IMG/VR virus record: IMGVR_UViG_3300020045_007641
Coordinates: 1-41,780 of that record
DNA length: 41,780 nt
Reading direction: 5' to 3' (one strand)
DNA from: a virus
Taxonomy: Duplodnaviria > Caudoviricetes
Shown: positions 1 through 41,780 of the stretch, piece after piece
Numbering within the stretch: the first letter of the stretch is position 1
Layout of the letters: every line of letters starts with the position of its first letter
Program-made: the position numbers and the translations under genes
Notes under the pieces: generated by a model
Database searches by the model: none
What the model was told of the DNA's origin: nothing
What the model saw: only the letters and a program-made list of their open reading frames with translations

Positions 1-121
1 CTCTAAAATTAGCAAAAGGCACGCGACCAGTATAAAACTGTACTTCGTTTAATATCTCACTAACTAAGTTCCAAGGTCTGTTATCTGCTCTTTCAAATCT
101 TAAAAAATAAAATCTATTAGA
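1..121. repeat. Terminal direct repeat, copy 1 (identical to 41660-41780); indicates circular assembly
   Basis: Exact 121-bp match to the window end; a CDS reads in frame across the junction. Confidence 0.97.
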
Positions 122-1687
122 AAGAGGTTTGTAATTTATTTCGGCTTCTCCTGTATCCGTGCTTTCTTTTATTTCTTTATCCCAAATTCTATATTTTTGA
201 GTAGTAAAACCAGAGCCAACATTTAAAGATTCAAAAAAATAATCTTCTAACTCCGGAGCATATAATTTAGATTCAACTAAAGTTTTTTCATCTTGTATGT
301 TTTCGTTGTTAACATATAGATAACCATTGCCGTATAAATCCCCCTCTTTATTATGCTGTAATTTAAAAACATTCTTTTGGGCGTAATCACTATTAATATA
401 AGATTCGCTTTTCCTATCTATATATTTATCAGTCCAATCTATAGCTATATCTTTATTTATCCGGCTCTCTAAAGAATTAAAATGTATATTTTTAGTAAGC
501 ATATTAATAACAGGGGTATATCCTGTTCTCCATATGATTTCTTTTATAAAATCCCTTATTTTAAAATCTTTAAAGGCATCGTTTGCAGATATATCTCCTA
601 AATTTTCTCTGTATATCTTCAGAATTGTACTATTATGCCTTATCTGGTATACATTATTATCATTATTCGTCATAACTAAGTATTCTATTAAATCTCCTGA
701 ATTTGCTGTAAATTGAACAGAAGAAGTAACAGCTTCTAAGGGATTACTCGCTACAGTAGCAATTAAATTACCATTCTTATATAGGTTCAAATAGCAGGGT
801 ATATTACTAAATATATATCTTCCATAGGCTTCAGTTGTAAACTCAATAAAGTAGTTGCCGTATTGATTTATTCTTATGTAATTACCCTCCATAATAGCAT
901 ATTCACTTTGTAAAGATACTGTACTCCAGTTTGACTGAGAGGGTATATATTTTCTTAAATATTTAACGCCAAACATAGAAGAATTATAATTACCTTTTGT
1001 CAACTCTCCTATTTGTTCACTGCCTACAGAAACACTTGGAGGTAAAGGGTATGTAATATATAATTGATTTAAAAAATTATAGCTATCAAAAGTATATGTG
1101 TATCCGTATGTTTCAAATATTATATCTAACAATCTTCTAACATAAAAACATGGTACTAAATAATCTACATTAATACCGGTAAAGCTCCCAGAGCCGTTAG
1201 TTATAAGACCTTTGTTTTTTCCGTTGTAATCTGCCACAATATATTTTAGATTAACCTCTGTAGGGCTAAAAGATTGAATAACTGTAGAAACGTTTTTCTC
1301 TTGGTTAAATTCAGATAAATCTAAATCTACGCCTAAAGTTTTATTGTCTATGGCTTTAAAAAAATCTATCATACCATCTATAATATTTACGTTGTATGTA
1401 TCTGTAGTATCTCTTATAGTAAGCCAACCTGCTGTAATAACATCGAACCCGTAATTTTTCATAGTTACAGGTGTTTTTTTATACGGCAAATCTGAGCTAT
1501 CCCCCACTATACCTAACTGCTTAAATATTTGGGTATTTTTAGGCGTTTTTGGTATAGAGAAAGAATTTGTGTAAGAAGCAGAAACATTTGATAAATCAAA
1601 AATATCTGATATTTGAATAGTATATTTTATATCTGTTCCGGCTCTGTTTAAGTCTAAAGATTGTCCGTTAATTTCTAATTCGACCAT
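1..1687 (-). CDS. Tail/baseplate-hub-like structural protein, 5' part; continues across the origin to 41433 (about 637 aa)
   Basis: Missing from the ORF track. ATG at 1687 gives MVELEINGQSLDLNRAGTDIKYTIQISDIFDLSNVSASYTNSFSIPKTPKN; in frame with ORF 41433..41681 (1687-22=555 codons); lies immediately upstream of the tape measure gene. Confidence 0.8.
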   Translation of the reverse strand, partial: MVELEINGQSLDLNRAGTDIKYTIQISDIFDLSNVSASYTNSFSIPKTPKNTQIFKQLGIVGDSSDLPYKKTPVTMKNYGFDVITAGWLTIRDTTDTYNVNIIDGMIDFFKAIDNKTLGVDLDLSEFNQEKNVSTVIQSFSPTEVNLKYIVADYNGKNKGLITNGSGSFTGINVDYLVPCFYVRRLLDIIFETYGYTYTFDSYNFLNQLYITYPLPPSVSVGSEQIGELTKGNYNSSMFGVKYLRKYIPSQSNWSTVSLQSEYAIMEGNYIRINQYGNYFIEFTTEAYGRYIFSNIPCYLNLYKNGNLIATVASNPLEAVTSSVQFTANSGDLIEYLVMTNNDNNVYQIRHNSTILKIYRENLGDISANDAFKDFKIRDFIKEIIWRTGYTPVINMLTKNIHFNSLESRINKDIAIDWTDKYIDRKSESYINSDYAQKNVFKLQHNKEGDLYGNGYLYVNNENIQDEKTLVESKLYAPELEDYFFESLNVGSGFTTQKYRIWDKEIKESTDTGEAEINYKPLSNRFYFLRFERADNRPWNLVSEILNEVQFYTGRVPFANFR

Positions 1688-2949
1688 AATACTGAGGGGT
1701 TAAATCTATAGTTAAAATCAAAGTTTATTTTTAAGTTATAAGCTCTTTTACTTGGCTCTTGTGTTATATTGTTATTAGCACATGTAACGCGTGTATATCC
1801 TTCTTCAGGCGTATAAATATAAACTTCAGGGCTTATTATTAAGTCCTCAATTAAAGGTAGATAGTTAGAAGGTATTTTACTTGATGCATATATTTTACTA
1901 TCTGATATATTACCTAAATCGCCTATATCTGTATAATCTAAATTAGATACCGGATTAACTCCTGTAGGTCTATTATTATATTCTATAAAAGAACCTAAAT
2001 TTTTACCCGACGTGTTTTTACCATATCCGTCAAATAACCAAAAAGAATAACCTCCTAATTGATTTAAGAATTTAATATATATTGGATTACAATTTGTTAT
2101 CCTTCTATTATCTAATCTCTCAACCGGAACATTTGATATGCTTGTTATATATTTTATAACACCGTCACTATTAAGATAAGATATTCCAAAAGGATAAGCC
2201 CCCCAATACGGAATAAGCTCCACAGGATACAAAAAAGAACCGCTTACAGCACTTATATTAGTTCTGTTAGTCTTTATACCCCCTCTTATGAATCTACGTC
2301 TTAAAACCCTTTCTACACCTCCTGATGAATGCTTAATATCTATCTTAATCAAATCGCTACCTACTTGGTCAGAAGATAAAGACGGGCTTAAAGAATGTAT
2401 AGGCGTTCTAAAAAGGCCTTTTATAATAGGGGATAAATTTATAGTAGCTAATCCGTCTAAACCTTGATGCGCTGTTATGTTTGATGTAGTAATATTGCCG
2501 TTACTTAGGTTTGTAAATGAAAGTATAAAATAACCTATATCCCCTGTAGAGTTAAGGGTTACTAACATATCATTATTTATATACATTAAATTATTTAATC
2601 CAGATACATATATGTTTTGGCTTGGGTTAAAGTAAAAGAAAGAAACTAAATAATTACCTGTAGCTGAACCATCGTTAAAAAGGCGAGGGTCACTATTATT
2701 TATAGCTAATGTAACTGTATTTGAATTAAAAGAAGAAGCTCCTATAAACCCCCCAGAATCAGCCCTAAAAGCTGTAAGAAAATTAGAAGCGGCTTCTTCT
2801 ATTGTTGACCCTATAGTTATCTGATAACCTACAGTGCGCAAAGCTACCCATGTATAAGTAAGTACATTTGTTCCTAATGTTAAACTAATCGTATCCCCTA
2901 TTGAAGGAATAGATTGTATTTCTATTTGCATTGCTAAAGTGCCTGCCAT
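1675..2949 (-). CDS. Putative tail structural protein (distal-tail-like)
   Basis: 424 aa in the tail operon; C-terminal YIKFLNQLGGYSFWLF...LIISPEVY pattern typical of Bacteroidota phage tail proteins. Confidence 0.6.
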   Translation of the reverse strand: MAGTLAMQIEIQSIPSIGDTISLTLGTNVLTYTWVALRTVGYQITIGSTIEEAASNFLTAFRADSGGFIGASSFNSNTVTLAINNSDPRLFNDGSATGNYLVSFFYFNPSQNIYVSGLNNLMYINNDMLVTLNSTGDIGYFILSFTNLSNGNITTSNITAHQGLDGLATINLSPIIKGLFRTPIHSLSPSLSSDQVGSDLIKIDIKHSSGGVERVLRRRFIRGGIKTNRTNISAVSGSFLYPVELIPYWGAYPFGISYLNSDGVIKYITSISNVPVERLDNRRITNCNPIYIKFLNQLGGYSFWLFDGYGKNTSGKNLGSFIEYNNRPTGVNPVSNLDYTDIGDLGNISDSKIYASSKIPSNYLPLIEDLIISPEVYIYTPEEGYTRVTCANNNITQEPSKRAYNLKINFDFNYRFNPSVLWSN

Positions 2950-2950
2950 A

Positions 2951-3418
2951 TTATTGCGTTATAAGTGTTTTTTTAAACCTTTTTTCTATTTCTACTTTTA
3001 ATTTACCGTTTATCCCCGCTCTTAATGAAGTGTAAATATATTGTTGTACCTCTGTAGACTCTAATACGGTTAATAACTCTGTTCCTTGTGGGTAATAATC
3101 TGTACCCTCATTTTCTATTTTTTGCATTATAGCAAAAGTAGCCCCTGTTTGCTGCGCTCCGGTTAAACCTAACTTTACTCCTACCCATTGAAATATTGCG
3201 TTAAAAGGAGGCTTAGTACCTCCTGCCCTGCCGTTTTGTAACCAGTAAGAATAAAATTGCCCTTTTATATATCCTGTTCCGTTTACGGCTTCTGCTTGCA
3301 GTGAATCAATCCATTTTCCGGAGGCGTTCATTCCTAATTCATTAAATTTAGGTATAAGGAATTTATCTATAACTTCCTGCATAACTCTTTTTAACTCTGC
3401 ATCATCAATTTGTATCAT
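2951..3418 (-). CDS. Neck/tail-completion protein (HK97 gp10-like)
   Basis: 155 aa; ASG..IDSL and GRAGGTKPPFNAIFQWV motifs; position in the structural operon. Confidence 0.55.
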   Translation of the reverse strand: MIQIDDAELKRVMQEVIDKFLIPKFNELGMNASGKWIDSLQAEAVNGTGYIKGQFYSYWLQNGRAGGTKPPFNAIFQWVGVKLGLTGAQQTGATFAIMQKIENEGTDYYPQGTELLTVLESTEVQQYIYTSLRAGINGKLKVEIEKRFKKTLITQ

Positions 3419-3915
3419 TATGAAGTTAATCTAAAAGTATATGTATTTTTCCATCCTGAATAATTTTTATCCATCCAATTTTCAACCATAACAGAAGATT
3501 TAGAAGTAATAGTAACCTGTTTGCTTAAAATTCTGCAAAAATCTAAGATGCTATCACACGATAAGCAGTCAGAGATAGGTTTATAAATTGTAACCCATTT
3601 ACTTAAATCTGTTGTATATCCCTTTATTTCTTTATAATTATTTTGCCCTAAACTTGAAGGAATTAAAGCATAAATATTAAAACTCCATTCGCAAAATTTA
3701 CCCGTGTTTAATCCGGTGGTGTTATTGTAATTATTAGTTTCTTTAAAAGATATATTAGTTAGAAAAATATGCACACAGCACTTTGTTTCTGCTTCAGACT
3801 GAGCTATATTAATAGCTGAATCGAATAAAGGAGCATCAAAAGACCAACACAACCCGCATTTTTGTTCATCCTGCCATATTTGTATTTGCTGTTCCCAAAA
3901 ATTAACTATATCCAT
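3418..3915 (-). CDS. Putative structural protein (tail terminator-like)
   Basis: 165 aa, TAATG-coupled to both neighbours; function inferred from position only. Confidence 0.45.
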   Translation of the reverse strand: MDIVNFWEQQIQIWQDEQKCGLCWSFDAPLFDSAINIAQSEAETKCCVHIFLTNISFKETNNYNNTTGLNTGKFCEWSFNIYALIPSSLGQNNYKEIKGYTTDLSKWVTIYKPISDCLSCDSILDFCRILSKQVTITSKSSVMVENWMDKNYSGWKNTYTFRLTS

Positions 3916-4064
3916 TATTTATGATATTTAGATTTAGGGAAATATGTTTTTTCATTTACATATTTTTCCTGTTTAAAACTATGTTCAAAAACTTCTGGTA
4001 ATCCGATTATATTTACTCCTATCCAAAAGTAAACGCTCGGTATATATGATACTATTTTTTTCAT
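3915..4064 (-). CDS. Small hypothetical protein (49 aa, MKKIVSYIPSVYFWIGVNIIGLPEVF...)
   Basis: Below track cutoff; fills the gap exactly, with a TAATG overlap into the next gene. Confidence 0.6.
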   Translation of the reverse strand: MKKIVSYIPSVYFWIGVNIIGLPEVFEHSFKQEKYVNEKTYFPKSKYHK

Positions 4065-4065
4065 T

Positions 4066-4611
4066 TTAATGTGTTTTTTTAGGTTTATTTTGTTCCTTTA
4101 AAGATTTTTGTATAGCTCCCTCAGTAAGGCTTTTTAATTGTTTGTCAAAGATAACGTGATAAGGCAGTTTCCTTATAGCTTCATGTTTTAAAATATCGCC
4201 TCCGGCTAAAGAATCTATAATATTCATTTCTCCAAATTTATTCAATTTATCTATACCTGCTAATTGCATTTTAGAATCTGGGAAAGAGGTTAAATAATCT
4301 TTTTCCATTTGGTTAACAGCCTTTAATTCGTCGCTAATCCAACATGTAAAATATAATATTTCTTTTGCGGAACATTTATTTATTTCGTATTCAAAAACAT
4401 TTATACCTTTATCTTTTAAAGCCAAAAAAGCTAACCTATCAAATCTTAGAGAGGTTAGCAAATCTGGTAAAATATTTTTAACAAAGGTATAAGATAAGTA
4501 AATTAAACCTTCAAACTCGTATCCGGCTATAACATTACTCCTTTTACCGTTTTGAATTATCACGTTAAAATCTTCTTGTGTTAATCCGCTTAATGCTTTA
4601 TTAAAATTCAT
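4066..4611 (-). CDS. Hypothetical phage protein (possible tail assembly chaperone)
   Basis: 181 aa ORF; own TAnnTTTG box just upstream. Confidence 0.55.
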   Translation of the reverse strand: MNFNKALSGLTQEDFNVIIQNGKRSNVIAGYEFEGLIYLSYTFVKNILPDLLTSLRFDRLAFLALKDKGINVFEYEINKCSAKEILYFTCWISDELKAVNQMEKDYLTSFPDSKMQLAGIDKLNKFGEMNIIDSLAGGDILKHEAIRKLPYHVIFDKQLKSLTEGAIQKSLKEQNKPKKTH

Positions 4612-4615
4612 AATG

Positions 4616-4623
4616 CAAATGTA
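4616..4623 (-). promoter_or_regulatory. Bacteroidota -7 promoter box (TACATTTG), separated by only 4 nt from the ATG at 4611
   Basis: Matches TAnnTTTG; no clear -33 TTG. Confidence 0.5.
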
Positions 4624-4636
4624 ATAAATTTATTTT

Positions 4637-5167
4637 TTACTTTTTAGGTAATTTAAAAGTTTTTCCGTTAAGGGCTTTCTGTAAAAATGCATAATCAGTT
4701 TTAACCTCAAAACTTGGGCATTCTTTAATTCTTTCATAAGAATCTATTATACCGTTTTTATTTTGGTCTGGGCTAAAATCTCTATGCCCTACTATAATTA
4801 TTTCTTTACAATCATTACCGTTATTCCTTAACCAATCAGTAACCATCACTAAAGCATTATCTAAGGCTATTTTCTGAGCTTCTGTGCGCGTATCTTTGCC
4901 TTTATATATAGTATTGCCTTTTTTGTCTTTTGAAGCCTCTACGCCTCCTATATAGCAAATATTTATTATTTCGCTATTGTATCCTGCAACGCCATTACTA
5001 TCTTTGTCAAATGGAACGATAAAGTTTATTTTACCTTCTAAATCTACTACAATATGATAGCCATCTGTTTTCCATCCTAAAGAACGCCAATACTTTTTCA
5101 TAGAATCTATATTACCAAATCCGGCTGAACAATGGTAAGCTATGTATTTAATCTTTTTTGCTCTCAT
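4637..5167 (-). CDS. Endolysin, N-acetylmuramoyl-L-alanine amidase (Amidase_2, T7 lysozyme-like)
   Basis: HCSA, GYH, ICYIGG, GHRDFSPD and KECPSF zinc-amidase motifs. Confidence 0.92.
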   Translation of the reverse strand: MRAKKIKYIAYHCSAGFGNIDSMKKYWRSLGWKTDGYHIVVDLEGKINFIVPFDKDSNGVAGYNSEIINICYIGGVEASKDKKGNTIYKGKDTRTEAQKIALDNALVMVTDWLRNNGNDCKEIIIVGHRDFSPDQNKNGIIDSYERIKECPSFEVKTDYAFLQKALNGKTFKLPKK

Positions 5168-5729
5168 TTTTATTTTTTATTATTTTATATATAGTATAAA
5201 TAGTTTCTATTATATTTCTTATTTTTGCTATTAAATCATATCCCATTCTTTTGAAGTTTTCAAAAAATATAGAATACACCTCTATAATACTACAGCTAAT
5301 CGTTACAATAGTAGGTAATGTAAATTTACGCATTGCTGAGTGTAAACTAAATTCCTGAATAGTAAAAAGAAAACCTACTACCCATGCTAATGCAATTGCT
5401 AAGCTATAACTTATAAACTTAACTATACAAAGCCGTAGTTTCTGTGTTGTTATTAAATACTCTCCATTTGCAGGAGTTAAACCTTTTGCCTTCTTATATT
5501 CTACATAAGAAGCCCAAACACCTGTAACAAAATCTATAGTAAATAAAATTCCTAATACTATAAGCGACCATTGAAATAAGCTAAAGTAAGGTAAATTATA
5601 AGCAGCTATAACAGGAGCAGCTATAGCGGGTATCGCTACCTTTATTCCTAACATAGGTTTTGCCGATATTATTTTTAACGGTAAAAGTATCTTTTTTAAA
5701 TATAGAATAAATATGCCTAAATCATTCAT
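5148..5729 (-). CDS. Holin (phage holin family 4-like)
   Basis: Multiple TM segments; DFVTGV...K...Y...IEVYSIFFEN pattern; overlaps the endolysin start. Confidence 0.75.
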   Translation of the reverse strand: MNDLGIFILYLKKILLPLKIISAKPMLGIKVAIPAIAAPVIAAYNLPYFSLFQWSLIVLGILFTIDFVTGVWASYVEYKKAKGLTPANGEYLITTQKLRLCIVKFISYSLAIALAWVVGFLFTIQEFSLHSAMRKFTLPTIVTISCSIIEVYSIFFENFKRMGYDLIAKIRNIIETIYTIYKIIKNKNESKKD

Positions 5730-5750
5730 GTTTATGTTTTTAAGTTAAAG

Positions 5751-5780
5751 CAAATATAGTAATAGTCATTTAATATACAA
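5751..5780 (-). promoter_or_regulatory. Bacteroidota sigma70 promoter for holin-endolysin
   Basis: TTGTATA (-33), 19 nt after TTG, then TATATTTG (-7). Confidence 0.7.
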
Positions 5781-5793
5781 TACTTAATGTAAT

Positions 5794-5831
5794 AAAAAAG
5801 CCGGATAAAACTAAAATAGTTATCCGGCTTT
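5794..5831 (-). terminator. Intrinsic terminator
   Basis: AAAGCCGGATAA/TTATCCGGCTTT stem followed by a T-run on the minus strand. Confidence 0.75.
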
Positions 5832-5834
5832 ACT

Positions 5835-6080
5835 TTATGCGTTAAGCTTGTTTTTAAGTTCTGAAATTTCTTTGTCCTTTTCGGCTTCTTTTTTAGCTTG
5901 TCCTGTTATGTTACCCCAATAATAACCAATAGCTAAATTTGCCATGCTTACCAAAGCCATAAGACCCTGACTATCCCCGTTTTTATGCTCTAAAAACCTA
6001 TCTAAATATATAAACAGGATACAGGAATTAACAACGATTAACGCTAAAATAGCTCTAATATTATCTGTTATTGCTTTCAT
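5835..6080 (-). CDS. Small two-TM membrane protein (holin/antiholin-like)
   Basis: 81 aa, two hydrophobic segments and a charged C-terminal tail; next to the lysis genes. Confidence 0.55.
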   Translation of the reverse strand: MKAITDNIRAILALIVVNSCILFIYLDRFLEHKNGDSQGLMALVSMANLAIGYYWGNITGQAKKEAEKDKEISELKNKLNA

Positions 6081-6083
6081 TTA

Positions 6084-6629
6084 TTATTTTTCATTTATTA
6101 AAACATCTACTGTAACTCCTGATGCATTTACCCATGTAGGCAACAATCCTACAACGTCTAACCTATTTCGTACTAACACTGTAAATCCTGTATTGCTAAT
6201 AGATATTATACGTACATTTTGACTATCTATTCCGTTTATAATGTTAGCCTGTATATTTGGTGTGTTATTGTAAGGAGTAGAAAAAACAACTGTATATGTA
6301 CCTTCTAAATTAGAAGGCGTTTTTAAAGTTATTCCTGAGTATGTTTCTTTACGTTTTGCTATGCCGTTTTCATTTACTAACTGCTGTTTAATTAGATAGT
6401 CAGTTTGTTGCTGAGCCGTTCCAGAATTATACCAAACTTTTGTTGTAGGGTTAAATTTAGCACAACACCAATTTTGAGTGCATTCTACAGTTGTATAGCA
6501 ACCGTCTGAAGGCTTATCTAATTGTCTAAAACCTCTGTCTTGTGTATTACAATCATACGTTGTATAATATACCGTTTGAGCCTGTAAAACTGTTCCAAAT
6601 AAAAGAAGCAGGTAAAATAGTTTTTTCAT
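6084..6629 (-). CDS. Fibre-tip/H-lectin-like protein with N-terminal signal peptide
   Basis: MKKLFYLLLLFGTVLQA|Q signal; C-terminal YTVVFSTPYNNTPNIQAN...ISNTGFTV pattern of tail-fibre tip domains. Confidence 0.55.
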   Translation of the reverse strand: MKKLFYLLLLFGTVLQAQTVYYTTYDCNTQDRGFRQLDKPSDGCYTTVECTQNWCCAKFNPTTKVWYNSGTAQQQTDYLIKQQLVNENGIAKRKETYSGITLKTPSNLEGTYTVVFSTPYNNTPNIQANIINGIDSQNVRIISISNTGFTVLVRNRLDVVGLLPTWVNASGVTVDVLINEK

Positions 6630-6637
6630 TTTTATGT

Positions 6638-7786
6638 TTAGTTAGATTTTTTAATTGAAATATCTGTAGCGGCAACCCTTGCATTTTCTGTTATAGAATT
6701 GTTAAGCTCTATAGCGAATATTATATATAGAATAACACTCGGATTAATGTTTAATACTTCAGGGTCTAAAGCAGTCGTATTAAGCACACCGCCCGATTGC
6801 GTTGTAGAGAATAACGTCAAAGTAGCTGCTGTAGGGCTTGACATGTTTACATAAGCATTACGCTCATAATTTGTAACTTTAGTAGTGCTATTGGTTGCTA
6901 AAGACGTTGTGCTAAATAAAGTAGCTCCTGTTAAAGTATTTGAGGTATTTATATAAACCCTCCAATTTAATGCGCCTCCTACGGCTGTTCTTTCAAATTG
7001 AGCTTTTACATTTACTACTCCTGTTTGTATTGTTCCTGCCGGAATAGCATAACTTTTAACGATTGTATTTGTAGTAGTATTGTTTACAGGTAAGCTTGGT
7101 ACTGCATCTGTCTTAGTATAAAGTATATTTAAGTTCAAAGCTCCTATAGCATTAGAAAGAGCCTGCATATTGGCTATATTTAAAGATATATCCCCTAAAG
7201 CCTGAGTATTAACTTTATTTGAAGTAGTTAGCCTAAAAGAATCTGTACTTAAATTGTAAATTAGCATATACCATACGTTACTATCTATTATACCTCCTGT
7301 TAAAGACTGCCCTCCAACTGTTATATTTTTAGCTCCTAAACCGTTTATGTTAAGCGTTGAAGCTCCTGTATTAGCACTCGTAAACTTTACAAAAAATTTA
7401 GCTCCGTCTAAATAAGAAACAGGAGCAGGATTAAGAGTTACGGTATATGTGTTTGTACCACTTGCTACTCCTTTTATAGGGTTGTTATCTTGACTAACCT
7501 TAGTGTTTACTAATTCTTCAGTTGCTAAATACTGCCATGTAGAAGTATTATAAAACTCTATTTTATCTGTTGTAGAGTTGTATTGTATACTACCTTTTTT
7601 AGGTATGTTTGGATACAAAACAGAATGACCCCTCACGGGTAATCTTACAATACTATCAAATAAAGCCCCCGCTTTAAAATTAGTACCAAGTAAAGGTGTA
7701 CCCTGTGTAGGGAATGTGCCATTTGATTGAGCATAACTAAATATAGTTAGCATCATTGTAAATAAAACTAAAATTGATTTTTTCAT
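6638..7786 (-). CDS. Tail-fibre-like protein with N-terminal signal peptide
   Basis: MKKSILVLFTMMLTIFSYA|Q signal; GTNTYTVTLNPAPVSYLDG...ANTGASTLNINGLGAKNI segment typical of phage fibres. Confidence 0.65.
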   Translation of the reverse strand: MKKSILVLFTMMLTIFSYAQSNGTFPTQGTPLLGTNFKAGALFDSIVRLPVRGHSVLYPNIPKKGSIQYNSTTDKIEFYNTSTWQYLATEELVNTKVSQDNNPIKGVASGTNTYTVTLNPAPVSYLDGAKFFVKFTSANTGASTLNINGLGAKNITVGGQSLTGGIIDSNVWYMLIYNLSTDSFRLTTSNKVNTQALGDISLNIANMQALSNAIGALNLNILYTKTDAVPSLPVNNTTTNTIVKSYAIPAGTIQTGVVNVKAQFERTAVGGALNWRVYINTSNTLTGATLFSTTSLATNSTTKVTNYERNAYVNMSSPTAATLTLFSTTQSGGVLNTTALDPEVLNINPSVILYIIFAIELNNSITENARVAATDISIKKSN

Positions 7787-7794
7787 TTTAATAT

Positions 7795-8397
7795 TTAAAG
7801 TTTAGTGTAAAAAATTACGTTTTTAATAAGAGAACCATAGTTTAAAAAACCGGATATAGTTCCTGTAGAGCTATTAAACGAATAGTCTGTTAAAGAAGTT
7901 AAATCTGACCATATCATATTATTTGCAGCTATTGCATCTATTATAGCCCCTATAAGGATATTATTCTGTATAACACCGGAATTACTCATAGTTAAGGATA
8001 TGTGACCAGAATTAGAACCTCCTGAAGTATTAGATAGGTTAACCCAATTTAAGCCCGTATAAATAAACAATGCAATAGGAGTGTTTGCTTCTGTTAATTG
8101 GCTATACATATCCCCTATTGAATAATCTAAAGGAGGTATATTATTAGGGTCGTTAATTCCTGAGTAGACAGAAACTCCACTACTATCTGAAATTGAATTT
8201 AAAACCTCGTTTATAGCATTAACTAAATTAGTTTTATCATCTGTTTGTAGATTATCTAAGTTACCTGCTTTTTCTGCAAAATAGCTTAGCATTTCCTCTA
8301 AAATAGGTCTTAATACATTTGCTGTAATCTCATTGTTACCATTAGTAATAATATCGCTTTGAATCCGCGTTAAAATTATTTGATATTCTTCATCCAT
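7795..8397 (-). CDS. Putative fibre-associated structural protein
   Basis: NGNNEITANVLR and LQTDDKTNLVNAINEV motifs common in phage fibre/baseplate proteins. Confidence 0.55.
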   Translation of the reverse strand: MDEEYQIILTRIQSDIITNGNNEITANVLRPILEEMLSYFAEKAGNLDNLQTDDKTNLVNAINEVLNSISDSSGVSVYSGINDPNNIPPLDYSIGDMYSQLTEANTPIALFIYTGLNWVNLSNTSGGSNSGHISLTMSNSGVIQNNILIGAIIDAIAANNMIWSDLTSLTDYSFNSSTGTISGFLNYGSLIKNVIFYTKL

Positions 8398-8400
8398 TGG

Positions 8401-9012
8401 TTAAGGTTGGTTATTAAAATCATCGTTAAAATCATCGTTAAAATCTCCTTTAGGTTCAAAATCAACATCACTAAAATTATTATCAAAATCTAAAGGGCTA
8501 CCCCCATAAACAAAAGGCGGTTCATCTTCTAAAGAATCACTTAAAGATTTTAATCCTATTATAGAACCCCCCCCGCCACCTTGTGGATTGTAACCATAAT
8601 CAGAAGTACTTAAGCCGTATTCAAAACCAAATATTTCAACAGTGCCGTCATAGTATTGTAAAGCGGCAAAATAATCTGCTAAATCTAATTGTTTAAGAAG
8701 GCACTTAGTAGCCTCTGACACGCCTGTTATTACAATATTTACATTATGTGAGTACTGAGGCTGATTATCTGTAGTTTGTTTGTTAAACGAGCCGAAAATG
8801 CTTTCTGAGTTTTCATTTATAGAAAACCTATATCCTGTCTTACCTTCTTTTAAATCGAAAAAAACTCTATGCCTGCATCCTTCAGAAGTAGAAGTTAAAA
8901 TTTGTTTATTGTTTATATCTTCTCTATTTACTATTACCGCCTGTTGGTAATACTTTTTTGCTATAGGGCTACAATCTATTTGCAGCCCATTCTTTATTTT
9001 TTCGCATATCAT
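8401..9012 (-). CDS. Tail-tube-like protein, paralogue of 11445..12044
   Basis: Shares YYQQAVI.N and QxYDxTxEIxGFxxGLxTxDYxYNxQxGGGG motifs; DFNDDFNDDFN tail. Confidence 0.6.
   Translation of the reverse strand: MICEKIKNGLQIDCSPIAKKYYQQAVIVNREDINNKQILTSTSEGCRHRVFFDLKEGKTGYRFSINENSESIFGSFNKQTTDNQPQYSHNVNIVITGVSEATKCLLKQLDLADYFAALQYYDGTVEIFGFEYGLSTSDYGYNPQGGGGGSIIGLKSLSDSLEDEPPFVYGGSPLDFDNNFSDVDFEPKGDFNDDFNDDFNNQP
8414..8445. repeat. 12-bp tandem repeat (TTAAAATCATCG x2.7) encoding DFND repeats
   Basis: Read directly from the sequence. Confidence 0.9.
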
Positions 9013-9013
9013 A

Positions 9014-9652
9014 TTATTTAGATATTATTTTACTTCTAAACCCGTAACCCTTATTAGAGGTCTTAGGAGTAGGATTACAATTTTTATGCCCACATGAACA
9101 AACCCTACTACAGCCGGATATATATAAAACTTCTGATATACTACAAATATAGTCTTTAAGTTTTAAAAATAAACTGTAACCCATATTTCTGTATTTGTCA
9201 GAGAAAACCTCTAACTCTTTTCCTGATTTAGGAATAGAAAAAGAATTACTTTTTGTTACGCTACCGTTTGGGGTATCGTTAAAAGAATTTATTATTGTGT
9301 ACCTTGCATAGGTATAATAAGTAAGTATTGTTAAAACTCCTTTTACCGATAAGGTCTTATTACCGCACTGGCTTAAGTAAGAGCCTCCGTATACTAATTT
9401 ATATTTTTTATCATAGTCTACAGGCATAGCGGGAGGTTCTAAACAATCAGGATTTAAGTTACATGATGCTAATTCAGATTCATAAGTTAATACTTCATCT
9501 ATAATATCCTTAACTTCTTCCCAATTACCACAAAATAAACTTTCTAAATCAAAAGTTATAGCCTCGTTTTCTGCCGCGCAAAGCTTTGACTGGTCGCAAT
9601 GTATAGCTATAACAGCTACGCATTCAAAATCTTCGTTTTTAAGTAGCTGCAT
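9014..9652 (-). CDS. Putative head-tail adaptor (DUF6712-like)
   Basis: Follows the portal; GVLTILTYYTYARY...TPNGSVTK motif. Confidence 0.55.
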   Translation of the reverse strand: MQLLKNEDFECVAVIAIHCDQSKLCAAENEAITFDLESLFCGNWEEVKDIIDEVLTYESELASCNLNPDCLEPPAMPVDYDKKYKLVYGGSYLSQCGNKTLSVKGVLTILTYYTYARYTIINSFNDTPNGSVTKSNSFSIPKSGKELEVFSDKYRNMGYSLFLKLKDYICSISEVLYISGCSRVCSCGHKNCNPTPKTSNKGYGFRSKIISK

Positions 9653-10841
9653 TTTCTGTTGTTTTAATTTCTCTTTCTGCTATCGGCTGAATTTCACAGG
9701 GAAAACCTAAATAAGTTAGACACTCTGTAAGCCTATATCTTTCATCTTCTGTCTGTTCAGAGTAAAAAACTTTCATTTCTTTATATGTTTCTCCTGAAGT
9801 ACCAAACATTGCACCATCAGAACCTAATACAAGCTGTTCCGGTATGTTATTAAAAGCTCCTAATATATTTCTGCTTATCCTTTTTGAATTAACCTCAAAT
9901 AATTTATCATCAAACTGAGGTTTTAGCTGAATTATTTTTAAAACTTTATCTAAATCATCAACTCCTGAAACGTCCATTTGATATATATCTCCTGAATTTT
10001 CAGAACCTAAAAACTTAGATAAATCCTTTGATGTTTGGTTAGACTGTTCTTCGTCAAGCCCTGAAGTAATAGCGATTGTTTTACCTAAAAATCCAGACCT
10101 AAACTGTGTATTTGTATATAAACCAAATCTATACTCGCTATCAGCATCGTTATAAACGCTATCAATAGGAGAAAGAGCATATTTGAAACGCGGTGTTAGG
10201 TTTAAATAAAATACCTGCCCTCGATACGCTTTTAATGCTTCTACAGCATCCGGATTATTCTCTGAGTCTTTAGCTATTTGAGCTAAAACAATTTTAGGGT
10301 CTGGGTTATATGGATAGTAAAGATACTCTTTTACATCATCTTTTTTTGTTTTTCTGTCTGATAAAGCTAAAAAATCTTTAAAAATAAACATCTTTTCAAA
10401 ATCATCAGAATCTTTTTTTTGCCTTCTGCCTTCTACATAATCCATTACTTTAATGGTTTTTTGTTTCAGAACTAAATTACCGCTTTGGTCTTGGTCATAC
10501 CCATAGCCTATATGGAAAAACACACCATAATGATAAGCTATAGATTCAGCCGCTATGTAAGCAATATTACTTAGTTTGTGGTTTTCTACAGGGTCAACTA
10601 TATTGTCCTGTACACCTTCTTTAAATCCTTTTCCCGCTATATATTTAGCCATTAGTTTGGCTGCGCGATATGCAGTAGGGGAGTTGTTTATCACTCCCTC
10701 TACTTCATAAGGATATAAATTATTATCCCCGTTTAAATAGATTTCTTTTTTTAAATCTTTATCATCTACTAACGGGGTTACACGTCGCCAAATCTCTGAT
10801 AATTTAGCTCTGACTATTTTAATCCCTTTGTCTATATCCAT
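9639..10841 (-). CDS. Portal protein
   Basis: 400 aa; GDNNLYP...SPT...YIAGKG N-terminus, GSENSG and ILGAF.IP..L segments typical of Bacteroidota phage portals. Confidence 0.8.
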   Translation of the reverse strand: MDIDKGIKIVRAKLSEIWRRVTPLVDDKDLKKEIYLNGDNNLYPYEVEGVINNSPTAYRAAKLMAKYIAGKGFKEGVQDNIVDPVENHKLSNIAYIAAESIAYHYGVFFHIGYGYDQDQSGNLVLKQKTIKVMDYVEGRRQKKDSDDFEKMFIFKDFLALSDRKTKKDDVKEYLYYPYNPDPKIVLAQIAKDSENNPDAVEALKAYRGQVFYLNLTPRFKYALSPIDSVYNDADSEYRFGLYTNTQFRSGFLGKTIAITSGLDEEQSNQTSKDLSKFLGSENSGDIYQMDVSGVDDLDKVLKIIQLKPQFDDKLFEVNSKRISRNILGAFNNIPEQLVLGSDGAMFGTSGETYKEMKVFYSEQTEDERYRLTECLTYLGFPCEIQPIAEREIKTTENAAT

Positions 10842-11440
10842 TATTCTTCAGGGGCTACCTGTTCTTTTTCTAATTCCGGCAAAATAGGTTCTTCTTTAAC
10901 TATAATATTTTTTGCTTTAGCAGCTTTTTCTTTTGCAGGCTTTTCTTTTACCTCTCGTTTTTTTCTAACTTTAGGTACAACCTGTTCCGCTCCTTCAACT
11001 TCTATTTTTTTAGCTTCTTCAGGGGCTACCTGTTCTTTTTCTAATTCCGGCAAAATAGAAAACAAATCTTTTCTTTCTTCTATTTCTTCTGAACTGCCTA
11101 CAGTTAAAAAGTCTCTTAAAAAAGAATCGGTTAAAGCGTTGCTGTACTGCCTTTTTGTTACACCATCTTTTTTAAAACTGATAATTCTAACGGAATTGTT
11201 TTTAAGTTTGAAATTCATATTTATGTATTTTATATTATTATCCGGCAAATTTAGTGAATTTATTTCATCTGAGCTATTTAATTTTGAATTTAATTTAATC
11301 CAATCTGAACTAAAAGAACATCCTGTACAATTAGGTAAATATCCAAATGTAGCCCTAAACGTTTCTATATAAAACGACATAAGGTCAGGATTGCTCCTAA
11401 CCTTATTCGAGTCTGTTTTAAGTAAGTCTTTTACTGTCAT
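10841..11440 (-). CDS. Hypothetical protein with CxxC and a low-complexity K/E tail (likely start 11440, MTVKDLL)
   Basis: The track start at 11512 overlaps the upstream gene; ATG at 11440 follows its stop by 4 nt. Confidence 0.7.
   Translation of the reverse strand: MTVKDLLKTDSNKVRSNPDLMSFYIETFRATFGYLPNCTGCSFSSDWIKLNSKLNSSDEINSLNLPDNNIKYINMNFKLKNNSVRIISFKKDGVTKRQYSNALTDSFLRDFLTVGSSEEIEERKDLFSILPELEKEQVAPEEAKKIEVEGAEQVVPKVRKKREVKEKPAKEKAAKAKNIIVKEEPILPELEKEQVAPEE
10844..11058. repeat. Perfect 44-bp direct repeat (10844-10887 and 11015-11058) encoding ILPELEKEQVAPEE twice
   Basis: Base-by-base identity. Confidence 0.95.
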
Positions 11441-11444
11441 AATT

Positions 11445-12044
11445 TTAAACGTTTGCAAATAAAGCATCAAAATCTGCAATTTCTCCATCTTCAGTTCCGC
11501 TTTTGTACGCATACGGTTGGTTAGGTTCTGGGCTTATTTCTCTACTTGAAAGTATAATAGCCTGACCGCCTCCGCCTTCCTGAGCGTTGTATGTGTAGTC
11601 CTCAGTGGTTAGCCCTGAATCAAAACCGTATATCTCTATTGTGTTATCATAAAACTGATAAGCAACAACATAAGAGCCTCTATCTAAAGAGTTCAATATA
11701 CATTTTGTTGCTTCAGCTACACCCATAACAAGCAATTGCGCATGATGTGTGTAATCAGGATTTCCTGTTAATTCGTTTGTAGCTTTATCAAAATAACCTA
11801 CATAAGTAGAGCCGTTTTCAGAGCCTTTAAAAGCGTAACCTGTTGCTCCATCTTTAAGGGCAAAAGCAACGTTATAATTACAAACGGAACTTACTGCTGT
11901 AGGTAATGTTTTTACTACTGTTGCAGGGTCTATATCTGATTTATTTATAATTACCGCTTGTTGGTAATACCTACGTGAGGGAGAAGCAAGACAAGATACA
12001 TCTTGTCCTGCTTTTAAAGAAGCGCATGCGCTTGTTGTAGCCAT
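11445..12044 (-). CDS. Putative major tail (tube) protein
   Basis: 199 aa directly after the capsid gene; beta-rich; paralogous to 8401..9012. Confidence 0.6.
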   Translation of the reverse strand: MATTSACASLKAGQDVSCLASPSRRYYQQAVIINKSDIDPATVVKTLPTAVSSVCNYNVAFALKDGATGYAFKGSENGSTYVGYFDKATNELTGNPDYTHHAQLLVMGVAEATKCILNSLDRGSYVVAYQFYDNTIEIYGFDSGLTTEDYTYNAQEGGGGQAIILSSREISPEPNQPYAYKSGTEDGEIADFDALFANV

Positions 12045-12060
12045 ATTTTTTTTTTAAAAG

Positions 12061-13152
12061 TTATACTGTTTCTGCGCCTAAATAAACATATTCATCGGTA
12101 ACAAGTGAAGCCGCTAATTGTGCGCCACCCTCCATATAAACCTGTCCATCATCTTTAGAATACCAAATATCAAAAGCAGTTAACTGGTCTATTTCAGGAG
12201 TTCCAAAAACAATATTGTCTTTAGATGTTAACAAAGCCCTGTAAGGACGCCCTAAGCTCAAAGCAGTAATAACACCGTCAAACTCCTGCCTAACAATAAC
12301 CGGAATACCAAAGATAGATAAACCCTCTATTGTAAACATTCTTTTACCTGTTATCTGCGTTGCGCTTAAACACTGGCAGTTATACATAGAAGTATCGTTA
12401 AGGTTATTTAACCACACTACAATTGCCGCCGCCATTGCTTTAGTCATTTCAAATTGTGCTGTTGTTAAATCAAACCACGGAGTTAACATAGCTTCGTTGT
12501 AAGCCTCTGCAAGATAAGCGTAAGCCGCCTCTCCTGTAAGAGGTACGGGCGCACCTCCTGTCCCTGAAGTGTTTTCTGTTATTGGTATTTTTATACCTTC
12601 TCCGGCTTCAGCTTGTGTAAATATACCATCTAAAGGACGTAAAAGCGGGTAGTTAGGGCTATTAGTAGGAGTGTAACCTCTTTCTCCAAACCAACCTATA
12701 CGCCATAATGCAGCATCAAGTTCTGTTTGGAATTTTCCTGTAATGTAAGCCATTAAAGCCCCATCTAAAGATGTATCTCCAAATAGCCTTTTATATTTAC
12801 CCCAGAACGCTAAAAAGTTTTCGTCAAAGGTATTTATACAAATAGGCACTCTACAAGCTACAGCCCCTACCTGCCATACTTTAGCGCCAAAACCTAAGAC
12901 TAAATCACATACCGGAGTATTACAATTAGTCATATCTTTGTAAGGAAATGAAGTATAAGACGGATTTGTGCTTAATATAGGTATAACATTACCTTCGCGG
13001 ATACCCTCAACAACAGTGTGAGATTCAGGCAGCTTTCCAACTGCAAAAGATTTTTCATAAATTGCGTTAGAAATATCTGCAAGTTCTGCGCTTGTAAGGT
13101 CTGTTATAAGGTCTAAAAACTCAGTATTAAAAGTCGGTACTAAAACTGCCAT
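12061..13152 (-). CDS. Major capsid protein
   Basis: 363 aa directly downstream of the Clp-type protease; WFG...LDGIF, GIPV and FDIWYSKDD motifs of Bacteroidota phage capsids. Confidence 0.8.
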   Translation of the reverse strand: MAVLVPTFNTEFLDLITDLTSAELADISNAIYEKSFAVGKLPESHTVVEGIREGNVIPILSTNPSYTSFPYKDMTNCNTPVCDLVLGFGAKVWQVGAVACRVPICINTFDENFLAFWGKYKRLFGDTSLDGALMAYITGKFQTELDAALWRIGWFGERGYTPTNSPNYPLLRPLDGIFTQAEAGEGIKIPITENTSGTGGAPVPLTGEAAYAYLAEAYNEAMLTPWFDLTTAQFEMTKAMAAAIVVWLNNLNDTSMYNCQCLSATQITGKRMFTIEGLSIFGIPVIVRQEFDGVITALSLGRPYRALLTSKDNIVFGTPEIDQLTAFDIWYSKDDGQVYMEGGAQLAASLVTDEYVYLGAETV

Positions 13153-13153
13153 A

Positions 13154-14230
13154 TTATTTTGTTGTGTTTTTTGTTTCGTTTTCTTTATGTAACTTTAAAG
13201 CTGCTGCTGCTCGTGAGCCTTTAGTTTCAGCTTTATGTGCTTCAGGTTTTTTAACCTCTCTACTACCTGCGTTAGCCGGTTTAGAAGTGGCTGTTTTCAA
13301 AGCTTTAACTGTAGCTTTTTCTATAGCCAATTCTTTATTTACCGCTACTAACTGAGTAGTTAAATTTTCAATTAAAGCAGCCGCTTCTTCAGGAGTTACT
13401 TCTTCTTCGGCTTCTACAATCTCTGTAAGTTCCCCATCTACAAAAACATAAGTTTCTCCGGTTTTCATAACATATTCGCCTGTTGCGGGTTCTCCGTCTA
13501 CTTCTCCCATATCCCCTAAAGCAGGGTCGGCATCATCTGCTACATCAGGGAAATTAATTTCTGTTTCATCTGCTGTCGTTACAACTTTGTTTACAATACC
13601 GCCTTTTAATGCGGCTAAAGCTTTCATTATAAATGAAGGTTTTTTCATATTACTGTTTTTATTTTTTACTTTATTTTCAAATCGTTTAAGTGCTTTTGGT
13701 CTAACCACTGGCTCTATTTCTGTTGCAAATCGCATAGACAAAGCTAAAGAGGGGCTAATAGAAGTTTCTGCTTTCATAAGCTCTTTAGCCTCCTGAATAG
13801 ATAAATCAGTGTGTTCACTGTAATGTTTTGCAATTGCGTTATCCCATTCCGATAATGACTGAGCCGTTTTAATTAAAACGCCTGCGTTACCTTCTGAATA
13901 CGTCCACGCATTATGAACAAAGGGGGAAGTAGTCTCTGTAAGAGTTCTTTTGTCTCCGGCTAAAAATATTATTGTAGCTATAGAGCAAACATTTGCTTCT
14001 CCTAAAGTGTGAATTTCTACTTTGTTTTTAGCTGCATAACGTCTTAGTTCATGGTATATAGCAAACCCAATAGTACAGTCGCCTCCTACTGAATTTATAC
14101 GCACTAATACTGGTTTACCTCTTGCTTTTGCAAGCTGATTTTGAACATGGGTAAGATTACAGTATCCGTATTTATACGCTTCTGGGTCTTCAAAACCGAT
14201 AATCTCCCCGTAAATTTTTACTTCATACAT
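13154..14230 (-). CDS. ClpP-family prohead protease with C-terminal scaffold-like region (likely start 14230, MYEVKIYGEI)
   Basis: RINSVGG, CSIATIIFLAGD and FVHNAW ClpP motifs; acidic/coiled-coil C-terminus. Confidence 0.9.
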   Translation of the reverse strand: MYEVKIYGEIIGFEDPEAYKYGYCNLTHVQNQLAKARGKPVLVRINSVGGDCTIGFAIYHELRRYAAKNKVEIHTLGEANVCSIATIIFLAGDKRTLTETTSPFVHNAWTYSEGNAGVLIKTAQSLSEWDNAIAKHYSEHTDLSIQEAKELMKAETSISPSLALSMRFATEIEPVVRPKALKRFENKVKNKNSNMKKPSFIMKALAALKGGIVNKVVTTADETEINFPDVADDADPALGDMGEVDGEPATGEYVMKTGETYVFVDGELTEIVEAEEEVTPEEAAALIENLTTQLVAVNKELAIEKATVKALKTATSKPANAGSREVKKPEAHKAETKGSRAAAALKLHKENETKNTTK

Positions 14231-14248
14231 ATCTTGTTTTTTGTTACA

Positions 14249-14293
14249 CAAATGTAGGTTAAATAAATGAGTTGTGCAAATATTTACACAACT
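14249..14293 (-). promoter_or_regulatory. Promoter of the head operon with an overlapping 24-bp near-perfect palindrome (14270-14293)
   Basis: TTG at 14279 then N20 then TACATTTG; palindrome AGTTGTGCAAATATTTACACAACT. Confidence 0.7.
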
Positions 14294-14307
14294 TATTTTA
14301 ATTTATT

Positions 14308-14688
14308 TTAAAAAGGCAAATCATCGTGTTCAGCTTCATTATAAGTATTATTATGTACTTGCTGCTGTGCCTGATAATTATTTACTGCTGAATTTTGCCT
14401 CCCGTCTGCCTGCGCGGTTCTTTCAATTCTCCACCCCTGTACAGAGTTAAAGTATTTTGTTTCTCTCTGCGGGTTAACCCATTCACGACCCCTTAAGTTA
14501 ACTCCTACTTTTACGGGTTCGCCTACCTTATAGCTGTTCAGAATATCGCATTTATCCTGTGTAAACTGTATTTGTATGTGTTGAGGGTATTGCTCGTCTG
14601 TTGTTACTACAATATCCCTATTTCTAAAACCATTTGCGCCAAAAGTACGTGTTTCGTCTATAAATCTAATCCTACCTGTAATATCCAT
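14308..14688 (-). CDS. Single-stranded DNA-binding protein (DUF3127 family)
   Basis: EQYPQHIQIQFTQDKC...NLRGREW...YFNSVQGWRI; C-terminal DDLPF. Confidence 0.88.
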   Translation of the reverse strand: MDITGRIRFIDETRTFGANGFRNRDIVVTTDEQYPQHIQIQFTQDKCDILNSYKVGEPVKVGVNLRGREWVNPQRETKYFNSVQGWRIERTAQADGRQNSAVNNYQAQQQVHNNTYNEAEHDDLPF

Positions 14689-15203
14689 TAGTTAATTTTT
14701 AAGTTTAAATTTTGTTGTATTTCGCAACCTTCTAATTCTATTCCGGCTTTAAGAGCTTCTTTAATAGCTTTTTTATCCGGTTCTTCTGTAAGTTTAATAG
14801 TTTTATATTCTTTAGGTAACTGATTTACCATATCTTTTAAAACTACAACTGTTTCGCTTTTACGAGTACCAAATTTAGTAAGCCCTACAGTGAAGTCCCC
14901 AAACACTTTAACGGCATTTAAAAGACTTTCTTCTAAGCGGTCAAGCATTCGTGTTTTAGATTTTTTTAAAGCCGTTAAACGCTTAATTTCATTATCTATA
15001 ACTTCAACAAAAGATTCCTCTCTCCTTATTACTTCTAAATAAGAAACAGCTTTTTGTTCAAGCTCCTGCTTATTTATAGTTAAAAAAGTTTCGTCCTCTG
15101 GTTCGAGTAAAAAATTTTTTTCTTCTAACTCATAAATTTTATTTATGTAATCCTGATTAATTAAATACAGGCTTTTAGTTTGTGGCTTGTTATGCTCCGG
15201 CAT
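14688..15203 (-). CDS. Siphovirus Gp157 family protein
   Basis: EIKRL.ALKK, RKS and PDKKAIKEALKAG..LEG motifs. Confidence 0.85.
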   Translation of the reverse strand: MPEHNKPQTKSLYLINQDYINKIYELEEKNFLLEPEDETFLTINKQELEQKAVSYLEVIRREESFVEVIDNEIKRLTALKKSKTRMLDRLEESLLNAVKVFGDFTVGLTKFGTRKSETVVVLKDMVNQLPKEYKTIKLTEEPDKKAIKEALKAGIELEGCEIQQNLNLKIN

Positions 15204-15858
15204 TTTTATTTTCTTTTTTAGTTAAGTAGTCTTTCATTTTGTCTTTAGTTTCAAGATTGAAAGCTTTATTTTCAGGGCTTAGTGTTTTCCAGAAAGCAGC
15301 TAAAGATTTGCTATCTGCCATATGTTTAATTTTTTCTGAATAGTCTACAGGTTCTTTTGCTTTTTGTTTTTCCTGCTCTGAAACAGGTTTAAATTCATTA
15401 GTATTTTTCCTGTCAGGACTATCTACATCATCCCCATCTGTTGCTATATGGAAAAATTTAAGTAAAAAATATCTTTCTCCATAGGTTAAAGCAGAACCTA
15501 AACCTTTCTCAAAATCGTTTTGACCGTTAGCTCCCCATTCGCAAGAGTGTTTTTCTCTTGTATCTGAATCAACCCAAGTATAACGCTGTATAACTTTAGA
15601 AAGAACTTCAGTTTTTTCTTTATTATTTTGACCTACAGTATATGTAACTAACTGGTTTTCTATAGAAATTATTTCAGGAATAAGAAGAAGCCCCTCCTGA
15701 TTCATAAGAGGTTTAATAACACTAATAACCTTATCCCCGTTAACATATTCATAACCTTTCGGGTTATACTGGCTTTTTGTAGTTTCGTTTTTACCTAATC
15801 CGTTTACGGCTCTTTGTATAACCATAAGCTTCTGATAAATATTTTTTTTATCACTCAT
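15190..15858 (-). CDS. ERF-family single-strand annealing protein
   Basis: NIYQKL, GSALTYGERYFLLKFFHIAT.DD.D motif. Confidence 0.88.
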   Translation of the reverse strand: MSDKKNIYQKLMVIQRAVNGLGKNETTKSQYNPKGYEYVNGDKVISVIKPLMNQEGLLLIPEIISIENQLVTYTVGQNNKEKTEVLSKVIQRYTWVDSDTREKHSCEWGANGQNDFEKGLGSALTYGERYFLLKFFHIATDGDDVDSPDRKNTNEFKPVSEQEKQKAKEPVDYSEKIKHMADSKSLAAFWKTLSPENKAFNLETKDKMKDYLTKKENKNAGA

Positions 15859-16072
15859 TTAATCCAAGTTTAAAAGTTATTGATTCCCCTTTTTTTGAAA
15901 TAGTTATCTCACTTTCAAAACCGTTTTCCTTACATATCTTACAAAAAGTTTTAAATGTAAGATTGCTTTTGCCTTCTCGCATGTTGTTTAAAGTGGTGCG
16001 GTCTACGCCTTTTATATGGCTCATTTTACCGCCACACCGTTGTACTATAAAATCATATAGCTTTTTTTGCAT
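15851..16072 (-). CDS. XRE-like HTH protein
   Basis: GVDRTTLNNMREGKSNLTFKTFCKI resembles an XRE HTH; first gene of the leftward operon. Confidence 0.65.
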   Translation of the reverse strand: MQKKLYDFIVQRCGGKMSHIKGVDRTTLNNMREGKSNLTFKTFCKICKENGFESEITISKKGESITFKLGLNE

Positions 16073-16095
16073 GGTTGTTATTTTTTAATTCTATG

Positions 16096-16199
16096 CAAAT
16101 ATAATACATTCATTTTAATATACAACATTTATTTTACAAAACTTTATAAAAATAAATTCAATAAACATTTGTTATTTAAAACTAAATTCAATACATTTG
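16096..16199. promoter_or_regulatory. Divergent promoter pair (leftward 16096-16125; rightward 16169-16199)
   Basis: Both match TTG-N19/20-TAnnTTTG. Confidence 0.75.
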
Positions 16200-16223
16200 C
16201 AGATATAAAAATAAATATTAGAT

Positions 16224-16382
16224 ATGGATTACAAAAAAGCAATACTGGAAAAAGGTTTAAAAAATAGATTTATAGCAAAAAAAATAGGTTGCAAAGAGCC
16301 TATTTTTTCTATGTATATAAATGGTAAAGTTAAAAATATTCCTGCTCATATAATTAAAGCATTAGAAGAAATTTTAAAATAA
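16224..16382 (+). CDS. Cro-like HTH protein (52 aa, MDYKKAILEKGLKNRFIAKKIGCKEPIFSMYING...)
   Basis: Below track cutoff; follows the rightward promoter and stops 5 nt before the initiator ATG; GLK..FIA.KIG...FS.YING HTH pattern. Confidence 0.8.
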   Translation: MDYKKAILEKGLKNRFIAKKIGCKEPIFSMYINGKVKNIPAHIIKALEEILK

Positions 16383-16387
16383 AACCC

Positions 16388-17095
16388 ATGGCAGAGAATA
16401 AAAATTCATTCATTCTTTATGCCGATTTAATTAGTACTGTTTCTATGTTGACCGACGAAGAAGCCGGTGTTTTACTAAAAACTATACTTGCTTATGTTAA
16501 CGATTTAAACCCTGTTATTGATAATAGAGCAATAAATTTAGTGTTTAACCCTATAAAGGAACGCATGCAGAAAGACCTTAAAAAGTGGGAATCAACAATA
16601 AATAAAAAATCTGTTTCAGGTGTAATAGGTAACATAAAACGTTGGCATCCAGATATATATATTCTTTACGAATCAGGTAAAATAACATTAGAAGAAGCTA
16701 ATTTAAAAGTCGCACAAAGTCGCACTTTATCGCATACCGATAGTAACCAATCGCAAAACTCGCAAAGTGTCGCAAACATCGCTGTTAGTGTAAGTGATAG
16801 TGTTAGTGTAAGTGTTAGTGATATAATAATAAATAAAGAAAAAGAAGAAGAAGAAAAAAAACAAAAAGCTTTAGCGCCTCCCCCGTCTTATGATGAATTT
16901 TTAGAGTTTGCCTTATCGAAAAAACCTTTGGCTAAAAAAGAACAGATTAAGGCTAAATATGATTCTTGGATTTTACAGGGATGGAAAACGGCAAACGGAA
17001 CTATTAAAAACTGGAAAGCAACAATTACAAATACTTTGCCGTACATAGACGAAATTAAATCTACAGAAACAAAACCCTTTAAACTTGCTTTGTAA
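16388..17095 (+). CDS. Replication initiator (DUF6291-like N-terminus)
   Basis: NSFILY.D...LTDEEAG.L; low-complexity linker; C-terminal GWK...IKNWKA domain; directly precedes the helicase. Confidence 0.75.
   Translation: MAENKNSFILYADLISTVSMLTDEEAGVLLKTILAYVNDLNPVIDNRAINLVFNPIKERMQKDLKKWESTINKKSVSGVIGNIKRWHPDIYILYESGKITLEEANLKVAQSRTLSHTDSNQSQNSQSVANIAVSVSDSVSVSVSDIIINKEKEEEEKKQKALAPPPSYDEFLEFALSKKPLAKKEQIKAKYDSWILQGWKTANGTIKNWKATITNTLPYIDEIKSTETKPFKLAL
16709..16868. repeat. Iteron-like TCGCA repeats followed by an A-rich tract (candidate origin)
   Basis: TCGCA at 16710, 16720, 16730, 16751, 16760 and 16770, TCGCT at 16779; A-rich stretch about 16823-16868. Confidence 0.55.
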
Positions 17096-18964
17096 ATGCA
17101 TACTTTTTTTGAATGGGATAAAATAGAACATAAGCACGCTCATAAGACCACAGGAACGGCTAAATTAAAATGTCCTGCCTGCATAGATACCAGAACTAAT
17201 AAACGGGATACAAGTCTTTATGTTCGGTATGATAGCGGCATAGCTAAATGTTTTCATTGTGAAGCTTTAAGTTTTAGAGACAGCGTATCAGGTCAAACTG
17301 AGCGTAAAAAATTTAAACTACCTGAACAGGTTTGGAGAAACTATACAAAGCTTTCAGATGCATTAATAAAATTTATTGAAGCAAGGGGTATAAAACAATT
17401 TACCGCAACTAAATTTGAGGCTTCAGAGGAATTATTTTGGCAGCCTCAAATTGGTAAAACGGTTAATAATTTAGTTTTTAATTACTTTGAGGGGGATATT
17501 TTAATAAACAAAAAGTACAGGGACGGAGCTAAACATTTTGCTCAATGCAAGGATGCTAAAAGTATTTTTTATAATATTAATTCTATCATAGGCAAAAAAG
17601 AATGTTACATAGTTGAGGGAGAGTTTGACGTTTGGAGTATTGACCAGATAGGCGTACATACGGTTATATCTGTTCCTAACGGAGCAAACAACAATGACGA
17701 ATACTGGATTAACTGTGAGCCTTATTTACGCGATATAGAACGTTTTTATATAGGTACTGACAATGACGAAAAAGGCGATAAGCTTGCAGAAGATATAGCT
17801 CAAAGGTTAGGTAGATACAGATGTGAGCGTATTCTATGGGAAGGCAAAGATGCTAACGAAGATTTGATAAGCGGTGTTTTAGAAAGTTCAATTAAGAACA
17901 CAAAAAAATATCCTGTATCCGGAACATTCACGATTAATGATGTTTATGATAAAGTTATTGATTTACTTGAAAACGGATTACCTCCGGTGTATTATCCTAC
18001 TCATAGATGCTTTGGGGATATGCGTAAAAAGTTTACTTGTATGCTCGGTCACTTGGTTACGGTAACAGGTATTCCTTCACACGGTAAATCAAATTTCATA
18101 GAGTGGTATGTTCTTAATTTAGCTGCTGAATACAATTTTAAAATAAGTTTCTTCAGTCCTGAACATCAACCAATGGAAATGCATCAAAGCACGTTTATTG
18201 AAAAGTTCCACGCTAAAAGCTTTTGGTATGAATCAGAGGGTAATCCCAGAATTGACAAAATAAATGTTGCTGAATATGCGGAGTGGGCTAATGAAAAAAT
18301 TTACTTAACCAGTCCGGAGGGCGCAGAGGTTGCTTCGTGGGACTGGATATTTGAAAAGTTCAGGGAGCAAATGTTTAATTTTGGCGTTAATGTTTTTGTA
18401 ATAGATGCTTTTAACAAAGTTGAAGGTTGCAACACATTGCAGGATATAAACAAAGTTTTAGGTAGGCTAACTAATTTCGCTCAAAAAAACAACGTTATTA
18501 TATTTTTAATTGCGCACCCTACAAAGATGCAAAAAATTAAAGATACAGAAATTTATAACGTACCGGATTTATACAGCGTTTCAGGTTCAGCCGATTTCAG
18601 GAATCAAACACATGACGGATTATGCGTTTACAGGTTTTTTCCTAATGAAGAAAACCCTGAAGGATTTACAGAGGTTTATAATTTAAAAACTAAAATGAAA
18701 TTTCAGGGAGAGATAGGTTCTTCAATGCAATATAATTATCATGTTCCTTCTGGAAGATATTTTTTGAAAGATACAGAGCCGGAACTTGAAAGGTTAGATA
18801 AAATGTATAGAGCCGATTTAAGACACGAAAAAACAAAAGAGGTATCAGAATACCAATTACCAACAATAAGCCCTTCAGAAGCTTTTAACATGCCTTCAGT
18901 AGCTTTTGACGAACAGTACGACGACTTCTATAATGAAAATTCAAATGATGATGTACCATTTTAA
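17096..18964 (+). CDS. Bifunctional primase-helicase (Zn finger + TOPRIM + SF4 helicase; T7 gp4/Twinkle-like)
   Basis: CPAC...CFHC, IVEGEFD, TDNDEKG, GIPSHGKS (Walker A), IAHPTK, SGSADF. Confidence 0.93.
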   Translation: MHTFFEWDKIEHKHAHKTTGTAKLKCPACIDTRTNKRDTSLYVRYDSGIAKCFHCEALSFRDSVSGQTERKKFKLPEQVWRNYTKLSDALIKFIEARGIKQFTATKFEASEELFWQPQIGKTVNNLVFNYFEGDILINKKYRDGAKHFAQCKDAKSIFYNINSIIGKKECYIVEGEFDVWSIDQIGVHTVISVPNGANNNDEYWINCEPYLRDIERFYIGTDNDEKGDKLAEDIAQRLGRYRCERILWEGKDANEDLISGVLESSIKNTKKYPVSGTFTINDVYDKVIDLLENGLPPVYYPTHRCFGDMRKKFTCMLGHLVTVTGIPSHGKSNFIEWYVLNLAAEYNFKISFFSPEHQPMEMHQSTFIEKFHAKSFWYESEGNPRIDKINVAEYAEWANEKIYLTSPEGAEVASWDWIFEKFREQMFNFGVNVFVIDAFNKVEGCNTLQDINKVLGRLTNFAQKNNVIIFLIAHPTKMQKIKDTEIYNVPDLYSVSGSADFRNQTHDGLCVYRFFPNEENPEGFTEVYNLKTKMKFQGEIGSSMQYNYHVPSGRYFLKDTEPELERLDKMYRADLRHEKTKEVSEYQLPTISPSEAFNMPSVAFDEQYDDFYNENSNDDVPF

Positions 18965-18972
18965 ATAAAAAC

Positions 18973-19389
18973 ATGGGAAAAATAGCTTTAATAAAAAAAG
19001 AAAATAATACTTTCGGTCTGGTTAATGATTCAGATTTAGAAGAAGCCAATAAAATAAAAGTTGGTACTGTTTACGTTTATCAATATAGCAAGCCACGAAA
19101 TTATGAGTTCCATAAAAAGTTTTTTGCTTTGATAAAATTACTTTTTGATAATCAGGAAGTGTACAGCAATATGGAGCATTTAAGAAATGATTTAACTATA
19201 GCCTCCGGTTTTTACACAGTACGTTATAACTTTGACGGTGTAGAGATTATAGAGCCTGTAAGCATATCCTTTGCTTCAATGGATAATAATAAATTTGAAG
19301 AATATTATAATGCCGTATTAAATACGATATGTGAGAAATTCAATTTTGATAGAGAAGATATAATAAATAACGTTCAACAATATTTTTAG
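18973..19389 (+). CDS. DUF1367-like protein
   Basis: PRNYEFHKKFFAL and SISFASMD..FEEYY motifs. Confidence 0.75.
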   Translation: MGKIALIKKENNTFGLVNDSDLEEANKIKVGTVYVYQYSKPRNYEFHKKFFALIKLLFDNQEVYSNMEHLRNDLTIASGFYTVRYNFDGVEIIEPVSISFASMDNNKFEEYYNAVLNTICEKFNFDREDIINNVQQYF

Positions 19390-19393
19390 AATT

Positions 19394-19633
19394 ATGAAAG
19401 ATGCATTAAGCAAAGAAATAATAATCGGCAATAAATACGGTTATTCGCAAAATAACAATGGAGTTACAAGTGTTAGAGTAGGTATAGCTGAAAAAGTAAC
19501 GTCTACTGGATTGTTAACTTTATCAGTTTTAAAATCAGGTAGTGCTTATGGTAAATATAATATAGAAATTAACCAGTCAATAAAAGATAAAATTTCTGTA
19601 AAATCAAACTTATTATTCCCTGTAAATGATTAG
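19394..19633 (+). CDS. Hypothetical protein
   Basis: 79 aa, coupled in the operon. Confidence 0.7.
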   Translation: MKDALSKEIIIGNKYGYSQNNNGVTSVRVGIAEKVTSTGLLTLSVLKSGSAYGKYNIEINQSIKDKISVKSNLLFPVND

Positions 19634-20309
19634 AGAAAAACCATGTAAGGGAACGGGTAAAGCTAAAGGCTTTGGCTGTGGTATTTTGAGTACAAAACGC
19701 GTATTAGGATTAAGTATATTAAAATGTGGTTGCTACAGAAAATACTTATTAAGCCCTGAAGGAGCAGACAGATTAAAAGCAGGAACATTAAAAGGCAAAG
19801 CTATTGTTAAAAAGGCTGCTAAAGAAAAAGATAAAGAAGCGAGGGAAAAACTTAAAACGCGTAGTAATTTTGAATCTGATTTACAGAAAGAAATAAATAC
19901 TATTATCCGGCTAATAGATAAAGGAACGGTTTGTATTTCTTCTTTAAAGGCTTTGAATCAAAAATTTGATGCAGGGCATTATTTTAGTGTTGGTTCTACT
20001 CCTTCATTAAGATTTAACCTGTTTAATATTTACGCTCAATCAGTACATTGCAATCAGCATTTATCAGGAGATAGCATAAACTTTATGGAGGGTTTAAAAT
20101 TAATGTATGGTAAAGAACATGCTGAATACGTTAGCGAGTTGCGCGCAAAGTATAAGCTTATAAAATTACTTATACCAGACCTTAAAGAAAAAACTATAAT
20201 TGCAAAACAAATAGTTAAGGAGCTTAAAAAAGAAAACAGAACTTACAGCCCTAAAGAAAGATTGTATCTTAGATTAACTTATAATATTAAAATCGGTATA
20301 TATGGCTAA
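19626..20309 (+). CDS. NinG/Rap-family endonuclease
   Basis: LQ..IN..IR.ID....CIS, DAGHY.SVG...LRFN..N...Q...CN..LSG. Confidence 0.85.
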   Translation: MIREKPCKGTGKAKGFGCGILSTKRVLGLSILKCGCYRKYLLSPEGADRLKAGTLKGKAIVKKAAKEKDKEAREKLKTRSNFESDLQKEINTIIRLIDKGTVCISSLKALNQKFDAGHYFSVGSTPSLRFNLFNIYAQSVHCNQHLSGDSINFMEGLKLMYGKEHAEYVSELRAKYKLIKLLIPDLKEKTIIAKQIVKELKKENRTYSPKERLYLRLTYNIKIGIYG

Positions 20310-20613
20310 GGTGGATAACGGAAAACTAATACTAAGCGATAATAATTTACAAAAGTTTATTTTAAGTCTCCCTAAAGGATTAATTTACGATAATGGTAAA
20401 GTAGTAACTCCTGAAGGTAAAACCCCTGCAAAATACAAATTCGCTATAAATGGCGTTAAGTATTGCCTGTATGAAAAAAATATAGAAACTTTTGATTTAG
20501 ATGGATTAAAGAAAGAACGTAGCCAATTATTTGTAAGCGGCTCAAATCCTGAACGACTAAAATTAATTAGAAACAAAATAAGTTATTTTGAATATGGATA
20601 TACAGAAAGTTAG
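20302..20613 (+). CDS. Hypothetical protein
   Basis: 103 aa, overlap-coupled. Confidence 0.7.
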   Translation: MAKVDNGKLILSDNNLQKFILSLPKGLIYDNGKVVTPEGKTPAKYKFAINGVKYCLYEKNIETFDLDGLKKERSQLFVSGSNPERLKLIRNKISYFEYGYTES

Positions 20614-20764
20614 ATGTGGATGCAGAATGTATAAAGGATTTGAGATTCCTTTAACGGCTGTTATATTTAGAACAGCGGAACAAAGAGAGTATTATATTAG
20701 TGCAATTGGGGATAACGGAACATTAGTAAGATATTTAGATACAGGATTATATAAAAGGCTTTAA
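20594..20764 (+). CDS. Small hypothetical protein (56 aa, MDIQKVRCGCRMYKGFEIP...)
   Basis: Below track cutoff; overlaps the upstream stop and fills the gap. Confidence 0.55.
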   Translation: MDIQKVRCGCRMYKGFEIPLTAVIFRTAEQREYYISAIGDNGTLVRYLDTGLYKRL

Positions 20765-20825
20765 TGTTAAATATATGTTAAAGTTTAAAATAAATTGTGT
20801 AATGTAAATAATATAAGTAAATTTG
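20765..20825 (+). promoter_or_regulatory. Promoter (TTGTGTA 20795; TAAATTTG 20818) with an upstream inverted TGTTAA-N5-TGTTAA box
   Basis: Read directly from the sequence. Confidence 0.7.
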
Positions 20826-20842
20826 CTAACAAATAAAAACAG

Positions 20843-21022
20843 ATGATAAAATTAAAAGAAAAAGGCAGACCTCCTGAAATAGACAGGGATAAAATAAAAA
20901 GTGAGCGTTTTCAATTCGCTTTCTCTAAAAATGATATTTCCAGATTTGGAAACAGAAAAACACTCTTAGCAGCAGTAAGAGATTATGTAGAAAATTTTAA
21001 CACAAAAAAACCAAAGAAATAA
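20843..21022 (+). CDS. Small putative DNA-binding protein (59 aa, KGRPP then an RHH-like pattern)
   Basis: Below track cutoff; starts after a promoter and stops 1 nt before the next ATG. Confidence 0.65.
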   Translation: MIKLKEKGRPPEIDRDKIKSERFQFAFSKNDISRFGNRKTLLAAVRDYVENFNTKKPKK

Positions 21023-21023
21023 A

Positions 21024-21767
21024 ATGAAAAGATTAGTATTATTATTAACAGTTAGCTTAGCTCTTGCTTCATGTGGAGCATCAAGCAAGCTAAAGACCAG
21101 TGAAGAAAGCAAAGAGGTTAAAACTTTAGGGGTAGACTTAAAAGAAAATACCACGCAAAAGACCACTATTAAATTTGATACGGTTGCACTTATTAAAGGC
21201 TACGTTACAAAATCAGATTTAGACTACTCTGAATTTATGAGGGGCATCCCTCTTACTACAGAAGATGCTAAACAGAAAACAGTAACGTATTATAACCAGA
21301 AAGAAAACAAAGTAAAAACAGAAGTTACTATAAAAGATTTGCCTGTTAATATATCCGGCTCAAAGGTAACTGAAACAAATACACAAACAGAAAGTAAAAC
21401 CGATATGAAAATAGAAACAGAAAATAAAAAAACAGCTAAGACTAAAGAAACAAAATCTTTAGTGCCTTGGTGGCTATGGGTTGCTTTTTTAGCTTTAGTT
21501 ATGTTTTTAGTATTTATAATTAAGAAATATAAAAAAATAAATTCTTTCTTATTTATGCCTGTATTTCTTTTTGCTGTTGTATCATGTGATAAAGAAGATG
21601 TAAACACAGATTGCAATTGTATTAATGCGGTTTATGAGAACATATATACACACGAAAAAGAAAATTACTCTAATGAGCCTTTAGACTGCGATACTCAAAA
21701 ACCTATTGAAATGGTTAAAAAAAATGTATGGGCTTTCAAACATTGCAGTACCGGAGTTAAATATTAA
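21024..21767 (+). CDS. Lipoprotein, unimolecular-spanin-like, fused to a second lipoprotein-like module
   Basis: LASC lipobox; TM PWWLWVAFLALVMFLVFII; second signal ...FLFAVVSC-DKED. Confidence 0.6.
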   Translation: MKRLVLLLTVSLALASCGASSKLKTSEESKEVKTLGVDLKENTTQKTTIKFDTVALIKGYVTKSDLDYSEFMRGIPLTTEDAKQKTVTYYNQKENKVKTEVTIKDLPVNISGSKVTETNTQTESKTDMKIETENKKTAKTKETKSLVPWWLWVAFLALVMFLVFIIKKYKKINSFLFMPVFLFAVVSCDKEDVNTDCNCINAVYENIYTHEKENYSNEPLDCDTQKPIEMVKKNVWAFKHCSTGVKY

Positions 21768-21774
21768 AATTATG

Positions 21775-21804
21775 TTGTGTAATTAAAATAAATTATTATC
21801 TTTG
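21775..21804 (+). promoter_or_regulatory. Bacteroidota sigma70 promoter
   Basis: TTGTGTA then TATCTTTG. Confidence 0.75.
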
Positions 21805-21818
21805 TTAAAAATTAAATT

Positions 21819-22109
21819 ATGTCAAAACAGGAAAAAGTAACGGCTGAACAAATGTTAGCCTATTGCAAATACAGAAAGCTTAGAGGTATTAAAGGTACTT
21901 TTATAGAAAACAATATCGGGGTTTTTATGATTGTAAACGGGTTTAACCGTCCTAATGAAAAACACTTTAGCCACGTTAAACAAAACACTTCAGGCACATA
22001 CATTGTACGGGTAAACAAAGAAGATTATGAAAACTACGAAATAACAGATAATAAACTAACTGAGGTTAAAGGTTACGTAAAACCGGATACTGAAGATTAT
22101 ATTTACTAA
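21819..22109 (+). CDS. Hypothetical protein
   Basis: 96 aa after a promoter. Confidence 0.75.
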   Translation: MSKQEKVTAEQMLAYCKYRKLRGIKGTFIENNIGVFMIVNGFNRPNEKHFSHVKQNTSGTYIVRVNKEDYENYEITDNKLTEVKGYVKPDTEDYIY

Positions 22110-22111
22110 TC

Positions 22112-22324
22112 ATGGCAAAAGAATTAACTCACATAGTACCACCAATAAGTAACGGATACTTAACAGCCGGAAAAAAATATCCTGTAGTAACTATCATAAG
22201 GAAAGCCAACGCTTTTAAATCTTGGTGTGTAAAAATACTTGATGATTCAGGAGAGGAAATAACAATCGACACAAAAGAAAGCGCACATTTAAACGGCTTA
22301 AGTTGTGGAAAAATATACAGCTAA
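22112..22324 (+). CDS. Hypothetical protein (YLT.GK.Y SH3-like pattern)
   Basis: 70 aa, coupled. Confidence 0.7.
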   Translation: MAKELTHIVPPISNGYLTAGKKYPVVTIIRKANAFKSWCVKILDDSGEEITIDTKESAHLNGLSCGKIYS

Positions 22325-22328
22325 ATGC

Positions 22329-22359
22329 TTGTATATTAACTTAATAAACACTATATTTG
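22329..22359 (+). promoter_or_regulatory. Bacteroidota sigma70 promoter
   Basis: TTGTATA then TATATTTG. Confidence 0.7.
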
Positions 22360-22380
22360 TATAATTAAATAACAAAAACA

Positions 22381-22644
22381 ATGTCACAAAAAATTTATGC
22401 TGTTTCAGAACATTCTAATATGGAACAGCCACAAAGGTATATAGTTACCTCTAACGAGGAATTTATAAAAAACTTTCCTGAGCGTGCAATAAAATCTATA
22501 GAGCCTGCAACAAGGGTTTACAATAGCATAGGCAAAAAAGAAAATGTTTATGTAGGAAAAAGCTTTACCGATGAAATACTTTTTGAAGTATCGGCTGATA
22601 GCGTAAATGTTGAATACCATAATACAAAGTTATGCAAAGGTTAA
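22381..22644 (+). CDS. Hypothetical protein
   Basis: 87 aa after a promoter. Confidence 0.75.
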   Translation: MSQKIYAVSEHSNMEQPQRYIVTSNEEFIKNFPERAIKSIEPATRVYNSIGKKENVYVGKSFTDEILFEVSADSVNVEYHNTKLCKG

Positions 22645-22856
22645 TAGATGTATTAAAACTTATGGGCGTTAAGGAATTAGAACCTATAGACCATTTTGAA
22701 TACTGGGCAAATTTCCCCGATGCGCTTTTACTTGAAAAGTTTTTCATTAACGATAACGGTAAATTAAAAGCCGTTCCTTTTGATGCTATGCTTTATAAGT
22801 TTGAAATACTTAAAGACGGAACAGTAACAGTAGTAAGTAAACATAAAAAAAATTAA
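22632..22856 (+). CDS. Hypothetical protein
   Basis: 74 aa, overlap-coupled. Confidence 0.7.
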   Translation: MQRLIDVLKLMGVKELEPIDHFEYWANFPDALLLEKFFINDNGKLKAVPFDAMLYKFEILKDGTVTVVSKHKKN

Positions 22857-22863
22857 ATTAATC

Positions 22864-23205
22864 ATGCCTAAAAGAAAACGTATTACAAAGAAACAGCTTA
22901 CACTTTCAGAGTTAGTAAGTGAGCAAATATCTAAAATGGCTACGCCTGTAGATGTAGACAAACTTATTGAAAGCCTTATCTTACCAGAAGAACAAAAAGA
23001 GGCGTATAGGGTTAACGGTGTAGATTCTTTCTTAGAGCCGGAACTAACAGGAGAAGGAGATAAAGAATTACTTTTGCTTCAGGAGGTACAGAGTAGGCTT
23101 AACAGGTCTTTATCATTACCGGAGATACTAACCATAGCTAAAGCTTTTAAAGAAAGCTCTTTAATTGGGGTAGTAAACAATGAAGTAATAATTTATCACA
23201 AATAA
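22864..23205 (+). CDS. Hypothetical protein
   Basis: 113 aa, in operon. Confidence 0.72.
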   Translation: MPKRKRITKKQLTLSELVSEQISKMATPVDVDKLIESLILPEEQKEAYRVNGVDSFLEPELTGEGDKELLLLQEVQSRLNRSLSLPEILTIAKAFKESSLIGVVNNEVIIYHK

Positions 23206-23206
23206 A

Positions 23207-23314
23207 ATGATCCCTAAACAATGGGTAGTCATGGGCATAGTAATTGCCTGCCTGCTATTAATAGATATGTTCCGGCACTGGAACGATAACGACAACAACG
23301 GAGGTTTAACATAA
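23207..23314 (+). CDS. Single-TM microprotein (35 aa, MIPKQWVVMGIVIACLLLIDMFRHWNDNDNNGGLT)
   Basis: Below track cutoff; fills the gap; clear hydrophobic helix. Confidence 0.65.
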   Translation: MIPKQWVVMGIVIACLLLIDMFRHWNDNDNNGGLT

Positions 23315-23324
23315 CTTAAATAAA

Positions 23325-23576
23325 ATGAAAAAAGGATATATAGCAGATTTAGTAATTTTTACATTACTTGCTTCATTGGTTATTTATACAGATTACAGTC
23401 TCTCCACTGAGAAGATAATAATTTTATTAATATCTATAATGGTATATAAAACTATTGCTTTCGTGGTAAATAGGAGATTGTATAAAAAAGAGGTTCTAAG
23501 AAAGCAAAAGCTTAAAGACCATATAAGAATGGTCTTAGAACATAATGGAGGTATAACTAAAAACAATATAAGGTAA
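23325..23576 (+). CDS. Small two-TM membrane protein
   Basis: Two hydrophobic segments and a basic tail. Confidence 0.7.
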   Translation: MKKGYIADLVIFTLLASLVIYTDYSLSTEKIIILLISIMVYKTIAFVVNRRLYKKEVLRKQKLKDHIRMVLEHNGGITKNNIR

Positions 23577-23779
23577 TGAGGTTATCGATAATAGTATTAT
23601 TTTTTCTGAGTATGGTAATATACTCGGTTAACAACTTAGATACTTTGCCGCCTATATTAAGCGCAACATTAAAGATTGCAATAACCTTCTTTGTTTTGAA
23701 GCTTATTTACCATGTAGATAAGTATAAAGAATCTATAATAACAGGCAAGAGGTATAACCAGAAACACTACGTTAACTAA
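23576..23779 (+). CDS. Small two-TM membrane protein
   Basis: TAATG-coupled; hydrophobic. Confidence 0.68.
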   Translation: MRLSIIVLFFLSMVIYSVNNLDTLPPILSATLKIAITFFVLKLIYHVDKYKESIITGKRYNQKHYVN

Positions 23780-24105
23780 TGAGCGAAAGATATAAAAATG
23801 CTTTAAGCAGGCATGTAATAAAAAAAAATATTCAGGTTAAGCCAGAAGGCAGACCTATAACGGATTTTGAACCGCCTTTACCTTGTACAGTTGTAGATAA
23901 ATATTTAAAAGATAAAAAAGAAAGTGATTTGCTTTTAGAGGGATATAATAAAAACGAAATGCACCGTAAAATATATTGTGAATCTTTAGTTAGGCTTTAT
24001 GCATCCCCTGAGAAACTTTCTGTAACATTATGCGGTGTAATTAAATTAGCTAAAGATTTAGCCGATGAAGCCGTAAAACAATATAAGCCCTTTATACATG
24101 GATAG
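23779..24105 (+). CDS. Hypothetical protein
   Basis: TAATG-coupled, 108 aa. Confidence 0.7.
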   Translation: MSERYKNALSRHVIKKNIQVKPEGRPITDFEPPLPCTVVDKYLKDKKESDLLLEGYNKNEMHRKIYCESLVRLYASPEKLSVTLCGVIKLAKDLADEAVKQYKPFIHG

Positions 24106-24439
24106 CGAAACGCAATTACTAAAAGCAATGGAGAAACACCTATCCGAATTAAAAATGTATGAGGTGGCTTATGATAAAGAAATAGAGTATATAACAAGCC
24201 CTACAGAATTAAAGGCTAAAGTATCCTATTGCAATTATCAAGGATGGAGCTTAGAAGATTTTGGAGCAAAGCAGGCTAAAATAAAAGAAGTGCCGGATGA
24301 TAAACTGGATTCGATTATAATAGACTGTAACCACAATTATGATGGGTGTGAGCATAACAGGACGTTAAGAGAGATACTAACCTTAGAGAGCAGTATAAGC
24401 AAAGATAATGCAGAATCAGTAGGATACAAAAACATTTAA
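24098..24439 (+). CDS. Hypothetical protein
   Basis: 113 aa, overlap-coupled. Confidence 0.7.
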   Translation: MDSETQLLKAMEKHLSELKMYEVAYDKEIEYITSPTELKAKVSYCNYQGWSLEDFGAKQAKIKEVPDDKLDSIIIDCNHNYDGCEHNRTLREILTLESSISKDNAESVGYKNI

Positions 24440-24442
24440 TAA

Positions 24443-24790
24443 ATGAAAAATTTTTTTAAAAATTATAATGATGTATCTATTTTATTAGGTATATTTGTAG
24501 CCATAATAGTAAGCATAGGCGCACCGTACTATAAAAACCCAGATGTAAGCATAGTCTGCTTAGGAGTAACTTTAAGTATGTTTGCTACTCTTATGATAGA
24601 TGCGTTTAAGTTCAGGAATAATCATAACGAGGTACTAAACGCTAAACTAACGGCTCTGGGAGCTTTACAGGGGTATTACCTGTATGAATACATTATAAGC
24701 CCTGCATTATCTATAATCGCTTCAGCAAGCCTTATGGTAATAGTATTCCGGCTAATGAATTACGAACATAAAAAAACAACAGAAAATTAA
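24443..24790 (+). CDS. Multi-pass membrane protein
   Basis: 115 aa, 3-4 hydrophobic segments. Confidence 0.7.
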   Translation: MKNFFKNYNDVSILLGIFVAIIVSIGAPYYKNPDVSIVCLGVTLSMFATLMIDAFKFRNNHNEVLNAKLTALGALQGYYLYEYIISPALSIIASASLMVIVFRLMNYEHKKTTEN

Positions 24791-24810
24791 TAATTAAATT
24801 ACATTACACA

Positions 24811-25443
24811 ATGGAAAATTCAACAATCATTTTTTTAGCTATTATCGCTCTACTAATTGTAACGATACTAAGGCAGGTACAAAAACAAAAGTACTGGATT
24901 GCAGAGAACAAAAGAGACGATGAAGCTATAAGTAATCAAAGCATTGTTATAAGCAATCTAAGACAGGATAATAAGTTTTTAAATAACTACATTAAAGAAC
25001 TTCAGGAACAAAAAAGGAATGATGCTATAGACGGACAGGCGGCACAGGATGAAGCTTACAACAGGATACAGGAGTTAGAGAAAAAGATTAAAGGAGAAAA
25101 AACTTTATCTACCAGTTTGTATAACTCTAACAGGAAAAAACGAAACAGGATAAAAGAACTACAGAAACAATTAGATTCTAAAGACTTTGATATTAAAGGC
25201 TTAGAAAGCTGGATTGTAAAGATATTAGGTAAAAAAGACTTCCTTAATAGAGAAATAAAAAGACAGCAATGGCAAAACAAAAAGAAGTGGATGCTTCTAC
25301 AGGAGCAAAGAAAAAACAACGAAGTGCTAAGCAAGCAGATAGCGTACCAACAGCTAATACTAAAAAATATACAAGGCCTACAGGAATTAAGTACACGCCC
25401 ATCGAAATTGCGCACTTATTTAATGAGATTACCGAAGCTATAA
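24811..25443 (+). CDS. Membrane-anchored coiled-coil protein
   Basis: N-terminal TM (IIFLAIIALLIVTIL) then heptad-rich sequence; 3' end overlaps TerS. Confidence 0.7.
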   Translation: MENSTIIFLAIIALLIVTILRQVQKQKYWIAENKRDDEAISNQSIVISNLRQDNKFLNNYIKELQEQKRNDAIDGQAAQDEAYNRIQELEKKIKGEKTLSTSLYNSNRKKRNRIKELQKQLDSKDFDIKGLESWIVKILGKKDFLNREIKRQQWQNKKKWMLLQEQRKNNEVLSKQIAYQQLILKNIQGLQELSTRPSKLRTYLMRLPKL

Positions 25444-25886
25444 GCGGTAAGGGTTTAAGTCTTAGAAAAGCTTTAAGGATAACTGAGGTAAGTAGTAGGA
25501 CGTTCTATGAGTGGTTAAACGATGATGCTCCGGTTATGGGTGGAGAGAACCCAGAGAATAATAAATTTACTACAATTGGGGAGCAGAGACAAAAACAATA
25601 CGCTCGGGCGTGCGTGGAGCGAGCAGATGCGATATTTGATGAAACTATAGAGATTGCAGATGATGGTTCTAACGATACCTACGAACTCGAAACTGAAGGC
25701 GGCACTATCATAACTAAAACAGATTACGATGTAATAGCACGCTCTAAATTGCGCGTAGACACTCGTAAATGGATAGTTGCTAAACTAAATCCTAAGAAGT
25801 ACGGAGACAAAGTAGAAACTACCTTAGTAGGAGACGAGGCCCGTCCGGTTATTGTTTCTCTGGGTAGTGGTATAAAACCAGAATAA
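25269..25886 (+). CDS. terS: Terminase small subunit (Sf6/P22-like)
   Basis: KYTP...I...G.SLR...RTFYEW HTH; QYARA...AD..FDE..EIADD; RSKLRVDTRKW..AKLNPKKYGDK. Confidence 0.9.
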   Translation: MAKQKEVDASTGAKKKQRSAKQADSVPTANTKKYTRPTGIKYTPIEIAHLFNEITEAISGKGLSLRKALRITEVSSRTFYEWLNDDAPVMGGENPENNKFTTIGEQRQKQYARACVERADAIFDETIEIADDGSNDTYELETEGGTIITKTDYDVIARSKLRVDTRKWIVAKLNPKKYGDKVETTLVGDEARPVIVSLGSGIKPE

Positions 25887-25906
25887 ATAATTTAAAAACA
25901 AAAAAA

Positions 25907-25990
25907 ATGAAAGATATGGAAAACGGTGTTTATGTTGACAAAGATTCTCAGTTTGAAGATTTAATTAATTATGGTGGTATAGGTGTTTAA
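25907..25990 (+). CDS. Possible 27-aa micropeptide (MKDMENGVYVDKDSQFEDLINYGGIGV)
   Basis: A-rich leader; lies between TerS and the terminator. Confidence 0.35.
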   Translation: MKDMENGVYVDKDSQFEDLINYGGIGV

Positions 25991-26035
25991 AAATACGTTC
26001 ACTCCCTTTATTAAATATAAATCAAAAGCCTGTTC

Positions 26036-26069
26036 AAAAGCAGTATAGTTAATTCTATGCTGCTTTTTT
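26036..26069 (+). terminator. Intrinsic terminator
   Basis: AAAAGCAGTATAG/CTATGCTGCTTTT stem and T-run. Confidence 0.78.
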
Positions 26070-26081
26070 ATTAAAATAAAT

Positions 26082-26112
26082 TTGTGTATTGTAAATAAAA
26101 TAACTACCTTTG
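26082..26112 (+). promoter_or_regulatory. Promoter of the methylase
   Basis: TTGTGTA then TACCTTTG. Confidence 0.75.
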
Positions 26113-26128
26113 ATAAAAATATAAAATT

Positions 26129-26818
26129 ATGTTTTCATATTACGGAACAAAAAAGAGATTAGCGCCTATTTACCCTAAACCTAAACACGGTAAAATAATA
26201 GAGCCTTTTGCAGGAGCAGCGCAATATTCATTATTACATTTTGAAAATGAAGTAACACTTATAGACTCATATAGCGTTATAATTGATATATGGAAGTATT
26301 TACAGCAATGCAGCCCTAATGATATATTAAGCCTACCAAATTACGAAAACAAACAAACTATAGATAAAGACGAATTAGATTGTATAGAGCAGTTTGAATT
26401 AATAAGATTTCTGGTACAGGAAGGAACTGTAGGAGGAAATAAAGCCTATTCAAGAGGTTTAAAGAGTTATGATTCAAAACGGAAGAATATAGCTAATAGT
26501 TTGTTTAAAATAAAACATTGGAAATTTGAATGTAAGTCTTATACAGAAGTAGAGAATGAATTAGCTACTTGGTTTATAGACCCTCCTTATCAGTTTGGGG
26601 GTCATAAATACAAACACTCTAATAAGAAAATAGACTTCGAAGGGTTAGCTGATTATTGTAAAGAAAGACAGGGTTTAGTTATAGTTTGCGAAAATACTAA
26701 AGCTGACTGGTTACCTTTTATTCCTGCAAAAAAACATAAAGGCATTAACAATGATGTAACTATCGAAGCTATTTGGAGCAACGAAGAAATAAAAAATAAA
26801 ACACCAATATTATTTTAA
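26129..26818 (+). CDS. Orphan DNA adenine methyltransferase (D12/Dam-like)
   Basis: SYYGTK, EPFAGAA (SAM-binding) and DPPY (catalytic) motifs. Confidence 0.88.
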   Translation: MFSYYGTKKRLAPIYPKPKHGKIIEPFAGAAQYSLLHFENEVTLIDSYSVIIDIWKYLQQCSPNDILSLPNYENKQTIDKDELDCIEQFELIRFLVQEGTVGGNKAYSRGLKSYDSKRKNIANSLFKIKHWKFECKSYTEVENELATWFIDPPYQFGGHKYKHSNKKIDFEGLADYCKERQGLVIVCENTKADWLPFIPAKKHKGINNDVTIEAIWSNEEIKNKTPILF

Positions 26819-26871
26819 CATAACTTTAACATTAATTACTGTACACAATTAAAATAACAGTTGTATATTTG
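26815..26871 (+). promoter_or_regulatory. Promoter with an upstream TTAACA-N5-TTAACA box
   Basis: TTAACA at 26815 and 26826; TATATTTG at 26864; -33 box degenerate. Confidence 0.65.
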
Positions 26872-26902
26872 TACTCAGATAACAACAATAAAAATATCAA
26901 TC

Positions 26903-27199
26903 ATGCAAGACTTAACAAAATTCACAAAAGGACAAAAAGAAGCAATGCTTAAATCTTTGTTAAATGCAAAATCAAATACAATAGCAGATAATAAATTAAA
27001 ATTTGCTCTTATGGATGATTTAGCTGAAGGAGACAAAACGGCTTCTTTTGGAATTATTGTATGTATGGGTTACGCTAAAATGATAAATATAGATACATTT
27101 GGAGAAGCTTACAGAGAAGTATGGGCTAAAATAAGAACTACAAGTAAAGGAGATTATATAAATAATTCTTATACAGGTGGCAGAATGTATTTGAATTAA
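26903..27199 (+). CDS. Hypothetical protein (likely start 26903, MQDLTKF)
   Basis: The track start lies inside the promoter box. Confidence 0.72.
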   Translation: MQDLTKFTKGQKEAMLKSLLNAKSNTIADNKLKFALMDDLAEGDKTASFGIIVCMGYAKMINIDTFGEAYREVWAKIRTTSKGDYINNSYTGGRMYLN

Positions 27200-27210
27200 A
27201 AAATTAACCC

Positions 27211-27230
27211 GCCTCCTGTAACAGGGAGGC
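27211..27230 (+). other. GC-rich hairpin without a clear T-run (weak terminator or RNA-stabilising)
   Basis: GCCTCC...GGAGGC. Confidence 0.5.
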
Positions 27231-27248
27231 TCTTAAATAAACTGTAAA

Positions 27249-27395
27249 ATGAAAGCAGACTTAACAAAACTTAACAGGTTAGTTATAAAACTAAAAGATG
27301 GAAGCACGATGTATTTAAACGTTGAGGCTGAAATGTTAGAGACTACAGGAACGGGTAAAAACGCAAAATCAAAATTAACTATTAAACAAATATAA
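27249..27395 (+). CDS. Small hypothetical protein (48 aa, MKADLTKLNRLVIKLKDG...)
   Basis: Below track cutoff; stop abuts the next ATG. Confidence 0.65.
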   Translation: MKADLTKLNRLVIKLKDGSTMYLNVEAEMLETTGTGKNAKSKLTIKQI

Positions 27396-27839
27396 ATGAA
27401 TTTAACAGAGTATTCAAAACAGGTACACGAAGCGAATGTAAAGAAAGGTTTTTATGATGAACATGTTAACGTAATATCTGCGTTACAGGATATGCATAAC
27501 AGTACTAAGCCAAACATAATTAAAAGCTATGTAACAGCTTTTATAGACCAAAGGGTTGCGTTAGTACACTCAGAACTTTCTGAAGCCTTAGAAGCTAACA
27601 GGAAAAATTTATATGCCGATTTACATATATTAACAGATTTACCTGCTACACCAACGAATGAATATTTTAAAGAGATTTTTGAATTGCATATTAAAGATAC
27701 TGTAGAAGATGAAATAGCCGATTCTGTTATTAGGCTTTTTGATTTATCCGGCTTTCTGGGAATCGATTTAGAAACTCATGTAAGAGCTAAATTAAGATAC
27801 AACTCTTTAAGACCACAAAAGCACGGCAAACTATATTAA
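27396..27839 (+). CDS. MazG-like nucleotide pyrophosphohydrolase
   Basis: ALVHSELSEALEA.R, EDEIAD.VIRLFDL, KLRYN..RP.KHGK.Y. Confidence 0.85.
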   Translation: MNLTEYSKQVHEANVKKGFYDEHVNVISALQDMHNSTKPNIIKSYVTAFIDQRVALVHSELSEALEANRKNLYADLHILTDLPATPTNEYFKEIFELHIKDTVEDEIADSVIRLFDLSGFLGIDLETHVRAKLRYNSLRPQKHGKLY

Positions 27840-27842
27840 ACC

Positions 27843-27879
27843 AATCCCCTGTTATTAATTTAGCAGGGGATTTTATTTT
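27843..27879 (+). terminator. Intrinsic terminator
   Basis: AATCCCCTGTTA/TAGCAGGGGATT stem and T-rich tail. Confidence 0.78.
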
Positions 27880-27933
27880 AACAAAGTTTTAACATATTTA
27901 ACTTGTGTAATGTAAATTATAATAATATCTTTG
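27878..27933 (+). promoter_or_regulatory. Promoter with an upstream TTAACA-N5-TTAACA box
   Basis: TTAACA at 27878 and 27889; TTGTGTA 27903; TATCTTTG 27926. Confidence 0.78.
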
Positions 27934-27963
27934 CTTCAGTAATAACAACAAAAGATATTTATC

Positions 27964-28608
27964 ATGAACACTTACGCAAAATATACCGCTAACGTTTTTG
28001 TAGCAAAATGTGAAGAACAACACGAAAAAGGAGAAACTATAATAGTAGAAACAAAACACGGTAAAGAAAATGAGTGTATTGTTTTTAACTTAGTTCTTAG
28101 GGGTAAAGATGGTTTTTACTATTACTCTATAGTACGCGCTGACGGATACAATGTACAGGAGAGAGCTAAGGCAAAAGCAGAGCGATACCAACAATGGGCA
28201 GCAAGTGCTGAAACTAAATCAAATTCAGCTTATGAAGCATCAAAAGAAGGGCATGAGTTTTTATCTTTAGGAGAACCTATAAAGGTAGGGCATCATTCAG
28301 AAAAAAGGCATAGAGCATTATTTGAAAGAAACGATAATCGTATGAGAAAATATATAGAGCTTTTAGAGGTTTCAGCCACACACGAAAGTAAAGCAGAGTA
28401 CTGGAACAGAAAAGCAAATGATATTAATTTATCTATGCCGGAAAGCTTAGAATATTATGAATACAAAGTTGAAGAAGCTAAAGAAAAACATGAGGGTTTA
28501 AAGTCCGGTAAGTATCCGCGTGAACATTCTTATTCTTTAACCTATGCTAAAAAGGCAGTTAACGAGGCTGAAAAGAATTTAACTACAGCAAAAAAGCTAT
28601 GGTCTTAA
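27964..28608 (+). CDS. DUF3560-domain protein
   Basis: LGEPIKVGHHSEKRHR signature. Confidence 0.85.
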   Translation: MNTYAKYTANVFVAKCEEQHEKGETIIVETKHGKENECIVFNLVLRGKDGFYYYSIVRADGYNVQERAKAKAERYQQWAASAETKSNSAYEASKEGHEFLSLGEPIKVGHHSEKRHRALFERNDNRMRKYIELLEVSATHESKAEYWNRKANDINLSMPESLEYYEYKVEEAKEKHEGLKSGKYPREHSYSLTYAKKAVNEAEKNLTTAKKLWS

Positions 28609-28612
28609 AACT

Positions 28613-28658
28613 TTAACATAATTTATGTTGTGTAATATAAATAAGCGTTGTATATTTG
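28613..28658 (+). promoter_or_regulatory. Bacteroidota sigma70 promoter
   Basis: TTAACA 28613; TTGTGTA 28628; TATATTTG 28651. Confidence 0.78.
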
Positions 28659-28695
28659 CTACAGATAAAAACAACAACATTAAAATTTAATCATC

Positions 28696-28995
28696 ATGCA
28701 AACAGTAACGCCAACAACATTAGTTAAAAGCCTTAAAGTAGGAGATATTTTACCAAAAAGGACTGAATCCGAAAACATTGCTTATTACAAAGAAAACGGA
28801 TGGGATTGGGAAAACAGAGTAGTATATGGTACTACAGGGTATTCTAAAATAATATCTATAGAAACAACAAAAGCGGGAAGATACAAGATAACGCGAGAAT
28901 ACGAATACACATCTAAAGAAGGAATTAAAGAAATGTGTACTGGTAAATTTTCAAATGGTGCGGTTGTAGGAACTAATTTTGTAGGTTACTGGTAA
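28696..28995 (+). CDS. Hypothetical protein
   Basis: 99 aa after a promoter; followed by a hairpin at 29012-29033. Confidence 0.75.
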   Translation: MQTVTPTTLVKSLKVGDILPKRTESENIAYYKENGWDWENRVVYGTTGYSKIISIETTKAGRYKITREYEYTSKEGIKEMCTGKFSNGAVVGTNFVGYW

Positions 28996-29047
28996 ACTAC
29001 AAAAAACTAACAGCCCTCTTTAACCGGAGGGCTTAATAAAAAATATT

Positions 29048-29308
29048 ATGGAAGGATTAAATTTATTTAGGCATTACGCTTTGTTAGGGTTTGATGTATG
29101 CTTTACTTCATTATGCGGTAAAGATGCTATAAGGATGGTTAAGCGATACAGTTACAAGGCTGAACGCGCTTTGATATGTGAGCAGATAGTAGATACTTCA
29201 GACGATAACCGATTGAAAGAAGTTCTTAACTGGATGCATGATGATATTATACAGCAAGAGGAATCCGGAAAATATCATGAATCATTAGAAACTTATTTAA
29301 ATTCTTAA
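29048..29308 (+). CDS. Hypothetical protein
   Basis: 86 aa. Confidence 0.7.
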   Translation: MEGLNLFRHYALLGFDVCFTSLCGKDAIRMVKRYSYKAERALICEQIVDTSDDNRLKEVLNWMHDDIIQQEESGKYHESLETYLNS

Positions 29309-29318
29309 TTAAATTAAG

Positions 29319-29349
29319 TTGTGTATTTAATTATTTATTATTACCTTTG
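29319..29349 (+). promoter_or_regulatory. Bacteroidota sigma70 promoter
   Basis: TTGTGTA then TACCTTTG. Confidence 0.75.
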
Positions 29350-29368
29350 ATAAAACAAATTTAAAATC

Positions 29369-29698
29369 ATGGAAACAGAATTTACAAAAGAATACTTTAT
29401 AAAAAAGTTTGAAGCCATACCTGAAGATAAATGGTGTGTAGGAGAGTTGACAGCCCCTAATGATAAAGATTGTTATTGCGCTTTAGGTCATTGCGGAGTA
29501 TTAGAAACATCTTCTTTAAATCCTGAAGCAAGAGGCTTAAAAAATCTATTATGGAATTTAAGAGAAAAAATAGATTTTATTCCCTCTCCTGAAGCAGGAA
29601 TAGTATATCAAATAAATGATAACGAAAAACAATTTGGTTCTACACCAAGAGAGAGAATACTTAACGCGCTTAATATGGTTAGTGATGATAACGTATAA
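29369..29698 (+). CDS. Hypothetical protein (KFEAIPE.KW...CALGHCG)
   Basis: 109 aa after a promoter. Confidence 0.75.
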   Translation: METEFTKEYFIKKFEAIPEDKWCVGELTAPNDKDCYCALGHCGVLETSSLNPEARGLKNLLWNLREKIDFIPSPEAGIVYQINDNEKQFGSTPRERILNALNMVSDDNV

Positions 29699-29903
29699 AA
29701 AAAGACCTCACACAAATAAGATAAGCGATATTTGTAATAACACGTTTCAGCCTATAGATGTTTTCTTAGATGGTAAGAACGTAGGTAGGATATTAAAAAT
29801 AGGGCAAACGGAAAAATACGCTTACTATCCTAAAGGCAGCAATACCGGAGGCGACTCGTTTTCAAGTATTGAACTGGTTAAAAAAAGTATAGAAGAATGT
29901 TAG
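29685..29903 (+). CDS. Hypothetical protein (likely start 29685, MITYKKRPH)
   Basis: The shorter start gives a normal 14-nt overlap with the upstream gene. Confidence 0.68.
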   Translation: MITYKKRPHTNKISDICNNTFQPIDVFLDGKNVGRILKIGQTEKYAYYPKGSNTGGDSFSSIELVKKSIEEC

Positions 29904-30130
29904 ATAAAAATATAATCACTACTATGTTGAGGCAAGGTAGTTCGATAAGCGAAATAGCCAGAAAGCTAAACACACGTAAAGAGCGCGTAAGGCGTTTAAT
30001 TAATAAAGATAAGGATTTACTAAGCATAAAGAATAATAACCGCTACGAAGCCTATAAACAGGCTAAAGCGGATATGCAGAAAGAACATTTAATAAGCTAC
30101 TCTTATTTGAGTGCAATGCAAAAAATATAG
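29897..30130 (+). CDS. HTH DNA-binding protein
   Basis: QGSSISEIARKLNTRKERVRRLI. Confidence 0.75.
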   Translation: MLDKNIITTMLRQGSSISEIARKLNTRKERVRRLINKDKDLLSIKNNNRYEAYKQAKADMQKEHLISYSYLSAMQKI

Positions 30131-30132
30131 TT

Positions 30133-30348
30133 ATGGAAACAAAAACTTTAAAGGAGTGGTTAAAATTATTACCTCTATCGGTTAGGCTTAAGTATATGGA
30201 AAACTTAAGGATTCAAAAAAACTTTCATTACTTGAAACAAATATTTGAAAAAGAATTTACAATATCAGCTTCTTTTCTTTGGTTAACCAGTAAAGAAGGT
30301 TTTGAATATTGGAATAAAGTAGAAGATAAATATATTTTAAATAAATAA
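30133..30348 (+). CDS. Hypothetical protein (AF.W....EG..YW-type motif)
   Basis: 71 aa. Confidence 0.72.
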   Translation: METKTLKEWLKLLPLSVRLKYMENLRIQKNFHYLKQIFEKEFTISASFLWLTSKEGFEYWNKVEDKYILNK

Positions 30349-30355
30349 TAAAATT

Positions 30356-30634
30356 ATGTACAGGTTAAAACATATTCCAACAGGCTTATATTATCAACCT
30401 CTTAAACATAGGGGTTCTCATTTATCTAAATCAGGTAAAATTTACCAGACAAACAGTAACGGTATATTTACAGGTTTAAGAGCAGGATTATACTTAAACG
30501 TTTATGCCGCAAAGAATAGCCGGATACAAAAAGATACTTCTAATGTTTTAGAATGGTTAGAGGTTAGTTACGCATCCGGTTACCAAGTTTATGCGAAAAC
30601 ATTAATAACAGATTGGGTTAAAGAAAATATTTAA
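30356..30634 (+). CDS. Hypothetical protein
   Basis: 92 aa, MYRLKHIPTGLYY. Confidence 0.72.
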   Translation: MYRLKHIPTGLYYQPLKHRGSHLSKSGKIYQTNSNGIFTGLRAGLYLNVYAAKNSRIQKDTSNVLEWLEVSYASGYQVYAKTLITDWVKENI

Positions 30635-30654
30635 AAATAAACAATAAAATTATG

Positions 30655-30684
30655 TTGTGTATTAAAAATATATTATTATCTTTG
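30655..30684 (+). promoter_or_regulatory. Bacteroidota sigma70 promoter
   Basis: TTGTGTA then TATCTTTG. Confidence 0.75.
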
Positions 30685-30713
30685 CTAAAGTAAAAAAAAT
30701 TAAAAATTTAATT

Positions 30714-31043
30714 ATGAGTAACATTAATAAATTGCCGGATGATGTAAATCCTATAAAGGCTTATCACGAATTAGCAGAAAAAGGTATACACAATAATCTT
30801 TATAAAGATTGTAGAATTTATTTATATACGCATCCTGAAGAAAAAGAAATAACTCTAATAGATGTTATGAAGCCTGCCTTAGATTTGTACAAAGAAATTT
30901 TAGATTCTATTTTAGTAGACGAAAGATTAATGTATGAAATATTAAACGTAATTAGAATGTACAGCAATGATAATACATTACCTCCAAAAGTTTACGAGCT
31001 TTTAAAAGCGCAAAGAACGGCAAACAAAAAATTAAACAATTAA
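30714..31043 (+). CDS. Hypothetical protein
   Basis: 109 aa after a promoter. Confidence 0.75.
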   Translation: MSNINKLPDDVNPIKAYHELAEKGIHNNLYKDCRIYLYTHPEEKEITLIDVMKPALDLYKEILDSILVDERLMYEILNVIRMYSNDNTLPPKVYELLKAQRTANKKLNN

Positions 31044-31071
31044 AAATAAAATAAAAATAATTTAAATATAG

Positions 31072-31102
31072 TTGTGTAATTAAAATAAATAGATTACATT
31101 TG
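31072..31102 (+). promoter_or_regulatory. Bacteroidota sigma70 promoter
   Basis: TTGTGTA then TACATTTG. Confidence 0.75.
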
Positions 31103-31130
31103 CTATATCAAAATAACAAAACAATTAATT

Positions 31131-31355
31131 ATGAATGCAAAAGAAGCAGCCGCCTTGTCTGATAAAAACCCCTTTACAAGGGTAGACGTAGACGAAAGAA
31201 TTTTAAATCAGGCAAAACAAAAAGGAATTAGAAGTATAATACTTTTTGATATAGTTGTAAGCCAAGATTTGCACACCTCGTTATTTAATGATGGTTATAC
31301 GCTCTCTAACTTTGTTACTCCTGATAACAGGCAGCATTTAAAAATATCTTGGTAA
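31131..31355 (+). CDS. Hypothetical protein (A.EA...G...L...GY...ISW family pattern)
   Basis: 74 aa after a promoter. Confidence 0.75.
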   Translation: MNAKEAAALSDKNPFTRVDVDERILNQAKQKGIRSIILFDIVVSQDLHTSLFNDGYTLSNFVTPDNRQHLKISW

Positions 31356-31520
31356 CTTATTTTAAAGCGATTTAAGAAGCTTTAAAATAAAAGATATATA
31401 AAGTATCCGCTTAAGATAAATTATTCGTTACGCAAGCTTATTATAGTGCTTACAGCCTTATATTAATTACGTATTGAGTTAAAGAGTACAAACATATTGA
31501 AATAAAGTAATAAATATTAC

Positions 31521-31610
31521 ATGACAAGACCCAGACCGCCCACCTATTTTTTAACTGATTTTAAAGATAAAAGATATACCGGAATAATAATAAAAGAATA
31601 TGTATTGTGA
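31521..31610 (+). CDS. Candidate Pro/Arg micro-ORF 1 (MTRPRPPTYFLTDFKDKRYTGIIIKEYVL)
   Basis: A-rich leader; GC-rich Pro/Arg codons in AT-rich DNA. Confidence 0.45.
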   Translation: MTRPRPPTYFLTDFKDKRYTGIIIKEYVL

Positions 31611-31648
31611 AACATCCAAATATTAGAGAAGGCACTTATTTATTTTAA
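31607..31648 (+). CDS. Candidate micro-ORF 2 (GTG start; MKHPNIREGTYLF)
   Basis: GTGA overlap with the stop of ORF 1. Confidence 0.35.
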   Translation: MKHPNIREGTYLF

Positions 31649-31687
31649 ATAGATAAGCTTAGATAGATAAAATATAATATACCCATT

Positions 31688-31753
31688 GTGAAACATATTA
31701 AACTGCCTCCTATGAGAGCTAAACCTAAATTAAAGGGAAGCCTAAACACATAA
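31688..31753 (+). CDS. Candidate micro-ORF 3 (GTG start; MKHIKLPPMRAKPKLKGSLNT)
   Basis: Same ATTGTGAAACAT start context as ORF 2. Confidence 0.38.
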   Translation: MKHIKLPPMRAKPKLKGSLNT

Positions 31754-31776
31754 ATTATAAATCGTAAAAACATAAA

Positions 31777-32142
31777 ATGAAAAACTTTTTTTCTCAAAAG
31801 CTATATGTAAATATCCTAAATGGATTGCATATACCTGTTTTCTTAGCTGTAATTTTCCTGTTATTTAATGCTTATGAAGCTAAAGGAGCTACACCTGAAT
31901 CTTTGCTTTTGTATCCTTCAGCCGGATACGCCTTTTTAGTAGGTTGGCTTTTTAACCTGCTTCAGTTCTTTTTGTCTGGTAATAAGAAAGGCGCGTTAAA
32001 AGAATCTGTATATACAGGTATTGGCGGTATATTTGGCGGTATATTAGCGTATTGGCTCTACAGTTCCGGCTTAGGTTACTGGATGCTTGCGCCTTCGTTA
32101 GCTATATTTGCCTTTACATACTACCTTTGGAAAAAGAAATAA
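31777..32142 (+). CDS. Four-TM membrane protein
   Basis: 121 aa, four hydrophobic segments, GGIFGG motif. Confidence 0.78.
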   Translation: MKNFFSQKLYVNILNGLHIPVFLAVIFLLFNAYEAKGATPESLLLYPSAGYAFLVGWLFNLLQFFLSGNKKGALKESVYTGIGGIFGGILAYWLYSSGLGYWMLAPSLAIFAFTYYLWKKK

Positions 32143-32174
32143 CAATCCGGTTAATGCAGGTTAAAACATAAAAC

Positions 32175-32207
32175 ATGAGAACGCCTCCCATACGCGCTGA
32201 AACTTAA
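32175..32207 (+). CDS. Candidate micro-ORF 4 (MRTPPIRAET)
   Basis: Leader AAAACATAAAAC nearly identical to that of the 31777 gene. Confidence 0.4.
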   Translation: MRTPPIRAET

Positions 32208-32359
32208 AAAGTATACAGCTTAAAGATAAAAGATAAAATATAGATAAAAATAAAATCCTGTGTTTACAGGTTGCTTTAAGGATACTCCTTTAAGTAAATT
32301 AATTTAAAACGTATCAATATGAAGTAAGCCCGTAATAAATTAGTTAGTCTCGTAATGGT

Positions 32360-32394
32360 AAAAAGCTCCTGCATTAAATTGTGGGAGCTTTTTT
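32360..32394 (+). terminator. Intrinsic terminator
   Basis: AAAAAGCTCC/GGAGCTTTTT stem and T-run. Confidence 0.78.
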
Positions 32395-32396
32395 AT

Positions 32397-32453
32397 TTAA
32401 CATAACTTTAACATTTAATTGTGTTGTGTAAATAAAATAGTGTTGTATATTTG
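32397..32453 (+). promoter_or_regulatory. Promoter with an upstream TTAACA-N5-TTAACA box
   Basis: TTAACA at 32397 and 32408; TTGTGTA 32424; TATATTTG 32446. Confidence 0.78.
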
Positions 32454-32478
32454 CTAAACAATTAAAGCAATAGAAATT

Positions 32479-32670
32479 ATGTATAAGCAAATTTATAAAG
32501 GTCAAGAAATAAGCGTTACAAAGGTTTATGACGAAACAGGGAAAACCTATTGGTACTGTCAAGTAAATGGAAACGATGCAAACGACTGGGTATTGCTTAA
32601 AAGAACTGCAATAGCAGCCGCAAAAGAAATGATAGATAACCCTAAAAATTACGGCTTAGAACTGATTTAA
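32479..32670 (+). CDS. Hypothetical protein
   Basis: 63 aa after a promoter. Confidence 0.75.
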   Translation: MYKQIYKGQEISVTKVYDETGKTYWYCQVNGNDANDWVLLKRTAIAAAKEMIDNPKNYGLELI

Positions 32671-32710
32671 CTAACACGGGAGGTTAAAGCTATAATTAAA
32701 ATAAAGTATT

Positions 32711-32839
32711 ATGAAAACAACCAAGTATTACAAAAATATTATTAACTACTTTTTAATAGGGTTTTTAATGTCGTTCTTATTTTTTGCTGTAATATCTTTA
32801 GTGGTAATAGTTGCAGAAATATCAAAGCAAATAAATTAA
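32711..32839 (+). CDS. Single-TM microprotein (42 aa, MKTTKYYKNIINYFLIGFLMSFLFFAVISLVVIV...)
   Basis: Below track cutoff; fills the gap. Confidence 0.6.
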   Translation: MKTTKYYKNIINYFLIGFLMSFLFFAVISLVVIVAEISKQIN

Positions 32840-32855
32840 ACTTTAAATAAACAAA

Positions 32856-33086
32856 ATGGAAAAACACGAAATTATTACAGCGTATATATTAGACAAGATG
32901 TCTGATATAAAACAATTAGCCAACAAGCTAACAGGATTAAAAGGTAAACTTAAGCTTTACATAAAAGAGCCTGTAAGCGATTCAGAATTTACTTTGATAC
33001 GTAGGTATATTGCGAAACATTACAGCCTTACAGGGGACGGCTATACAATTTCTGAAGGTGTAAGCGTTAAACTTGTAAACGAATAG
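32856..33086 (+). CDS. Hypothetical protein
   Basis: 76 aa. Confidence 0.7.
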   Translation: MEKHEIITAYILDKMSDIKQLANKLTGLKGKLKLYIKEPVSDSEFTLIRRYIAKHYSLTGDGYTISEGVSVKLVNE

Positions 33087-33088
33087 TT

Positions 33089-33265
33089 ATGTTAAACACA
33101 GCAGGTAACACGTTACAGCATTATATAGATGTAATAAAATATGTTTGTGGATAATCTTTAACCATAGACGTTATAAAAGCTGCAGCTTTAAGATGTTTTG
33201 AATTAAATTATATTACGTCTCAATGCTTAGATAGGGCTACAGATTTTTTTACTTATGGAAATTAG
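33089..33265 (+). pseudogene. Small gene interrupted by an in-frame TAA at 33152-33154
   Basis: MLNTAGNTLQHYIDVIKYVCG*SLTIDVIKAAALRCFELNYITSQCLDRATDFFTYGN*; spans the gap exactly. Confidence 0.5.
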
Positions 33266-33728
33266 CCAAGCCAAAAAGAAAGAAGGTATAGTTTGCTGTG
33301 CTTATGGCTGCTACTCTAAACCTATCCCTAAAAAAGGGGGTCTATGTCATAAGCACTACAGGAAAAAACGTACTGAAGTAGACCCTGTAGGAGTTCGTTA
33401 CAATGACTTTAAACACGGAGCAAAGAAACGCGGTAAATTCTTTAGCATTAGTATAAAAGAGTTCCGGCAATTCTGCAAAGATACCGGATACCTTCATAAC
33501 GGCTACAGAGGCAAAAGAGCTACGTTAGACAGGATTAAAAACTATTTAGGTTATACAATACCAAACCTGCAAATAATAACAGGCAGAGCCAATATACACA
33601 AGTACTGGAATCACGACAGATACGAAGAACGTCCTGAAGGTTTTGAAGTTCCGGACGAATACTTACAGAAACTTAATGAATTTAAAGAAGCTGTAGAAGG
33701 ATATGAAGAAGGGGATTTACCTTTTTAA
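33255..33728 (+). CDS. Cys-rich HNH-like protein
   Basis: CCAYGC...LCHKHY; TLDRIKNYLGYTIPNLQII...N; ends GDLPF. Confidence 0.7.
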   Translation: MEISQAKKKEGIVCCAYGCYSKPIPKKGGLCHKHYRKKRTEVDPVGVRYNDFKHGAKKRGKFFSISIKEFRQFCKDTGYLHNGYRGKRATLDRIKNYLGYTIPNLQIITGRANIHKYWNHDRYEERPEGFEVPDEYLQKLNEFKEAVEGYEEGDLPF

Positions 33729-33753
33729 GCACTCTTAACGGGGTGCTTTTTTT
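33727..33753 (+). terminator. Intrinsic terminator
   Basis: AAGCACTC/GGGTGCTT stem and T-run. Confidence 0.75.
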
Positions 33754-33763
33754 ATTTTAAATT

Positions 33764-33808
33764 TTAACATTTATTTTATTGTGTATGTAAATTATAATTG
33801 TATATTTG
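33764..33808 (+). promoter_or_regulatory. Bacteroidota sigma70 promoter
   Basis: TTAACA 33764; TTGTGTA 33779; TATATTTG 33801. Confidence 0.75.
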
Positions 33809-33839
33809 CTGTAGAATTAATCACATAAAAATTTACATC

Positions 33840-34001
33840 ATGGTAATAATTTTAAAATTAACAGCAAAAGAGTTATTGGCAATAACTGATACATTAGATA
33901 ATGCTTCTGCTCATATGGGAGAAGATATAAATATTAAACAGGATATAAAAACTATAGACAAGGCTTTATTAAGGAATGGATATAAAAGACAATATAATTA
34001 A
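33840..34001 (+). CDS. Hypothetical protein (likely start 33840, MVIILKLT)
   Basis: The track start lies within the promoter. Confidence 0.7.
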   Translation: MVIILKLTAKELLAITDTLDNASAHMGEDINIKQDIKTIDKALLRNGYKRQYN

Positions 34002-34003
34002 TC

Positions 34004-34123
34004 ATGGTAAACATAAACGTTATAAACGTAAATACAGCATCCGGCAATATAAATATTCAATTGCCTAACCTACAGGTTAACATACAAAACGGTAACGTAA
34101 ACATTAATATAATAAACCTTTAA
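34004..34123 (+). CDS. Asn/Ile/Val-rich uncharged 39-aa microprotein (MVNINVINVNTASGNINIQLPNLQVNIQNGNVNINIINL)
   Basis: Below track cutoff; 2-nt gaps to the genes on both sides. Confidence 0.65.
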   Translation: MVNINVINVNTASGNINIQLPNLQVNIQNGNVNINIINL

Positions 34124-34125
34124 TT

Positions 34126-34329
34126 ATGAAATCAGCATTAACACTACACGAAAAGATTAACGCCCGTTCACAGTTCAGCAGGCACTCTAAGAGGCGTGCT
34201 AAAATACCTTATGATAATAGATTAAGGTATTTAAAAGTTAATGACCCTGAGCAGCCTTATTTCCCACAGGATGAAGCAAACAAAGGTTATAAGAAAACTA
34301 AAGAACAAATATTTAACGGTAAAAGATAA
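34126..34329 (+). CDS. Small basic protein, paralogue A (TLHEKINARS...AKIPY)
   Basis: Similarity to the next ORF. Confidence 0.72.
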   Translation: MKSALTLHEKINARSQFSRHSKRRAKIPYDNRLRYLKVNDPEQPYFPQDEANKGYKKTKEQIFNGKR

Positions 34330-34333
34330 AATT

Positions 34334-34480
34334 ATGACAGTACACGAAAAAATAAATTTGCGCTCATGGTTTCAGCCAAACTATACTAAATTTTTAACTG
34401 CTAAAATACCTTACAATACTCATTTTAAAAATGACTTTTGGGATAATGAAAAATCAAAACCTTTTAAATTGTCAAACTAA
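34334..34480 (+). CDS. Small basic protein, paralogue B (MTVHEKINLRS...AKIPY; likely start 34334)
   Basis: Similarity to the previous ORF defines the start. Confidence 0.72.
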   Translation: MTVHEKINLRSWFQPNYTKFLTAKIPYNTHFKNDFWDNEKSKPFKLSN

Positions 34481-34482
34481 TT

Positions 34483-34710
34483 ATGAAAAAATTATTATTT
34501 ATTGCAGCCTGCTTATCTTTAACGGGCTGCATCCCAGAACCCAGAACGGATATAAAAACCTTTAAATTAAAGGTTGATTATCTAAATGGAAAAACCGATA
34601 CTATAACCTTAGAAGGCTCTGATATATTTCTAAGTGAAGGCAACCTTTATAACGGATTAAGTTTTAAACCTAAAGCCTGTTATGTAACCAGATTTGTAGT
34701 ATTAGACTAA
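34483..34710 (+). CDS. Small lipoprotein
   Basis: MKKLLFIAACLSLTG|C lipobox. Confidence 0.75.
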   Translation: MKKLLFIAACLSLTGCIPEPRTDIKTFKLKVDYLNGKTDTITLEGSDIFLSEGNLYNGLSFKPKACYVTRFVVLD

Positions 34711-34928
34711 TGGCAGGAGAAAAGAAACTAACAGATATGCTTTTAACTACAACCGGATTAGGATACAAAGTAGAATTTGAAAGCACACCAGATACTTTAA
34801 TAGTTAGCATAACCGATAAAGACCATAAAGAAATTACAGATACACGGGCGTTAATTAAAGCGCGTGTTACTGAAGCCAGAATAGTACAAGGTTTAAAATA
34901 TTTAATTCACGATTTAAAAGGGGAGTAA
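34710..34928 (+). CDS. Hypothetical protein
   Basis: TAATG-coupled. Confidence 0.72.
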   Translation: MAGEKKLTDMLLTTTGLGYKVEFESTPDTLIVSITDKDHKEITDTRALIKARVTEARIVQGLKYLIHDLKGE

Positions 34929-35140
34929 TGAAATACAAAGTAATAATAAAAAAGTTTCCTGAAACAGAAGAACGTTCTTCATATAGAACTAATGATTTTT
35001 TAGCCGCAAATTATTATATATCTAATGCTTTAGATAATCCTTTAGGTAATAATTACATAGCAAAAAAAGTAGATAAACCTTCAGCCGGATTTTATGCAGA
35101 GGTTTACGAGAACAACGAAATATTTATGTATATACAATAA
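34928..35140 (+). CDS. Hypothetical protein
   Basis: TAATG-coupled. Confidence 0.72.
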   Translation: MKYKVIIKKFPETEERSSYRTNDFLAANYYISNALDNPLGNNYIAKKVDKPSAGFYAEVYENNEIFMYIQ

Positions 35141-35161
35141 GCTCCTAACGGGGCTTTTTTT
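35139..35161 (+). terminator. Intrinsic terminator
   Basis: AAGCTCC-TAAC-GGGGCTT and T-run. Confidence 0.7.
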
Positions 35162-35185
35162 ATTTGTTAAAATTAAATATTTTTA

Positions 35186-35215
35186 TTCTGTATTAAAATA
35201 ATAGTTTTATATTTG
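35186..35215 (+). promoter_or_regulatory. Bacteroidota sigma70 promoter
   Basis: TTCTGTA then TATATTTG. Confidence 0.65.
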
Positions 35216-35245
35216 CTACATATTAATCAAAAAAAATATTTAATT

Positions 35246-35371
35246 ATGGCTGCTAAAATAACAAAATGTAAAGATTGCGGTAAAGATATTAAAACAAATA
35301 CCTTTAAGCTTAATGGTAAAAAATGAGTATTTGTAGAAAAAGAATGTATATGTGATTTAAAAAATAAAAAA
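35246..35371 (+). pseudogene. Zinc-ribbon-like segment split by an in-frame TGA (35324-35326), in frame with ORF 35372
   Basis: MAAKITKCKDCGKDIKTNTFKLNGKK*VFVEKECICDLKNKK-MHPNY. Confidence 0.55.
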
Positions 35372-35629
35372 ATGCATCCTAATTATTCTAAACGTCAAAT
35401 ACTAATTAGATTTAATATTAAACTTAACGCTCCTGCTTCAGTAGACGCTAACGGTAATAAAATAAAATCAGTTAGCCATTCGTCAGATATATCCGGATTT
35501 TATAAATATATTAATGATGATGCTTTAGCAAATGATATTATTAATAAGGCTATGAAAAGCAAGAACCAGATTTACCACAGAAAACTAATAAGAGGCTCTA
35601 TAATACGTTTTTATAATAGAATGGGATAA
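35372..35629 (+). CDS. Hypothetical basic protein
   Basis: 85 aa; last gene of the plus arm. Confidence 0.68.
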   Translation: MHPNYSKRQILIRFNIKLNAPASVDANGNKIKSVSHSSDISGFYKYINDDALANDIINKAMKSKNQIYHRKLIRGSIIRFYNRMG

Positions 35630-35674
35630 ATGTACATTTTAATATATAAAGTCTCTTAAAACTTAAATTAACTA

Positions 35675-35708
35675 AAAAAGGCTATACAAATTAATGTATA
35701 GCCTTTTT
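35675..35708. terminator. Bidirectional terminator where the two arms converge
   Basis: AAAAAGGCTATACA/TGTATAGCCTTTTT. Confidence 0.85.
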
Positions 35709-35710
35709 GT

Positions 35711-37066
35711 TCATCTTGCATTCGTATAACTGTATCTAACCTTTACAGGAGGTTTAAGCTCGAAATAAGCACGCATCATAATAGAATCCCAATCATCTGG
35801 GGAACGTCCTAACGAGGCTTTCATTTCGCCTTTATTGGCCACTGATAGTTTACTAACATCGTTGTTATCGTTCTTCTGCTTAATCTGCTCCATTTCTTCA
35901 GTAGTGGTCTGCTCTACTTCAGCCGTTGATTTTATTTCTCCGCACTCCCTTAAGTTTATCTTTTCAGCCATAAAGAAAGTACACTGTGTTTTTAGATTGT
36001 CATAATTAGGAATAATATTTTTACCTTCTTTTATTTCCGGCAATGGTTTTGAATTATTCACAAAACCTTTACAGGCTAAATAATCTACTACACCACCTCC
36101 GACTCCATCTTCATCTACTACAACATAACTTTTATTTATACTGTATTTATTCATTAAATTACGCGCTGCTTCAACTGTTTGTTTGACTGTTGATTTATCC
36201 ATAGATTCGCGGTGTATACATAGCCATTCACGCCATACACGTAATACCGTTTTATCGTCTCCCATACGCGCAACGTCTACAGTTAAATAATGCTGTGCGC
36301 TTTCTGGTGTAGAACTAATTAAAGGGTGTTCATCATCGAAATAATCACTGATAGCATCCGTCTCTATCAATACTGTAGGGTCGTCATCATACTCCCAATT
36401 ACCGTAATACAAACGTTGTTTTAAAGCTTCTCTTAGGTTTAAAAGCGTTTGTATGTATGAAGGGTGCAAATGTGGATTATCTTTTGGCAGAGCTTGTATA
36501 AATCGCCTATCCTGCCTTATTGTTTTGTCTTTACTTGGTTTATAGAATAATTTATACACCCAATTCTTTGAAGGGTTACAAGAGCCTAACAATTTAGGTA
36601 TTAAATTAAACTCGTGTAACTTATAGCGGCATCTTGATTTTACTATCTGCCATGCTGTTTCTGTTACTTGGTTACATTCATCTATAAAAGCCCCTGTAAT
36701 CTCTAAAGAGCCTAAACTGTCAAAATTAGGGTCTGAAGGATATAAAAATAAATCCTTTAATAAAATCTGACTACCGTTATTAAAATTTATAGTATTGGTT
36801 TGACCGTTATAGGTAAACTGGTTACTTATTCCTAACATAGTAGCCTGCTCAAAAAAGGTATTTAGAGTAGTTTCTTTAAGGGCTTTTAACTTAGAACGTC
36901 CCATTAGCCAACGAGAACCCGCATAAGTTTGGCACATTTCAATTAGCCATAGGCAACCGAGAACAGATTTACCGCCTCCGGCTGCGCCACCGTATAAAAC
37001 CTCCTGAGTTTCTTTATCTTTTAGGTAATATACGGCATGCTCTTGCTTTAATAAAAGGCTTTGCAT
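35711..37066 (-). CDS. terL: Terminase large subunit (likely start 37066, MQSLLLKQEH)
   Basis: YGGAAGGGKS Walker A, AFIDE Walker B, CNP, DVARMGDDKT nuclease motif, GRSPDDWD. Confidence 0.93.
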   Translation of the reverse strand: MQSLLLKQEHAVYYLKDKETQEVLYGGAAGGGKSVLGCLWLIEMCQTYAGSRWLMGRSKLKALKETTLNTFFEQATMLGISNQFTYNGQTNTINFNNGSQILLKDLFLYPSDPNFDSLGSLEITGAFIDECNQVTETAWQIVKSRCRYKLHEFNLIPKLLGSCNPSKNWVYKLFYKPSKDKTIRQDRRFIQALPKDNPHLHPSYIQTLLNLREALKQRLYYGNWEYDDDPTVLIETDAISDYFDDEHPLISSTPESAQHYLTVDVARMGDDKTVLRVWREWLCIHRESMDKSTVKQTVEAARNLMNKYSINKSYVVVDEDGVGGGVVDYLACKGFVNNSKPLPEIKEGKNIIPNYDNLKTQCTFFMAEKINLRECGEIKSTAEVEQTTTEEMEQIKQKNDNNDVSKLSVANKGEMKASLGRSPDDWDSIMMRAYFELKPPVKVRYSYTNAR

Positions 37067-37067
37067 A

Positions 37068-37301
37068 TTAGTTTTGATAAAGAATATCAAACTCAGCCTC
37101 TAATCCAGATATAAAAATAAGCCTTATTTCTTCTATATTTTCATTTATAGTCGTTAAGCCTAAATATGTATGAAAATGTATGTGTAATAAGGCTTCCTGA
37201 AAACCTTTGCAATCACTACAGAAATTATCTATATAATCACTATTAAAATTATCTGTTAAATACTCTTTTATTTGTTCTTCTTGGTCGTCTGTTAAAGCCA
37301 T
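37068..37301 (-). CDS. Hypothetical protein (likely start 37301, MALTDDQ)
   Basis: The shorter start avoids overlap and follows the upstream stop by 2 nt. Confidence 0.68.
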   Translation of the reverse strand: MALTDDQEEQIKEYLTDNFNSDYIDNFCSDCKGFQEALLHIHFHTYLGLTTINENIEEIRLIFISGLEAEFDILYQN

Positions 37302-37303
37302 GA

Positions 37304-37630
37304 TTATAAAATATTTGTTTGTAAAATTGTTAAATATTCTGAGCATGAATTTATACGCCTCATGCAAAATTTATCTTCTGGTATTTCGCATAAGCTAATA
37401 CTTTTTATTTCTTTCTCTATATCGCAAAGTGTAGCCGTTGCTGTGTCGTTCTCTAAGGCAGTCTTAGCTTCTTCTAAATCGTAAGTACTAAAAGCTAAAT
37501 AAAGCGATTTAAGAGGCTTATTTTTACTACCTGAATTAACTACTGCATAAACTGTTTTTATAGCTTCTGGTAAGTCTCTGCTGTATTCTACGCTTTCTCT
37601 TTCTGTTTCTAAGTAATTGTCGTACGTCAT
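37304..37630 (-). CDS. Hypothetical protein
   Basis: 108 aa after a promoter. Confidence 0.72.
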   Translation of the reverse strand: MTYDNYLETERESVEYSRDLPEAIKTVYAVVNSGSKNKPLKSLYLAFSTYDLEEAKTALENDTATATLCDIEKEIKSISLCEIPEDKFCMRRINSCSEYLTILQTNIL

Positions 37631-37650
37631 TGTTTAAATTTTTACTTCAA

Positions 37651-37696
37651 CAAATATATAAAAAGCAAAAACCCGATACAAATTATATCGGGTTTT
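37651..37696 (-). promoter_or_regulatory. Promoter of the TerL operon overlapping a terminator hairpin (37668-37696)
   Basis: TTG at 37681 then N20 then TATATTTG; stem AAAACCCGATA/TATCGGGTTTT. Confidence 0.65.
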
Positions 37697-37699
37697 ATT

Positions 37700-37972
37700 T
37701 TATTCGCTTTCACTTAAATATTGTAGAAGTTTTATTGATAAACTGGCTTGTTGCAAAACCCGTTTCTTTAATTCTATTTTCCACGATGGATTGTTGATAT
37801 TTATTTCAGTTATTTTATCAACTCTTTTTTGAAAGCATTTTATATATTCGTCTCTGCTTTCTTCAAAAGTTTTTACGGATAAATTTTTATCTTTAAATAA
37901 AAAATCCTGTACAGTTTCAGCGGCTTCTAAAGCCTCTATTATGCTGTCTCTGTAATTGTTTTTTTTTGCCAT
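37700..37972 (-). CDS. Hypothetical protein in its own promoter-terminator cassette
   Basis: 90 aa. Confidence 0.75.
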   Translation of the reverse strand: MAKKNNYRDSIIEALEAAETVQDFLFKDKNLSVKTFEESRDEYIKCFQKRVDKITEININNPSWKIELKKRVLQQASLSIKLLQYLSESE

Positions 37973-38002
37973 GATTAAATATTTTTATTGTTATTTATGA
38001 AG

Positions 38003-38032
38003 CAAAGATAATACTTTATTTTAATTACACAA
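38003..38032 (-). promoter_or_regulatory. Bacteroidota sigma70 promoter
   Basis: TTGTGTA then TATCTTTG on the minus strand. Confidence 0.78.
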
Positions 38033-38059
38033 CACAAATATAAAAATATTTTTAAAAAT

Positions 38060-38086
38060 AAAAAGCCCCTAATTTCTTAGAGGCTT
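38060..38086 (-). terminator. Intrinsic terminator ending the tail operon
   Basis: AAGCCTCTAA/TTAGGGGCTT stem and T-run. Confidence 0.72.
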
Positions 38087-38090
38087 AAAT

Positions 38091-38381
38091 CTATTCATTC
38101 CATTTTTCACATGTAACAACTGATTGCCGTATCTTATATGATATTGTACAGCCGCAACCGGAACAGTACATTTTAGAAGCTTCAGGTAATCGATTATCTT
38201 TTACTCTAAACATTGGTATCGGCTCAGGCTTAAATAGAGGGCATGTAAGGCACTTTTGTAAACGCTTCTTAGCTTTTTCTTCAACTTCAGGAATATTATC
38301 TTTAAAGTTATCTATACCCGCGCTAAGACCATCTAAACCCTCACTTAATAAAGTGGATACCTTTTTCTTAAAACTTTGCAT
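38091..38381 (-). CDS. Cys-rich Zn-binding protein (DUF6171-like; likely start 38381)
   Basis: RL..C..CP...C..CGC....K......C..W. Confidence 0.7.
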   Translation of the reverse strand: MQSFKKKVSTLLSEGLDGLSAGIDNFKDNIPEVEEKAKKRLQKCLTCPLFKPEPIPMFRVKDNRLPEASKMYCSGCGCTISYKIRQSVVTCEKWNE

Positions 38382-41300
38382 TTTTTTGTATTTCTCGGTT
38401 ATCACTTAAATTTGTTATTCCTACAGCCGCACCGCGTGCCGTTCCTTCTGCTGCTCCTGCTGCTACTGCTTCAGCTATAACACTACTCATGTTTCCGCTT
38501 AAAGAGTCCTGCATAATATTACTTTGTATCATACTGTTTTCGTCTATACCTGCTCCACCTCCTAACATATTTATTGCGCTTAAGGTGTTAGGGAACATAC
38601 TCGTTGCCTGTGCTGTTATTACGCTTTCCCCTAATGATAGGTTAGCAGGTATATTATCGCTTATTCCAGTTCCAGAACCTTGCAAACCTATAACCCCTGT
38701 TGCATAAGAAGGCTTTTTACTTTCTCCCCCTCCTGCTGTTTTAACTGCTGTAATCTTTTTTATATTTGAAAACCCTAAAGCTATAGAAGCTGCTGCTGCT
38801 ACGGCTCCTGCTGCAATACCTATAGGCCCCGGAATTGCAGATACCATTCCTTTATAAGCAGACATTGCGCTCTGGTAAGTATCTATAGTTGTTTGAGCTA
38901 TAGCCGCTGCTTTTCCTATTTTAGATTGTTCCCCAAAAATACTACTTATTTGTCCTAATGCGGTGCTTGCTAATTGTATTTTATTATCGGTAACGGCTTT
39001 CTCTATAGCTTTTCGGTTTGCTGCTTCTTGTTTTTCAAATAAAGTTAAATCCGTGCCTGCTTTTATAGCGGCTGCTTTTCTCGCATTATAACCTTGCTCA
39101 TAAGCTTCTAAAGAGGCGGCTAAATCATAATCTAAGTTAGCTTTATCTAATTCTCTTTGTATTTCTAAATCGGCTATAGCTTTTTCTTTAGCGGCTTCTT
39201 CTCTTTCTATTTTTAAAGCTTCCCTTTCTTCTCTATCTGTGTTTTCAAGTTGTAACGCTGCTAATTGATATTCTTGCTGACTAATTAAATTATTAGAGTA
39301 TCTTTCAGCTAAAGCTTCTTTTTCCAGATTATTAATATTAGTTAATCTTTCTAATTCAGCTTTATACATTTCATCACTGAAGAATTTATTTTCATCAATT
39401 AAGCTTTTATTACGTTCTTTAAAAAGTTCAATTTCTAAATTAGTGTTCTCTATAGTAGCGTTAGCGGCTGAGGCTGTATATTCGTTTTGAATTTCCAGTT
39501 TTTTAAGTTCATAAGCCTGCTTACTAATCAATCCTTTTTTATATTGAATTTCATTTATAGCGGTTTCTCTTTCTGAAATACCTTTAGCTAACTTTAAAGA
39601 ATCTTCTAAAGCTAATGCTTTACCTTCCTGAAGGGCAATAAAATATTTTAGTTCATCATCCATGTTTTTTATCTGAGCATCTAAATTAGCTTTAGCCTGC
39701 GCTATTCTTTTATCGTTTTGCTCTTTCTCTAAAGAGGCGGCTTCTTTTCTTAAACTATTTGCGTTGGCTAATTGTTCAGACTCCTGTCCTGTCAAACGCT
39801 CCTGTATATCGGCTATTTCGGCTAATGCTTCTGCCCTCTGGTCTAATGCTTCTTTAGTAGCTCCTTCACTTTTAATATTTAGGTTAGAAACTTTTAAACG
39901 CTGATTTGCTAAAGCTAATTCATCATTTAATTGATTTTTTAAAACTACTCCCAATTGATTATTTAAAGCTATCCTTTGAGGAATAGATTTTGTTTCATCA
40001 TCCCTTTGCTGTCTTAATTTTTCTGCTTGCTTCTGATAATCTAACTGAGTTATTTTAGATTTTCTCATAGCTTCGTCTAAATCTCCCTCTGCTTCTGCTA
40101 AATTATAAGCGGCTTCTGAACTTTCTTTTACTTCGTTTTTAAAACCTCTAAGACTATTTGCAGCATCATCAAATCCTACAAAATCTAACGCGGCTGTTAA
40201 TCCATCAAACATTGCTTCTAATGCTTCAGAAACAGTATCTAATATAGCTATAAAAGATTCTCCTAAAAATTCTCCTACAGGCTTAAGTATTTTAAAAAAA
40301 CTATTAAAAAACCCGCTTAATCGCGCCATGTTTTTTGCTAACTTTTGACTTCCTTCCTCTGTGCTATTCATTGAAGCAGTCATAAACTTAAATGCCCCAA
40401 CTAACAAAGCTCCTACAACGGCTATAGCGGCTATAGCTGCTCCTAAAGGAGTGGCTATAAAAGCGATTCCTGCCTGAGTTGCACCTATTATACCTGCTCT
40501 CATAGCTGCAAATGTTCCTGTTATTAAAGGAGCTACACCGCCTGCGCTTTGAGCCTGCTTAATAAACCCGCCCAAAGAACCGCTTAAAAGGTCTGTAGCT
40601 TCAGAAGTTTCTTCTGTTTCTCCCCTTGCAGCCCTCATATCTGAGGCATAAACATTAATTTGGGTAATATTATTGTTTATTTGCTGATTAAGTATTTTAT
40701 ATTCGTCAGAATTTTCATCTAAATTATCCCTTTGTACGGATAATTCTGTGTTTAATTCCTCTAAAGCCTTTTTTTGTTCTTCAATCTGGTTATAAGCCTG
40801 AACTATAGATTTTGTATAATCGCCTATATTCATTTTTACATTTTCATAGGCTGAAGCATTCTCTTTTATATAGTTTATATTAGCATCATATTGACTATTT
40901 AATTGCTTTATCAAAGCAGCTTCTTCTTCAATAGCCGGATTAAGCTGATTCCTTATCGTTAATATCTGGCTGTTTGCGGCTCTGGCACTCTCTATACTGC
41001 TTATTTCTGCTTCTAATGCGCTTGTAGCTCTTTCTGTAGCAGTCAATAACCTACCTTCACTATCTAAACGGGCTGCATAACTTTTAGCTGTTGAGGCATA
41101 TTCCGTATTAAGGGATTTAGAAGCTATTTGTAAATCCTTTTGAGATTTAAAAACGCCCTCCTGAGCTATTCTAAGCTGTTTTAAGCGGTCTGAATTTTCT
41201 TTATACTGTTCGCTTTCTCTTTCTCCTGAAGCTGTTAGTTTAGCCTGTTCTTTTTCTAATTCCTTTTGTTCTTTTGTGATATTAGCCATTTGAGAGGCAT

Positions 41301-41415
41301 ATTCTTTTTGTCGTTGCTGTGTTTCAAACAATCCTTTCTGCAATCTTTCTAAACTCGCCTCTAACTTAGTGGTGTCAAAGTCATATGTGGCTAAATTTAT
41401 TATTTCTTCATCCAT
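38368..41415 (-). CDS. Tail tape measure protein
   Basis: 1015 aa, Ala/Glu/Lys-rich coiled coil with hydrophobic blocks; NIGDY and YATG..G.G.G.SD.IPA.LS.GESV motifs. Confidence 0.9.
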   Translation of the reverse strand: MDEEIINLATYDFDTTKLEASLERLQKGLFETQQRQKEYASQMANITKEQKELEKEQAKLTASGERESEQYKENSDRLKQLRIAQEGVFKSQKDLQIASKSLNTEYASTAKSYAARLDSEGRLLTATERATSALEAEISSIESARAANSQILTIRNQLNPAIEEEAALIKQLNSQYDANINYIKENASAYENVKMNIGDYTKSIVQAYNQIEEQKKALEELNTELSVQRDNLDENSDEYKILNQQINNNITQINVYASDMRAARGETEETSEATDLLSGSLGGFIKQAQSAGGVAPLITGTFAAMRAGIIGATQAGIAFIATPLGAAIAAIAVVGALLVGAFKFMTASMNSTEEGSQKLAKNMARLSGFFNSFFKILKPVGEFLGESFIAILDTVSEALEAMFDGLTAALDFVGFDDAANSLRGFKNEVKESSEAAYNLAEAEGDLDEAMRKSKITQLDYQKQAEKLRQQRDDETKSIPQRIALNNQLGVVLKNQLNDELALANQRLKVSNLNIKSEGATKEALDQRAEALAEIADIQERLTGQESEQLANANSLRKEAASLEKEQNDKRIAQAKANLDAQIKNMDDELKYFIALQEGKALALEDSLKLAKGISERETAINEIQYKKGLISKQAYELKKLEIQNEYTASAANATIENTNLEIELFKERNKSLIDENKFFSDEMYKAELERLTNINNLEKEALAERYSNNLISQQEYQLAALQLENTDREEREALKIEREEAAKEKAIADLEIQRELDKANLDYDLAASLEAYEQGYNARKAAAIKAGTDLTLFEKQEAANRKAIEKAVTDNKIQLASTALGQISSIFGEQSKIGKAAAIAQTTIDTYQSAMSAYKGMVSAIPGPIGIAAGAVAAAASIALGFSNIKKITAVKTAGGGESKKPSYATGVIGLQGSGTGISDNIPANLSLGESVITAQATSMFPNTLSAINMLGGGAGIDENSMIQSNIMQDSLSGNMSSVIAEAVAAGAAEGTARGAAVGITNLSDNREIQKNAKF

Positions 41416-41432
41416 TATATAGTATTTTATTT

Positions 41433-41780
41433 TTAATTTATTTTTACAAATTCTCCTTCACATAAAGACCCGTCTTGATAGCTTAATTTATTTAAAAAAA
41501 AGTAAGCCGCCTCTTGTTTAAAATAGTAAGGCTTTAATAAATTAAGATTTAACACGTCTGAAAGAGAAAGCATAAGTGTAAACTTGTAAGCCCTAAAGTT
41601 AGTCAAAACAGCGGTGTAATCCAAATAATTTTTGAAAACTAATTCATCAAATAATGTTTCTCTAAAATTAGCAAAAGGCACGCGACCAGTATAAAACTGT
41701 ACTTCGTTTAATATCTCACTAACTAAGTTCCAAGGTCTGTTATCTGCTCTTTCAAATCTTAAAAAATAAAATCTATTAGA
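41433..41780 (-). CDS. 3' part of the origin-spanning tail protein that starts at 1687
   Basis: In frame through the terminal repeat; LNLLKPYYFKQEAAYFFLNKL C-terminal motif. Confidence 0.8.
   Translation of the reverse strand, partial: SNRFYFLRFERADNRPWNLVSEILNEVQFYTGRVPFANFRETLFDELVFKNYLDYTAVLTNFRAYKFTLMLSLSDVLNLNLLKPYYFKQEAAYFFLNKLSYQDGSLCEGEFVKIN
41660..41780. repeat. Terminal direct repeat, copy 2
   Basis: Identical to 1-121. Confidence 0.97.

Follow-up and report, generated by a model that had tools for sequence, protein, structure and literature searches.

The 39-codon frame at positions 34004-34123 (+) of the window, i.e. the whole 41,780-base stretch of phage DNA analysed here, is very probably a real gene. 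Its product, a charge-free Asn/Ile/Val microprotein, might be an accessory decoy for a host Bell-Lamassu defence, co-assembling with its amyloid-signal-like tails. From sequence comparisons, this reading is given a rough probability of 0.3. Translation of the frame is highly probable, and it is rather probable that the peptide forms a beta-polymer.

The virus record is complete, with direct terminal repeats at its ends. The best matches of its terminase among 20 matching phage records are Cellulophaga phage phi10:1 (62.6%) and Flavobacterium phage 11b (55.7%). The terminase is also close to prophages of Flavobacterium and its kin (44 loci), and no relative above 68% was found in viral contigs. 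By terminase kinship, the phage is of a Flavobacteriaceae type. On the + strand from about 20 kb to 35.6 kb, units of small genes stand in a row, each downstream of a promoter-like TTGTG...TAnnTTTG pair; TAnnTTTG is taken here as the Bacteroidota-type promoter consensus. At least 13 such sites are present at 20796-35215, and near-identical terminator hairpins precede several of them. Judged by sequence, these sites split the arm into swappable small-gene cassettes, and modules recur in a related phage, L004. The micro-ORF is the second gene of one unit, which comprises a promoter (33779-33808), ORFs of 53, 39, 67, 48, 75, 72 and 70 aa and a terminator (35139-35156):

33255-33728 (+): HNH/endonuclease-like gene of the upstream unit, with a PHROG endonuclease match
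33727-33748 (+): intrinsic-terminator-like hairpin 3' of the HNH/endonuclease-like gene, end of the upstream unit
33779-33808 (+): Bacteroidota-type promoter, TTGTGT at 33779-33784 and TATATTTG at 33801-33808; the same pair stands before many clusters of the arm
33840-34001 (+): upstream 53-aa ORF, PHROG 21778, with relatives in Cellulophaga phages phi13:1, phiST and phi19:2 (39-44% identity)
33984-34003 (+): A-rich sequence before the micro-ORF, scored as its translation-start context (4.54) and overlapping the stop codon of the upstream ORF
34004-34123 (+): 39-aa Asn/Ile/Val micro-ORF, by translation, composition and start context
34019-34057 (+): residues 6-18, pseudo-repeat 1; matches the host Bell-type tail in its second half without gaps; score 28.5
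34073-34111 (+): residues 24-36, pseudo-repeat 2; matches the host Bell-type tail in its second half without gaps; score 33.9
34126-34329 (+): downstream basic ORF of 67 aa, without a family match
34334-35140 (+): four more small cassette ORFs of 48, 75, 72 and 70 aa; in phage L004, a relative of the 72-aa ORF (41%) occupies the corresponding position
35139-35156 (+): intrinsic-terminator-like hairpin, end of the cassette, kept in L004

Phage L004 keeps the upstream endonuclease gene, the promoter, the later gene (41%) and the terminator. The genes after its promoter differ, as expected for swappable accessory genes within the same promoter/terminator frame, and the micro-ORF peptide was not found in its record. 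For the ORFs flanking the micro-ORF, Pfam, PADLOC and NCBIfam gave no defence match.

Several lines of evidence argue that the micro-ORF is a gene. With the upstream stop codon ending at 34001 and the next ATG beginning at 34126, there is a gap of exactly 2 nt on each side, as claimed in the original prediction. On a matrix built from 45 phage genes and compared leave-one-out, the start context scores 4.54; 2.05% of 1,071 other ATGs reach this value, which exceeds that of 60% of the 45 genes. The overlapping rival ATG at 33976 scores -9.6. The frame had been called unannotated, and indeed the protein collection contains its two neighbours (53 aa and 67 aa) but not this exact peptide. In sequencing run X1, the one run listed as carrying the sequence, a 151-base contig (depth 3.5) is identical to 34011-34129 (119 bases) and continues with 32 letters unlike the window, the break falling exactly at the next start codon; these 32 letters were not found anywhere in the window. 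Because an identical copy adjoins different downstream DNA, this contig suggests that the micro-ORF is a unit moving between gene orders. The copy is a single low-depth contig in a run located through this very identity, and as it is identical at synonymous sites, too, it gives no measure of selection. Five other X1 pieces related to the window differ at 5-19% of sites, and the X1 pieces may stem from different phages. The ORFs flanking the micro-ORF are without coverage in X1, which proves nothing, and no RNA datasets are among the sequencing runs listed as carrying the sequence. Taken together, start context, composition beyond that of shuffles (see below) and the behaviour of the promoter-terminator cassette support the claim of a real gene, and we infer that it is expressed early in infection.

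X1 pieces have loose ends at window positions 33847 and 34129: precisely at start codons, related DNA passes into different downstream sequence, once after the promoter and, separately, once after the micro-ORF. The end at 34129 could begin a gene whose first residues resemble phi13:1 gp087 (L186:2108-2266), a weak, post hoc pattern. Gp087 is the upstream neighbour of the relative of the 53-aa gene.

The peptide is composed of 13 N, 8 I, 5 V, 3 L, 3 Q and 2 G as well as one each of M, T, A, S and P, and lacks D, E, K, R, H, F, W and Y. This agrees with the earlier count of 13 Asn, 16 Ile/Val/Leu, 3 Gln and no charged or aromatic residue. In dinucleotide shuffles of the ORF, 3,255 of 100,000 stay open. 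These contain at least 4 charged or aromatic residues (0 observed) and at most 23 N+I+V+Q (29 observed). Among 1,071,863 39-residue windows of the collected loci, the maximum in low-charge windows is 21. The composition of the peptide is far beyond chance. The proposed alternation of polar and hydrophobic residues is present, but with 26 of 38 steps it is only modestly non-random (1,739 of 100,000 residue shuffles reach it). The two 13-residue repeats are identical in 5 residues, three of which use different codons, and share 20 of 39 bases; the internal repeat lies at the protein level, not at the DNA level. A single-sequence model of the peptide has strands at residues 16-20, 23-28 and 31-36 (mean pLDDT 73), and fold searches with this model yielded no match under E 1.

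The RHIM core is (I/V)-Q-(I/V/L/C)-G. It is missing in the peptide, as originally stated, and no RHIM family is among the Pfam matches up to E 1. The curlin repeat, Q-x-G-x-x-N-x-(A/I/V)-x-(I/V)-x-Q, is accompanied by a signal peptide. Curlin was rejected: the repeat pattern is absent, and with a best 19-residue hydropathy of 0.52 the peptide has no hydrophobic leader. Likewise, membership in the toastrack family DUF4097 (PF13349) was discarded, as the score (E 0.019, 14.8 bits) lies under the Pfam cut-off of 22.9 and only 29 residues of the 247-position domain are aligned. The strand-Gly-turn-strand repeats of DUF4097 and of the gp5/VgrG-type spike beta-helix are like those of the peptide, which also gives weak scores with the R2 pyocin spike (E 1.4) and with a period-16 pattern in long viral proteins; yet, these repeats are domains of long, charged proteins, unlike the peptide.

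BASS motifs comprise about 25 residues, are enriched in Q, N, G, V and I and have beta propensity, according to the part of 10.1101/2020.01.06.895854 considered here. With 31 of 39 residues being N, I, V, Q or G and three strands in the model, the peptide agrees with this composition, and it shares the short Q/N/G/V/I-rich strand-turn pattern with BASS1-10, the Bell/NLR pairs of that paper and C02 of PMC8086366, as far as the portions of both sources covered extend. In contrast to BASS motifs, which occupy an effector C-terminus or the N-terminus of an adjacent sensor, it is a stand-alone 39-aa phage gene without effector or sensor domain and without partner gene. It also lacks the first motif half and all charged residues, and contains Leu-Pro, residues depleted in BASS in the same portion of 10.1101/2020.01.06.895854. 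Only the second half of the Bacteroidota tail matches; the whole motif is reached by 278 and 766 of 2,000 shuffles. Other BASS families were compared by eye, in part of the PMC8086366 data. The HRAM prion-forming domain has two pseudo-repeats with a 6-15-residue Gly/Pro-rich loop between them, and some BASS and HRAM effectors have two pseudo-repeats, as the peptide does (10.1101/2020.01.06.895854, sections covered). In the peptide, two 13-residue repeats are joined by a 5-residue, Pro-containing link, and there is no Pfam match to the HET-s family. Thus, of the beta-arch or amyloid character originally proposed, the BASS-like composition and the three-strand model fit, whereas RHIM core, BASS placement and a full-length match are missing. 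By sequence, the peptide appears not to be a member of RHIM, curlin, HRAM or BASS; possibly, it works like a viral amyloid decoy.

The original prediction proposed tblastn against phages, which returned no homologue; together, tblastn and blastn in phages and plasmids revealed no stand-alone relative. Among 5.8 billion proteins of similar length and longer, 48 candidates were obtained, none at E 1. With phmmer against 1.84 billion representatives, all 17 matches were long repeat proteins of 423-6,182 aa, which we take to be AHNAK-like. The ESM Atlas provided no usable match and the PDB sequences no stand-alone relative. Degenerate DNA patterns matched 3, 55, 2, 0, 0 and 0 stretches in viral contigs, those inspected lying within long frames, and found no stand-alone relative in genomes and metagenomes. 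The 5,923 small ORFs of terminase-linked loci included no relative. In whole genomes, matches in 1 of 401 Flavobacterium (E 0.01) and 4 of 401 Flavobacteriaceae (E 0.05) are at chance level and inside long frames; the peptide is present in 0 of 5 and 0 of 5 records scanned, and the pattern of its own motif in 0 of 301 genomes. The matches obtained are long beta-repeat proteins that the peptide resembles in pattern. No longer protein containing the peptide was found, which is weak evidence, and the collections searched may lack the window's own genome and very close ones.

A candidate host target is suggested by the portion of the PMC8086366 data file considered, where a small group in BASS cluster C02, which we infer to be BASS2, shares six residues with the peptide. 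A pattern for this group occurs in 1 of 241 Flavobacterium genomes, and the reversed control also in 1. The Flavobacterium match ends a 118-aa gene (L282:1210-1566), the product of which starts with MEPIT; a MEPIS motif is described for Bell-type proteins in the part of 10.1101/2024.11.07.622273 covered. The gene directly 3' encodes a product with a like motif at its N-terminus and CTD9, and is followed by MC5/LmuC and LmuB. By sequence, this gene row is a Lamassu operon, and the CTD9 (LmuA-type) partner of the 118-aa protein has no enzyme domain. The gene order of the four-gene locus (L282:1210-3035 / L283:9710-13089) was seen at this one locus only.

From 155 candidates, 113 relatives of the 118-aa protein were obtained, with those named coming from Flavobacterium, Chryseobacterium, Massilibacteroides, Bacteroides and Ornithobacterium; the Bell-type gene is present in only 1 of 246 Flavobacterium genomes sampled. 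In an alignment of 72 of the 113 proteins, the tail holds 5 of 11 invariant columns, and near-identical tails are found in the BASS training set of PMC8086366, as far as its data were covered. The N-terminus of the partner matches the tail profile (0 and 6 of 2,000 shuffles reach it). MEPIT start, small helical domain and a C-terminal motif shared with the next gene correspond to a Bell domain protein. The model of the 118-aa product has four helices and a low-confidence tail. A Foldseek search gave no match under E 2.6, i.e. the Bell/HeLo fold is not confirmed structurally, and the plant resistosome chain 6j5t_G (Z 5.9, rmsd 3.2, 73 aligned) is tied with unrelated helical bundles. Judged by these features, the Bell-type protein is likely a cell-death protein, and the locus resembles a Lamassu system that is coupled to a pore effector through amyloid templating. 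LmuA, once released, oligomerises through its C-terminal domain (10.1101/2025.04.02.646746, part covered), so that a seed-and-template relay as in Bab/Agp can reasonably be supposed. In the sections of 10.1101/2020.01.06.895854 considered, a Bell protein of Flavobacterium aquidurense is shown and a few pairs are stated to occur in Bacteroidetes. The original prediction pointed to NLR-like loci. At 60 loci from NB-ARC/NACHT searches in Flavobacteriaceae, no like motif was detected at the protein termini; the best of 236 is reached by 4 of 100 shuffles and is not a motif, and the set also included ABC and helicase ATPases. A plausible host target for a decoy exists, but the Bell-type gene is paired with Lamassu and not with an NLR.

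How closely does the peptide resemble this tail? The tail profile was made from the 113 proteins, 108 of which have the core in their last 32 residues (5 dropped), yielding 103 distinct tails. Residues 6-18 and 24-36 align ungapped to its last 13 columns with scores of 28.5 and 33.9, both well under the median of the host tails (18.3-53.2, median 48.5). They are the best two of 34,985 13-mers in the six frames of the phage. Scored as a pair, the two copies are equalled by 0 of 5,000 composition shuffles; among shuffles preserving the hydrophobic pattern, 23 of 5,000 attain this two-copy score. Across 221 loci, 3 of 2,076,243 13-mers reach the 28.5 of the weaker copy, one of them being the host tail itself, and none occurs in pairs. 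A high-scoring 13-mer in phage L006 was dismissed, as it sits inside a 412-aa protein. Taken alone, repeat 1 is equalled by 7 composition and 146 pattern-keeping shuffles of 5,000 each and repeat 2 by 4 and 107, where the score of repeat 2 is not independent because this repeat guided the choice of the tail family. The family was picked post hoc, after the six-residue match had been seen in the portion of the PMC8086366 supplement covered.

Repeat 1 keeps N and G of the invariant positions without the Qs, and repeat 2 keeps Q-x-N-I-Q with the glycine two places early; neither keeps all invariant residues of the host tail. The first half of the host motif, including the invariant Q and K, is missing from the peptide (1,918 and 1,718 of 2,000 shuffles do as well), and the N-terminal motif of the partner is not matched (1,736 of 2,000). 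An HMM without composition correction is satisfied by 4 and 12 of 2,000 shuffles. HMMER with composition correction gives a negative score (40 and 67 of 2,000), and the ORF is outside the top 6 of 686 six-frame segments. Compared pairwise with the 103 tails, the peptide obtains an unremarkable best score, which 91 and 170 of 300 shuffles reach. A control profile of viral beta-helix repeats, chosen with a peptide-derived pattern, also fits (20 and 4 of 2,000). The likeness between peptide and tail thus appears real as a strand-turn pattern, and is suggestive, not specific. For the proposed decoy function this means that half of the Bell-type tail is matched twice, but that the match is partial, post hoc and not significant pairwise. 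Mimicry of PspC tails was rejected: a profile of 27 usable tails out of 30 fits the peptide worse than shuffles (804 and 994 of 1,000). In loci L192-L221, most PspC-domain proteins of Flavobacterium (40 of 41 genomes) have a C-terminus of CxxC followed by one or two conserved beta-hairpin-like repeats.

The decoy might act as follows. The peptide would be made early in infection from the promoter-terminator cassette, and its short beta strands would stack cross-beta by Asn ladders and Ile/Val zippers without opposing charge. In the host, released, oligomerising LmuA would nucleate its own N-terminal motif and template the Bell tail, as Bab/Agp and the oligomerisation of LmuA suggest by analogy. 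With the strand pattern and half of the motif, which matches the second half of Bacteroidota Bell-type tails ungapped twice, but no effector domain, the peptide would cap or sequester the seed and the cell would survive. This specific form, two half-copies of the Bacteroidota tag placed between Lamassu sensor and Bell-type pore effector, is more tentative than the decoy reading as such. Amyloid signalling operates in anti-phage defence: Bab/Agp (BASS11) shows that a genuine anti-phage signal can pass to a Bell effector by amyloid templating (10.1101/2024.11.07.622273, part covered), and a phage could gain from jamming it. Bab/Agp is an E. coli host system, and the passages of that paper covered mention no phage inhibitor. 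Herpesviruses deploy decoy amyloids (PMC13506858, part covered): the viral motif of MCMV M45, HSV ICP6/ICP10 and VZV ORF20 co-assembles with the host amyloid and blocks death signalling (PMC13506858 and PMC10072076, parts covered), a mode like that proposed for the peptide. However, those decoys carry a true RHIM on a large protein, the bulk of which aids inhibition, whereas the peptide has neither RHIM core nor extra domain. The literature searched, with most subscription papers outside its scope, contained no description of a phage amyloid decoy or counter-measure to amyloid signalling, and none of a Bell-type gene motif-coupled to Lamassu.

About as likely as the decoy is a self-assembling or beta-sheet-adding microprotein with another target, which would bind an exposed beta edge of a host or phage protein during takeover. 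Its likeness to the tail would then reflect convergence of Asn/Ile/Gly beta repeats. The gene evidence (X1 copy, start context, composition, cassette) is the same for both readings, the three-strand model suits this one, and like repeats occur in unrelated beta-rich proteins, namely the long repeat proteins, viral beta-helices, one PspC-type tail and DUF4097 (E 0.019). On the other hand, the analysis turned up no target of this kind, shuffles outdo the peptide on the PspC-tail profile and the fold searches remained without a match under E 1. A less probable reading is a translated but dispensable orphan, either a remnant of a beta-helix or toastrack repeat gene or a young gene from AT-rich DNA, which is carried with the cassette without a selected function. 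No homologue was found in any collection searched, the DUF4097 resemblance is weak, Asn and Ile codons are cheapest in AT-rich DNA, and the cassette is full of orphan genes. Yet, none of the 3,255 open shuffles shows the total loss of Lys, Tyr, Phe and the other residues with AT-rich codons, and a repeat at the protein level, an identical copy beside other downstream DNA that suggests movement as a unit and, weakly, the failure to find a longer protein containing the peptide also speak against an orphan.

It is improbable that the stretch is not a protein gene at all, but a spacer or a DNA or RNA element such as binding sites, a template repeat or a structured RNA. Gene callers missed it, the X1 copy is unchanged even at synonymous sites, and AAC is somewhat over-used for Asn (9 of 13 codons, compared to 224 of 637 in 45 phage genes, p=0.013). 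Nucleotide repeats alone, named at the outset as an explanation that would undo the prediction, do not account for it: no tandem repeat overlaps the micro-ORF, and the 13-residue repeats share little over half of their bases. A template repeat of a diversity-generating type was discarded, since no adenine-variable copy exists (the best other place has at most 74% of the non-A bases in 40-base pieces) and no reverse transcriptase is among the 58 proteins scanned with PHROGs. There is no Rfam match, and an RNA folding z of -1.78 does not indicate a strong fold. Moreover, the good start context and the exact fit between the neighbours argue against a non-coding element. Least probable is that the peptide is a trigger, seeding the host Bell tail and killing or priming the cell, e.g. 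against competing phages. A free amyloid motif can convert and activate an effector in Bab/Agp and HET-s (10.1101/2024.11.07.622273, part covered), and the half-match to the Bell tail serves a trigger as well as a decoy. However, this match is partial, and from a promoter-proximal cassette of the replicative arm, host killing would presumably cost the phage.

If the decoy reading is true, the peptide would be a phage counterpart of herpesvirus RHIM decoys aimed at amyloid-coupled Lamassu. That amyloid signalling drives anti-phage cell death is a recent finding. Synthesis of a 39-residue peptide and its assay against a defined host motif take only days, so that phage jamming of prion-like immune signals is open to direct test. 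Should the decoy idea fail, there would still be an unusual phage microprotein, charge-free, polymer-prone and overlooked by gene callers, and the motif coupling of a Bell-type gene to Lamassu offers a testable lead independent of the peptide.

Further observations concern the rest of the phage. Two neighbouring ORFs share a T-x-H-E-K-I-N-x-R-S start, encoded at 34126-34175 and 34334-34380, a partial DNA-level duplication. A short Cys-containing ORF with an early stop is located at 35246-35326, and more Cys residues follow in another frame before an 85-aa ORF; the region 35246-35629 may be a broken zinc-finger gene. Two early-arm ORFs (34483-34710 and 21024-21767) encode lipoprotein-type leaders, a hydrophobic stretch with Cys at its end, and their products are possible exclusion or envelope proteins. 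At 16783-16868, short tandem repeats and an A/G-rich run lie within a 235-aa gene of the replication region, and this is likely the replication origin.
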